A stretch of 63,644 nt of DNA, counting the filler, from Octopus bimaculoides (lineage: Eukaryota): NCBI RefSeq assembly GCF_001194135.2. It is 6 parts of 6 records of this genome, joined end to end, with 100 filler letters (N's around TTAATTAATTAA, not from the genome) between each part and the next. Parts side by side here need not be neighbours in the genome. Positions count along the whole stretch, not along the records: positions 17,133 to 36,743 come from NC_068989.1; 5 more parts are not named here. The stretch is one strand, 5' to 3'. The translations under genes and the position numbers were made by a program. Shown here piece after piece: positions 1 to 63,644 of this stretch (the first letter of the stretch is position 1; each line of letters opens with the position of its first letter). The notes beneath the pieces are model-generated. The model was not told where the DNA came from, made no database searches, and worked only from the letters and a program-made list of their open reading frames with translations.

Positions 1-1344
1 AACAACAACAACAATAATATGCCAAACTTTCAAACTTAGCGGTGTAAGATATCCTGTTGCCTCTTCCAACGGCTCTACCATTCTGCTGCTAATGGGGGAG
101 GGTTAATTACTACCGTTAACTTCCTCCTTCCAATTGGGCAACTATTGCTTTAAACTGCCTACGCTTAGCGACGGTTTGATAGCCACTGGTCGGTCAAGAT
201 GCTAGCCTGCCTGCGCACCCCCCCACACCCACGTGTGCTATGTATATCCCCCCGTACTCACGCTCATGCGTGCGTGTATGTATATACACATGTATGCGCG
301 CAGCAACACATCTCTTAACTCTACTATACACTCACAGTGAGGGGGTAAAGTTCCCAATCTAATGGCAATAGAGTTAAATTGGTAGACTTTTAAGAAGACT
401 ATATATATATATAGTGTGTGTGGGGGAGGTATTCAACTATGGTAATATGAATGTGTTTCTATATGCAAATCTCTCCAGCTATCGCCCATGCATGTTCGGC
501 GTTATATTTAGTTATAATAAATATTTCATATTTATCAGAAGAGTTACTCTATACTTCTATTGAGTACAAGCGAAACAAAAATGTTGTTTTTTGGTGACTT
601 GTAAGTTTGGGTCAGTTATGCCCTCGTCAGACTGCGATGCATTAAAGTAAATGTTGGCTCTATATAGTCTCAGTTGGTGGGGTTTGAGCGAGGTTGCCTT
701 TATATGGAGAGGTGTTTTGGAGTAATGTTGATTGATTAAATTTTCGGATATGTTATTATTAGAATTTATTCATGTATCCAGGGATTTGTAAGTAAGTATG
801 TAATTTTAGGTGTGACCTTTTGTTTGGTAGGCACTGCATCATGTTTTAGTAGTTCAGTTATTTTTAGTTTCATTGAATTTTATCTTTTGTTTTGACAATG
901 TAAAGTGCAAAAGTACAGAGTCCAGCAAATTTCAGTATATATATATATATATATATATATATATNNNNNNNNNNNNNNNNNNNNNNNNNNNNNNNNNNNN
1001 NNNNNNNNNNNNNNNNNNNNNNNNNNNNNNNNNNNNNNNNNNNNNNNNNNNNNNNNNNNNNNNNNNNNNNNNNNNNNNNNNNNNNNNNNNNNNNNNNNNN
1101 NNNNNNNNNNNNNNNNNNNNNNNNNNNNNNNNNNNNNNNNNNNNNNNNNNNNNNNNNNNNNNNNNNNNNNNNNNNNNNNNNNNNNNNNNNNNNNNNNNNN
1201 NNNNNNNNNNNNNNNNNNNNNNNNNNNNNNNNNNNNNNNNNNNNNNNNNNNNNNNNNNNNNNNNNNNNNNNNNNNNNNNNNNNNNNNNNNNNNNNNNNNN
1301 NNNNNNNNNNNNNNNNNNNNNNNNNNNNNNNNNNNNNNNNNNAT

Positions 1345-1376
<32 letters not shown>

Positions 1377-1399
1377 TATATATATCAACTGGATATAGA

Positions 1400-2305
1400 C
1401 TGTATGTCCCGATTAAGAAATGTAACTGACAAGAGTTTAATTCGTAGTTACTTAAGCTTGACTAAACTATCTGACATAGGTTTTATGTATATCCTTCAAT
1501 TGAAAAATAATGAAAAAGAATTATATTTACGGAACAGAATATTCTTTCCAGCCAGTGGTTAGAAATTACAAAATTGCAAATATATCAGCATGTGTGAATA
1601 AAAGTATTACTGGTTATAAAACCCCAGCGTGTCAATCGTTTTCTATAGACATAGGTTCACAGTATTAGATTATGTATTGCTATAGTGTAGATCGACGAAA
1701 CTCTTGAACGTTGCTATACGAGTAGGTATGTACAGTCTATAAAGTGTTTTAATAAATTAGCATTAAGTACTAACACACTTGCTTAAAATATGTTAATACA
1801 ACGAATACAATACTAAGGATTTCTACCACGAGAAAGATCCCTTACATTTCTGAGAAGGTCTTATATTGGCGAAGTACGAATTTTTTACATGGTATGATGG
1901 TGTTTTATTATTTTCATGCTGCCCATTTTTACACTGGCCTTTGAGGACGGAAATGTTTCTAATGATTTTTTAAGTATTTCTAAAGCACGTTTTCAAGCTA
2001 AATCCAGAAAAGGTATTCGGGTTCACCAATCACATCGGGAACTTTCTATACACACTACTTTGATTTTTCACAAAAATGTAGTTCCTCTTGCTGTTATATC
2101 CTGGCTTCATTTCGGACCACTAGGTGAAAGTTCGAAAGATGCTTCGTTACTACCATTCTTTTGCATAAAGTATAGTAAATGTATGAATGTCAATAAATTT
2201 TTGCATTGTTCAAGATTTCGTCCAGAAACGAGAAAATTGTATGGCTACGATAAAGAAAATAGAAAAGGTCTACAGTCGTTCTATTGTATTGACACAGATA
2301 CTTAA
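1400..2305 (+). pseudogene. Heavily decayed intronless class A (rhodopsin-like) GPCR relic
   Basis: Ordered motifs across stops and frameshifts: RLRNVT..YLSL.KLSD (ICL1/TM2), CKY then FSID/RFTV (TM3), WYDGVLLF/MLPIFTLAF (TM5), VVPLAVISWL (TM6), CMN...SRFRPETRKL (TM7/helix 8). Confidence 0.45.
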
Positions 2306-2591
2306 ACACAATTAAATCTGCAAATTATATGCATAGATTAGATTAAATAGCATAGATTACTTGGTATAGATACCTTGTTTATCACAAAAACGTAGTCGTG
2401 TGTCATTTCAGTTGTACCAATTACAAATAGGATGAGAGACATATCTCTCATGTGACTTAAGCTTCTTAATTTCTAAGTCTGAGCCATGAATTCTGTTGTT
2501 TTCCAGCTCATCTGTATATAAATGTGTGTGTCTGTGTCTGTGTGTGTATGTGGCCTATATGTATGTGTATGTGTGTGACAATATATGTATG

Positions 2592-2652
<61 letters not shown>

Positions 2653-2905
2653 GTAGAGAGAGAGAGAGAGACGGCCAGACAGACAAACAGACAGACATAC
2701 ATATATACAGACAGACAGACAGTTAGGTAGATATGTATATGAGACACTCATGTGTGTATGTATGAATGTTCATACCCATATATACTCACATTCACACACA
2801 CTTGCTTAAATAAACCTACATATGATGTATGTATGTTCCAATATGTCCGTAGTCATATATATGCATTGATACATACATACACGCACGCACACACANNNNN
2901 NNNNN

Positions 2906-2948
<43 letters not shown>

Positions 2949-4037
2949 CTTATAATATGTGATGTGCGTATGTATACAGGCTATGGTTGCTCATGCTTCT
3001 ATAATAATAACGATACATGAATTTGCATATTTAACCAAATAAACACATGGAGAACGTAACGAGCAGATGAATGGTTCACTCAGAATAGATTCATTACTCT
3101 AATTATATTTCATTTCTGTAGATCCTGGTTTGAAAGCCTCTTGAGTTTTCTTCCTATTTTAATCATATTAAATGTTGATAAAGGAACCAGTAATAAACTT
3201 ACAGGGAAACATTTAATGTCGCCTTTCCCTTTCACAATTTACGCATGTAACTATATAATAGATCTTCTTTAATCAAAAATGTGCCTCAAACGAATTATAT
3301 ACGAATTAATGATTAAAAATTATTTTCTTTAAAGAGATTATAATGTAAAATAAATATCAACCAGATTTTATGAATACGAACTGAAATTACAACTGGTTTT
3401 AAATAAGAAAAGTAAGTAAAAAAAACACAAAATAAAGCATTTAACGGGCATTATTTCTTTTCAAATGAAAAATATATTATGATAATAGTAAAAGAACGGA
3501 ATGCTGCCTATAACTGATTTTCTTTACTTTTTATATATTTAGCGAACATCCGAAACTATAAACGATAAATCAATAGTTGTGAGATAAAACCTGCATTAAT
3601 TTCATTACAATGAAATCACAATGGGATATTGAATCACGTTTCTTACTCTGTTCGGATTCAATAGAAAAATTACGTTAGTGGGTAGAATACGTAAAGTAGC
3701 ATAGATTCATCTGAGTGCAGTGTGAAAGCAATTCTGCCTGAACGAGAGAAATTTGTTTAAAATCACTGAATGCGTTGCTGTTCATGTATGCCATGTTTTA
3801 TTAGGTATTTAATAATTAATACATTGTTGTTTTATGATGTATATCTTTTAATTAATCTGTTAAATTCTCGCAGGAATGTATTCCTAAGTAAAGCCTCAAT
3901 CGCTTAATGTTCGTTATCTCCAGAAGCGTAATTCAATTGCATAATCATATCCCCCGCATTGAAATGATAGCAAAATTAAATACGGAAAATTACATCAGCA
4001 TAGGGTTTAACAATATGACACAGCAAACATTTAAGAT

Positions 4038-4250
<213 letters not shown>

Positions 4251-4449
4251 CAGACAGATATTCATACAAACAAACAAACGTACATACATACATACATATA
4301 TACATACATACACATAAAGTCTAATTGTACGTGATTGGATTTCGTTAAAGTTTTCCAGTTACAATGCCACGATTGACAAAACGTATTCAAGCACTCGGCT
4401 TATGTAAGTATGGCGATGCTTCTTGTGAGAGTCTCTAGAAATCTGTTCT

Positions 4450-5750
4450 CGTTGATTACAGTTGGCGAGTAAGGGAAATTCCCTTCTCTAAATTTTTCTT
4501 AGAATACGGGCAGCCATAAATTCAATAGTTCATTGAAAATTGGGTATTTCGCACTCATATGATGTCATTACGCAATATTTTGGTTGTCTGTGATTTGTGG
4601 GTTGAAAACTTATTAACTGCTTCTAAGTTAATATTACTAAAATCGTTTTGTTTTTTTCTTTCTTCGCAATTTCAAACCTATCGACTTCGCTTATGATAAG
4701 ATTCTTGTTTCGAACTTCTGTGAATTAGTTAAGCAGACTTATTAAGGCTTTAGTCTATCATAGACATGCTTATTCCAGAATGTGTTGGTTTTGCTGTTAG
4801 GAATTGAACAGGTTGTTTAAGAAATAACTTTACAGATATTCGTAACCTACCGATTCCATTACTTTGCTTATGATGCCAGACAAATTAATGGATCAGATCT
4901 ATACTCTATCTCCTATGTCATATGTTGGGATTGTAGAAGTGATCTTCTATTAGTAAGCAAATTACCCACAAGTCAAATAACCGCCAAAGTGGCTCGGCTA
5001 ATTCCACACCACATTCTATCATGACGCTAGCAGTAATTTAATCACAGCCAATAACTCCAACATATCTCCATGGATGTTTTCGTCGAAATTCAAGCTCTAG
5101 AGGCTTTTACTAGAAAGTGATCGACAAGTGATACTTGATAATCAATATTTGACACAGGTCGTTTTACTGTAAAGTTCTGGACAAAGATTTCGCTGCTGTG
5201 TTTTGATGTATAATATTCAAAGACGTGGGTTTAACTTGCAGAAAGAGCGCGGGAGGATAGAACAGAGACAGAAGGAAACATCTTATTATATTCCATCGTT
5301 TGTCGCTACTTATTTTACAGCTACTTACATCTTAGCATTATACTTTCATGTTGCTGTAGTTAGACTGATTGTAACTATATCTTGTTTTCTAAAATTCCAT
5401 TTCCTCTTTGATTGTATTGTTTATTGTTCACTTTCAATTGACAAAAGAAATCGTTTTTCTTCTTGGAATCTCTTTCATAATAGTCATGAAATCGAGCTTT
5501 GTCACCGGGCTACTTTCTGATGACTTTGCTGAGGTTGAAGTCGCCAAAGACTTTACAGTTATTGTATTTTGCATCAGCATTTCCTCGACATACCTTTCTT
5601 TCGAAACGGATGTCTAGCACAGATATAAAATTATGGCGCATGTATCACATTTTGCGCTTTTGTAGTGTCAATCATTTCTTCTGTATGGCTTTCGCAGGAA
5701 CAAAAGATTTTCCTTGGTTGTTCTATCCTACTGAAGTACTTCGAAAGTAA
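4450..5750 (-). mobile_element. Degenerate CR1/Jockey-type LINE ORF2 relic
   Basis: Minus-strand GDFN (5534-5545, endonuclease motif), then IHGDML..ECGVELAEPLW and GDR....INLSGIISKVMES (about 4851-5070, start of RT), with multiple stops. Confidence 0.45.
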
Positions 5751-6305
5751 GCACTGGATGTGATATACCTATGGTTCGTTTTTGGCCAGCTTCTCTTCAG
5801 CCGTGTATCTTAAACAGTGTAGGGATATCAAAAGTAATCATTGTTATTAGATAAAGGATTGAAGGCGTAAACTCGCTAAGGATTTATGTTTAATTCTTAT
5901 TTTCCATTACTCGTTTTAATATGCTGTGTATTTCGGTCTACTGATCGCATCAGATTAATGAAAAGAAAACATGAACAAGGGACAAATATATTTATGTAAC
6001 ACATTTCTAAAACATTTTCTAGAAATGAATCAAATGCAGAAAACGGGGTCGGTTATTTATTCCCTGAACAAGGAGTTTAATATGCCTTATTTTAAATGTA
6101 ATTAATTAGATAAAGAATTGTATATACACTTCTAGAGAGAGAAGAGCAGAGAATGTGTGAGAGAGAGAAATAGACTAATATTTCTTTCTACTATAGGGAT
6201 AAGGGCTGAAATTGTGGGTGGGGGCTAGTCGATTACATCGAACCCGTTGTGCAACCGCATAACAATTTTCTAGCTCACAGTCTTATAAGGTAGATACTAG
6301 CGATG

Positions 6306-6440
<135 letters not shown>

Positions 6441-8641
6441 AGAGAGAGAAAGAAAGAAAGAAAAAAGAAAGAAAGAAACAGGGGAATGAGGCATAAAAGG
6501 AAGAACACGAAAAAAGAAATGTATCAAAAACATTGTAATATGAGGACTAGAAAACTTTTAAGGCAAAGGTTCCTGATTCTGTAGGGTTTCGTTCCATTGT
6601 GTTTTAAATTAAGTTAGAGTGAGAAAATTTTGATGGTGAAAGGCAGTAATAGCTAGAAGCCTAAATGTACGTATTGAGTATATGAAAAGAAGATTTACTG
6701 AATCTAATACGGGTATGAGCTAGATATACAATAGCTTGGAGTTACTGAGAAGAGGTTCATATCAGAGGGATAAATCTTTCAGGAAAGTGACATCTATTTA
6801 GTAAATAATAATTCGGAATAATAATTCTTAATTGTTTTGGAACCTCCTTTGCAGGATGATACCGTGACAAAAACTCAATGAAGACTAGTAAAGACATTGA
6901 TTTAGAAAGGAAAATATCATGGAGATGAGAATAATATACGATGAAAGAAGGAGAAAAAGACACTTATGCTTTTAGCCCCATTTTCGTTCTACTCATGAAA
7001 ATGAATTTTGGTTAAGAATGATTTCAGATATTTTTATATAGATTAAATTATATATATAACTTGGTAAAGGCAAGTCCTTAATCGAGATGCCAATTGAAGC
7101 AGAATCACATATCCGTAGCTGCCATTTTCTAATAACATTTTACTTCATTAAGAACCATTCTTTAATTTCTTGAAATTAAGTACCCACTACATTCATAGCC
7201 ATTGATTACCAAAGCTAGATCTAACGTCGCTGACAGAAAAAGAAATTTAAGAAAAAGTATTTAGTGTGTATAACATTCAATGCACTCCGCAATCGAAGTT
7301 ATCCCGAATCATTTAATTATCACGTACGTGACATTTTTACACTTTACAGCCCCCGCCCCCACCCACACACACACACACAAACTCATACATATGTATGCAT
7401 GTAAGTATATTCTTTTGTATGCGTGCATGTAAGTATGTATATGCTACACTTATTACAACGTTTCTTGTTATGTCTCAAGCTACTGCTATCTAACACCTTC
7501 GGGTGATCTCTACTCAACCGTTACACGACAGCTACTCAACAGTCATTCAACTCTCTACCACGGCCAGACTACATCTATTTATATGTCTTGGGTGATCCTA
7601 CTTCTTCGCTTGGGGGCGTCGACACAACGTTTCTGAAATAATGCTTCTCCAAATTTTCATGGATGTTTAATTTCATGCTTGCTTTGAACGAGCAAGCATA
7701 TGACCAAAAGAGCTCAACCTATTAGCGTTAAGGTTTGCTCGTCAAACGTGATATATATATCTGATGAAACAACGTTAGGATTTGTACGTAATATTGCTGT
7801 TATTTCTAAGAGATCGAGCAACCATGTAATGTATTCGATGCTGGTGTGAGTGCAAAATAATTTCAGAAATTAGAAACAAGAAAAGGAATGCGGAAATATT
7901 GATTTTTAAAGAAATAGAAGCGTTTCCGCCTGTAAGTAGAAGAAATATCTTTTGAACTATTAAATTAGAAACAGTTCAATTTCCTTTCCACAGATGAAGG
8001 TGAGAAACTTGCCCCATCTCATGATATTTTGTAATTGATATTGATTTATGTCATATAGATGGAAGGTTAGTTAGGTCTTCCATAAGATAGTTTCTAGCAG
8101 AGGATTCTATTATATAAAGGCAACCAGAACAGAAATTGAACTTGGGACAAAGATGATCGAAATTACATTCTATTTTGCATTAAGAGTATAATTTTTACAT
8201 CGATTCTAAATATTACATTCAGCTTGCAGTAACGATAGATAACAGAATATACCTTAGAATATATGTTATTTCTTCACTTTTGAAAGTAATGGAACACCAA
8301 CCGATTATATAATAGACGAGGCGATGTCTTATGTAACACTCTTCTTCAACAAATGTATTGTAACAGAATGAAATGTTATTTTTGAAGACATAAAATCTGT
8401 TAACACAGACAATATAGAATATAGAATAATGGATTGAATTGTGACCCGACTATGTCACTAGGACATATAATGCATTTATATTATATTGTGAATCGATTGC
8501 ACGAGGATCACATGACCGAATATAGCATAAATAATTGCCTATGTCAGAGATTAATGTATACAAATACCTATACACTCTTTCCCAGTAGTGGAAAGTAACG
8601 ATTGGTCCACCCGATTCGGACCTATTTAGGAAATTGTGTAC

Positions 8642-8689
<48 letters not shown>

Positions 8690-9232
8690 CAGCTAAAATA
8701 ACTAATGGTGTCTGTTTGGTGGTCCAGCGCTGGTGTCATCCACTACTGCTTCATGAGACCTGGTAAGTCAATTACAGCGGATGTCGGCCAATGAAATGAT
8801 TTGTGAACTTGCAATTAAACAACCGAGTTTGGTCAAGAGACAAGCCAATTCTCTTGCAAGACAATGCTCAACCACGTGTTGTACAAAGAACGCTACTCAA
8901 ATTACATGGACCTGAACTTAGAAGTACTCTGTCTTCCACCATATTCACCAAACCTTGCACCACCTGACTATCACATTTTCCAGACATTTGACAACGTTTT
9001 ACAAGGAAAAAACCTCAAATCTGAAGAAGATGCACAAACAGCTTTTCATAATTTCATCACCTTTTGCCCTACAGAATTCTTCCCCGCCGGCATAAATAAG
9101 CTGTCGATAAAATGGCAAAATTCTTTTGATAATTTAGGGGCATACTTTGATTAACTGCATTGCTTTTTGTTGAGATATAGTAAAAAAAACATTCGGTCCA
9201 AAATTGGACATTTCATTCTTAATGACCATATA
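8690..9232 (+). mobile_element. Mariner DNA transposon 3' fragment (defective transposase)
   Basis: Transposase motifs VWWSSAGVIHY, LLQDNA, PPYSPNLAPPDYHIF and GINKL..KWQ...DNLGAYFD*; probable right TIR near 9200-9232; frameshifted. Confidence 0.92.
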
Positions 9233-9241
9233 TGTGTATGC

Positions 9242-9306
<65 letters not shown>

Positions 9307-11584
9307 ATGCACATATATATACGCATGTATGTATATATGTATGCATGTATATATGAACGTATGTAAGTTATCATTATCTGGGACTTCACTAAACCGAGAA
9401 ACCGATTTACATGATTACTTTATTGCTGGTAATTAATTTAATTATAGTGACACGCTAAGCAGCGTGTATATTTTGTATAAACTGTAGATTTTTTAAACTG
9501 TGCGAGTTTTAGTCAACAATGTATGGATGCACTTGGTAAATGTTAATATAAATCTATACAACCTTTCCATGTATACAGAAATATGGAACATCCGAATAGA
9601 TATAGTAGTTAATTATCTCAGAACTTATATAATAGATAGAACGTGGATGAGTTTTAACGTGCTCTGAAAGGAAGGTGAGAGAGAAGGAAATACAAATATT
9701 AATGCAGCTTGACGACGATTGCGTCGCCTTCTTTATTATAGCAAATATTGAGAATGGTTTATGTCATGCCTGTTATCACTTTTCCATTAAAATGGTAAGT
9801 GAAAATTCAATTCAGTCAGTCATCAACTATAAATCTTCCGTATTTCAAACAAATCATTTCGTAGAACTATTTGAGAACGTCTGTGAAGATTCACAAATCT
9901 TTCTCTCATTTTCTTTGTTATCACCCCCTTTAGTTTGTTCTAGACTTTGTTTTATTGAATTTTGTTTTTAATTTAGGCATTGTATCAGCTTGGCAAGAAA
10001 AATATAGATTGTCGAAGCTCGCTGCATATATTGGCAATCAATCATTCTAAATTATTCTTCTAATATTTATCTTAAGGATAGACAGCGTGGAAATATCTTT
10101 TACAACTGATCCTTGCCAATCCGTGTTAGGTTGCGTACATTTTCATCTCGTATAAGAATCTAAATTTATAGCATTAGTCCTATTAAAAAGTATTATTTAT
10201 TGCCTTAATTCATAGATGATTAGACATGAGCTAGCACCTGTTATGAATATAAAATACGCACAAGAATATTATAAGTATAGTTGTGGAACTATTGCAAATT
10301 CTACAGTTATATATAGTAGTTTCTCAGCTTCTAGTAAATTGCTGCAGCAACAAGGTTCAAATTATTAAATACAACTAAATTTACTTGGCCTCTTTTTGGA
10401 AATGCACCAACGTTTAATCTCTAATTTTCTCTTTCTAAAATATATTACATTTATGCCGAGCTAAAACAAAACCATACTAGACATAATTTAATCTATTGAA
10501 TAGAAAATTAATAGAAACTTATCAAGTATAATTTCTTACTGAGATTATTTCCATAACAGGTATCACGTTTCAAATATTTTCATCAAGTTATCTTTTTATG
10601 TTTACATTTGCACACACTATGTAGTTACATTTACCAAAGATGTCAGCACCGGAACGTCTTTATGTTCATCAAATGTGGTAAAAATAACAGATATTTTCCT
10701 CAAATAAGCCCTTAGTGCTTGAAAAAGAAAAGTATAGGAAGAGTACTACTACAGTACAGTACCTGCGATTGAATCATAGACAGAATGTGACTACACAATA
10801 AAAACACAAGCCAATAATACAGACAATTCTTGTGCTTCAAAACAATACGTACTGTTTACTGTAAAACTTAAATAAGAAGTCTGAAATCACAAAGTATGAA
10901 CCTCTTCTTAGTAACGTGAACAACAACTGTCAGGACATCCAAATATTATTGCATTTTTCCACAATAAATATACATGATATTTGGGTGGTTAAAAGGTTTA
11001 CGTTGTAACTATACAGTTTCATTTTCTTGCTCACTAATTCGGATAACGTACAAAATGTGTCCTAAATCAGCTTAAGTTTTGCTAATGGTCTGCAAGTGAA
11101 ATCTGGTGGATATACAGGTCGTACATGGATGTATATATGAAAGCACGTATGTGTGTATGAAGGATTGTGTTTAAGGATATAGGTGTTGTGTCTAACCATG
11201 TACTTTTGCATCATAATTGTTTGGTTAGCGTTTCATTAGACAATACTTTAGAAAAAAAGCAGCACGCTAAATTAACTGCATGAATCAACATTATCAGTTA
11301 AAAATCCCGCAGATGGTGCATAAGTATGACCTCGGTCCAACGGCTAAAAGTAGCAAACGAAAATACTCGACAACACTTAGCTAACAAGTCGGATGAACAG
11401 AATTCTCGAAACTATGAAGATACACTTAATCTTCTCGTAAACTACTACATACTTTATTTAAAAAATATTTCAACAAAAATCTATTTAGTTTTATATAAAG
11501 AAATATTCTATATATATAAAAACCATACGTACGCACCTCGCCTCACACGTGCACACACGCACACACACATACACACATATTCAT

Positions 11585-11657
<73 letters not shown>

Positions 11658-11966
11658 ATGTACATTTGTCCATGAACTAGGGGATGCAGAAAAGTTCATG
11701 GCTTTGGGTAAAAGAAAATACAGGAGGATCGATTAATTATGATTCGATTCAACATATTCCCTTCTCAGCTTCACACACTTATTGCAGTGGTCCTTCGGTT
11801 TTTCTTTGCCGTGTAAAAGAACCAGGAAGGTTGAGCTTCCAGCCACGCCTTTCGCGATATCCTTAAAGCTATGAACTCTTCAAAATTTCCTCGTATATGA
11901 GTGTATATATACATACGTATATATCCACTGATACCTATATGAATATATACATACATGCGTGTGTCC

Positions 11967-12017
<51 letters not shown>

Positions 12018-12074
12018 TATACACACACGCACGCCCACATATACATAAATGTATACGTCCATATATATATATAT

Positions 12075-12147
<73 letters not shown>

Positions 12148-13507
12148 GGTGAGGGAGAAAGTACAAGTCAACCATTATCGTTTGAGTTCTTTTTTTGTTT
12201 TGTTTTCTTTTTTCTCTTTAATTTTAGTTCTCTAACTATGCACTCGTAATAAGTTGTTATTTATTTATTCAGCCGTAAAGCGGGGAAATGAGATATAAAT
12301 TTATCGTTTTTTATTTTCTTTTGTCGTTTTGAAACTGCTGAAACGAAATAATGTTTAGATATATAATTCATAAATTGGGGTGTAATTTATTTATATTAGA
12401 CAGCCAGAGATATTCCGGTTGGTTTGATATCGAATGTCTTGATCGGAAAATTAAGGGTCTAACACTGTTAACTGTGAAGTGACGTGTTAAAGTTAAAGTA
12501 TCCGGCCTTATATTATTTGCAGCGAAATGATAATGTTATGTTAAAGTGTGAGACCTTATACAATTAGCAACCAAGTCAATATCACTGTTTTAATAACGTG
12601 TAGTAAATTGCATTAAAGTGATTGATTTAATAAAATACATTATCTGGTTTGAAGTAATAACACGTCATACATATATATATTACTATACATAATTTGAGGT
12701 GTGAGGACGTGTGGCCTAGTAGTTAGGGAGTTGCACTCACGATCGCGAGATCGTGGTTTCAGTTCCTAGACCGGGTGGTGCATTATGTTCTTGAACAAAA
12801 TACTGACTTTCATGTTGCTCTTCGATCACTCTCACGCGATTTAATGTAGGGGAGTGTACAGCACATACATTCCATCACTATAAACAACTCCTTTGTGGAG
12901 GTCATTCAACAAATGCTGAAGACTCATACGTCGTTTTCGACGGGAAAGACCGTCATATAATTCATAAAAGGACAATTAAGCTTATGTATATCTACACAGC
13001 ATTCAACCAACTAAAGAGCACGTCAGTATTTTTTTAAAAAATACAGAGATAATGCAGATATAATAGCAAATTGATACATTAAATGTATTTGTCAGAGGGT
13101 TAGACAATAAGTGAGTGGCAGACGATGACGCACAACCGACTATATTAGTAGAATATGTGCATATGTAACTGTGTGTTTGTGTGGGTGAGTGTATGTGCAT
13201 ATGTGTGTGTATGTAGGACAGAGTGAAATCCTATTGCAATACACAGTGTTAGGAAAATAGTTTTTCACTAAAACTTGTATTGTTTGTAAACCAATACGAG
13301 GATAAAATATTCACTGACGGTACAAGGTTCATGGTGTTTATTTGACCATGATTAACTAGAAGGAGTTTTACATTATTCTGAACTTGCGAAATATTAATAA
13401 TAGTTGTCTCAACTCTGATGACATTCTCTTAAATATATTGGAGTTTTTGGACAAACGTGTATAAATATTCATAAAGTGTTATTGCTTTTCTTACTGAAGC
13501 AAAAGAA

Positions 13508-13567
<60 letters not shown>

Positions 13568-14354
13568 ATTTAGATACATGTATGTATAGATATTTTAGGA
13601 GAATACCACATCAAATTCTAAGTTATATATTCCTCTAGTAATCTTCTCAGTTTTCAATGCGAAACCAAATTTAGAAAGGCATTGGCCTCAATTTCACAAA
13701 GACAGACACTTTCCATTCTTTAATGTTTACGCTCCATCTAAAGATAATTTAGCCAAGATAAACTGTAATATATAGCAATCATTAGCTGTATTTATTTTCC
13801 ATTTAGTTGCAAATACATTTCAGAAGTCCATAGAAACTATGCACAAATCAACTTCTGAAGGTTAACTCATTTCTATAGTAGATAGTAACTCGCTTTTAAA
13901 ATGTGGATGCCAGCGATAAGAAAAACATATAATAAAACGTAATAATGATCAAGATATGTAGGTTGTTGGGGAACATCGCTTCAAAACTTTGCTAATAAAA
14001 CCTAACCACTTATTCTTCTTAATACGCTTCATAGTATTCCATGCCCTATTATATCTTATCCCACAATTGTTGCAGTGCTTTAACTCGATTATATAACTTT
14101 GTTATATTTTTATATGTCATTTTGAATGTATTACGAGTGAATCAGCCTCTTCAACATTAGATTCAAGTTTTTGGCCGCTCGCCATAGAAAGGCAAAAAAA
14201 AGATATTCCTTTATCGAATACACAATTTAGCTCTCCGCAAATTAGCAAATATTTCTTTCAAATTACAGCGGCGTACATATCATACTTAGTACATTATCTA
14301 CGCACACACAACACACGCATATGCGTATACATATGTGTATATATGTTAATATAT

Positions 14355-14431
<77 letters not shown>

Positions 14432-16545
14432 GTATATATAAACATATATATCTACGTATATATGTATATGTTATGTGTGCGTGTGTATGAATGTATACAT
14501 ATATGTATATCCTGTTATCAATCTAATACTGAATGTATTGTGTTAGCGTGTTTTAGCAGTCAATTTCCGGATTTACCATGACACATAATAACGGTATTAA
14601 ACTGTCTAGTTCTGTAGTTTCTACATCCACTTGATGGAAGATATATTAAAACTGTGAATATATCTAACAAAATGAAATTATGATGTTGTTCTCCAAAGCA
14701 TTACTGTGAATATTTTTAAGCGAAACAGCATCAGCGACCAAAATTAAACTTGTTAGTTTTTACGTGTGATATACGTGTTATAGAATGGCTCATTGGTTAA
14801 TCGTTTCGCTTCGCATTTTTAGAGTAGAGTGTTTATTCTCACTGAACGATATTTCAAGGCAAATATTTACTGCCATCTGCTCATTCTCGCAAGTAAATTG
14901 TGAAATTTTGTATATGGAAACTGCATGGAGGCCTATCGCCGTGACAGTTCCTAATCTTGAGTGAGAGAGTTCATGTGTTGCTCAATTTAACACCACCATC
15001 TGCTTTAGCGGTGCATGCAATGGGCACTACTATTTTTCCAGCTTTTCAACCATATATACTATGTTTCAAAAAATTCATTTACTGTTTTTCTGTGTATGCA
15101 GTAGCATCTTTAGACTAAACTACCCATTGTTTAACTAAAATAATTGAATCCATGTACTCTTACACATAAGCCCTTACTTATGAAAAACCACTTCAAGGTA
15201 ATCTGACTGACTTGGTTTTGAGCATTTCGCTCAAAAAGAACATTTTTTTTTTTCATTATAATAACAATATATCATAAAAAGTTTTCGGAGTTTCTAACAA
15301 CAGGGCGAAGGTAAAGGCCGCACCGAACGTCGCTGTTGCGTACAAATACATGCACTCGAGCACAAAATTACGTTTGTATAAGACTTAGGCAAGTAATCCA
15401 TTATGGCTGCACACGAACACACAAACAACATAAATGCGAATATAGAAACGAGGAGACGTGCACAGATATTCTATTATATACACGCAGGTTTTAGAGGCAA
15501 ATGAAACGATATTTGTATTATAACACACATGCACATGAACACAAATGCACTTGCATATACACACTTTCAGTCCTATGGTCACATATCTAGACAACAAAAC
15601 GTACTCGCACGGGCACATACATGCTCATACTTACGCACTGTGGTTTCTGAAAAAAAAAATGAATAAATTCATTCAATGACGTTTCTTCACAGATTCATGT
15701 AACGTTAACTATTACGAAAACAAGTCATTCTCATTATCTTTCATGTTTTCTCATACATCACTTTATCTCCCTCTTGACCTCTTAGTGTCTACTTCCCTAA
15801 CTCACTTACCCATGCTCTTTCATATACACAGTGAGATATATAGACCATTAGATACATACATACATGTAAAATAATACGCGTGTATGTTATATGAAAAGAA
15901 AGTGAACTAAGAAAACTGTGTTGCGGGGCATGTATTTCAACAGCGAAAGCTAGTAACGATATATTAATTACATTCAAGATAGATTCTTGATTTTTTTCTA
16001 ATTCTTTTCGTTTCCAGAGGGGGTAGATCAATAGTTTGGTGCTACTTGGTACGATGTCGAAGTAGGAAATGGAATTTTCTAAAGATCAAAAGCTCTCCAA
16101 AAGCAACCGACCATAAAGTAAAAGACAGTCTCATTGTCTTGAGATAAGGGAACAACTGTGGACACCTGTTTCTGGTTAATACGCGTGATTAGTATTGAAA
16201 TTATTCAAGCATATTTGAATTGATAACAAGTTGGTATTTATATACATCAATGCTTAGCGCGTCTACGCTGTAATTCATTTTTAAGGCTTAAAAAGATACC
16301 AGCACTGGGAGTCGATACGTTCGACTAAATTTTTCAAGGCAGTACCTCAGCATTGCCGCTGACTGGAATAAGTAAAAGATAAAACACACACATACACGCA
16401 AATACACACACACACATGTATGTATATATTTAAAAATTTAACAAAAGCATAACAAACAGAATTTTTACAAAGACATAACAAACAGAAAATTCGTAGCTTA
16501 TTCCTCATCAGCCAATGTCCAAAGGACCATTACCATTTCGGCGCC

Positions 16546-16596
<51 letters not shown>

Positions 16597-16835
16597 GTGT
16601 GTGTGTGTTTGTGTGTGTGTCTTTGGGAAATATTCGAACTCTTCAGAAAGTGATTCACTGTATTTTGTCATGGAGAAAATTCCTTGCAGTGGACAAAGAA
16701 TTGTAAACATACCAGGAGTGTCCGTTCGTCTTTATGATCCGATTTCAAATTCCGCTGAGGTCGACTTTGCCCTTCATCCTTTCGGTGGCAATAAAATAAG
16801 TACCAGCTTCGCATGGGATCAATGTAATCGACTAA

Positions 16836-16890
<55 letters not shown>

Positions 16891-17132
16891 CTCACGCATT
16901 TCTCATTGTAAATTTTCTCCTCTATATATATTTACCACACTCCCTCTCGCTCTTTCTCTGTATGTATATCACTCACATTGATTGTATATATATTTCTATG
17001 CGTGTGTATATATATACATATATATATATATANNNNNNNNNNNNNNNNNNNNNNNNNNNNNNNNNNNNNNNNNNNNTTAATTAATTAANNNNNNNNNNNN
17101 NNNNNNNNNNNNNNNNNNNNNNNNNNNNNNNN

Positions 17133-17574
17133 TAGTACAAAAAGTCTTGTTTTCATAAATTTTGAATTAAAATCTTCCACCAAACCTTAGTCACAATTTA
17201 TGTTCTTAACACTAGCTTAATGATAATAACTAAGTTATTTTACTAAATTCTTTGTTATATTTAAAATTAATTGAAAGAAACACAGAACATCTCAACAGAA
17301 ATATGGTAACAAAAGGGTTAAAATATATAGAGAAACAATTCTTAACCTTTTTGATACCAACCTGGCTGAAACCGGCTCTGGCTCTGTGGTACAAATGTCT
17401 TATTTTCATAAGTTTTGAATTAAAATCTTCCACCAAACCTTAGTCACAATTTATGTTCCTAACTCTAGCTTAATGATAATAACTAAGTTATTTTACTAAA
17501 TTCTTTGTTATATTTAAAATTAATTGAAAGAAACACAGAGCATCTCAAGATAAATACAGTAACGAAAAGGTTAA
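17133..17574. mobile_element. Two tandem copies of a TTAA-flanked (piggyBac-like) MITE
   Basis: 17342-17574 is bounded by TTAACC.TTT...AAA.GGTTAA; a near-identical partial copy lies at 17133-17321. Related fragments at about 17575-17670 and 32690-33052. Confidence 0.75.
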
Positions 17575-18087
17575 TAACGACCAAGTTATTTTGCTAAATT
17601 CTTCATTACTTTCAAAATTAATTGAAGCAAAGACAATGTATTTCAACAGAAATATGATAGCAAAAGGATTTTAAGATTTATAAGAATTTTACATGCGTAA
17701 AAAGGACCCATACCACTGCTGCGTAAAAAGCACTCATGCTGGCATCACATAAAAAGTACCCAGTAGTCTGTAAAATCCAGCCATGAAAACCATGCCAAAA
17801 CAGATGACTGGAGCCAGATGCAGCCATACGGGCACCATCTGCTGTGGTGTCCAGAGTTGCCTGTCAACCAAGTCATCATACGGGGTCCAACCCACTGGAA
17901 AATGAATACTAAGAGTCACTAATGGTTAAATCTTGACAGAAAAGATAGTGGTACTGCCAGTTGCTGATGAATTTAAGGAATAGGAGATGTAAAGGAACAT
18001 AGTACATCTATCATCATACCAGATTCTATTAACTATCTTAGCCCAAAGCTACTTAATATATTTTTATAATACAAATGTTCTCTAGTG

Positions 18088-18366
18088 CAGGGGTTTTCAA
18101 ACTGTGGTCCGCAAGGACAAGACAGGGGGTCCGTGGACAGCAAATACTTTTTATGGGCAATTTGATTTTATATATGTTTTTTAATTGAAATCTTTTAATT
18201 GACAATAAACCTATTTGTTAAATACTGCTAAATAAATAAATGTAAAAATATATGTTATTTTAAGGAAATATTTATGTATAAATTTCATAAGCATTTATAA
18301 GGGGGTCCCTAAGGTAAAGCCTGAAATATAAAGGGGTCCACAAGTCAAAAAGTTTGAAAACCCCTG
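18088..18366. mobile_element. hAT (Charlie-type) MITE
   Basis: Perfect TIRs CAGGGGTTTTCAAACT / AGTTTGAAAACCCCTG and an 8-bp TSD CTCTAGTG at 18080-18087 and 18367-18374. Confidence 0.92.
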
Positions 18367-18706
18367 CTCTAGTGCACTGCATTTTTTTTTACTAAGATGG
18401 AATGATTTGGGATAGAATAGTTTGCATTAGTATTGTGAAATGGAACCAAAGGAACTATATTTCAAGTGAGACTGCAAGAAATATATTTGGCAAAGAACTC
18501 TATTTTGCAACTGATTATTATGGTGACAGTGATGGTGAAAGCACAGAAGATACATGATTATAAAGAGCTACAAAATACACAAAACAATGTGTATGTGTGT
18601 GTTTCATATAGTAGTTTTCCCAGTCAGAGACTGAAGTATTATATTGAGCAATCTTGCAAGAAAACTTATTGTATCAAGTTGAATTAAGAAAGCAAAGATA
18701 TCTTAC

Positions 18707-18762
18707 TAGTTTCTCCTTATTACTTGATCCTGGCTCACTCTCTAATGAGCCTTGAGTCGGAT
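18707..18762 (-). CDS. Candidate internal exon of the unidentified minus-strand gene (DPTQGSLESEPGSSNKEKL)
   Basis: Strong acceptor tttttatttcag and donor GTAAGA. The phase-1 start is compatible with the 24752-24770 exon. No family recognised. Confidence 0.35.
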
Positions 18763-21188
18763 CTGAAATAAAAAGATAAAAAAATATTACACAAATAAGT
18801 TCGTCATGCTTTAGTAAATGAAAAAATATAGTCATGTTTATAAATATAAATTTGCAATGATGACAATGGCCATTACTAAACCCAATTATTGTTTTTTCTT
18901 TTTTCATCGAGAGACACTGACAGATGTTATAATTGAAATGCTATTAAATACTAATCAACAGACTGTTTTATATCTGAAGGTCATAAACCCATATTAACAA
19001 CATATGTAAATTGTATAAATTACATGGATATGAATCATCCCTGTTTAATGTCTGCTCGCCATGCTGGCATGGGTTGGACGGTTTGACTGAGGACTGGCAA
19101 GACAGGAGGCTGCACCAGGCTCCAATCTGATGTGGCAAGGTTGCTACTATAGCAATAGGCTGACAAAAGCCTAGAGTGGTTTTCGTAGATGGAAACTGTA
19201 AGAAGCCCATTATGTGTGTTAGTGCCCCTTTGCCTTGACATCACATAAGAGTTGTAGAAAGACTGTTGCTGTTATACAAAACAGTGACACTAATTTCCAA
19301 TATTCTGCAAGAACAAGTTGTAACCATGGGTAAATGTTACCTTGCTTGGAAACAGGTGAGGGTTGGCAACAAGGATATCCAACTGTAGAAAGTTTGTCTC
19401 AATAAACTCTGTTTGACCTCTGCAAACATGGAAAAGTGGATGTTAAAATGATGATTGAAATTCTTGTCTACAATTATGTTGTTCACTAATTGAGATTAAT
19501 CAATCATCTATGTTGTAAGTGAGACGAGTTTGATTAAACAAGCAAGCATCCAGCTCAATGGACGAGAGAATTTTTTGCATCAGAGAGAATGAGCAGAACA
19601 ACAACAATTAGTTTGAACATAANNNNNNNNNNNNNNNNNNNNNNNNNNNNNNNNNNNNNNNNNNNNNNNNNNNNNNNNNNNNNNNNNNNNNNNNNNNNNN
19701 NNNNNNNNNNNNNNNNNNNNNNNNNNNNNNNNNNNNNNNNNNNNNNNNNNNNNNNNNNNNNNNNNNNNNNNNNNNNNNNNNNNNNNNNNNNNNNNNNNNN
19801 NNNNNNNNNNNNNNNNNNNNNNNNNNNNNNNNNNNNNNNNNNNNNNNNNNNNNNNNNNNNNGTGGGTGCTTTTACGTGCCACTGACACGAAGGCCAGTCA
19901 GGCGGTACTGGCAACAGCCATGCTCAAAATGGTGTATTTTACGTGCCACCTGCACAGGAGCCAGTCCAATGGCTCGAATGACTTTTCACGTGCCAGGAAG
20001 GCGACGCTGGTAACGATCACGCTCAAATTGTGGTGCCCTCACGATTTCGCTTGCCCCAACAGGTCTTCGCAAGCTGAGTTTAGTGTCCAATGAAGGAGAC
20101 GTTGGCATGGGGGCCAGTCGTCGAATCCTTTTGCAGAGCTTCTAACTTATATATCTATATTTATAAAACAAAAGCATGATAGAACTCAGTACTATTGTCT
20201 TCCTGATGATTTCCACAATTCTTAACAGTACTAAAACAGTATTTTGTGTTCGAAAGTACTGAAGCAGAGATTGAATAGATACAAATTTCAAGTAGTTTTC
20301 ATCTCTGGAACAATTGGTTCTTAATACATTTTTTTTTTTGCCTCAAAAATCTGAGAGAGCACAGGTGGGGTTGGGGGAATGCTTGTATACTTACTTAAAA
20401 CCTTTCATACTTTTTTGTTAAAGAGCTGTTGCCACACTGCTTGTTCTGCTATTATTATTATTTTTGCTTCAACAAGCTTTTGCTTGAGAACTCCTCATCC
20501 TGACCATCCCAGTTAACTAACATTTACTAATATTCAACATTCAACTGTAATTTGGAGATGGAATTATATAGAAATTCCATCTTTACTGATGGAGAAAAAC
20601 AGCAAACAAAACACCTGTTACTATAATAGCAACCTTAGAAAAGTTAAATTGTGGACAGAATGGAAAAATAAACATTTCACTGTATACAATGAAAAGTGAA
20701 CTGGAATTTGAAGAAAATTTGAAGCTAGTTGACTACAACAAATCAATAGCTGATAACAAAGTCCAAGTTAAATATTTTGTCATAAGCTATAGTTTTCTTG
20801 CTGAGAATGACCAGTATACTCGTCTTAATCAGCTATCCATAACTATATGAAAAAAAAAAAGAGTAATCAACAAGTCATATACAAGAGAAAGAACTGTACT
20901 GGTATAGATATGTGATACATATGAAGGCTGACAGCTGAATGAAGAAAGGAAATGAGTGTGTAGAAAGAGGAAGATATTATTATTGAAAATGTTGAGGCCT
21001 GTCTGACCCCAGGATACTGGATCTCACAAAAGAACCTCAGTAAGTAGCAAAATGCTGGAACAAACTTGCCCAATCACTATCGGGAAGGAAAAACAAGTGT
21101 AAAATTATATATCTAATATAATAAATGCGAATGTCAGTGTATCACACGTTTTCAACTTTACTCCTAGAGGCTGTAGCCCAACATATCA

Positions 21189-21500
21189 TACCTTGGGCAA
21201 GTGTCTTCTACTATAGCCTCGGGCCGACCAAAGCCTTGTGAGTGGATTTGGTAGACGGAAACTGAAAGAAGCCCGTCATATATATGTATATATATATATG
21301 TGTGTGTGTGTGTTTGTCCCTCTCGCATTGCTTGACAACCGATGCTGGTATGTTTATGCCCCCGTCACTTAGCGGTTCGGCAAAATAGACCGATAGAATA
21401 AGTACTAGGCTTACAAAGAATAAGTCCCGGGGTCGATTTGCTCGACTAAAGGCGGTGCTCCAGCATGGCCGCAGTCAAATGATTGAAACAAGTAAGAGAG
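21189..21500 (+). mobile_element. 5'-truncated SINE, same family; other partial copies at about 28400-28565(-), 29165-29425(+), 37850-38090(-), 62039-62220(+), 62471-62970(-), 63395-63630(+)
   Basis: Shared diagnostic segments CCTTGGGCAAGTGTCTTCTACTATAGCC and GGTGCTCCAGCATGGCC. Confidence 0.85.
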
Positions 21501-24500
21501 AGATATGGAGTTTATATGAGGAAAAGTATATTATAGAATCTACCCTTATTGAAAATTTACTTCGAATAGCAGACTATATCCAATAGCACCTGTCTAAGAT
21601 ATTTCATCTTGTATATCATACATACATCAATCCATAGTTATTAATAAAACCAATGTAGGTGAAAAAATATTCTTCACACATGAGTGATTTTTAAGGCTTT
21701 AAGAGGATCTCTTCTCTCGTGTGCAAGCTGGATTCTAATTATTTCTACAGCTTTCACCAGACAGTCATTAAATTCAACCAACGAAAAACATACATGCTTT
21801 AGTATGGCCACGTCTAAAAGACTGCCATTTGCACAACTTCCACACATAGAACACACGAAGAGGAACAATTGCTGTGATGTTGTGGTGGGCTTCTGAACAA
21901 GGTACATAACTCTGTGCATGCTCTCGTATGCCTGATCAAAACAAATTGACTCCTATCTCTTATCTGGGAAGTATTACAATATCCAGCTGTAAAAATAGTC
22001 AACCAACCTTACAAATAAATAAACAAATAAAAAAACCTATCCCACTCATACAAGTATCTCAAAATAGATAATTCATCATTAAAACATAGACACATCTACT
22101 ATTTATGATCAAATATATTTTTTAATAAACTCACTATTCCAAACTAGTTAAGGTCGTTTTTTTTTATATATCAGCCACATCTTTTTATTTAACATATTTT
22201 ACTCACAGTCCAACTAACTTCAAGCTGTATACATTATATAGAGAATCCAAAATGGCCATGTTAATTAAATATTTTATAATTTATTAATTATATATATTTT
22301 TTTAATATTTTGAGTAAGTTTCCTTCAACAAAGAATAAAGAGGGAGATATTTGGCTGTTACACTTCACTGTTCTGCTAATTGACTTCTTGATACTTATGA
22401 GGTCGTTATTCTGGTAAAAGCTTGATGCTATTAATAAGACAATTTTTGTGTGTGATACTTATATAATGATAGGTAGAAGACGAGACATGTAGGTGGGATA
22501 TTTTAAAAGAAAACTTTGTTTATATATCTCAGCAATATGCTTTCTTATTTTGGCGTGAAGCCAACAGTTTTGATAAGAGGTGGGCAAGTCGATAACATCG
22601 ACTCCAGTACTTAAATGGCACTTATTTTATCGATGTATCTGAGTAATATTATTCGTAAATAGAGCTTCATGTGTTCTCTTAATCCCCTAAAACTAGGAAT
22701 AGATTTCAGTTATTAGTTATGCCCCTATCACCATCATTACTACTAAAACAGATTCACATCCATTACAGTATATCTGCAAAAGCAACACACACATAAAGCT
22801 ATCTAGCGGCATATTTAGGTTGCTTCGCTTATAGAGTTCAATAACCTGCTACGTTAATTCACAAGCGACAGAAGCCAAAAGCAGAATATAGACTAATACA
22901 TCTCAAAAAATATTTTAGAAATAATTATTGTAATGTATAAAAATGTAAACATATTTCTCATCTCTGTTTGCAAAATACGATCATGGATGACATTTACCTA
23001 CTGTTATTAACATGAAGACGACAACCACACAACAATTATCAATATAGAATTTAATTTACTGAATTTACATTGAGGAACTAACTCTTCTGACATGAGTATT
23101 TTAGAATAGAGGGGAAAACAGGAAATGAGTTGTGCATGTTCTTCTCGCTTAGATTAACGAACTGAAATTGCTCTTCTAAGATATTAAATTACATAAAATT
23201 ATTCTGTAACATTTTTTTTTTATAATAATAGTTTTATTCTCGAAAACAATCTAGATTTTGTTTTTCCTTTTTTAACAAGAACGAACTATATAGAAATGAA
23301 AGCAATTTGTTTCCGTTCCATGTTCTATGGAAGATAATCCAGATTCATCTACCAAAATGCTTCTCTCTTTAATTGCCAACAAAATCTATCAATCCAAAGA
23401 CAGGAACTATTTATGTCACATGACTAACGTTCAAATTGTGAATTGTGGTTCGTTTCGTTAGATTTCGATGCAACCCTCACGTCATGTATGTTTTCTAAGT
23501 TGTGGTAGTGCACTGTAAAATTTAATAAACATCAAAATATAAACTATTCCAAATAGTAAAAGACCAAATATTTTCAGAATATAATCAACATATATACCTA
23601 CACATGAACGGCAATTGTTCTAAAACACGATTGTTTTTTTTTTTTATAAATATCCAAGTTGAATTTCTAGTCATTATTACCAAAATGATTTACAATTTTA
23701 CATTAAGTAACTTAACCTCTGTAAAAATATAATTAGACCGGGAGACAACGTACCAACTAGATCTATATGAAGTTAATAAGATTTCTAATAGACAAAACAG
23801 AACAAAAAAAAAACCAATAAATAAAAGCAAAGTTGAAAGTATGAAAACAATAGAAGAAACGTGATTAAGAGGAGGCTTAAGACTAATGAAAATTAACACT
23901 AATTTGTTGGGGAAAAAATTAACCATTCTAAGTAAAAACTGGATTAGAAGTGTTGACAATAAAATATATGCTTTTAGCTTTTTTTTAGTTTACCTGCCAG
24001 AACAAAAACAATGTCAGAGAATATTCGAAACCAACTAGACAAAGAAACATCTAGTCTTTATGAATTTAAATTTAGATGAAACCCGTATTTTGTTTTTTAA
24101 ATTGCTTTTTATTATGTTTCTGACACAAATGTGGATTATGAAGAGTGAAGATTGCTGAATTCTTGTTGAATTCTTTTTAAAATAAATTAAAATATTTTGG
24201 TGTTCTTAGTTGAAATACACAAAGATTGTATTGGTAAAAAGCAAAGTGATCATGGATACGAGTAATTAAATGCAAATTTAATAATTCAACAATTATTTAT
24301 ATGTATAAACAGCTTTTTTTTATAATACAGGTTTAAAAAATTATTGGTTTTTGTTTCGGCGAAATGGGTGGGAAGTATTATTGAAACAAGCGAAGGGGGT
24401 GTCGTTAATATTCTGGTTTCGGATTGATTGGTGCTTTAACCTTACACCCACTTATCATTTTCAGAAAGATAACAGGTTTAAATATTAATTTAATATTAAA

Positions 24501-24751
24501 AAAGGTACAAAAAAAGAACTTTAATAATGAGAAGTCGGGTGATTATTGTACAAGGAGCTTCTTCCAAATCGTTGGTACTGGTTCTCAATAAGCGGCGAAA
24601 TAAACCGATATAACCATTGGTAGAACGATAATTATTTACAAAAAGGGAAGGAAAGTGAACAATGCTTCGTTGCGAAGAAAATATACTTCAAATAAAAGTA
24701 ATTAGATTGAGAAAATCACACAGAAACCCTATTGTTTTCCCGCGCGCTTAC

Positions 24752-24770
24752 CTGCTTCGGTATCCGCCAT
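24752..24770 (-). CDS. Probable first coding exon of an unidentified minus-strand gene (MADTEA + phase 1)
   Basis: aaatATGGCGGATACCGAAGCAG followed by the strong donor GTAAGC, in a CpG-rich patch. The ATGGCG start context is typical of housekeeping genes. TCACGTGA lies just upstream. Confidence 0.55.
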
Positions 24771-24780
24771 ATTTCTTGTA

Positions 24781-25340
24781 AGTAATCACGTGACCTGTTA
24801 CATTATAAAATAAGAATTGGAAATCGGTGGAAAACGAAACAAAATTGTATATTTGTTAATATTATATAACAACCGCCACTTTACAATCTAGGTTGCATAA
24901 GATAATATATAATTTCTCTGTGATACTGTCTAACCGAGAGGTTAAAGCTGCTTTAAAAGCTTCCGTTTTTGTTTCTTCGATAATCTAAATAATATTTCAT
25001 TCATTTTGAGACGTAAACAAGTTACTCAAATTTGTTTTCATACAGATTTGCCTACGTTTAAGTTTCTCTGAAGTTTTCAGTACAATATACATTTCGACAT
25101 ACCTATGCATTTTCACATAACTATATAGTAATCAAATATCGATATCGAGGCAATATTTAACAGACTGGCTTCATTCCTCCTGAACTCTTACCATCTGCTG
25201 ATTTTTGGCCAGTATTTCTGGAGTTTGCTCCTATATTGTGATGTAATGAAGCCCCCAACTTTACGGTTCGAAATAGAAAATTTTCAAAACAAATACTAAA
25301 CAATCAGATTTGTTTTGCTTTTAGCGCATGCGCAAACAAT
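24781..25340. promoter_or_regulatory. Probable (bidirectional) housekeeping promoter region
   Basis: E-box TCACGTGA at 24786-24793, NRF1-type palindrome GCGCATGCGC at 25324-25333, YY1-like ATGGCGG at the minus-strand ATG, and visibly higher CpG density than the flanks. Confidence 0.5.
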
Positions 25341-26027
25341 ATTTGCGATAAAAATTTTCTGTTTTCGAGGAATTAGAAATTATTTAAACTTAATATCTAT
25401 AGGAACTTTCCACATGTGACCAACTCTAATCCTAAACCGTAAATCTTAACCCTTAAACTCTAAAGGCCTTAACCCTAACCAAACCATCATCATCATTATC
25501 ATTTAACGTCCGCTTTCCATGCTGGCATGGGTTAAACGATTTAACAGGAGCTGGCAAGTCAGAAACTGCACCAGGCTCTACTGTCCGTTTTGGCATGAGT
25601 TTTGCGGCTGGATGCTCTTCCTAACTTTACAGTGTGGACTGGATGCTTTTTATGCGGCACCCTATCATATTTTTTAAAGAATTGTATCGAATATAACTGC
25701 ATGCATATAAACCAAAATGAATTAACCATCAAGCATTTGCTTCAAAAATGTTTTGTTTCAAACCATGAAGTCTGGAAATGCCGGTGTAATCTTTTATAAT
25801 TCCATTCATGTCTAGAATACTTTATAGAAATATTAAGTTGATCATAGTACCATATTATATAACTGCTACTTTATTTTATCTTTCTCCTTGAAAGATTATA
25901 GCCAAAATTGATCATTGGTGTGTTCTAAACACAGAAGGTAAATTGCTATACATAAATACCATCGACACCTTATTCAAATCTCTTATGATTCTGTCAAACT
26001 AGAGTTGTGTTCATAGCTGTACCCCAG

Positions 26028-26108
26028 TTGAGTTTGAACCGAAATGTGCTGGATTAGATCTTGCTCATAACGAATTTGTGAGCCTGTCTTTCTTAAATCC
26101 AAATACAG
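26028..26108 (+). CDS. Candidate exon with an LRR-like motif (VEFEPKCAGLDLAHNEFVSLSFLNPNT) of an unidentified plus-strand gene
   Basis: AG/GT bounded and phase-compatible with candidate exons 25895-25937 and 28646-28706. LDLAHNEF fits LxLxxNxL. Competing minus-strand exon candidates exist nearby. Confidence 0.3.
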
Positions 26109-26235
26109 GTACAGCACCGACTTTCTGGACACTGATAATCCATACTAATTCACTTCAAATTCCTGTGCTACCAGACTATTTTACTGGTACCTTGCTCAAT
26201 ACAGTATTAATAAATTTGTATATTTTATACTAATA

Positions 26236-26637
26236 CAGGCGTAGGAGTGGCTGTGTGGTAAGTAGCTTGCTCACCAACCACATGGCTCCTGGTTCAGTCC
26301 CACTGCGTGGCACCTTGGGCAAGTGTCTTCTACTATAGCCTCAGGCCGATCAAAGCCTTGTGAGTGGATTTGGTAGACGGAAACTGAAAGAAGCCTGTTG
26401 TATATATGTATATATATATATGTATGTGTATATGTTTGTGTCTGTGTTTGTCCCCCCAACATCGCTTGACAACCGATGGTGGTGTGTTTACGTCCCCATA
26501 ACTTAGCAGTTCGACAAAAGAGACCGATAGAATAAGTACTAGGCTTACGATAGAATAAGTCCTGGGGTTGGTTTGTTCGACTAAAGTCGGTGCTCCAGCA
26601 TGGCCACAGTCAAATGACTGAAACAAGTAAAAGAGTA
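26236..26637 (+). mobile_element. Full-length tRNA-derived SINE (major family in this window)
   Basis: Head GGAGTGGCTGTGTGGTAAG...GGTTCAGTCCCAC with A/B-box-like motifs, internal (TA)n(TG)n, tail GACTGAAACAAGTAAAAG. Near-identical to other copies in the window. Confidence 0.9.
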
Positions 26638-27409
26638 ATGTACAGGTACTTGTTTTTCATCTAGTTATTTAAGTGAATTCAGTATTTGTTTGATTTAGAG
26701 TGTCCCCACACCTGGTCCTGTAATCTGAAATAGCTCTAGAACTAAAGCTTACAGAAAATCAACTATTTTACCTGTGCTGCTTTCAAGTAGTAATCTAACA
26801 GTATACTATCCATTAGCAATCCTTTCACATCAGTGGTTCCCTAAATAACTACAGTGATCCTATCTGCTATGTTCATACTTTATCATCTCTGATTCTAACT
26901 GCTATTGAAAGCAAAAGCTTTTTCGTTACTTTTGTAGTACTTATTTAATGTTTGGGTGAATGTTTCATTACAAACCACTCTGCATCCTTTGCAGCAGACT
27001 TCCATAACAAAGCATGTATTAAATGGTTGTTACATTACAGATGTATACATACTCATCCCTGCACACAGAATTTTAGCAGACTCATTTGTATGGAGACACA
27101 CATAGTTTATACAGACTCACTTGTATGGATGCAAACCAGAATACCTATGCATAGAATCATTTTTGCACCACATGTCTACTGACTGAGCATTTCTTTACAA
27201 TTCTAGCACTAAAAGAAAATTGCATTCACCATATCATTACCTAATATTCGTATCATAAACATAAAATTTCTGAATTACATAACTGAACCTGAACTAACAT
27301 GTCCTAATATTAAAATGGAAGTGCTTTTACTATCTGCAGCATCTTTGTTTTATTCTGCTCAGACTAGTTACAGCCAATATTAGTAATGTTATATAGGAAA
27401 TGTATTTCA

Positions 27410-27731
27410 GTTCTATATTTAAGAGATGAGGAATTATGTACATTATTTACATTCAATGGATATTTATCCTCATCTTGTTTGCTGTTAAGACAATGTTTCG
27501 GCTGATATACCCTCCAGCCTTCTTCAGGTGTCTTGGGGAAATTTCGAACCTGGGTTCTCATTCCTAAGGAATTTAAAGCATTAGGACTGGGTTCGCATTC
27601 CTTAGGAATGAGAACCCAGGTTCGAAATTTCCTCAAGACACCTGATGAAGGCTGGAGGGTATATCAGCCAAAACGTTGTGTTAACAATAAACAAGATGAG
27701 GACAAATATCCGTCGAATGTAAATAATGTAC
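27410..27731. mobile_element. Penelope-like element remnant: inverted pseudo-LTR pair carrying minimal hammerhead ribozyme motifs
   Basis: Inverted arms at about 27437-27571 and 27598-27731. 15-bp direct repeat AGGAAATGTATTTCA at 27395-27409 and 27732-27746. Each arm has CTGA(T/A)GA-A-GGCTG..CAGCC-(G)AAAC(G)TT. Confidence 0.75.
27638..27681 (+). ncRNA. Minimal type I hammerhead ribozyme motif (decayed, G12>A); mirror copy on the minus strand at 27488-27532
   Basis: ACAC-CTGATGA-A-GGCTG(10 nt)CAGCC-aAAA-CGTT-GTGT: stem I ACAC/GTGT, stem II 5 bp, palindromic ACGT helix III, GUU cleavage triplet. Confidence 0.6.
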
Positions 27732-27944
27732 AGGAAATGTATTTCATTCAATGTTTTCTACAGATTAAAATTAGTTTCTATTAATCTGTGTTATGTACTT
27801 TTCTACATTCTCTCAAATACCTTTTACCTTGTACTTGTTTCAGTCTTTGGATGTACTCATGCTGGAGCACTGCATCGAAGGGTTATAGTCAAGCAAATTG
27901 ACTCCAGTACTTCTATTTTTATATCTGGTACTTCTTCTACCAGT

Positions 27945-28185
27945 CTCTTCTTATTTCTTTATTGCCCACAAGGGGCTAAACATAGAGGGTACTAACAAGG
28001 ACAAACAAACAGATTAAGTCAATTACATTGACCTCAGTGCATAACTGGTACTTAATTTATCAACCCCGAAAGGATGAAAGGCAAAGTCGACCACGGCGGA
28101 ATTTGAACTCAGAACGTAGCGGCAGACGAAATACCGCTAAGCATTTTGCCCGGCGTGCTAACGTTACTGACAGCTTACCGCCAGT
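27945..28185 (-). mobile_element. Second tRNA-derived SINE family; other copies at about 30145-30335(+), 31765-31965(-), 16700-16830(+)
   Basis: Head ...GTTAGCACGCCGGGC...GTTCTGAGTTCAAATTCCGCC, core GACTTTGCCTTTCATCCTTTCGGGG, tail CCCCTTGTGGGCAATAAAGAAATAAG, repeated in the window. Confidence 0.85.
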
Positions 28186-29233
28186 CTCTTCTGCCAAACT
28201 GATAAGTTGCAGGAATGTAAACAAACCAACACTGATCGTCAAACAATACAAGGTGTGCAGACACAAACACAAAGACATACGCATAGACACATGCATTAGG
28301 AAGGGCATCCACCTGTAGAAACCATTTCAAAGAAGACAGTAGATCATTGTGCAGTCTTTGGGCTTGGTATCTTCTGTCAAACTCAGATGGATGTTAAATG
28401 ATGATTATGAAACTACGGGCTTCTGCAGTTCCTGTCAACCAAATTCACTCACAAAGCATTGGTTGGCCCAGGGCTACAATCAAAGACACTTGCCCAAAGT
28501 GCCACACAGTGGACTGCACTCAAAACCATATGGTTCCAAACTGCGGTTTTTAAACACAGCCATAAATATACTTATCCAGCTTTTTTCTTCATTTTGTCAT
28601 TTCTGCAGTCTTTACCTTTAATTCTTTCAAAATTAAATAATTCAGAGATGTTAGCTACACAAGAAAATCAATACATCTTATTTAAACCACACTACAACTT
28701 CAGCAGGTATGATGAAGGATGTGTTTAGTTGATGAGGTCAGAATAATACCAAAACAAATTCAGAGTTATCTTTCACAGAAAATACAAATTCAGAGTTATC
28801 TCTCACAGAAAAAATGAAAACATTGTTACTCATTGACTAATATAATTTTCTTTTTCTCCTCATTTATTTCTAGCTAGCTTTTTAATATTCCACACATTAG
28901 ATATATTAACACTGACTCACAGTCCTAATGCTTCAAATAATTTTTTTAAAGAATTCATTTAATGATTTAATGTCTAACACATTTCTGGTGGCTTTTCATC
29001 TAATTACTTAGCATCGTTTTTGAAGAATATACTTATCTCTGAAGGAGTTACTTACTTCCTGTTCAATTTTGAGCTTTCAGACCTCTTGACATTTACTTAT
29101 TTAATTGGTTGTTGATTCCAGCATGATTTGATTGTAGGATGTAGTGAATTGCAATAAAACTTCTACTAGAGCATCAGGCTGACTGAAGCCTTGTGCATGG
29201 GTTTGGTAGATGGAAACTGAAAGAAGCCTGTTG

Positions 29234-29267
<34 letters not shown>

Positions 29268-29440
29268 CTTACATCCCCATAACTTACCAGTTTGGCAAAA
29301 GAGAATGATAGAAGAAATACCAGACTTCAAAAAAGGATGAGTACTGGAGCTGATTCATCCGACTAAAAGATTCTTTAAGGCAGTGCTCCAGCATGGCTGA
29401 AGTCTAATGATTGAAACAAGTAAAACACACACATACACAC

Positions 29441-29472
<32 letters not shown>

Positions 29473-29771
29473 CAAAAGGATGTTATAATACTATTTCACA
29501 GCCATACCAACAATCCAGCATACTTCCATCATCAGCTGCCCCACGAATATCATTGTGGTTTTGACACCTGGACAGTACCATTCAATCCGGCAGTGTCAAC
29601 AGCACTAAAATAGGTGTTGTTTGGGAACAAACAAACCAAAGAAACCACAACTTTCAAACACATTTACCCTATGCACAACCGTATCGGTAAATAAATATAT
29701 GTATCGTTTGTAGAAAATATAAATCTGGAGAAGAAGCACGCTCTAAGATGTAGAGGAGTATATATTTTTTA

Positions 29772-29941
29772 CTGGGGAAGGCTAGTTTATGGGATTACCC
29801 TGGGTTTCCCGTCCATAAAGGGTTTAACTTTATGGTGTATCGTCAGACCCCAAAACCTGTTAGTCTTAGGCAATATGCCATAAAGGTAAACCCTTTATGG
29901 ATGGTAAGCCCAGGATAATCCCATAAACCAGCTTTCCCCAG
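29772..29941. mobile_element. Palindromic MITE with long TIRs and TA flanks (Tc1/mariner-like)
   Basis: Imperfect inverted arms of roughly 60 bp (CTGGGGAA.GCT.GTTTATGGGATTA...) with TA on both sides. Confidence 0.75.
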
Positions 29942-30940
29942 TAAAAAAAGAAAAATATATATATATATACACAATGGGCTTCTTTCAGTTTTTGCCTATC
30001 ACTTACAAGGCCTATAGTTTGAAGGCAAATCCCTAAGATGTCATGCAGTGGAACTGAACCCAAGAACACAAAGCTGGGAAGTAAGCTTCATAACTACAGA
30101 ACCAAATTCGATGACTGGCATCTGTGCCAGTGGAGTGCTAAGAGCTTAGTGGTAGTTCGTCTGCCATTATGTTCTGAGTTCAAATTCCGCCAAGGTCGTC
30201 TTTGCCTTTCATCCTTTCGGGGTTGATAAATTAAGTACCAGTTACGCACTAGGGTCGATGTAATCGACTTAATCCCTTTGTCTGTCCTTGTTTGTCCCCT
30301 CTATGTTTAGCCCCTTGTGGGCAATAAGAACATAAAGACAGACAAAATGCTGCTAAGCATTTTTCACAGTGTACTAATAATAATAATAATAATAAGAGCA
30401 CTCAGAGAGCGCAATCCTCCGCCAAGGCAACACCAATGTCCTCTCAATGATTAGCCGGAGATGATTTTTAAAATGAGAATATCTGAAATAAACTCGACTC
30501 CTCTCACAAATGGGAACATTAAAAATGAACCCGACCGCTCTCAGAAATTAAGTTAAAAAACAGGGAAAAAAATCCAGAATCCTTGTCTGGTACCAGATCG
30601 ATCCCAAAATCTAATCAGTTTGTGTCAGTCACGAGGCCAAACATCCCTGAAAGTTTCATCCGAATCCATCTAGCAGTTCTTGAGGTATCTTGTCCACAGA
30701 CAAACGTGACTGAAAACTATACCTCTGCCTTTGCTAAGGCAGAGGTAATAAAAGCTTTAATTGAAATACATAACGTTGCAATGAAATACACAAGCCAAAA
30801 TAATGATAAGATCTTTATTTACATATATATATATTTACAGTTGGTACTCTATCATGAAATATCTCTCAAATATTACTGAGTGTGAAACACATAGAATGTT
30901 TATGAAATTAATGATCTGCAGAGAAAAATCATGAAATTCT

Positions 30941-31161
30941 TTAACCCTTTAGCATTCAGATTACTTTGTCAGATATAATTGCATATTTATTTACATCGCT
31001 TTGAATTAATTATGCATTAACTCCTAGCTTTGAAATTTTATTTGTTTATTTTTAGAATGACATTGTAGGGCAGGTGTAAGAAGCTAGATCCGATAAGTCT
31101 GAACATAAAACAGGTTGAAAATGTGGGTCAAATATGACAAGTTTAAATGCTAAAGGGTTAA
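30941..31161. mobile_element. TTAA-flanked piggyBac-like MITE (second family)
   Basis: TTAACCCTTTAGCA...TGCTAAAGGGTTAA termini. Related copies at about 40922-41135 and 50900-51060. Confidence 0.75.
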
Positions 31162-31213
31162 AGTGTAACAAAATAATAAAAAAACCCAGCTGACTGGCTG
31201 AAAGAAATGAGGT

Positions 31214-31269
<56 letters not shown>

Positions 31270-32476
31270 CACACAATAATCTCTCTCACTCATACATATA
31301 AAGTAAAACATATATATGTATATATATATATATATATACATACACAATATCTCTCTCATCTATACATAAAGTAGAAGTAAATATACATATCTGTCTCATC
31401 TATACACATATATAAAGGGTAAAAAAATGGATAAAGCACCTTTTTTTAGTCATATTGACTCATAGGGCTGTTTTCCTGGATTCTCTGGTGTATATATCCC
31501 TCCTGGACGGTATGCTGGACCATCACAGAAATATTCACTTTTACCAGCTGTTGTAGATTGGAGCAACATGAAATGAAGAGTCTTGCTCAAGAACACAATA
31601 CATTGCCTGGTGTAGGGATCTTACAATCATGAGTTTAACACCCTAACCACTAACTCAAGTGCCTCCACATATACATATATAAAGCCAAAGTAAATAGATT
31701 TTTATCGGTTTCAAGGCTGAGTACTATAGCTGCTCAATCAACTGAACTGCCTGCTCATTGACTTATATTTTTGTTATTTCTTTACTGCCCACATGGGGCT
31801 ACACACAAAGGGGACAGACAAATGGATTAAGTCGATTACATCGACCCCAGTGTGTAACTGGTACTTATTTAATGGACCCCGGCGGAATTTGAACTCAGAA
31901 CGTAGCAGCAGACGAAATACTGCTAGGCATTTCGCCCGGCGTGCTAATGTTTCTGCCAGCTCACCACCTTTGACTTATATGTTTGTGGTTGAGTATTCCA
32001 CAAACATATCTTGTACCCTTATTATATTATAATCCTCAAGCAGAATCAGTGTGAGTCCATCCAGTGAGCTTCCACATAGTTTTGTCTACCTAATTTCTCT
32101 AACCAAGGTAAGAGTTGACTTTGGGGATATAACAAACGATACATAATAAAATGCCATGCAGTGGGATTGAACCTGGGATTTCATGATTGCAAAATCAAGC
32201 TTCTTAATCATTCAGCCATGCCTGTATCTATATATGTCATTTCAGTGCCATGTTTGGGTCATTGTATAATAATGACCCTTTCTATTCATAATTTGATTCT
32301 CCACCACAAAGGTGTCTTAACCAACAGAGTTAAATACATCATTGTGTTAATGACAAAATACAAACTCAATCAAGACTTTTCAGTTGTGAGGTTTGATACC
32401 TACTCGACACAACTTATTGTCTTAAACCTATATTTTATATCGGTATATTTCATGATATGTATGTTCATCACTATAG

Positions 32477-32600
32477 ATGGCTAGTCGTCTATTGTTATGG
32501 CTGCTACAGCATGGCCATACTCGAGTAGGTCGTCCAAACGCGAAATATGTAGATTGACCAAGATGGAGGGCATTCATGGGTTAGAACTGTCCAAGCAAGC
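32477..32600 (+). mobile_element. RTE-type LINE ORF C-terminal fragment
   Basis: ASRLLLWLLQHGHTRVGRPNAKYVD resembles the S.L.LW.P.HG....GRP...Y.D motif at RTE C-termini. Confidence 0.5.
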
Positions 32601-34459
32601 TCAACCAGATTATTACTACACAATGTTTTTAATACTTTATGGAGGTGTTCATGAAGATTCATATATCATTAACTACTTTTAGTACCAAACTGCTTGAACT
32701 TTCCCTGGTTTTATAATATAAATTTCCTGTTTTAAAGTGATCTAAGTTGAAATCTTTCATTAAATTTTCATGAAAATATATACTCCAATCACCAACTTAA
32801 TGATAAAATTATTTTCTGAAAATTTTCATTATTTTCAATATTAATTAAACAAAGTGTATTTAAACAAAAATATGGTAACAAAAGGGTTAAGGTGATATAA
32901 ATTAAAACCTTCCATCAAAATCTCACATTACTTTATGTTCTAAACACTAGCTTAATAATGACAAGGTTATTCTATTAAATTCTTCAGTTTTTTCAACATT
33001 AATTCAAACAAAGGCAGTGTATTTCCATATAAATATGGTAACAAAACGGTTAATAATAAAGACTAGGTAGATATTTGGATCCATTTGTGCTTCATTCCTG
33101 AGTATCAATTTTCCTCCACCTGGAGGTTTTCTTTAACTATATATAGTTAGACACTGTAGCAATATATTCAGACAGTGAACAATTTTAAGCATAATGAGAG
33201 AGTGATGCCTACTATCTCCAGCCTCTAATCAGTTTTGTATATCCTTTTCTGATTCGCAAGGTAACAGTGGTTAGCTCCAGTTTCCATAGCAGTGGATCAG
33301 AGATAAGTTTCTCCCTGAATAGTACAGTGGTCTTAGGTAGATATATATATTTTCCCACAGGAAGAACTGAACCTGAAATTGTAATCCCATTACTCATCAA
33401 TTTTCAACAATACTTGAGTTAGCTGGACATACACATTGGACAATAATTGAACACCGAATTTCTCCTTCACAGTTGCCTGGAACACCATTCACTTAGTCAT
33501 CTGTTCTCTTTCTTTTCATACACACACACACACGTGTGTGTGTATTAGCTGAAGTTATGTGTAGATAATTTCTTTGGTGTGATGTATATACATGCATTCA
33601 TTTTTTTTCTGACTTCAGCTTTATCATAGCTTTTTTTAAAATTTTAATTCACAGAATAACAATAATCCGTTTTGAAACAATTCCTGATATCATTTCTAGT
33701 TTTGCATAATGACTTTTTTTTTTTAAATGAACCTTTATAAAGCTTTAAATAGCTAATTAGCACCAACGTTGACAGTTTGCTTTTAAATTTTAACAAAAAT
33801 TTTAAATTTATAACACTGAAGATCACTAGCAAGGGGACTTAACCAATGTATTTTTATGTCTGCACAAACACATAAATAATTTCTTTTCTTTTGAGAAAAT
33901 GCATGAAGCATCATGAATTTGAAATATGAATACAAGAAGCAATTCCTTTTAGTCTATATATATGTCAGTTATTCATTATAAAGCCATTTTTGTTATTGTT
34001 TGCTTCATAACCTTGATCAGCAAATATTGCTTAGAGTAATGAAATTAAAGTCAAACATTTAAAAAATTTTAGTTAATATCCCTTAAATGATACATTATCA
34101 ATCTTGGTACCAACATTTCAGTTTATATTCTGTAAACTGAGGGGAAATCATGTCAAAATTTTGGAAAACCGGATTAAAATATGCAACATTTCACTCATTT
34201 CAGTGTTCACAATAGTGCATAACCAAAGCTCAGAGTCTGTAATATTTACAACCAACTTATAGTTTCCAAGCAAGTTTTATGGTTTTCACTATAAATAATA
34301 TTCTCAAGTACTTAATGCCTTTTGTGTCATGAATTCTAAATAATCGAATTCTGAATCACGCAGAGCTATCTTTGATAGTAGATACTTAGTATATTTTTCT
34401 TGTTATGTTCTTGTGTTGAAAAGTTAATGGAAAAGTTAGTGTGGAAAGCTGAGTTATAA

Positions 34460-35293
34460 TTATTCATGTTTTAATTTAAATGTTGAGTTGATGATCATAT
34501 GTTTTGCTCGGCGCAACATCTTTCGCAATTTTGTGATTTTATTCCGACAGTTATTTGTTTCACGGCAATTTGAGAAACACTGGAGTTGTTTAAGAATACC
34601 GACAACATCAGAAGAACAGTCATGGTGTTTGTTATTTTGGTTGCAAGAGATAGAAAATTGTGATTCACCATCTTGAAAGTCATCAGCCACTTGTCGGTAT
34701 GCAGAAACAGCAAGCTTGTATAAATATTTCCCTGCAAGGAGATAGTCCTGCATGACAGTCATGAAAGTAGTGTATTCACTATGGTTGATGTAGGAATTTT
34801 TATTTTTATCAACTAACTCAAATGTACATATTGCTCTTTGAAGAAACTGAATGAATTCAGAAAGACGCTGTTTGGCCCACTGCAAGCGAGCTTTTTGTCG
34901 ACCATGATGATGGGCGTCACTTTCAATCTGTTTAATCAAACGTTCTCCAAGAGAAGCAATCACACAACCAACAACAGTTTTCAAAGAAACATCATTGGTG
35001 ACTACTGGTGTAGGTAGAATTTGAAACCAGTTATTACGAGTAGGTTTTAATTTTCCAGGAAAGAAATTATTCTCATTTCCTTCAATTATTCTCAAGTAAT
35101 GGGTGTCAGGGTCGATTTTTGGTTGTGCTTTGTTTGAGACAAGAGACGTGAGTATTGTGGTCAACAGACCTGATGTTTTCTTTGCAGTTTCTTCTACCGT
35201 TTTCCCTGAATCTTTAGAACGATCATGAGGGTTATATGCCTCACACCTGAGAAAACCAAGCAGGTAGAACAGAAGTATTACTCCAATATTCAT
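34460..35293 (-). CDS. Uncharacterised 277-aa secreted protein with one EF-hand-like loop; coding region is a single exon
   Basis: By far the longest gap-free ORF in the window (834 nt), in AT-rich DNA where other gap-free frames in the track are under about 150 aa. Hydrophobic N-terminus MNIGVILLFYLLGFLRCEA is signal-peptide-like. Strong acceptor (ttttctattttcag) 7 nt before the ATG. FELVDKNKNSYINHSEY resembles an EF-hand loop. No repeat content. Confidence 0.85.
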   Translation of the reverse strand: MNIGVILLFYLLGFLRCEAYNPHDRSKDSGKTVEETAKKTSGLLTTILTSLVSNKAQPKIDPDTHYLRIIEGNENNFFPGKLKPTRNNWFQILPTPVVTNDVSLKTVVGCVIASLGERLIKQIESDAHHHGRQKARLQWAKQRLSEFIQFLQRAICTFELVDKNKNSYINHSEYTTFMTVMQDYLLAGKYLYKLAVSAYRQVADDFQDGESQFSISCNQNNKHHDCSSDVVGILKQLQCFSNCRETNNCRNKITKLRKMLRRAKHMIINSTFKLKHE

Positions 35294-38200
35294 ATTGATT
35301 CTGAAAATAGAAAATAAAATTATAAGTTAGTCTTAACTAAAGGAGAATTTGACAGCTTTGAGCTAGCCAAATATGATGACAATAATAATGATTATGATGA
35401 CAATGACTAGTAAAATTAAAGGAACACGAAGTTTTCATCTACCTGTCAGCTATTTCCAATCAGTAGATGACAATAAAACCATAACAGTGGTACACCACCC
35501 TGGTGGCTTACCACAACCAGAATCACGAATTTTACATTCTGTATGGCAATTCTCTTGACCAAGATGTAAACTATACAGTTGATCTGAAAGAAGATGCAGT
35601 TGAAATATTGTACTCCCGTAACGTAGCATCTTTATAAGTTTATAGTTTCATACTTTATTTTAATATACTCTCGCAATATTGTATATATATGCACAGAATA
35701 AAATCTCCAACTCATACAAAAAGAAAAAAAAAGAAGACTAAATATTTTCTCCACAACTGTAAAAGCGGGTACGTCTTATGCAAGCGTGAGCTTATATACG
35801 TTTGTAAATGAGATAGCTAGTAGAACCATACACAGCTGCCGAGGATAAAACAGACAAGTAAGTTCGTTCATAACGACTTCATACATTAACACGATCACAA
35901 TTTAGTGTAGGGGAAATTAACTCCCCAGGCGTACTAGATGTTAAGAGCGTGTCTCTTTTTCTCATAGAAAGATCTATGACAATCTTGTCGATTTTCTTTT
36001 TTTTTTTTTCGCTCTCAAGAGTAATTATTAACTTTTAAGAAAGCTTAATTACTAAACATTTTTTAAAAATCGCTATGTAACCCCTGTAGATCATGATTTA
36101 AAGGTAATTAAGCAGACAATTTTAATAACGATTATTAGCAAGGGTTTACAGGTTGAGTTATTTCCCTTTATATAGAAAAATCTGGGCAGCACAAAGAAAA
36201 ATATTGGCGAGCTGGCAGAATGTTAACCGATTATGAAAATAAAGAAAAGAAAGTACTCGATCGATTACACTGTCTTAGAGAATATTAGTACTTTCATCTA
36301 AAAAATCTTTAACACAACTCAAAAGGATAGAGGGTTATCACGAGAAAATTGAATAAGTTTTTCTTTATTTGCATTATATATATATATATAAATATATATT
36401 TCGGGAATAAATGATGAATTTTTCCCTTATGAGGTTTTTTTCACGCTAGCTACTTGATAAATTCTTGTAAAAGAATTCGTCCTATTATTGAATTTAAATA
36501 TATTACCAGAATATATTCAGTGCTGAATTTATTCTAAGTAAGAGGCATATTTACCGAGATGCAATTCGAAATTCCCGCCACTTACATAGGGAAATAGCGA
36601 TGAACAGTCGTCTATATGCTATGCTGGATACATGGTGTTCGTTTGGTATGTTGATTCACTGTTTATTTCTATTTTTCTGGACCATATTATACTGACGAGT
36701 AGAAGTTGTATAATGCTACAATAACTACGAAATCATGATCTATNNNNNNNNNNNNNNNNNNNNNNNNNNNNNNNNNNNNNNNNNNNNTTAATTAATTAAN
36801 NNNNNNNNNNNNNNNNNNNNNNNNNNNNNNNNNNNNNNNNNNNCACACACACGTACACGCACACACACATGAATACGCGCATGTGTGTGCGCGTGCGCTG
36901 TCTATGTGAATGCGTGTGTGTGTGTGTGTGTGTGCGTGCGTGTGTAAAGCGCTTAAGTTAATAATCATTACAATGCAAGTTGGAATTAAAGGAATGCAAA
37001 CAAAATCAAAGCAAAGTAAAAGTTCACACTTTATAATTTAACTTAACTCTGATCTGCTTATAGATACTGACGATAAGTGAGATAAGGCATAGATACGTAG
37101 ATAATTATATATATATATATATATATAGGGATATATATATATATATANNNNNNNNNNNNNNNNNNNNNNNNNNNNNNNNNNNNNNNNNNNNNNNNNNNNN
37201 NNNNNNNNNNNNNNNNNNNNNNNNNNNNNNNNNNNNNNNNNNNNNNNNNNNNNNNNNNNNNNNNNNNNNNNNNNNNNNNATATAGGGAGAGAGATATAGC
37301 AATATATCACGGACTATTGGATGCTCCCAACGCACCACCTCACTCTATTGTAGCTTTCAAATGACGCCACCACGCTGGATAGTCAGGCAGACTAACATTT
37401 TCCCTGAATGGAGCGCCAGTCCATCGCATGGTTACCCATTTACAGCTGAATCGACTGGAGCAATAGAAATTAAATTTTTGCGCAAGAACACAACACCGGT
37501 CTTGGAATCGAAACAACGATCTGCTGCGCAGAACTCTGAACGCCTGAAGTTCGCTTCCCAACCACATGGTTCTGGGTTCAGTCCCACTGTGCGGCATCTA
37601 GAGGAGGTCTTTTCTACTAGAGCCCTGAGCCGACCAAATACTTGTGAATGGATTTAGTCCATCCGACAGTCTTCTATACAGTTATTGATGCGATCAAGCT
37701 TCTTTCGTAAGGTATGGGTCGAACTGAGATGATCAAAACTTATTCTTTCGCTAGATGTCTTGAGACTTCATAATTGCGAGACGAATTTCCTAACCATTTC
37801 GCTATACTATATGCTATCTCCTTAAATGTAGGAGACAGTTTTGACCCCTTATCTTTTATCTTTTACTTGTTACAGTCATTAGATTGCGGCCATACTGGGG
37901 CACCACCTTGGAGAAGTTTTAATCGAATGAATCGACCCAGTACTTATTATTTTAAGCCTGGTACTTATACTATCGGTCTCTTTTTCTCGAACCGCTATGA
38001 TACGGGGACGTAAAGACACCAGCGTCGGTTTTCAAGTGGTGATGGTAGACAAGCACAGACACAAAGACGCACACACATAGATACATACATACATAACACT
38101 CAGTTATGTCCAAATAAGCCTCTTATATGATAGAAACATCCAAATAGCTGTAGCTAAAGCGCTCATTGATCATATGAATAAACAATTCTAACACATACAC

Positions 38201-39864
38201 AATGCCACACAGTTTGTGCGAGTAAATGATGCAGTAACTTACACCAAATGGAATTTGTAATGATCTAAAGAGTATCAGAGCTTCAGCGTTGATGTAGAAA
38301 GAAAAACAAAAACATGCTTTGTGGGAAATCACGAGATGCTGGGTCGAGACGAGAAATTCTTTCTTCGCAAGACAAAGTGATTCAAGATGTGAGATTTCAA
38401 CAGCTTCATGAATTTGCAGAGAAATATGTCTTTCTTATACTATCGAATCTTTTGGATGATAAATATGAATGTCAACCAGATAGCCATCACGATGACATTG
38501 ATAAAACTAACCTCCTCGTAGTTTTACGGAGCAATTAATTACTTTAGTGATTTATTACACCGAAACAGAAACACAGAAGGAAGACATCTCTGAACTACAG
38601 ATTATTCAAAACTATATCCATTGAAACTGGTTCTTAATATTGTATTATTTCTGCAGATCTTCCGCACTATTGCTTGGTTTCGACCACGATAACATGATAA
38701 AAACAAAGCTTCTCGTTGAGAGGAAAGGACTTCAGGGGTTTATTGCTCGTTACTGCTATTCAAGACGAAACAGAGACATGGAAGAAAGGCTTCTTGGAAC
38801 TGAACTTCGGCAGTTTATTCGGAAGTATAATCATGAGGATCGATTTCAGCTATTGTAATACTTCAGCAGATTTTCTCCACAATTATTCTCATATGATCAA
38901 TGGGTGCTTTATCTGTAGCTATTTAAATAAAGATTTAAGCCAGTATTCTACTAGCAGTGGGGAAAAGGGTGGAGGTATTTTTTGTGCCAACGCTTATAAA
39001 GAATTATCAAACATCTACTAGCAACACTCTTCAGTTAAAAATTCATGCTGTACTCTCTGAAGAATGACAACCGGGAGAGACGCAGAAGATTGAAATGGTA
39101 TCATGGCAGATTCTGTGGACAAAAAACTATACTTTTGTAAAATTTTGTAGAGTTTTTTACTTTGAGGAGATAAACACAATGTCCTAATTGTTCTCACATT
39201 TATTTTTCCATACATCATTTTCACATTTTGTCTTGAGAATGTTTGTTGCGTATTAAAATGCCTTTGAGTGTGCGTGGGGGAGGGGAAGAGGAGGAGCCAT
39301 ATCAAAGATGCCTTTGGTAGCATAAACTCTAGGTACGACATTGTGTACATATGCATGCGTAAGTTTGTTTTTACTTTGAGTTTCCTTTAAGTTCTTAAGA
39401 GAGTTCAAGACAGTTACTAACAAAGACACAAGACTTTTTGTAAATATGTGGCTGAGTTGGTGTATTGGTTGAGCTATCAATACACACACCCAAGTAAGTG
39501 CATCTATTCATCTGAGGAATCTTAGATGGAGAATCTTTAGAACGTCTTAAAAATCTTCACGGTGAATTCGCGTCAGTTTCTTTTGTTCTTTCTTCGAAAA
39601 ACCAAGTATTTCTAGTTTTTTTCGTAAATTGCTGGGTACATAGCCTAATGCACTGTTGATGATAGGTACAACTGAGAATTTATAGTCTGGGTACAAGAGC
39701 TATAAGTTTCGTATTAATTTACCATAAATGTTCTCTTTTTCCTGGACTTTTATGGTACATTCACNNNNNNNNNNNNNNNNNNNNNNNNNNNNNNNNNNNN
39801 NNNNNNNNTTAATTAATTAANNNNNNNNNNNNNNNNNNNNNNNNNNNNNNNNNNNNNNNNNNNN

Positions 39865-39964
39865 GTTGCTCGGCTAGTACGGTTGCTCGGCTAGTACGGT
39901 TGCTCGGCTAGTACGGTTGCTCGGCTAGTACGGTTGCTCGGCTAGTACGGTTGCTCGGCTAGTA
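39865..39964. repeat. 17-bp minisatellite (GTTGCTCGGCTAGTACG) x about 5.9, truncated by a gap
   Basis: Five perfect units plus a partial sixth, read directly. Confidence 0.95.
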
Positions 39965-40129
39965 TATGGTCATACTATGTCTTTTCTATTGCTATTTCAT
40001 AATGTTAACATAACTTCCAGTGTGTGTGTGATATCCCCAACACTATCATGTCTGAAGATGTCCTTCTTCCCCCACCCACCCCTTCCTTTCCCTCTCCCTT
40101 CTCCTCAAGAGGAGGCAGTGTTCCTCTCT

Positions 40130-40575
40130 CTTGTGAAAAGAAATGTGTGATAGGCATGACTGCTAGGACTGAATACAGGTACTTTCTTCCTCAGGTAACT
40201 TCTCATCAACTTTTCCAATCTCTGGTTGGAAGGGGAGATGCTACCTTCCAGTAAATTTATTGATAGATGGGTGAAAGTGGAGGATGAATGAATCTATTCT
40301 CTGCATATGCTTGCAGGCAGAAGAATACAGCTAGGAGAGGACACTTACTCTTGGTAGCCCAATCAAGGTTCCACACATTGATCTCTGTGGATCCATGATT
40401 GGTTCTAGAATGAATTCTCTTCTTGAGACATTAACATATCTTGTGTACAGTGTGTACCACCATTTCATTCTATTTTATTTGATTTTACTGTAAACCCTCA
40501 GACCTTTTGTAACTAGTTTCTTTGATGTCTTCTCATCTCATCACCCTTGTAGTAATAGGACAGAATATACGAATC
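40130..40575 (+). mobile_element. Degenerate Tx1/L1-like LINE 3' end
   Basis: Decayed frame LLINFS...E.LPSSKFIDRWVKV, then a pyrimidine-rich UTR ending in TGTAAACCC...AATAAAA. Confidence 0.45.
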
Positions 40576-41145
40576 AATAAAAGAAATGACATGTATAAAC
40601 TGAGGATGCACTAAATAAGAGAGATTGCAACTGTTAAGTTTGTTTATGCTCTTGTTGGAATAGATTTAAGCTATTTGTTGCTCGTATGTTATGTGTTATT
40701 CAGTTATTAAATGACAACTGAATATATTGATGTTGGCCAATTCATAAGTTCATAAGATGCGAAAAAAAAAAAAAATCCTTTTTAATCAATTTTTATAGCA
40801 AAAGCTGCTGAAAAATTGTTTGTAGCAATTAATGATTAAAGACATACATTAAACATTTTTTAATCTGTAAAGTTTTTGAATGTGTAATCACAGTTAAAAA
40901 GCATGAAGATTGAGAAGTCAGTTAACCCTTTTGCATTTGGATTTCTGTGTCAGACATAATGCTTATTTATTTACATTCCTTTGAACTAATCTTGCATTAT
41001 CTCGTAGCTTCAAGATTTCAATGATGTAATTGTGTAATTTTAGAATGACATCGTAGGGTAGGTGTGAAAGGCCAGATCTTGTTGGTTTAAGCATACAACA
41101 GGTAGAATATTTGGGCCATATGTGACTAGTTTAAATACTAATGAC

Positions 41146-41480
41146 AATTTTTACCTCTGCTTTAGCGAAGGCAGGGGTATTGTTTTCAGCCGTGTTTGTT
41201 TGTTTGTTTGTTTGTGGACAAGATATCTCAAGAACCGCTGGATGCATTCAGATGAAACTTTCAGGGATGTTTGCCTCATGACTGGCACAGACTGATTAGA
41301 TTTTGGGATCGATTCAGTACCAGACAAGGATTGTGGATTATTTTTTTCCTCTTTTTTTTTTCACTTAATTTTTGAGTGGTCAGATTCATTTTTGGTATTC
41401 TTGTTTGTGAGAGCAGTCAAGTTTATTTCAAATATTCTCATTTTAAAAATCATCTCTGCCTAATCGTTGAGGTTTGCATT
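41146..41480 (+). mobile_element. Non-autonomous Helentron/HINE-like element; antisense copy at about 30400-30745
   Basis: Two diverged copies in opposite orientation, starting TTTTACCTCTGC...AAGGCAG.GGT with a (TTTG)n tract. The HINE assignment rests on recalled structure. Confidence 0.55.
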
Positions 41481-41544
41481 CTGTGAGTGCTCTTGTTGTT
41501 CATATTTTATGCAAAAATTCCAATTTTTCTCTCTATTTTAACAG

Positions 41545-41635
41545 CCAAGAAGTATTTGCAAAGTTTGAACACAGAGAAATCCTTCCAGGTTGCTGTTCCC
41601 ATCCTGGTGATATTGTTGAAGCAGGATCGCTTGCA
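41545..41635 (+). CDS. SBNO: Strawberry notch/FORGETTER1-family gene, first confidently identified coding exon (QEVFAKFEHREILPGCCSHPGDIVEAGSLA)
   Basis: Acceptor ttttaacag and donor GTATG. Encodes the HPGDIVE..SLA motif typical of the SBNO N-terminal region. Ends in phase 0 and joins the 48248 exon in frame. Confidence 0.85.
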
Positions 41636-41917
41636 GTATGTATCATATTTTGAGCGTAGCATTTAAGTAGTTTATTGAACTAGAGCAAAATTAAGATCAA
41701 AAATATTTGTTTAGATTACTTATATATATATGTCTATTAAGGGTACCACAAAGTAATGTTACATTTTCAAACAAATAGTCTGACATCATACCTCAAATAG
41801 ATTACAAGCCAATAAAAGGTGTCCTTGCAATTAACTAATTGGCATTGTGTTAATGACCAAACATTAATGTGGACATAGAAATGAAGGACTTTAATGAGCT
41901 GCAGATCTTATTTCTTT

Positions 41918-42286
41918 TTCTTTTACTTGTTTCAGTCATTACACTGTGGCCATGGTGGGGCACTGCATTGAAGAATTTTTAGTTGAATGACTTGACTCTC
42001 AGTACTTTTTTTTTAAGCCTGGTACTTTTTCTATCAATCTATTTTGCCAAACTGCTAAGTTATGGGGGTGTAAACACACCAACACCAGTTGTCTTGTAAT
42101 GAATGGGGAAAAACGAACACACACACACACACACACACACTCTTTCCACCTATCAAATCCACTCACAAGGCTTTGGTCTGCCTGAGGCTATAGTAGGAGA
42201 CACTTGCCCAAGTTGTCATGCAGTAGGACTGAACCTGGCACCATGTGGTTGGGAAGCAAGCTTCTTACCACACAGCCACTCCTGCA
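41918..42286 (-). mobile_element. Full-length SINE, same family, antisense
   Basis: Reverse complement of the 26236/45041 family, more diverged. Confidence 0.85.
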
Positions 42287-42873
42287 GGGAAAATATATGC
42301 ACTGGTTTAACAAATTTAAAAATGATTTTGAAGGTTATCGATTAGGAGGACCAACTGTTCTCAATAATGCTACAATGAAAATAGCAATTGAAAAGGATCC
42401 ACATTTAAAGTATTGGGGACTTAACACAGAGGTTTAAGAAACCTTGGTCCACTGTGCAAGATCATCTGAAGCAGATTGGGAAAGTGTATAGAGAAAGGAA
42501 GTGGGTAATTCATGGGCTATTTCCCGAAAATAAAGCAGTAAATTTGACAGTTTGCAACAGTTTCCTTGTGTCTGCCTACATATAAAACCAAGCCAGTTCC
42601 CAGATGCTACTGTTTTTTTGCATTCTCTGTAACTAAGAAGAACATGGATTTTTGCATGTTTACCTTCAGACTTTTAGAACTATTCTTCCAGGTTTGGAAT
42701 GTTCTCTACAAATCTTACACAAATTTCCTTATTAATTATTTGTGTACTTGACTATGTTAGTAAATGCTTAAATGATGCTGGAGAAGCTAGGATTTTCAAA
42801 TAAAGAAAGTGGTAAGCATATATGCATGTTATAATGAGGACAGCTGTATAAAGTTGTGCCAAGCTCTAATTGT

Positions 42874-43290
42874 GGTGGAAACCTGTGGAAGGGGTAGACC
42901 TAGGAAGACGTGGGATGAAGTGGTGAGAAAAGATCTTCAGACACTGGGCCTCACGAAGGAAATGACAAGGGACTGAGAGTTGTGGCAATGAGCTGTACTT
43001 CAGAAGATGCATCAAGCCAAGTAAAATCGCTGCAATCCATACATACAGGCTTGTCCTTTACAGGTGCCAGTGCCACATGAAATGCACTTGTGCAGGTGCG
43101 GCATAAATGCACCTGTGCCAGTGGCACATGAAAACGCGCACAACACACTCTGTAAAGTGGTTGGCATTAGGAAGGACATCCAGCTGTAGAAACCATGCCA
43201 CAACAAACAATTTGGAGTTTGGACATCTTCCTGGCTGGCCAGTTCCTGTTAAACCATCCAACCTATGCTAACTTGTAAAACAGATGTTAA
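42874..43290 (+). mobile_element. RTE-clade LINE 3' end (ORF C-terminus plus 3' UTR)
   Basis: Encodes GRGRPRKTWDEVVRKDL, typical of the RTE ORF C-terminus, followed by a UTR ending GTTAAATGATGATGAT. Confidence 0.85.
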
Positions 43291-43826
43291 ATGATGATGA
43301 TGGTGAATCTATAAATGGAATAGTAAAAATATGCAAGACTTTTCCGAAGTTCAACAAGTAACACCCTTATTAAAATTTCAGTGATGGAACCTTTTTTTGT
43401 TTTGTTAGAAACCTCTTCCTTGTAAGATTTCAAGTAATTAAAAAGATTCACACACACACACTCTCACTCGCTCTCTAACTCGCTCGCTCGCTCACTTGGG
43501 CTTGCTCTATCTGCAAAACTGCTCAGTAGCTGTCAACAGGTTGTCTTTCACAACCCCATCAAAATATCCATTATGTTAATATTCTACCTATCTAATTAAG
43601 TATTATTTATTATTGACTGAACATTTTGCCTAACATGGGGATATATCGTAGCTCCCATGTCTTCTGTTTCCTAATTAAGTTGTAGTTACTAACCATTAAT
43701 TTATGTTGAGGGGCATATTCTTCTCAATCAACTACTTCGTTTTACATAGTAATAGAAGTCAACTTGGCTCATGGTCTGCTAAGTGGTAGGTAACTAATTG
43801 ATAGGCTGGTTTTCTGAAGTTTGTAT

Positions 43827-44740
43827 TTCATGTTTGTAAGACTAGCCTCTTAAAACCTCCAAATCTGTGATCCCTGTTTCATGTAACAGGTCATGGTCTT
43901 TGTGTGTACCTGTGTGCCTATTCTGGTGTTACAACATTGAAATTTCCAATGATGATAACACTATTATTGTCATAATTCCTTGAAGTGACTTGCAAATAGA
44001 CTTTATAGAACTAATCCTGTTGTTTGTCCATTTGTCCTAATTATAATGTATAAGTAGAAATCACAAATGTTGTCATGTGATCTATTATTAGTCACATTAT
44101 TCTCTTATTCAGGCTTCCAAGAAATACACAATCCACTTCTAATAAAAATACAATACTGCTGCTTGTACAAGAGTTATTTAATCTAAAACTTGAACCCGTG
44201 TTTCTTGTGTATTAGACGTCTGCGTAAAGCACTTCTAATTTATTTAAAGGATTGGCACTTTAAGTTAAATACTAAGTCATAGAAAACTGTAGTGTAATGT
44301 CAACTGTTAAAACCACTTTTGTAATCATCTTCGTTTAATGTCTGTTTTCTATGCTAGCATGGGTTGGACAGTTTGACAATAGACCACATGACAACATTTG
44401 TGATTTCTACTTATACATTATAATTAGGACAAATGGACAAACAACAGGATTAGTTCTATAAAGTCTATTTGCAAGTCACTTCAAGGAATTATGACAATAA
44501 TAGTGTTATCATCATTGGAAATTTCAATGTTGTAACACCAGAATAGGCACACGGGTACACACAAAGACCATGACCTGTTACATGAAACAGGGATCACAGA
44601 TTTGGAGGTTTTAAGAGGCTAGTCTTACAAACATGAACAGTTGGACAAACTGTAGTGTAATGTCAACTGTTAAAACCACTTTTGTAATCATCTTCGTTTG
44701 ATGTCTGTTTTCCATGCTAGCATGGGTTGGACAGTTTGAC
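43827..44740. repeat. 260-bp inverted duplication (43827-44086 / 44378-44637) with a 94-bp direct duplication (44284-44377 / 44647-44740)
   Basis: The arms are reverse complements with two mismatches found by eye. The direct repeats flank the inserted arm. Confidence 0.92.
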
Positions 44741-45040
44741 TGAAAACTGGTAAGCTGGGGGAGCTGCACTAGGTTCCAGTCTGATTTGGCATGGTTTCTA
44801 CAGCTGGATGCCCTTTCTAATTCCAACCACTCCAAGAGGGTATGGGTGTTATTTACATGCCACCGGTTTACATAAGTTTACTTAGTGCCCCATAGCAATT
44901 TCATGTAAATAATATAATAGCAATAGAAATGATTGAATCTTCAAAAGAAGCTGTAATTACTATTTACACTGTGTTAGTAGATATCAGTTGAGCATTTAAT
45001 AAATTCAAGCTTTATTTAAATTGACTTTCAATGTGGGTTC

Positions 45041-45196
45041 AGGAGTGGCTGTGTGGTAAGTAGCTTGCTTACCAACCACATGGTTCCGGGTTCATTCCCA
45101 CTGCATGGCACCTTGGGCAAGTGTCTTCTACTATAGCCTCAGGCCGACCAAAGCCTTGTGAGTGGATTTGGTGGACGGAAACTGAAAGAAGCCCGT

Positions 45197-45261
<65 letters not shown>

Positions 45262-45463
45262 ATGTTTGTGTGTCTGTGTTTGTCCCCCCAACATCACTTG
45301 ACAACCGATGGTGGTGTGTTTACATCCCCGTAACTTAGCGGGTCGGCAAAAGAGACTGATAGAATAAGTACTAGGCTTACAAAGAATAAGTCCTGGGGTC
45401 GATTTGCTCGATTAAAGGCAGTGCTCCAGCATGGCTACAGTCAAACGACTGAAACAAGTGAAA
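45041..45463 (+). mobile_element. Full-length SINE, same family as 26236-26637
   Basis: Colinear with the 26236 copy over head, microsatellite and tail. Confidence 0.9.
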
Positions 45464-48247
45464 ATGAAAATGAAAAAAATTCCTATCAAGACTTTACTCT
45501 TAAAACCTTGTATGATATTAACAATTCTTGAAGCTATATTCATCTTTAAGCATTTGCATGCTATTAAGCTACATTTGACAGAACTACTTTATCTAAATTT
45601 CTAGCAAACATTGTTTCTCTTGAAAATTTTGCAATTATTTGGGGTGCTCTACTTCTGATGTCATGTTAAATGTTTTCAAAAATACTTTCATTTAGTTGGC
45701 CATTGGACTTGGAGAGCAACACAAGCTCACCATTCATAAACAGTTAACCTCAGAGTCTGTTAATGAATATGTATGATCTCTTCAATAACTCAGCTTAGAC
45801 TGACTGATACATAGAGAGATGAATATATTTTTGATTGATTCATAACTGAAATCTCTTCTGCCCAATTTCAAAGTAGACTAATAGAAAAGAAAATAATGCT
45901 TTTGACTTCAATCACTGCTTGAACTTATTTTTGGGAAATTGTGAAAAAATCTCAGACTTATAAAACTTAGCTTTTCAAGTAGAAAATTGTGAATAATATT
46001 TGCTGAGATGGCTAGAGGAAAATTTTTCAATCAAGGAATAAATGAAACTTATAAAAAGGCTTCCTCTTGTGCAGCTATGCCTCATCAGCTTAAAGATATT
46101 ATTTGTGAAAGGATTTTTCATGACATGGGTGCACCAAATGTCCAGTTTGTGCTACTACTTGTTTCAAGTGTAAGACAAAAGGTCATTTTCTTCAAAAGGC
46201 TGTAGATCTTTGAAAGAGCTAGTAGGTGTTTCTATTCTCTCTGTGACACTTGCCTGTGTACATTATGTACTAAAGAACTTCATCATTAACTTAGCCTTTC
46301 ACAAAACCTTCTCTAAAAGAATATGTTGACTCAAGTAGGTTCAAAAGTTTCAATTCTGAATCAGTTGTGTTTAAGCGTTGTCCATAAATGTGTCTTTACC
46401 TTTTCTAGAAAAAAAAAAAGGTTACAAAAATAAGCTTGCCAACTGAGATACATGTATAATAAGGAGATTCTTTAGCCTAAGATGTTGAAATATAGGAATC
46501 AAATCCTCAATATTACTACATGTATTCATCTTTCCAGTAGTCAAGAAGACAACATAGCAATTAGGACATAGCCCAGATGATGCAGAGAAGCCAAGTGAGA
46601 CCATAGTTGTGGTTGATGCTAGTGTCAGGTCAATGCCACCCTTGCTGGTGGCACATAAAAAGCATCCACTACACTCTTGGAGTGGTTGGCATTAGGAAGG
46701 GCATCCAGCCATAGAAACCTTGCCAAATCAGGTTGAAACCTGTTGCAGCTCCCTGGCTTATCTGTTTTCAGTCAAACCATCTAATCCATGCCAGCATGGA
46801 AAGTGGGCGTTAAATGATGATGATGATGATGATAGGTATAAGTGTGCTCGAACCGAAAGTGTCACTATTCCTGAAAATTGCTTTGTCTGCTTTGACTCTT
46901 CATAAATCACTTCTTCACAACAGCCTGAGTAAACACTATAAACCAGAGAACTGTCTACTGGCATTGTGTTATATTGATCTACTCACCATTTAAAAAAATC
47001 CATTGAATAATATTACTTCTGAATATTTTGTATCATATGATTATACTTAAAATTATTGCTATTTTGAGACATTGTTCTGATTCCGTTGGATGTATGTAGT
47101 GTATATTTGTGTGTTGGGGACTGTAATAGCTGTATGTAAATTACGCTTTATTATAATAATAGAAATAGTTGAATCTCCACCAGACGCTGTAATTACTACC
47201 TGCTACTGTTATAAGTTATAGTAAGACAACAGGATAATGCCATTAGTTGGAGAGGTTAGGAAGGTAAAGAAGGGGAATGAAATGCTGTAACTGAAAAGAT
47301 TAAGAGATGTTAAGTTAAAAGAAGTTAAAAGCAATTAAGAATAAGACAAAAGAAAAGTGAAAAAAATTTTTTTATAAAATTTTATTTTTTAAGATATCTC
47401 AGAAATTGCTTAAAGAAAAGATATTTAAAAGCTTAACAATCTTCAAAAAACATTTTAAGAAAATGTTTCTAGAACAATTCACAGAACTTCAAAAATTCTC
47501 AAAGAATTTCAAAATATATTTGTAAGTTTCAGAGTTATGAAGTTTTAAAAGTTTCAAAAGTTTATAAATTATTATCCATTGTCCATCTAACAATATCTGT
47601 CAGACTTTTAATACATTAAAGTCTGATTTAAATTTATTATTGGTGTGGATTATTCTATTCTCCAGTACAGAATCATGTTTATTTAATCTTTTTATTTCTT
47701 TATCTTGGGCAAAAATCACTCAAGGATTTTTCTTTTCTGCATATTACATGCAAAACCATGAAGGTGAACCATTGTGTTATCTTTATTTTCTTGTCTACTA
47801 TTGGAAACTGATTTGCTCATCTACAACTTCAATTTTTGTAAATATTGACAGGTAGCGTGTTAGTACATAAAATGTTTTGTGCTATACTCAATTATCAACT
47901 ATTTGTTATACATTCTAGCATTGTCACAACATTTGTATTTATCTGATATTCAACAGAAACTCACTTAAAAGTAGAAAGAAGTAAAATACTTGTAAAATGT
48001 TTAAATAAAGAAAAAAGAATACTTTTTTATTTATTTGATCATTACATGTCTACAGTACTAGTAGATGTCAAAAACTAAATTTTATTGCTGCTGTAAGTGG
48101 GTTTTGTATCAAATCTTTTTACTGGTTGGTACAAATGTTTGATGTCCTTTTCTTACTTCATCAATATGAAGAAGTGAAAGTATTTACCAGAAGTTTTAGA
48201 TGGGTGAAAATGTTACAGCTATTGTATCGGTTATGTTTCTTTTGTAG

Positions 48248-48355
48248 TCATTGTTACTTCCGGATGCTTGGTACCCTTTGACCAGTGTTTTTCCCCCTGA
48301 AAAGTTGAAAAGTGGACAGTTAAGTAGCCTCCAACTTGAAGGGATACTCTATGCT
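48248..48355 (+). CDS. SBNO: SBNO-family exon (SLLLPDAWYPLTSVFPPEKLKSGQLSSLQLEGILYA)
   Basis: Acceptor tttgtag and donor GTAAGT; 108 nt, phase 0-0. Contains the family motif G.LS.LQLE...YA. Confidence 0.93.
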
Positions 48356-48887
48356 GTAAGTAAACAAATTATTGTCTCCTTAATAATCAGTCATTACACC
48401 ACTTTTCCATGTTTATTTGTCACTACTATTGAGTTTATTTTTAGAAGACTGAGAACTTCATTGAATGATTGCAACTTAGATGTTTGTATATTGTGTGTGT
48501 GAGTTTTCGGAATACTCTGCTATTTCACCACCTTTTATGAGAATGATTTATTTCTTTTTACTGCTACTGTTTCATTTCTTTAGTGATCTCCTATGTGTGC
48601 ACCAAGTAAAGAAACAATTGTTATTAGCACAGTAAAAATTGCTGAAAATCAAGTGTTTGGATTTGTACATGCTACATTTCTAGTAAAATCATGTCGTTTT
48701 CCTCTGTGTATTCTTTGTTAGGCCATTTGAAGTAAAAGCAGTTTATTATCTGCTGTTAATACGGTGTAAAGTAAAGAATTGTCATTCATATCAGCTGAAG
48801 TAATAATTTCTTTTGAATTCTCATTTTTCTCATCCATGCATTATTTGTAGTTACAGTTTGCAACAACAATATTATTTGCTTTTGCAG

Positions 48888-48974
48888 TGCCAGAAGCATC
48901 AAACAGTGCTACCTAATGGGCATCGGGCTGGGTTTTTTATTGGTGATGGAGCCGGAGTTGGCAAAGGAAGACAG
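48888..48974 (+). CDS. SBNO: SBNO-family exon with P-loop ([29 protein letters not shown])
   Basis: Acceptor ttttgcag and donor GTAAGT; 87 nt. [10 protein letters not shown] is the signature Walker A variant of the SBNO/FGT1 helicase-like domain. Confidence 0.96.
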
Positions 48975-49122
48975 GTAAGTAGAATTGTCTGACATTTTTA
49001 TTTCTTGTTTTAGAACAATGCCCTATCAGTTTCAAGTTACATATTTACTGTATTTATTTGCTTTTTAATATTATTGTTTCCACCTGTCTTATTGTATTGG
49101 GATGTGACTTCTTGTGATATGT

Positions 49123-49590
49123 AAATCATCATCATCATCGTTTAATGTCCGTTTTCCATGCTGGCATGGGTTGGACGGTTTGACTGAGGTCTGGAGAGCC
49201 AGCGGCTGCACCAGTCTCCAGTCTGATCTGGCAATGCTTCTACAGCTGGATGCCCTTCCTAATGCCAACCACTCCGAGAGTGTAGTGAGTGCTTTTTACA
49301 TACCACTGGCACAGGAGCCAGTCAGGTGGGCCTGGCATCGATCACGTTCGGTTAGTGCTTTTTACGTGCCACCGGCACGGGGGCCAGTCAGTAGGTACTG
49401 GCATCAGCCACGTTTGGATGGTGCTTTTTATGTGCCACTGGCACAGGAGTCAGTCAGGGGGCACTGGCCACAGCTACAATATTGGTTTTACTTGACTCAA
49501 CAGGTCTTCTCGAGCATATCATATCACCTGACGCATCAGGGATACTCTTAACTGGGCGGGGCACTCACAGCTGTGATCTCACTTTAGCTG
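49123..49590 (-). mobile_element. RTE LINE 3' UTR fragment; further copies at about 17690-17830, 19040-19160, 19330-19455, 19862-20130, 25486-25660, 28290-28410, 44690-44870, 46620-46830, 56097-56262
   Basis: Shared GGAAGGGCATCCAGCTGTAGAA...CAACCCATGCCAGCATGGAAA...TTAAACGATGATGATG segment with a (GAT)n tail. Confidence 0.85.
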
Positions 49591-51395
49591 CCGGGTCTAT
49601 AAATGTAAATAGATAATTATAAAACATAGTTTTTTGCTGGGTCTGTAAAATGTAAATAGATAATTATAAAACATAAAGTATGGTAGCTGAACGGTAAAAG
49701 GCATAAAGTTTAACAACTAAGGTTTTAATATTTTCTACTTTGTTGGAAATTAATAACTTGATTTATACCTGTTCTTGAAAATGTCATGACTTTTAGATCA
49801 TATTAGTAAAAAAAAAATGCTTGCTGATAGAAAACCTTAAATCAAAACAGTTATTCTCTTGGTGCACTATTAATATTAGATTTTTCTTCTTTTGTCAAAA
49901 GCTTTATTTTTGTAAAGGTAGATTTTTGTTGAAAGACTCAAAAATACATTTGATGTTGGCAGAGTCTTAATCAGTGGTGTAGTGTAGGGTTTTGTTTATC
50001 CTGCATACTAATCAAATTAGCTGCCCCTTCTCTTAAATGTAACATGTTTGACTACAGCCAACACATGTATATAAAGTGGCCATCCTGTGTGGTCTGCACA
50101 CACCATGCCATTTCCCTGGTCACAGTTGCAATGTTTTTAATTCTAGGTTTTATTGACTGGGTGCTTATTGATTTATTTCTGGCAATAATTCTAAAGGGAT
50201 GGCAAGTAATGACAGCTCTATAAACATAGACATATGCATGTGCACTTTTGGGCACATGCACACACGCATGTATGCACACACACACACAAACAAACACACA
50301 CACACACACATGTAGCTTGCTTCTCTCACACTATCAAATTCACTCTGGTTAACTTTGGGCTGTAGAAGATACAAGGTGCCATCCTGTAGGGCTGACCCTA
50401 AAACCAAGTAGTTTTAGGATCAGTTGGCAATGCCTGTGCACACACACGTTTTATAGAATTATCTTTCTTATATATTTTTGTATATTTACTTAACATAGAT
50501 CTCTACAGAAAGATTAATATTTGTCAATTGCTTCTTCATAACGATCTCTCTTTGTTTACACATTGCAGTTGGTATTGGGAAAGGTATCATCTTATATAGT
50601 GTTCTAATTCACATAGTATGACCATATTTCTGTATTATTCTGATAATGGCAGCTGTGGCACTTAGACTTGTTATGCAGTGAAAAATTGATTTTAACTAAA
50701 ATGACATGCCAGCCATTTAAATCACACACACATCATTATATTCACTTTTGCTTTTTATATTAGTATTATTAAGTCTCAAAATACATCTTCTGGCATCTGC
50801 CAACTGGTCACTGACAGTTGTTGGTTAGTTCTTAATGGCTGTAAGGATGATTTTTTATTTGTTGCTTTTTAAAAATCTAATTTTTAATACTTTTCAGTTC
50901 CCTAACCCTTGAGTTAATCATGCATGGCCTCATTGCTTCAAGATTTTGTTGATGTGATCATTTGTTTCTGGAATGGTATTGTTGGGTGGGTGTGAGAGGT
51001 CATAAAATAGGTAGAATATTTGGATCAGAATATGGTCAGTTTAATTGCTAAAGGTTTAATTGCTAAAGTGTTTGCAAAAGGGAATTACTGATATTTCCAT
51101 TTATAGTAGGTGAAACTCTATTAACCAATCTAGCCATGCCATTGAATGTACTTAGCACTTAATTGAGTTCTTATCAAGTTTTCTCTTATGTTCATTTCAT
51201 TTAATGACTAGTGCCTCTGTCTTTCAATAAAATATGAATTGAACTACAATTCATTGCCTGAGAAATATCTTCCCAAAGTATAGAATTTTACCATTCATAA
51301 TTAAGCTATTAAGTTTTTAATCACTTTATATTTTTTGATATTTTTTTTTACTAGTTTTCTGGAAGTTTGGCTAATTTTCTATATTTTTATTTCAG

Positions 51396-51487
51396 GTATC
51401 TGGTATTATACTTGACAACTACTGCCGGGGCCGTCTGCGACATATTTGGTTCAGTATCTCTGCAGATCTTGTTGTTGATGCCAGAAG
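51396..51487 (+). CDS. SBNO: SBNO-family exon (VSGIILDNYCRGRLRHIWFSISADLVVDAR)
   Basis: Acceptor tttatttcag and donor GTAGAA; 92 nt, phase 0-2. Matches the family GII..N...GR....W.S.S.DL..DA.RDL segment. Confidence 0.94.
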
Positions 51488-52812
51488 GTAGAACTTGTTT
51501 TCCAAGAATATTTTTGTGTATTACTGTTTTATTATGTGATAGGAGTGACAGAAGAATCACAAAATTCTTTGATCAGTTTCCTTTTTATCATAATTGTAAA
51601 TCATAAGTTGGTGGAATGGGTTAAGTTGTTGAGTTCCAGGCTGAGTGCTCTTATTTTAGTATTGAGAGTGGAGAAAGAGATGTTGCATTCCTGTGTGTTT
51701 CATAAAAGGTGGGTGAGAGCAGTGAGCTTCCTGAGGCTAAATGGGCCAATTTTGATTAAACAACTGGCAAAAAACAGAGAGAGAATACTTGAGTCTTTGA
51801 TGTGTCAGAGTGATTCAGTGTTTTGTGTAGGTTAACCTGAATTGCCCTAAGTTATTGTTCCTGCTTCTGGGAACCTTGTTGACATTTTCTTTATTATTTG
51901 TTCTTGTTGATTTTGCCTATTTTTTACTTGATGTTAAACCCTATTGTCTTTGTATTTCATCCTTGTATTGTTCCCAAAGTCTTTGGCACTTGTGGTCAAT
52001 AAAAGAAATTATTTATTGCTTGGATCTCGAGCAGAGGAGACAATGCTCTGTCGTATTTAGTGCCTTTATGTTCTGATTTTGAATTCTGCTGTAGTTGGCT
52101 TTGCTTTTCGTGTTTCCAAACTATTAAAATAAATTTATCAGTCAAATACAAGGTTCAGTCTGTTTAGGTGTAAATATTATCTGACCCCTCCACTTCCTCA
52201 ATATTTTTGGATCTATCCTATGATAGAAACCATCATCATTTTTTCTTTTTCAATTTTATTTCACTATGGCAGTGCTCCATCAATGTCATAGCCAAATGGT
52301 TGAATCAGTTAAAGAGTATTAAAAGCTTAATGTTTGCCAACAAATAAGGAACACTAGTTGTGAAAATAAATTGTTAGTCTTGTTACACTCTTACTGGATT
52401 TATTAAAGTCTTTGTGTTATACTCCTGGTTAAGTTATAATACTTTTCTGGCTTTGGTTTGTCTGGATAATGAAAATATTCCACACTTATTTCATTTGAAT
52501 GGTTTGCAATAATAAAACTAAGTGAAAAACTATTGCTCTTACATTCCTTTTAGAGAACTCTATGCAAAGCAGATATTAATCATTAGTTACTAGAATGTCT
52601 AATCTAGTATGTATTAGTTGGAGGGACACTATTCTGACTATTACATAGTATAAAAATTCCTCATCTCAGAAATATAGAATTGACTAACCTAATGTTAGAT
52701 ATTTAAACAAACCTGCTTAACTTAGTATGGAAATTAGTATGTAATTCACTAATTGATATTTTTTATTTAGTAAGAATTTTAGCATGTACTGAATGTGTAT
52801 ATTTTTTTCCAG

Positions 52813-52881
52813 AGATTTGCGGGACATAGGCTGCCATATTAAAGTGATAGATGGTTGCAATGAACTTGACAGAAATACTCG
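52813..52881 (+). CDS. SBNO: SBNO-family exon (RDLRDIGCHIKVIDGCNELDRNT)
   Basis: Acceptor tttttccag and donor GTAAAT; phase 2-2. Contains the RDLRDIG motif. Confidence 0.93.
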
Positions 52882-53923
52882 GTAAATAAAAACCTATATA
52901 TATTTTTTATTGTTTTATAATTAGCTTCTCTTGATGCAGAAACCTCATATTTGTTTATTTGTTACTGTTTTCAGTTGTTTGTAAGGGTGGATTATGATGA
53001 AATTAATTTGTTTTGTAAATAGTTGGAACTTAGGACTTATGAATAATATTTATGCCAAATTACGTATAAATATTATTAGCAGTGTCCCATAATAAGATAA
53101 TAGAGACACATCTGAAGGCTTCATATAAGGATTCAAAATTATGGTTATATGTTAAATCAGTGCTGCATCTAATGGAATACTTGTTAATTGTTCAATGCAT
53201 TTGTTGCTTATATATATATCTGTGAGCCATATTTTCTCATTTTCTGTCCTTGTATTTGTGAAAGGAGAAGTAATGCTCATAATCTTTCCTTGGTCTCTCT
53301 CCCACACTGATGAAGGTAAATCACCTGATATTCAACTTGAAGTTGGGGATGATGTGTTTGATGCTATGCCCAAAAGGTTGATTTTCTTGTTTGAACGGAG
53401 ACACAACACTTGAGCTATCCATCCTTTTATCCACTAAGCTGGCTGCAACTGTCTTAATATAGTTGCTAATCAGTGTGATGGTATGGTGATACTGCTTGAA
53501 ATAACAGTATAATTTTTTATTGTTCATTTCTTGCAGTCACTCTTATTGGACTTTATCATTGACAATTATTGATATCTCAAATATTACCAAATTTTGTAAT
53601 TTGCAATCGTACTTGTCTGAATCAATTAGTAGAGAAGATAACTCATGTTCTGGTGAGCAAGAAGTCAATACTTTTATGTTACAAATAATAGAAAAAAAAA
53701 AATGAAAATACTGCAGTGAGTTTTTAGTTAACGTAGCATAATGTTCAGAAGGGTTTGTGTTGTTTTGCATCAAATTTTCTTTAATTAGGAAATATTATTT
53801 GAACACTATTATGTACGATGGGAAACACCTTCCATGATCAACTTTTATTTTCTTAATTTAAAAGTTGCTACATGCTCTAATCTTAAATCTGTAAAGCTTT
53901 ACTGTTTTGCATTTTTTTTGCAG

Positions 53924-54006
53924 AGTATTTGGACTGTCACCAGATTTTAAGGAAGGTGTTGTATTTAGTACATACGCAACACTTGTCTCTTCTGTTCAGA
54001 GAGGTG
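53924..54006 (+). CDS. SBNO: SBNO-family exon (RVFGLSPDFKEGVVFSTYATLVSSVQRG)
   Basis: Acceptor ttttttgcag and donor GTAAGT; phase 2-1. Contains the GV.FSTY..L motif. Confidence 0.94.
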
Positions 54007-55558
54007 GTAAGTAATTTTAATGTATTAATGTTTCAAAATACATGATTATCAGTTTTTAGATTTAATACATCATATTCCTACTTGTTAGAAGCAACCAAAA
54101 GAGTTGAGGTTAGGGAGAGGAATTTACTGTAAAGCTCTTCCTTTCAGAGCCCTGTCTAACACATAGCATGGAAAAACAGATATAAAAGAGATGGTGAAGA
54201 TATAAAATAAGTAGAAGTGTTTTTATCCAGAGAAATCAGTTGATTTATTTTTCATTTTGTATTCTCTGAACACTAACAAAGAAATTTAATATAGTTTGAT
54301 GGAATGGTTGAGAAAGCACTTTATATATCAGGAATATTAGTTGTACAAAAAACGTCTTTTAGTATGGTCATATAAAATGTATGTTAGATGAAATTTTACT
54401 TGGAATTTGTCGGATAAAAGCTAGGTGAAGGAAAGTTAGGATAAAGTAGCTTGATGAAATCTCAGAATATCAGGTTTTGGTAACTATTAGTTTTGTAGTT
54501 TCTTCAAGAGGGATTGTCAGTGGTGTTGATCCCAGTCTTTGTTTCAGTCTGGTCCTTATTTTATTGATTTTGCTTTATTGAACAATGGTAGACAATGTAT
54601 AGATAAACTTTCACACACAGATGATTGCCTTTTGCACAATTTCTGCCGTTCAAATTCCACCCACAAAGATATTGGTCAACCCAAAGCTATAGAAGAACAG
54701 CCCAAGGTGTTATGCATTGAAATTGAAGTTACAGACATGTTGTTGCAAAGCATACAGTCATGTTCACACCTAATTTATGTGAGCATGGAAAATTTCATAA
54801 AAGGTTTCTTCTTATGGTGATAATTTTTGTGGCCTTGATCTTGTGATCCCCTCTTGTACAGGGAATTAAATCAGACTAGAAGTTGAATTCTAATTTTGAA
54901 TGAGGCCACAAGAGAAATTTGTAGCTAGAAGTTACCACATTTCATTATATAATTTCCTGCTTTCAGTCACCACTCCTGTGTAATGTGAAACTTGTTTCAT
55001 GAGAGGCAATTGCAAATAAAAGTTTTTCACTTCCCAACATCTGCAATAAATTGTTTATGAATTCATTTATAATTTTTAGTTTAGAGACATGAACTGTGTT
55101 GCATTGATATGATATTTTTGTTGTCTCTGTTTTTCATCAAGTCTTCAGTGGTATTGATGTGCTTGTTATGCATAGTAGCATTTCATTTTATCAGGTTTAC
55201 AGTTTTGTTGCATACATTTTAAGATAGCATTGCTGATAACTTCGTCTTCAGCGATTCAAGGGAGGATACACTGGAAAGAGTTTTTATTGTCTTCTCCTGG
55301 TTCTGGAGATGATTTGAGTTTAGTATTGCTGATTAATAAATACCAGTTATCCAGTGCTCCACTGCATATAGCAGTCAATTGTACCTCAACCATAGACTGT
55401 ACCATTGAGATATACGTTATTGCCAAGGATACTATGCTGCTCTGTTTATGTGATACAAATAACTAGACTATTCTTCAGCTTGTGGTCAATACCTTATCAG
55501 TTCAGTCAAATATAACTCAGAAAGAGGTTTTATTAAATAATTCCTGTTTTTATTGCAG

Positions 55559-55674
55559 CTCTACGTGGTGGTAGACAAAGTCGATTGCAGCAACTAATAA
55601 ATTGGTGTGGAGGAAAAGATTTTGATGGTTGCCTCATCTTTGATGAATGCCATAAAGCGAAGAATTTTGTTCCT
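55559..55674 (+). CDS. SBNO: SBNO-family exon with Walker B ([39 protein letters not shown])
   Basis: Acceptor tttattgcag and donor GTAGGT; phase 1-0. Contains the SRL.QL..W.G..FDG...FDECHKAKN signature. Confidence 0.96.
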
Positions 55675-57149
55675 GTAGGTATTTCATATTAAATGAAAGA
55701 GGAATGTTTTTAAAGAAAGAGTAATATTGTCATTCTATGTTTTATTTAGTTCATTGAAGGTTTTGATTCTTTTGTCATTATGTTTATTGTTGTGTTTTTC
55801 TTGTGAATTCTTTATAAATTTATAGATTTGTTAGAATTTTATTTCATATTGGATTTAAGAGACATATCTCTACATATCCAAAACAAGATTTTCTAATTTA
55901 GTTTATTTAGAACTAGTAATCACTTAGTAAAATGTTAACTATTAGGAACATCTAATTTATTCTAAATAATTCAATTGTCATTGAGAATTGAGTTTAAAAT
56001 TTATTTATAGGTGTATCTATTAAATTCATTGAAGACTTATTTATATTGAATCAAAGACAAATGTAGCCATACAATTATATAAGGACATATATCTCTACAC
56101 TCTGTGAGTGGTTGGCGTTAGGAAGGGCATCCAGCTGTAGAAACTCTGCCAAGTTAGATTGGAGCCTGGTGTTGCCATCCGGTTTCACCAGTCCTCAGTC
56201 AAATCGTCCAACCCATGCTAGCATGGAAAGCGGACATTAAACGATGATGATGATGATGATGATATCTATTAAATATTCAAGTTTTCTTTTGGTTATGAAC
56301 TCCATTCTTTTAAGATTTGCTTAAAAGAGAGATACTAAGACCATTTACTTGAATCTATAACTACAAATCAAATCATTGATTTTCATTTGAAATTTGTTCA
56401 GGATTTTAATCTTGATTTAATATTGTATAATATAAAAATTATGTTGTGAAATAACCATAATATCTTTGAGAATATTTCTTCCCACTTTGGTTTCTTGGTG
56501 AGTGAATCAGTCAAAGAAATAGGTAATTAAAAAAATATTATTGAAGTTACAGTCTGAAATTTTATGAAGTAATCTTATTCTTGAGTTGTTAATTTACATT
56601 TAATATCCACTGATTAAGTCAGATATCTGTACATTCATGACTACTTGTTAAGTTCAGTCTAATATTACTAGATTCCTTGAAAGATTGTATTTAGTTGTTT
56701 CTAACTGTACTCAGTAGTCATGACTACAGTGAATATTAAACATGAATTCATGTCATAAGGTTAATCTTAGTCTTACATTCTGATCTTTGGGATTTATTCA
56801 TGTATAAATAGCAATACATTTAGATGCTGAGGTGAAATACAACAGATCAATCTAACATTTACTGTGGTTCAGAGAGGGAGCAAGTCATCTTTGACAGCTT
56901 GGATACTACTATTAGGGGTCATTCTATCTGCTGTTCTTAGATGGTTGTTCAAAATTCTGGTGACTCTATGTGAGTATCAGAAGGTAGAATATACTTTCAG
57001 AAGATGCAGCAGAAGTCAATTCTGAGAATTGAATTCAAATTCTATTTACACTTTTGTTTTTTTCTGAATCTTTATATGAATTCTGTTTATTCTTAAGATG
57101 TGGATTGAAATTTTACTTATCTTCCACCTCAAATTTGTTTCTGTTCTAG

Positions 57150-57202
57150 GGCCGTGAGCATGCCAGTACTAAAGTTGCTAACGCTGTTATGACTATTCAA
57201 AG
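57150..57202 (+). CDS. SBNO: SBNO-family exon (GREHASTKVANAVMTIQ), last exon visible before a scaffold linker
   Basis: Acceptor ctgttctag and donor GTAAAT; phase 0-2. Corresponds to the STK...AV..LQ segment that follows DECH. The expected next exon (ARV.Y.SATG) was not found in the window. Confidence 0.9.
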
Positions 57203-57210
57203 GTAAATTA

Positions 57211-57310
57211 NNNNNNNNNNNNNNNNNNNNNNNNNNNNNNNNNNNNNNNNNNNNTTAATTAATTAANNNNNNNNNNNNNNNNNNNNNNNNNNNNNNNNNN
57301 NNNNNNNNNN
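57211..57310. other. Artificial scaffold linker (44 N + TTAATTAATTAA + 44 N); identical linkers at 17033-17132, 36744-36843, 39765-39864, 62371-62470
   Basis: Five exactly 100-bp structures. The 12-mer places stops in all six frames. Confidence 0.95.
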
Positions 57311-57409
57311 TACATTGTAGTAGGTTCACTTGAATACTTGCGCTTGTATGAATGTTTTTTGTATTTTATATGCCTTTTCTTAGACCGTGGACAACACTGA
57401 ACTAAATCT

Positions 57410-58200
57410 TTATGAAATATTTATTGAATTAATAAATATAGTTGGAGATATTCTTTGCCATGATATAATCAGAAGGCGTTGATCTCAAATGAAAACATAC
57501 CGGTGAGTATCCAGAAATGGATTCCATTCAATTAACTAAATTGAATTCAGAGCATAAACCCCAGAAAAAAATGTTAATTGTAAAGACTACCATATTATTG
57601 ATACGGTTATAAATGTCAGTTAGATGCCATTTTACACTGTACATTGTCGTACGCTCACACGTTGATCTGAAAATGCTGAGCTATGAGAAATTCACAAATA
57701 ATTACACAGTTCAGTCTTGTGCAAACACTGAATCGCTGGAAATCATTTTGATTAATATTTCTTCTGTGCACTGTGCATTCTGTCGTGTAGAGACTGGTAA
57801 GGATACCTTGACGCACAAAATTTCAAAACAAGTGAAATATCGCCTTTGTCACATTATATATTCTTTGTTGTTTTTATGCTACAATTGTGAAATGGCATGA
57901 AAAACACCATTATATCATTGTAGAAAAAAGCTTATGATCCTTAATATTCTTCTCATTATTTACATTGTACTATCAAAAGCACTGTTCAAATATCGAAATA
58001 CTTTCGTGAGTAGCTAATTCAGTGACGTAAAAATGGGAGACTTCAGACATGACTCTTCGATCTTTCGATTTAGACACACAGATTATGGTTATAGACTTGA
58101 AATATTCAAATGTATTGCATACTTCTCAAATGGTAAATCCATGTTACATTTCTACTTAAACAGCAGTCATTGTCACATTCCGCAGACATACCTTAATAAT
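57410..58200 (+). pseudogene. Possible decayed class A GPCR relic
   Basis: One frame with stops: NIVGDILCHDIIRRR..MKT (TM1/ICL1), RC...MLSYEKF (TM3; 80 aa from the TM1 G-D, as expected), LLFLCY (TM5-like), MVNPCY....FRR (TM7/H8). Confidence 0.33.
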
Positions 58201-58603
58201 CAATGGTATGGTGCGGTACGGTGGATTAATTTAAGAATTTAGCTGTTGTTTCTATCAGGTAGATGCTAGTTAAGCATTATGACGCTTCGTGCAAATTTAT
58301 AATTCATAGCTATTTAATGCTATTGCGTCTTCGATCCACCTGTGTCACTGCTGGTGATATCATCAATTTAAAAATTTATCCACAGATGATATGAACATCT
58401 GTGGCATCTGATTTTAAATCTCAGTGTTTGAATGTTTTGCTTACACACACACACACACACACACANNNNNNNNNNNNNNNNNNNNNNNNNNNNNNNNNNN
58501 NNNNNNNNNNNNNNNNNNNNNNNNNNNNNNNNNNNNNNNNNNNNNNNNNNNNNNNNNNNNNNNNNNNNNNNNNNNNNNNNNNNNNNNNNNNNNNNNNNNN
58601 NNN

Positions 58604-58646
<43 letters not shown>

Positions 58647-59014
58647 CCACGGCAAACAATGTGGATGCAACTTCATGAACTTTGTGGAAAGCAAAGAAAA
58701 GATGACTGTAATTTATAAGAAAAGCATATCAGCGTTGTTTTAGTACTTCCTGTATTTCTTATCGTTTTGATGTTCTGAAATGCAAATTCATGCAAAGAAG
58801 AAGCTAAGTGAATAGTGTATGTAAACACTTTTGAAATCATAATGAAGCAAATCCCATGAACTTCTGTCAGAAATCTCAATCGAGTTGCATTAATTTCAAA
58901 AATAAAACATACACGGTTGAAGGTTTTTTTTGAAAACCCGTTTGATTCATTGTGATATCTGTTTATTAGAGCTAAAAATCTTGACTTAGGTTTTTAAAAC
59001 AGTTTTGTGTACTT

Positions 59015-59990
59015 TTTGACATAGTAGCATAATTGGAAATGTATTAGCTATAGAATGTATTTAAAGTTGTATGTCATTAATAACATCAATTGCAAATTAT
59101 GGAAAGCCACTCATTTTGTAGTGAAGTATGTTTAGCGACCGTTATATAACCTGACTACGTCTAACAGTTTCAGTATCTAAAATAGATTTACAGCCATACC
59201 TGAGAGACCATGATATTAAAAAGGCAATTGTCCCTCTCTGTTTATGGTATCTACTACACGGTTTTTCAATACAATATACATATTGCTCAACATTCACCCT
59301 CCTACATGCCATAGAACCGATTGAATTGCGCTGGCAAAATTGAAAACTAATTCAATAGTTCGATATTATAGAAAATGGATCGAGAACCAATTCCCTGCAT
59401 CATTGTTTTTTTTTTTTTTAATGTTGAAGCAATATAGTAGCTGCTAAAAGTACGAGATCACTAAAATCAAAAGAGTTCTATTAAATACTACAATATATTC
59501 CAGTATTTCTCCATTATATCTATAGCAAACTATATTAAGATTAGGGACAAAATGTTTCGACTTGGGTTTTAACGTACATTCTCTAGTAAGTTACTTACCA
59601 TCTAGTTTCATTATCATTTATCTCATATGGAAATTGTCTAATTGTTGTGGATTCAGTAAAGGTTATAACATATCATCCTTCTGCGCAAACAGTGGACGCG
59701 ATACGGTGTCTTCTAAGAGAAGCTTTGCTATTTTCTTTGATCAACGTATTTCGTACACTTTTCTTAGGACAAAAAACAATTGCAATGTTATTCTCTCTTT
59801 CTTTCTCTCTCGCCATCTGTCTCCTCTCCTTCAGGCAATACTACAATTTCTCTATTACTCCCTTACTACAAAATTTATATATCAACATGGTGATGAATAT
59901 TAGTCATGTTGCTTGTCTCTAAATACTGTTATATTTATCACTGAATATTTCGAAATGCTATATAACGTAAAATTACTGGCTTTAGAAATT
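59015..59990 (+). pseudogene. Heavily decayed intronless class A GPCR relic
   Basis: Ordered motifs: SIIGNVLAI (TM1), NY..LIL..S.FSD (TM2), LC.WY...CSTFTLL.AIE (TM3), KCF..SYLPSSFIIIYLIWK (ECL2/TM5), QKTIAMLFSLSFSLAICLLSF (TM6), ISHVAC/NTVIFI (TM7). Many stops and frameshifts. Confidence 0.5.
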
Positions 59991-61247
59991 CGGGTTCTCT
60001 TTGCGTATGTGAGTGATCCTGTAAAAGATGAAACGCATTTATCAAGGCTAAATAAGAGGTGTTTTCTGTTTCCCTCTATATTATTCAGCAAGATCATAGT
60101 CTATATTGGAGCCGATATTTTATTTCTATTTGGGAGATTTAGATATTGACACATCAGTTCTTTTGAATATATACTGATCATCGATGTACCTTACTATGTA
60201 GTACGGTTTTTCGTACCATGAATCTTTGTTTTATAGACTCCAATGTATATTAACATTTCCGAGATCGCTTATTGTAGTAAACTCTCTTACACAATGTTAT
60301 TTCTAAACAGCTGGCTCTTTTCTGTCCTTATGAAGGTGAATAATAATAACACCACGATATTTATTTCCGATTAAGACCAATTGTTTGCATATACTGTACA
60401 AAGCGTTAATGTTAATTATAATTTACAGGCATTGAGACAGATTTATTATGATTACGAATTGTTTAGTTTTACCACAGAGATATAGGATTTGCACACTTCA
60501 GTTGAACTTGCAGAATTTCAAGTATAATGTCTTATGACACTACACTAATCCGATTAACACGAACATGAAAAGTTCATACAAAGATGAATTACTTTATTCT
60601 GTTTCATTTCTGTAGTTAGTTTGAAGTTCACAACGTCTACACCGCCAACAATAATGATGACTCATCAAATGATAATACTACTCTGTTCTAATAAATGCAG
60701 AAAACAAATGTTCCAGGACACAAATATAAAGGTATATGTCCTAATAAATCATTAGTCAGGCAAATGAGCGAAACGTGATTGAATATTTCCATACGCTGTG
60801 TTGGTGTTAGCATTAGTGGATGACATAAATAAAGTTTGTATTGCTGTTGTATGTGTTTTTATTTGCCCAAGCATTTTATCACTGAGTGTCTTTATTTGCG
60901 CATGCGTATATCCCTGTGTATGTCTAGGTTTAGTAAGTGTGTAAGTGGGAATGTGTGTGGTATTCGCATTTTCATTACCCCCTGTTTATTCACGTTCGTT
61001 TAACTTTTATTTTTTTAATTCATTTGTTTTTATCTACTTACATTTTGATTTCTTTCTTTCTTTTTGTATCATTTTAATTTAATTTAATTTATTTTGAATA
61101 TGTATATAATTATTTAATTCCATTCATTTATCTGTGTATTGTATTAGATTCATATTATTATGAGTTTACGAGGATCTTATTCTGTTATAGATCTATGGCG
61201 TGTGGTTGTGTTCGTGATAGTGTTCCATTCTAGTTTTCTAGAGACTA

Positions 61248-61282
<35 letters not shown>

Positions 61283-62203
61283 NNNNNNNNNNNNNNNNNN
61301 NNNNNNNNNNNNNNNNNNNNNNNNNNNNNNNNNNNNNNNNNNNNNNNNNNNNNNNNNNNNNNNNNNNNNNNNNNNNNNNNNNNNNNNNNNNNNNNNNNNN
61401 NNNNNNNNNNNNNNNNNNNNNNNNNNNNNNNNNNNNNNNNNNNNNNNNNNNNNNNNNNNNNNNNNNNNNNNNNNNNNNNNNNNNNNNNNNNNNNNNNNNN
61501 NNNNNNNNNNNNNNNNNNNNNNNNNNNNNNNNNNNNNNNNNNNNNNNNNNNNNNNNNNNNNNNNNNNNNNNNNNNNNNNNNNNNNNNNNNNNNNNNNNNN
61601 NNNNNNNNNNNNNNNNNNNNNNNNNNNNNNNNNNNNNNNNNNNNNNNNNNNNNNNNNNNNNNNNNNNNNNNNNNNNNNNNNNNNNNNNNNNNNNNNNNNN
61701 NNNNNNNNNNNNNNNNNNNNNNNNNNNNNNNNNNNNNNNNNNNNNNNNNNNNNNNNNNNNNNNNNNNNNNNNNNNNNNNNNNNNNNNNNNNNNNNNNNNN
61801 NNNNNNNNNNNNNNNNNNNNNNNNNNNNNNNNNNNNNNNNNNNNNNNNNNNNNNNNNNNNNNNNNNNNNNNNNNNNNNNNNNNNNNNNNNNNNNNNNNNN
61901 NNNNNNNNNNNNNNNNNNNNNNNNNNNNNNNNNNNNNNNNNNNNNNNNNNNNNNNNNNNNNNNNNNNNNNNNNNNNNNNNNNNNNNNNNNNNNNNNNNNN
62001 NNNNNNNATATATATATATATTTATATATATATATATACAGGCTGTGTGGTAAGTAGCTTGCTTCCCAACCACATGGTTCTGGGTTCAGTCCTACTGCGT
62101 GGCACCCTGGGAAAGTGTCTTCCGCTATATACTCGGGCCAACGTAAGCCTTGAATGGATTTGGTAGACGAAAACTGAAACAATCCCGTCGTGTATGTATA
62201 TAT

Positions 62204-62234
<31 letters not shown>

Positions 62235-63644
62235 CATATAAAATGTATACATATATATATTATATTATATATACATATATATATATATACATATATATAT
62301 AATATATATATATATTATATTATATATATATGCATATATATATACATATATATACATATATATATATATANNNNNNNNNNNNNNNNNNNNNNNNNNNNNN
62401 NNNNNNNNNNNNNNTTAATTAATTAANNNNNNNNNNNNNNNNNNNNNNNNNNNNNNNNNNNNNNNNNNNNCCAAATCCACTCACAAGGCTTTGGTCAGTT
62501 CAAGGCTATAGTAGAAGACATATGCCCAAGGTGCCACACAGTAGGACTGAACCCGGAATCATGCGATTGAGAAGCAAGCTTTCACACAGTCATGCCTATT
62601 CTTTTACTTGTTTTACTCATTAGATCATGGCCATGCTTGAGCACTGTTTCCAAAGGTTTTAGTTGACCAAATCAACCCAATCAACCGCAAAACCTATTTC
62701 CAGTTCAGTACTTATATTCCATTAGCTTGTCTTTTGCTGAACTGTTGAGTTCAAGGGCACAAACGACCCAACACTAGTTGTCAAAACACACACACATAAA
62801 TACAAACTCACACATGAAGGGTTCTATAAAGTTTCTATCCACCAAATTCGCTCACAAACTATTAGGTGGCCTGGATTTGTAGTAAAAGACACTTGCCCAA
62901 GGTGTCAGACAGTGGGACTGAATCTGGAACTATCTGGTTGTAAAGTCAGCTTCTTAACCAAACAGCCAATTATACAATTTGTGAACAATGGTGTGATTGG
63001 TTATAAAATTTTCAAATGGTAAAACTGACTAGGGATTATCTGTATAACCCAGGTGGAACAAATATTACAATGAATTGCATGACTTTAACAGGACTTAAAC
63101 AATGGGACAAACTAAAATACTGAAAATGATTTCTTATATTAACATAAGGCTGCAACACTGGCCTTGCGCCAATAATGTACAAGTTATGATCAAGTCAATT
63201 GATTCCAGTACATGCCTACTACTTATTTTATCAACCCCAGAGATGTGAAAAAGTTGACTTGGACAGGAATTGAAACCCAGAACACAATGGAACAAACATC
63301 AGCTTCATAAGAACAAAGTTATTTTACTATACGCTTCATTATTTTCTAAATTAATTAGGGGGGGGGGGACTATATTTAAACAGAAATAATTAGGCTCAGG
63401 TGTGGCTGTGTGGTTTAGAAGCTCTCTTTGCAACCACTGAGCAGCACCTTGGGCAAGTCTCATTGCTTTGTGAGCGACTTTGGTAGATAGCAACTATGTA
63501 GAAGCCTAATCGTGTGTGTGTGTGCTTGTTTGTCACCCACCACCACTGCTTGACAACCAGTCTTATTTTGTTTACATCCCTACAACTTAGCAGATTGGTA
63601 TAAAAAAAAAAAGACAGAATAAGTACCAGACTTTAAAAAAAAAA

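What the first reader, a model, noticed from the sequence alone, without database searches (positions are those of the whole stretch)
34460..35293. Orphan secreted 277-aa protein with a lone EF-hand-like loop
Seen: an 834-nt uninterrupted ORF with a signal-peptide-like N-terminus (likely cleavage CEA|YN). Residues 158-174 read F-ELV-D-K-N-K-N-S-Y-I-N-H-S-E-Y (loop at 34772-34810), flanked by long amphipathic helices. The mature chain has seven Cys, five of them at 217-249, a His triplet at 128-130 and a very basic C-terminal helix (KITKLRKMLRRAKH). Known: this loop fits the PROSITE EF-hand pattern at every position except position 6 (Ser instead of Gly-class), and EF-hands normally come in pairs. 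Inference: this may be an extracellular Ca-binding or self-dimerising protein of a family I cannot name. An N-glycosylation sequon (N170-H-S) sits inside the putative Ca loop, which could switch binding off.
Basis: partly seen in the sequence, partly recalled or inferred. Interest (0 to 1): 0.8.

Follow-up and report, generated by a model that had tools for sequence, protein, structure and literature searches.

The report
Cephalopod-only secreted protein, EF-hand look-alike loop
The ORF is a real, conserved octopus gene (Octopus bimaculoides LOC106874618) for a probably secreted, cysteine-bonded helical protein found only in coleoid cephalopods, but its calcium-binding-like loop is missing from squid/cuttlefish-type orthologues and from the paralogue, so calcium binding is not what the family does.

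Summary
The ORF is 100% identical to Octopus bimaculoides LOC106874618 isoform X2. UniProt already auto-names isoform X1 "EF-hand domain-containing protein".

It is not an orphan. Orthologues occur in other Octopus species, Argonauta and two probably decapodiform lineages. A roughly 30%-identical paralogue clade sits 7 Mb away on the same chromosome. An exhaustive HMMER search of 1.84 billion proteins found nothing credible outside cephalopods. dN/dS is 0.13-0.24, and synteny and intron position are conserved, so the gene is real.

- D162 and E173, the two key Ca ligands, occur only in octopod clade-A proteins.
- The probable decapodiform orthologues have a 3-residue deletion in the loop. The paralogues carry Ser at position 1 and Ser or Asp at position 12.
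- The loop is as variable as the linker. There is no second EF-hand, the Pfam score is below cut-off, and the weak KChIP hit vanishes with a family profile.
- The N-x-S sequon inside the loop is kept in 7 of 9 sequences, better than the Ca ligands.

Best reading: a secreted, glycosylated, disulfide-stapled helical protein of an unnamed coleoid-restricted family, probably an extracellular ligand or binder. Expression could not be checked and function is unknown. Interest is modest.

The parts
34460..35293 (-). Coding part of the last (large) exon: 277 codons plus stop (stop at 34460-34462). It is identical to O. bimaculoides LOC106874618 isoform X2.
   Evidence: ORF. (P0011 identical). (window 24460-36743 is 100% identical to CM046609.1 locus L010). 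(dN/dS 0.13-0.24).
35301..35320 (-). Polypyrimidine tract and AG splice acceptor (AG at 35302-35301). The exon starts at 35300 (AATCAAT ATG). In isoform X1 a 28-codon upstream exon about 12 kb away, outside the piece, joins here in frame.
   Evidence: sequence tattttcag|aatcaatATG. (exon 1 ends ..TTGAG|GTAAGT in O. sinensis and O. bimaculoides). The same acceptor position is seen in Argonauta, P0003/P0024/P0014 genomic contigs and clade B genes.
35237..35293 (-). Signal-peptide-like N-terminus, residues 1-19 (MNIGVILLFYLLGFLRCEA|YNP). The h-region is 13 residues, too short for a membrane span.
   Evidence: the strongest hydrophobic window is at the N-terminus; the only other above the cut-off, residues 97-115, is weaker and interrupted by polar and charged residues. 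(every family member starts with a comparable hydrophobic stretch; AYNP follows it in clade A). No SignalP was available, so this is inferred.
34940..35068 (-). Most conserved block of the family, residues 76-118 (F.GKLKP..NWF.ILPTPV.T..VSLKTVVGC.IASLGER). It includes the clade-A-specific Cys110.
   Evidence: mean pairwise identity 0.63, the highest of all segments. (invariant G80 K81 L82 N88 W89 F90 L93 P94 T95 S103 L104 T106 V108 G109 G116).
34772..34810 (-). EF-hand-like loop D162-Y174 (DKNKNSYINHSEY). It forms the turn between two predicted long helices (133-163 and 172-202).
   Evidence: EF-hand_1 17.6 bits against a cut-off of 25.4; pattern mismatch at position 6. (D162 and E173 occur only in octopod clade A; 3-residue deletion in P0003/P0006; segment identity 0.28). 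(helix-turn-helix in the model).
34778..34786 (-). N-glycosylation sequon N170-H-S172 inside the loop.
   Evidence: (N-x-S kept in 7 of 9 aligned sequences, in both clades).
34547..34645 (-). Cys-rich segment, residues 217-249 (C217, C226, C239, C243, C249). With C156 these are the six Cys shared by both clades, enough for three disulfides.
   Evidence: C156, C217 and C226 are invariant; C239, C243 and C249 are present in every full-length member.
34463..34546 (-). Basic amphipathic C-terminal helix, residues 250-277 (RNKITKLRKMLRRAKHMIINSTFKLKHE). CRNKITKL[RK]K.LRR is almost invariant within clade A but is replaced by a non-basic hydrophobic helix in clade B.
   Evidence: alignments. (helix 247-276 in the model).

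Best explanation
The ORF is the main coding exon of Octopus bimaculoides LOC106874618. It encodes a soluble protein of the secretory pathway.

Its layout is:
- a cleaved signal peptide (residues 1-19);
- a poorly conserved linker (20-75);
- a very conserved block (76-118);
- a bundle of long alpha-helices (about 104-202);
- a Cys-rich segment;
- a basic amphipathic C-terminal helix.

Six Cys shared across the family would give three disulfides, and a conserved N-x-S sequon sits on an exposed inter-helix turn. The protein belongs to an unnamed family seen only in coleoid cephalopods. That family split into two paralogue clades before octopods and the probably decapodiform lineages sampled here diverged.

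The most likely function is an extracellular ligand or binding protein. It would act through the conserved 76-118 block and, in this clade, through the basic C-terminal helix as a receptor-, glycosaminoglycan- or membrane-binding face.

The EF-hand-like loop is a variable hairpin turn of this bundle. In the octopod lineage it happens to carry Asp at position 1 and Glu at position 12. It is not a family-level calcium site.

Shown here: gene identity, orthology and paralogy, purifying selection, non-conservation of the loop, and absence of known domains. Inferred: secretion, disulfides, glycosylation, and the ligand or binder role.
For: Identity:
- The ORF is 100% identical to P0011 and the X1 isoform P0012 (XP_014777893.1, A0A0L8GV07).
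- The piece is 100% identical to CM046609.1.

Family:
- Orthologues are O. sinensis 97%, a Logan octopod contig (about 90%, judged by eye), Argonauta 66%, and P0003 and P0006 at 54% and 49%.
- The paralogue clade (P0004, P0007, P0008, P0009, including Acanthosepion pharaonis) was found with a clade-A-only profile at E=8.5e-34 in a 1.84-billion-protein library. Pairwise BLASTP to P0007 gave 9e-41.
- Apart from one repeat-summed LRR hit, nothing non-cephalopod was found.
- One assembly (ERZ21867824) carries both clades. O. bimaculoides has them 7 Mb apart on one chromosome.

Real gene:
- dN/dS is 0.128 against O. sinensis and 0.236 against Argonauta.
- The downstream Ran_BP1-domain neighbour is syntenic in Argonauta.
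- The intron just 5' of the ATG is conserved in both clades.

Secretory features:
- All members have an N-terminal hydrophobic stretch, and there is no convincing membrane-spanning segment besides the N-terminal stretch.
- Six Cys are conserved and the N-x-S sequon is kept in 7 of 9.
- Clade B has R-x-x-R|S furin-type sites, aligned with KK/RR/RK in clade A.

Fold: the AF2 model is all-helical. The core at residues 110-200 has pLDDT of about 57-78 by 10-residue block.

The loop is not a family feature.
Against: - No expression data could be obtained.
- No signal-peptide predictor was available.
- Isoform X1 adds 30 N-terminal residues ahead of the hydrophobic stretch. This could alter targeting.
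- The structure model is poor overall (mean pLDDT 50.7; residues 1-105 are below 50), so the bundle topology is uncertain.
- The ligand or binder role is inference from architecture only.
- Within octopods all six canonical Ca-ligand positions are intact and conserved between Octopus and Argonauta. Lineage-specific Ca binding is therefore not excluded.
Confidence: 0.6

Rival explanations
1. Octopod-specific gain of a working extracellular EF-hand. On an older helix-turn-helix, the octopod lineage acquired Asp1 and Glu12. The loop now binds Ca2+, perhaps only on dimerisation since it is unpaired, and acts as a Ca-dependent conformational switch. Glycosylation of N170 could modulate it.
For: - The loop DKNKNSYINHSE has proper ligands at positions 1, 3, 5, 9 and 12 and Ile at position 8.
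- It closely resembles the KChIP1 EF-3 loop.
- Pfam EF-hand_1 gives E=0.0027.
- All ligand positions are identical in Octopus, the Logan octopod and Argonauta.
- Loop length and N164, Y168, N170, S172 and Y174 are ancestral, so only two substitutions were needed.
- Clade A has an odd seventh Cys (C110), which could make a covalent dimer.
Against: - The score is below the Pfam cut-off (17.6 against 25.4). Ser replaces Gly at position 6, so PS00018 fails.
- There is no second EF-hand. Residues 204-215 lack ligands at positions 3, 8 and 12 (direct reading of the sequence).
- The flanking helices are about 30 residues long and predicted as an antiparallel hairpin, not an EF-hand geometry.
- The whole surrounding region is equally conserved between Octopus and Argonauta, so conservation of the ligands carries no special signal.
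- The conserved sequon puts a probable glycan on the position-9 ligand residue.
- The KChIP hit disappears with the family profile.
Confidence: 0.15
2. The protein is not released but anchored or retained. With the isoform X1 start, the 30-residue basic N-terminal extension plus the hydrophobic stretch act as a type II signal anchor. The helical domain would then sit on the cell surface or in the lumen of a secretory organelle.
For: - An in-frame upstream exon with an ATG is present in O. bimaculoides, O. sinensis and Argonauta. The segment (H/T)MQ.V..TT.R is conserved and basic residues lie next to the hydrophobic core.
- O. vulgaris is annotated from the second in-frame Met of that exon.
Against: - The hydrophobic core is only about 13 residues and is followed by a good -3/-1 cleavage motif.
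- The upstream exon is much less conserved than exon 2. I count roughly 11 of 28 residues by eye from the sequences, against 66% for exon 2. Twenty-eight stop-free codons are not significant, with a chance of about 0.26 by my own arithmetic.
- RefSeq also models isoform X2, which starts at the exon-2 ATG.
- Clade B proteins and P0003 begin directly with the hydrophobic stretch. The longer N-terminus of P0006 is translated intron, not a real extension.
Confidence: 0.1
3. It is a precursor whose active product is the cationic amphipathic C-terminal helix, acting as a membrane-active or antimicrobial peptide or as a heparin-binding peptide. The rest would serve as a pro-domain.
For: - The C-terminal 28 residues hold about 10 basic residues on one helical face (my count from the sequence) and are the most strictly conserved clade-A-specific element.
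- Mature pI is 9.44.
- Dibasic sites RK257 and RR261 are present.
Against: - The helix is tied to the Cys-rich segment by C249, and its hydrophobic face looks like part of the bundle.
- The gene is single-copy per clade and under purifying selection (dN/dS 0.13-0.24). That is unlike typical fast-evolving, expanded effector peptides.
- The rest of the protein (76-118, 174-202) is more conserved than the tail across the family.
- The gene's UniProt accessions and those of its paralogue do not occur in the supplementary tables of the O. vulgaris skin-mucus or ink proteome papers. This is weak evidence.
Confidence: 0.07
4. It is a chance ORF or a dead gene copy with no function.
Against: - The ORF is intact in every lineage examined.
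- dN/dS is well below 1, at dS up to 0.96.
- Synteny, splice site and six Cys are conserved.
- RefSeq models exist with two isoforms.
Confidence: 0.02

Closest known systems
Canonical EF-hand loops, e.g. EF-3 of KChIP1 / neuronal calcium sensors (Pfam PF00036, PROSITE PS00018)
   Same: Both have a 12-residue loop with D-x-N-x-N-x-Y-I-N-x-x-E between two helices. About 9 of the 12 loop residues look identical or similar to KChIP1 DINKDGYINKEE, by my own count from the alignment.
   Different: - Ser replaces Gly at position 6, and the loop is unpaired.
- The Pfam score is below cut-off.
- This protein has a signal peptide and disulfide Cys. NCS proteins are cytosolic and myristoylated (established knowledge).
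- The key ligands are absent from the probable decapodiform orthologues and from the paralogues.
- The similarity is lost with the family profile.
It is not a member.
Extracellular EF-hand proteins of the SPARC/BM-40 type and the CREC family (recalled from knowledge, not fetched)
   Same: They are secretory-pathway proteins that combine disulfides, glycosylation and EF-hand loops.
   Different: Those proteins carry paired EF-hands in recognisable domains (SPARC_Ca_bdg, EF-hand_7). No such Pfam hit occurs in any of the nine family members, and no PDB sequence hit either.
Clade B paralogue, O. bimaculoides LOC106868141 / O. sinensis LOC115216191 (uncharacterised)
   Same: - 30-37% identity over residues 71-269 (BLASTP 9e-41).
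- Same six Cys, same conserved 76-118 block, and same single coding exon with an intron just 5' of the ATG.
- Same chromosome.
   Different: - It lacks Cys110, the EF-like D1/E12 and the basic tail. Its C-terminus is hydrophobic (VLYFFISEF).
- It has a clear R-x-x-R|S furin-type site in the linker.
Long-chain four-helix-bundle hormones and cytokines (e.g. prolactin, PDB 1rw5)
   Same: They are secreted, of similar size, disulfide-bonded and built of long helices. Prolactin appears among the weak Foldseek hits.
   Different: - The hit is not significant (E=2.4, TM 0.23), as with all other generic helical bundles listed.
- The predicted helices are joined by short turns (residues 131-132 and 164-171). 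Those cytokines have long crossover loops (established knowledge).
This is a resemblance in kind only.
Other cephalopod-restricted secreted proteins of unknown function, e.g. obimac0019980 in the octopus optic lobe (bioRxiv 10.1101/2022.06.11.495763)
   Same: It has a signal peptide, partly helical AF2 models, and no HHpred or Foldseek relatives, and it is cephalopod-only.
   Different: Probably a different gene. That paper reports E~3e-88 to O. sinensis and only 0.003 to Sepia. This gene gives 2.4e-180 and has 49-54% identical orthologues in probable decapodiform lineages.

Membership tests
EF-hand (PROSITE PS00018 / Pfam PF00036) | The loop matches the PS00018 pattern D-x-[DNS]-{ILVFYW}-[DENSTG]-[DNQGHRK]-{GP}-[LIVMC]-[DENQSTAGC]-x(2)-[DE]-[LIVMFYW]. 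| tested here: not met
   No exact match. It matches only if position 6 is freed (S167) (the pattern was written from memory of PROSITE).
EF-hand (PROSITE PS00018 / Pfam PF00036) | The score reaches the curated Pfam cut-off. | tested here: not met
   EF-hand_1 scores 17.6 bits against a cut-off of 25.4, E=0.0027. No other EF-hand model hits. Only 3 of 9 family members hit at all.
EF-hand (PROSITE PS00018 / Pfam PF00036) | EF-hands occur as a pair, or at least with a pseudo-partner. | tested here: not met
   There is a single pattern or Pfam match. The KChIP-aligned second region (204-215, DDFQDGESQFSI) has F at position 3, S at 8 and I at 12, and varies among orthologues.
EF-hand (PROSITE PS00018 / Pfam PF00036) | Ca-ligand residues (positions 1, 3, 5, 9, 12) are conserved among homologues. 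| tested here: not met
   - D162 becomes L or I in the probable decapodiform orthologues and S in the paralogues.
- N166 becomes G, K, D or Q.
- E173 becomes Q, H, S or D.
- P0003 and P0006 have a 3-residue deletion.
- Loop identity is 0.28, against 0.49 and 0.59 for the flanking helices.
EF-hand (PROSITE PS00018 / Pfam PF00036) | The protein binds Ca2+. | not testable with these tools
   This needs recombinant protein (ITC, 45Ca overlay, Tb3+ luminescence).
Neuronal calcium sensor / KChIP | Significant sequence similarity across the four-EF-hand domain, in a cytosolic protein. | tested here: not met
   The best PDB hit is KChIP1 at E=0.09 over residues 155-243 only. There are 0 hits at E<=10 with the family profile. 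The query has an N-terminal signal-peptide-like stretch.
Unnamed coleoid family (LOC106874618 / LOC106868141 group) | Shared conserved blocks (GKL..NWF..LPT..SL.T.VG; FL...IC; DY...YLYK.A.S) and six Cys, with significant profile similarity. | tested here: met
   (E=8.5e-34 to the paralogue with a clade-A-only profile).
Unnamed coleoid family (LOC106874618 / LOC106868141 group) | Orthology of the window gene with LOC118765122 (O. sinensis) and the Argonauta gene: synteny and gene structure. | tested here: met
   - The same two-exon layout and splice sites are present.
- The same downstream Ran_BP1-domain neighbour is present in Argonauta.
Secreted (signal-peptide) proteins | A cleavable N-terminal signal peptide and no other membrane span. 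| tested here: inconclusive
   A hydropathy scan and the -3/-1 rule fit, and the feature is present in all members. However, no dedicated predictor was available, and isoform X1 has a 30-residue N-extension.
Long-chain helical cytokines / hormones | An up-up-down-down four-helix bundle with long crossover loops and structural similarity to known members. | tested here: not met
   Foldseek's best such hit is prolactin at E=2.4, TM 0.23. No hit has E<0.25. The predicted inter-helix links are short. The model is low-confidence, so this is weak evidence.
RI-type leucine-rich repeat | Tandem 28/29-residue LRR units. | tested here: not met
   Only one ~60-residue stretch (193-254) resembles the 59-residue double unit of P0005, at 26-32% identity. 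The profile E-value (7e-27) comes from summing 19 near-identical repeats. There are no tandem units in the query.

The most novel reading that the evidence does not exclude
The two paralogue clades could be a coleoid-invented pair of secreted signalling ligands: processed, disulfide-stapled helical proteins in the manner of helical hormones or cytokines, whose receptors are unknown. In the octopod lineage, one of them has additionally turned an inter-helix turn into a working single extracellular EF-hand. That would be a traceable, two-substitution birth of a Ca2+ site on a non-EF-hand scaffold.
Probability: 0.1. Interest if true: 0.65.

Novelty: new variant of a known kind. Interest (0 to 1): 0.3.

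Why it matters
The practical value is a correction. That label should not be propagated.

Beyond that, the finding defines a small protein family with no Pfam model:
- It has two ancient paralogues and a conserved gene structure.
- It carries six conserved Cys and a very conserved 40-residue block.
- It is detectable only in coleoid cephalopods.

Lineage-restricted secreted proteins are candidates for cephalopod-specific signalling or tissue innovations. Without expression or biochemical data, though, this is one uncharacterised family among many. The octopod-only EF-like loop would become interesting only if it were shown to bind Ca2+.

Tried and rejected
Expression and literature:
- An exact-product look-up of the 277-aa ORF found nothing, because only the longer isoform is on record.
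- Logan contigs for P0003, P0014 and P0024 were inspected in the hope that they were transcripts. All show a polypyrimidine tract plus AG directly before the ATG, so they are genomic. L009 is ambiguous.
- Searches for every LOC, XP and UniProt identifier and for the run accessions found nothing.
- Two O. vulgaris proteome papers mention an 'EF-hand domain-containing protein'. Their supplements do not contain this gene's accessions or its paralogue's.
- obimac0019980, from the octopus visual-system preprint, is similar in kind, but its reported homology statistics do not fit this gene.

Homology and structure:
- The first AF2 run, with a 4-sequence alignment, gave pLDDT 41 and was discarded. 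The 9-sequence run gave 50.7.
- Its Foldseek search returned only generic helical bundles at E>=0.25 and TM<0.3.
- The family profile against PDB sequences gave nothing at E<=10. P0007 also gave nothing.
- P0003 hit the designer Kelch propellers SAKe6BE (E=2.7e-4, no single stretch passing). I rejected this as a repeat-summed artefact.
- P0005, a 1269-aa LRR protein, was rejected likewise.
- The Myb_DNA-bind_4, SMG1 and RXLR Pfam hits are noise (E>0.03).
- The upstream exon of isoform X1 was sought in the piece and is not there. It lies about 12 kb upstream.
- A third protein search with the 9-sequence profile added no new members.
Full report
**Observation.** The ORF is real and lies on the minus strand, 34460..35293, with an ATG start and 277 codons plus a stop. 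It is much the longest ORF in the 19.6-kb piece.
- Residues 158-174 read FELVDKNKNSYINHSEY, and D162-Y174 is window 34772-34810.
- Cys are at 17, 110, 156, 217, 226, 239, 243 and 249.
- HHH is at 128-130, and the sequons are N170-H-S and N269-S-T.
- The tail is basic, and the mature protein has pI 9.44 and a mass of about 29.7 kDa.
- The strict PS00018 pattern fails only at position 6 (Ser). With that position freed the pattern matches once.
- The relaxed pattern turned up in 0.17% of composition-preserving shuffles. It is unusual for one protein but not for a proteome.

**What the locus is.** The protein is identical to P0011, O. bimaculoides LOC106874618 isoform X2. Isoform X1 is XP_014777893.1 / UniProt A0A0L8GV07, which UniProt auto-names "EF-hand domain-containing protein". 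Window 24460-36743 is 100% identical to CM046609.1 (locus L010).

The gene spans about 13 kb. A short upstream exon of 28 codons, ending ..TTGAG|GTAAGT, lies about 12 kb upstream and outside the piece. It splices to an acceptor (tattttcag|AATCAAT ATG) whose exon starts at window 35300. RefSeq also models an isoform that starts at the exon-2 ATG.

The downstream neighbour on the same strand is a 587-aa Ran_BP1-domain gene. Its first coding exon starts at window 24770.

**Relatives.**
- Word-indexed searches and one exhaustive HMMER search of 1.84 billion representative proteins found orthologues in O. sinensis (97%), O. vulgaris, an unnamed octopod (P0014, about 90% judged by eye) and Argonauta hians (66%), plus two more distant lineages (P0003 54%, P0006 49%).
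- A second clade, about 30% identical, comprises P0004 (Argonauta), P0007 (O. bimaculoides LOC106868141), P0008 and P0009.
- P0009's 90%-identity cluster includes Acanthosepion (Sepia) pharaonis. P0008 is 87.5% identical to P0009. P0008 comes from the same assembly (ERZ21867824) as the clade-A protein P0006.
- From this I infer that P0003 and P0006 are decapodiform orthologues, and that the duplication predates the octopod-decapodiform split.
- The paralogy is robust. A profile built from clade A alone found P0004 at E=8.5e-34. BLASTP of the window protein against P0007 gives 9e-41.
- In O. bimaculoides the two genes lie on the same chromosome, at 15.06 Mb and 8.04 Mb.
- Both clades keep an intron immediately 5' of the start codon and a single large coding exon.
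- No non-cephalopod protein was found, apart from a 1269-aa LRR protein. Its score is the sum of 19 near-identical weak repeats.

**Selection and synteny.** Nei-Gojobori dN/dS is 0.128 for O. bimaculoides against O. sinensis (dS 0.108). It is 0.236 against Argonauta (dS 0.96). The Ran_BP1-domain neighbour is conserved downstream in Argonauta. This is a functional gene, not a chance ORF.

**The EF-hand question.**
- In Octopus and Argonauta the loop has proper ligands at positions 1, 3, 5, 9 and 12 and Ile at position 8. It resembles KChIP1 EF-3.
- Pfam EF-hand_1 scores only 17.6 bits against a cut-off of 25.4, and no other EF-hand model hits.
- No second loop exists. The KChIP-aligned region 204-215 has F, S and I at positions 3, 8 and 12.
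- Only 3 of 9 family members hit EF-hand_1 at all. The KChIP hit (E=0.09) disappears entirely with the family profile.
- Column by column, position 1 is D in octopod clade A, L or I in P0003 and P0006, and S in clade B. Position 12 is E, then Q or H, then S or D.
- P0003 and P0006 delete positions 6-8.
- Mean pairwise identity of the loop is 0.28, the same as the linker (0.27). The flanking helices score 0.49 and 0.59, and block 76-118 scores 0.63.
- What is older than the EF-likeness is the loop length together with N164, Y168, N170, S172 and Y174. The N-x-S sequon is kept in 7 of 9 sequences.
- The loop is therefore a variable, probably glycosylated hairpin turn. In octopods it acquired the two acidic end residues. 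An octopod-specific Ca site is not excluded, and I rate it at about 0.15.

**Architecture and likely mode of action.**
- All members begin with a short hydrophobic stretch followed by small residues. The window protein has no convincing membrane-spanning segment besides it.
- Six Cys (156, 217, 226, 239, 243, 249) are shared by both clades. Clade A adds an invariant seventh, C110.
- Clade B carries R-x-x-R|S furin-type sites in the linker. These align with KK, RR or RK in most clade A proteins.
- AF2 with the 9-sequence alignment predicts long helices at 104-130, 133-163, 172-202, 233-242 and 247-276. Confidence is moderate only for residues 110-200 (pLDDT about 57-78 by 10-residue block). The mean is 50.7.
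- Foldseek against the PDB gave nothing better than E=0.25 and TM 0.28, all generic helical bundles.
- From these features I infer a secreted, N-glycosylated, disulfide-stapled helical protein that acts extracellularly as a ligand or binder. The invariant 76-118 block would be the family's functional surface.
- The near-invariant basic helix CRNKITKL[RK]K.LRR would be a clade-A-specific interaction face for a receptor, glycosaminoglycan or membrane.
- This step is inference. No expression or biochemical evidence was obtainable.

**Comparison with known families.** It is not an EF-hand family member, since four defining features were tested and not met. It is not an NCS/KChIP protein and not demonstrably a helical cytokine. 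It has no Pfam, PDB-sequence or fold relative. The closest characterised-in-kind examples are other cephalopod-restricted signal-peptide proteins of unknown function, such as obimac0019980. Judged by its reported E-values, that gene is probably a different one.

**Novelty and verdict.**
- The gene model is already in RefSeq and UniProt.
- What this analysis adds is the family definition (two ancient clades, seen only in coleoids) and the demonstration that the EF-hand label rests on a lineage-specific look-alike.
- Uncharacterised lineage-restricted secreted proteins are common, so interest is modest (0.3).
- It would rise if the octopod loop proved to be a newly born Ca site, or if the family proved to be a coleoid-specific ligand system.

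**Dead ends.**
- All Logan contigs were genomic.
- No literature mentions any identifier of the gene.
- Two O. vulgaris proteome supplements lack its accessions.
- Repeat-summed hits to an LRR protein and to designer Kelch propellers were judged spurious.

Noticed in passing
window 24678-24782 and 18689-18790, minus strand: The first coding exon (ATG at 24770, MADTEAGKRAGKQ...) and a later exon of the downstream neighbour, a 587-aa Ran_BP1-domain gene. Both are conserved by tblastx with the gene downstream of the Argonauta hians orthologue, so the locus is syntenic.
   Followed up: partly
window 19623-19861: A run of N (assembly gap) inside the piece. The ORFs listed across it (19555-19914) are artefacts of the Ns.
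   Followed up: yes
window 21190-21500, 26237-26637, 29145-29272: Copies of an interspersed repeat (75-94% identical). Further copies lie in the 12-kb intron of the gene in L010. It looks like a dispersed SINE-type element.
   Followed up: partly
window 27437-27572 / 27597-27732 and 27943-28149 / 30137-30343: Two inverted-repeat pairs: one of 136 nt at 93% with a 24-nt spacer, and one of 207 nt at 87% set 2 kb apart. The first pair explains the near-identical 83-aa and 90-aa ORFs on opposite strands (27364-27636 minus, 27533-27784 plus). It is probably a pair of head-to-head repeat insertions.
   Followed up: no
P0005 (not in the window), against window protein residues 193-254: A 1269-aa RI-type LRR protein matches the family profile 19 times. 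Each 59-residue double unit is 26-32% identical to KLAVSAYRQ...DCSSDVVGILKQLQCFSNC...NKIT. I judged this a repeat-summed artefact. The shared 'DCS.D..GI..L..C' motif is unexplained.
   Followed up: partly
L011 10001-10879 (O. bimaculoides CM046609.1, 8.03-8.05 Mb): The clade B paralogue LOC106868141 has a conserved furin-type R-K-E-R|S site (R-K-Q-R, R-N-R-R and R-K-R-R in other species) about 50 residues into the protein. This suggests proprotein processing, which clade A has largely lost.
   Followed up: partly
window ~33528-33552: A short palindromic (CA)n(TG)n microsatellite (cacacacacgtgtgtgtgtgtg) lies about 0.9 kb downstream of the stop codon.
   Followed up: no
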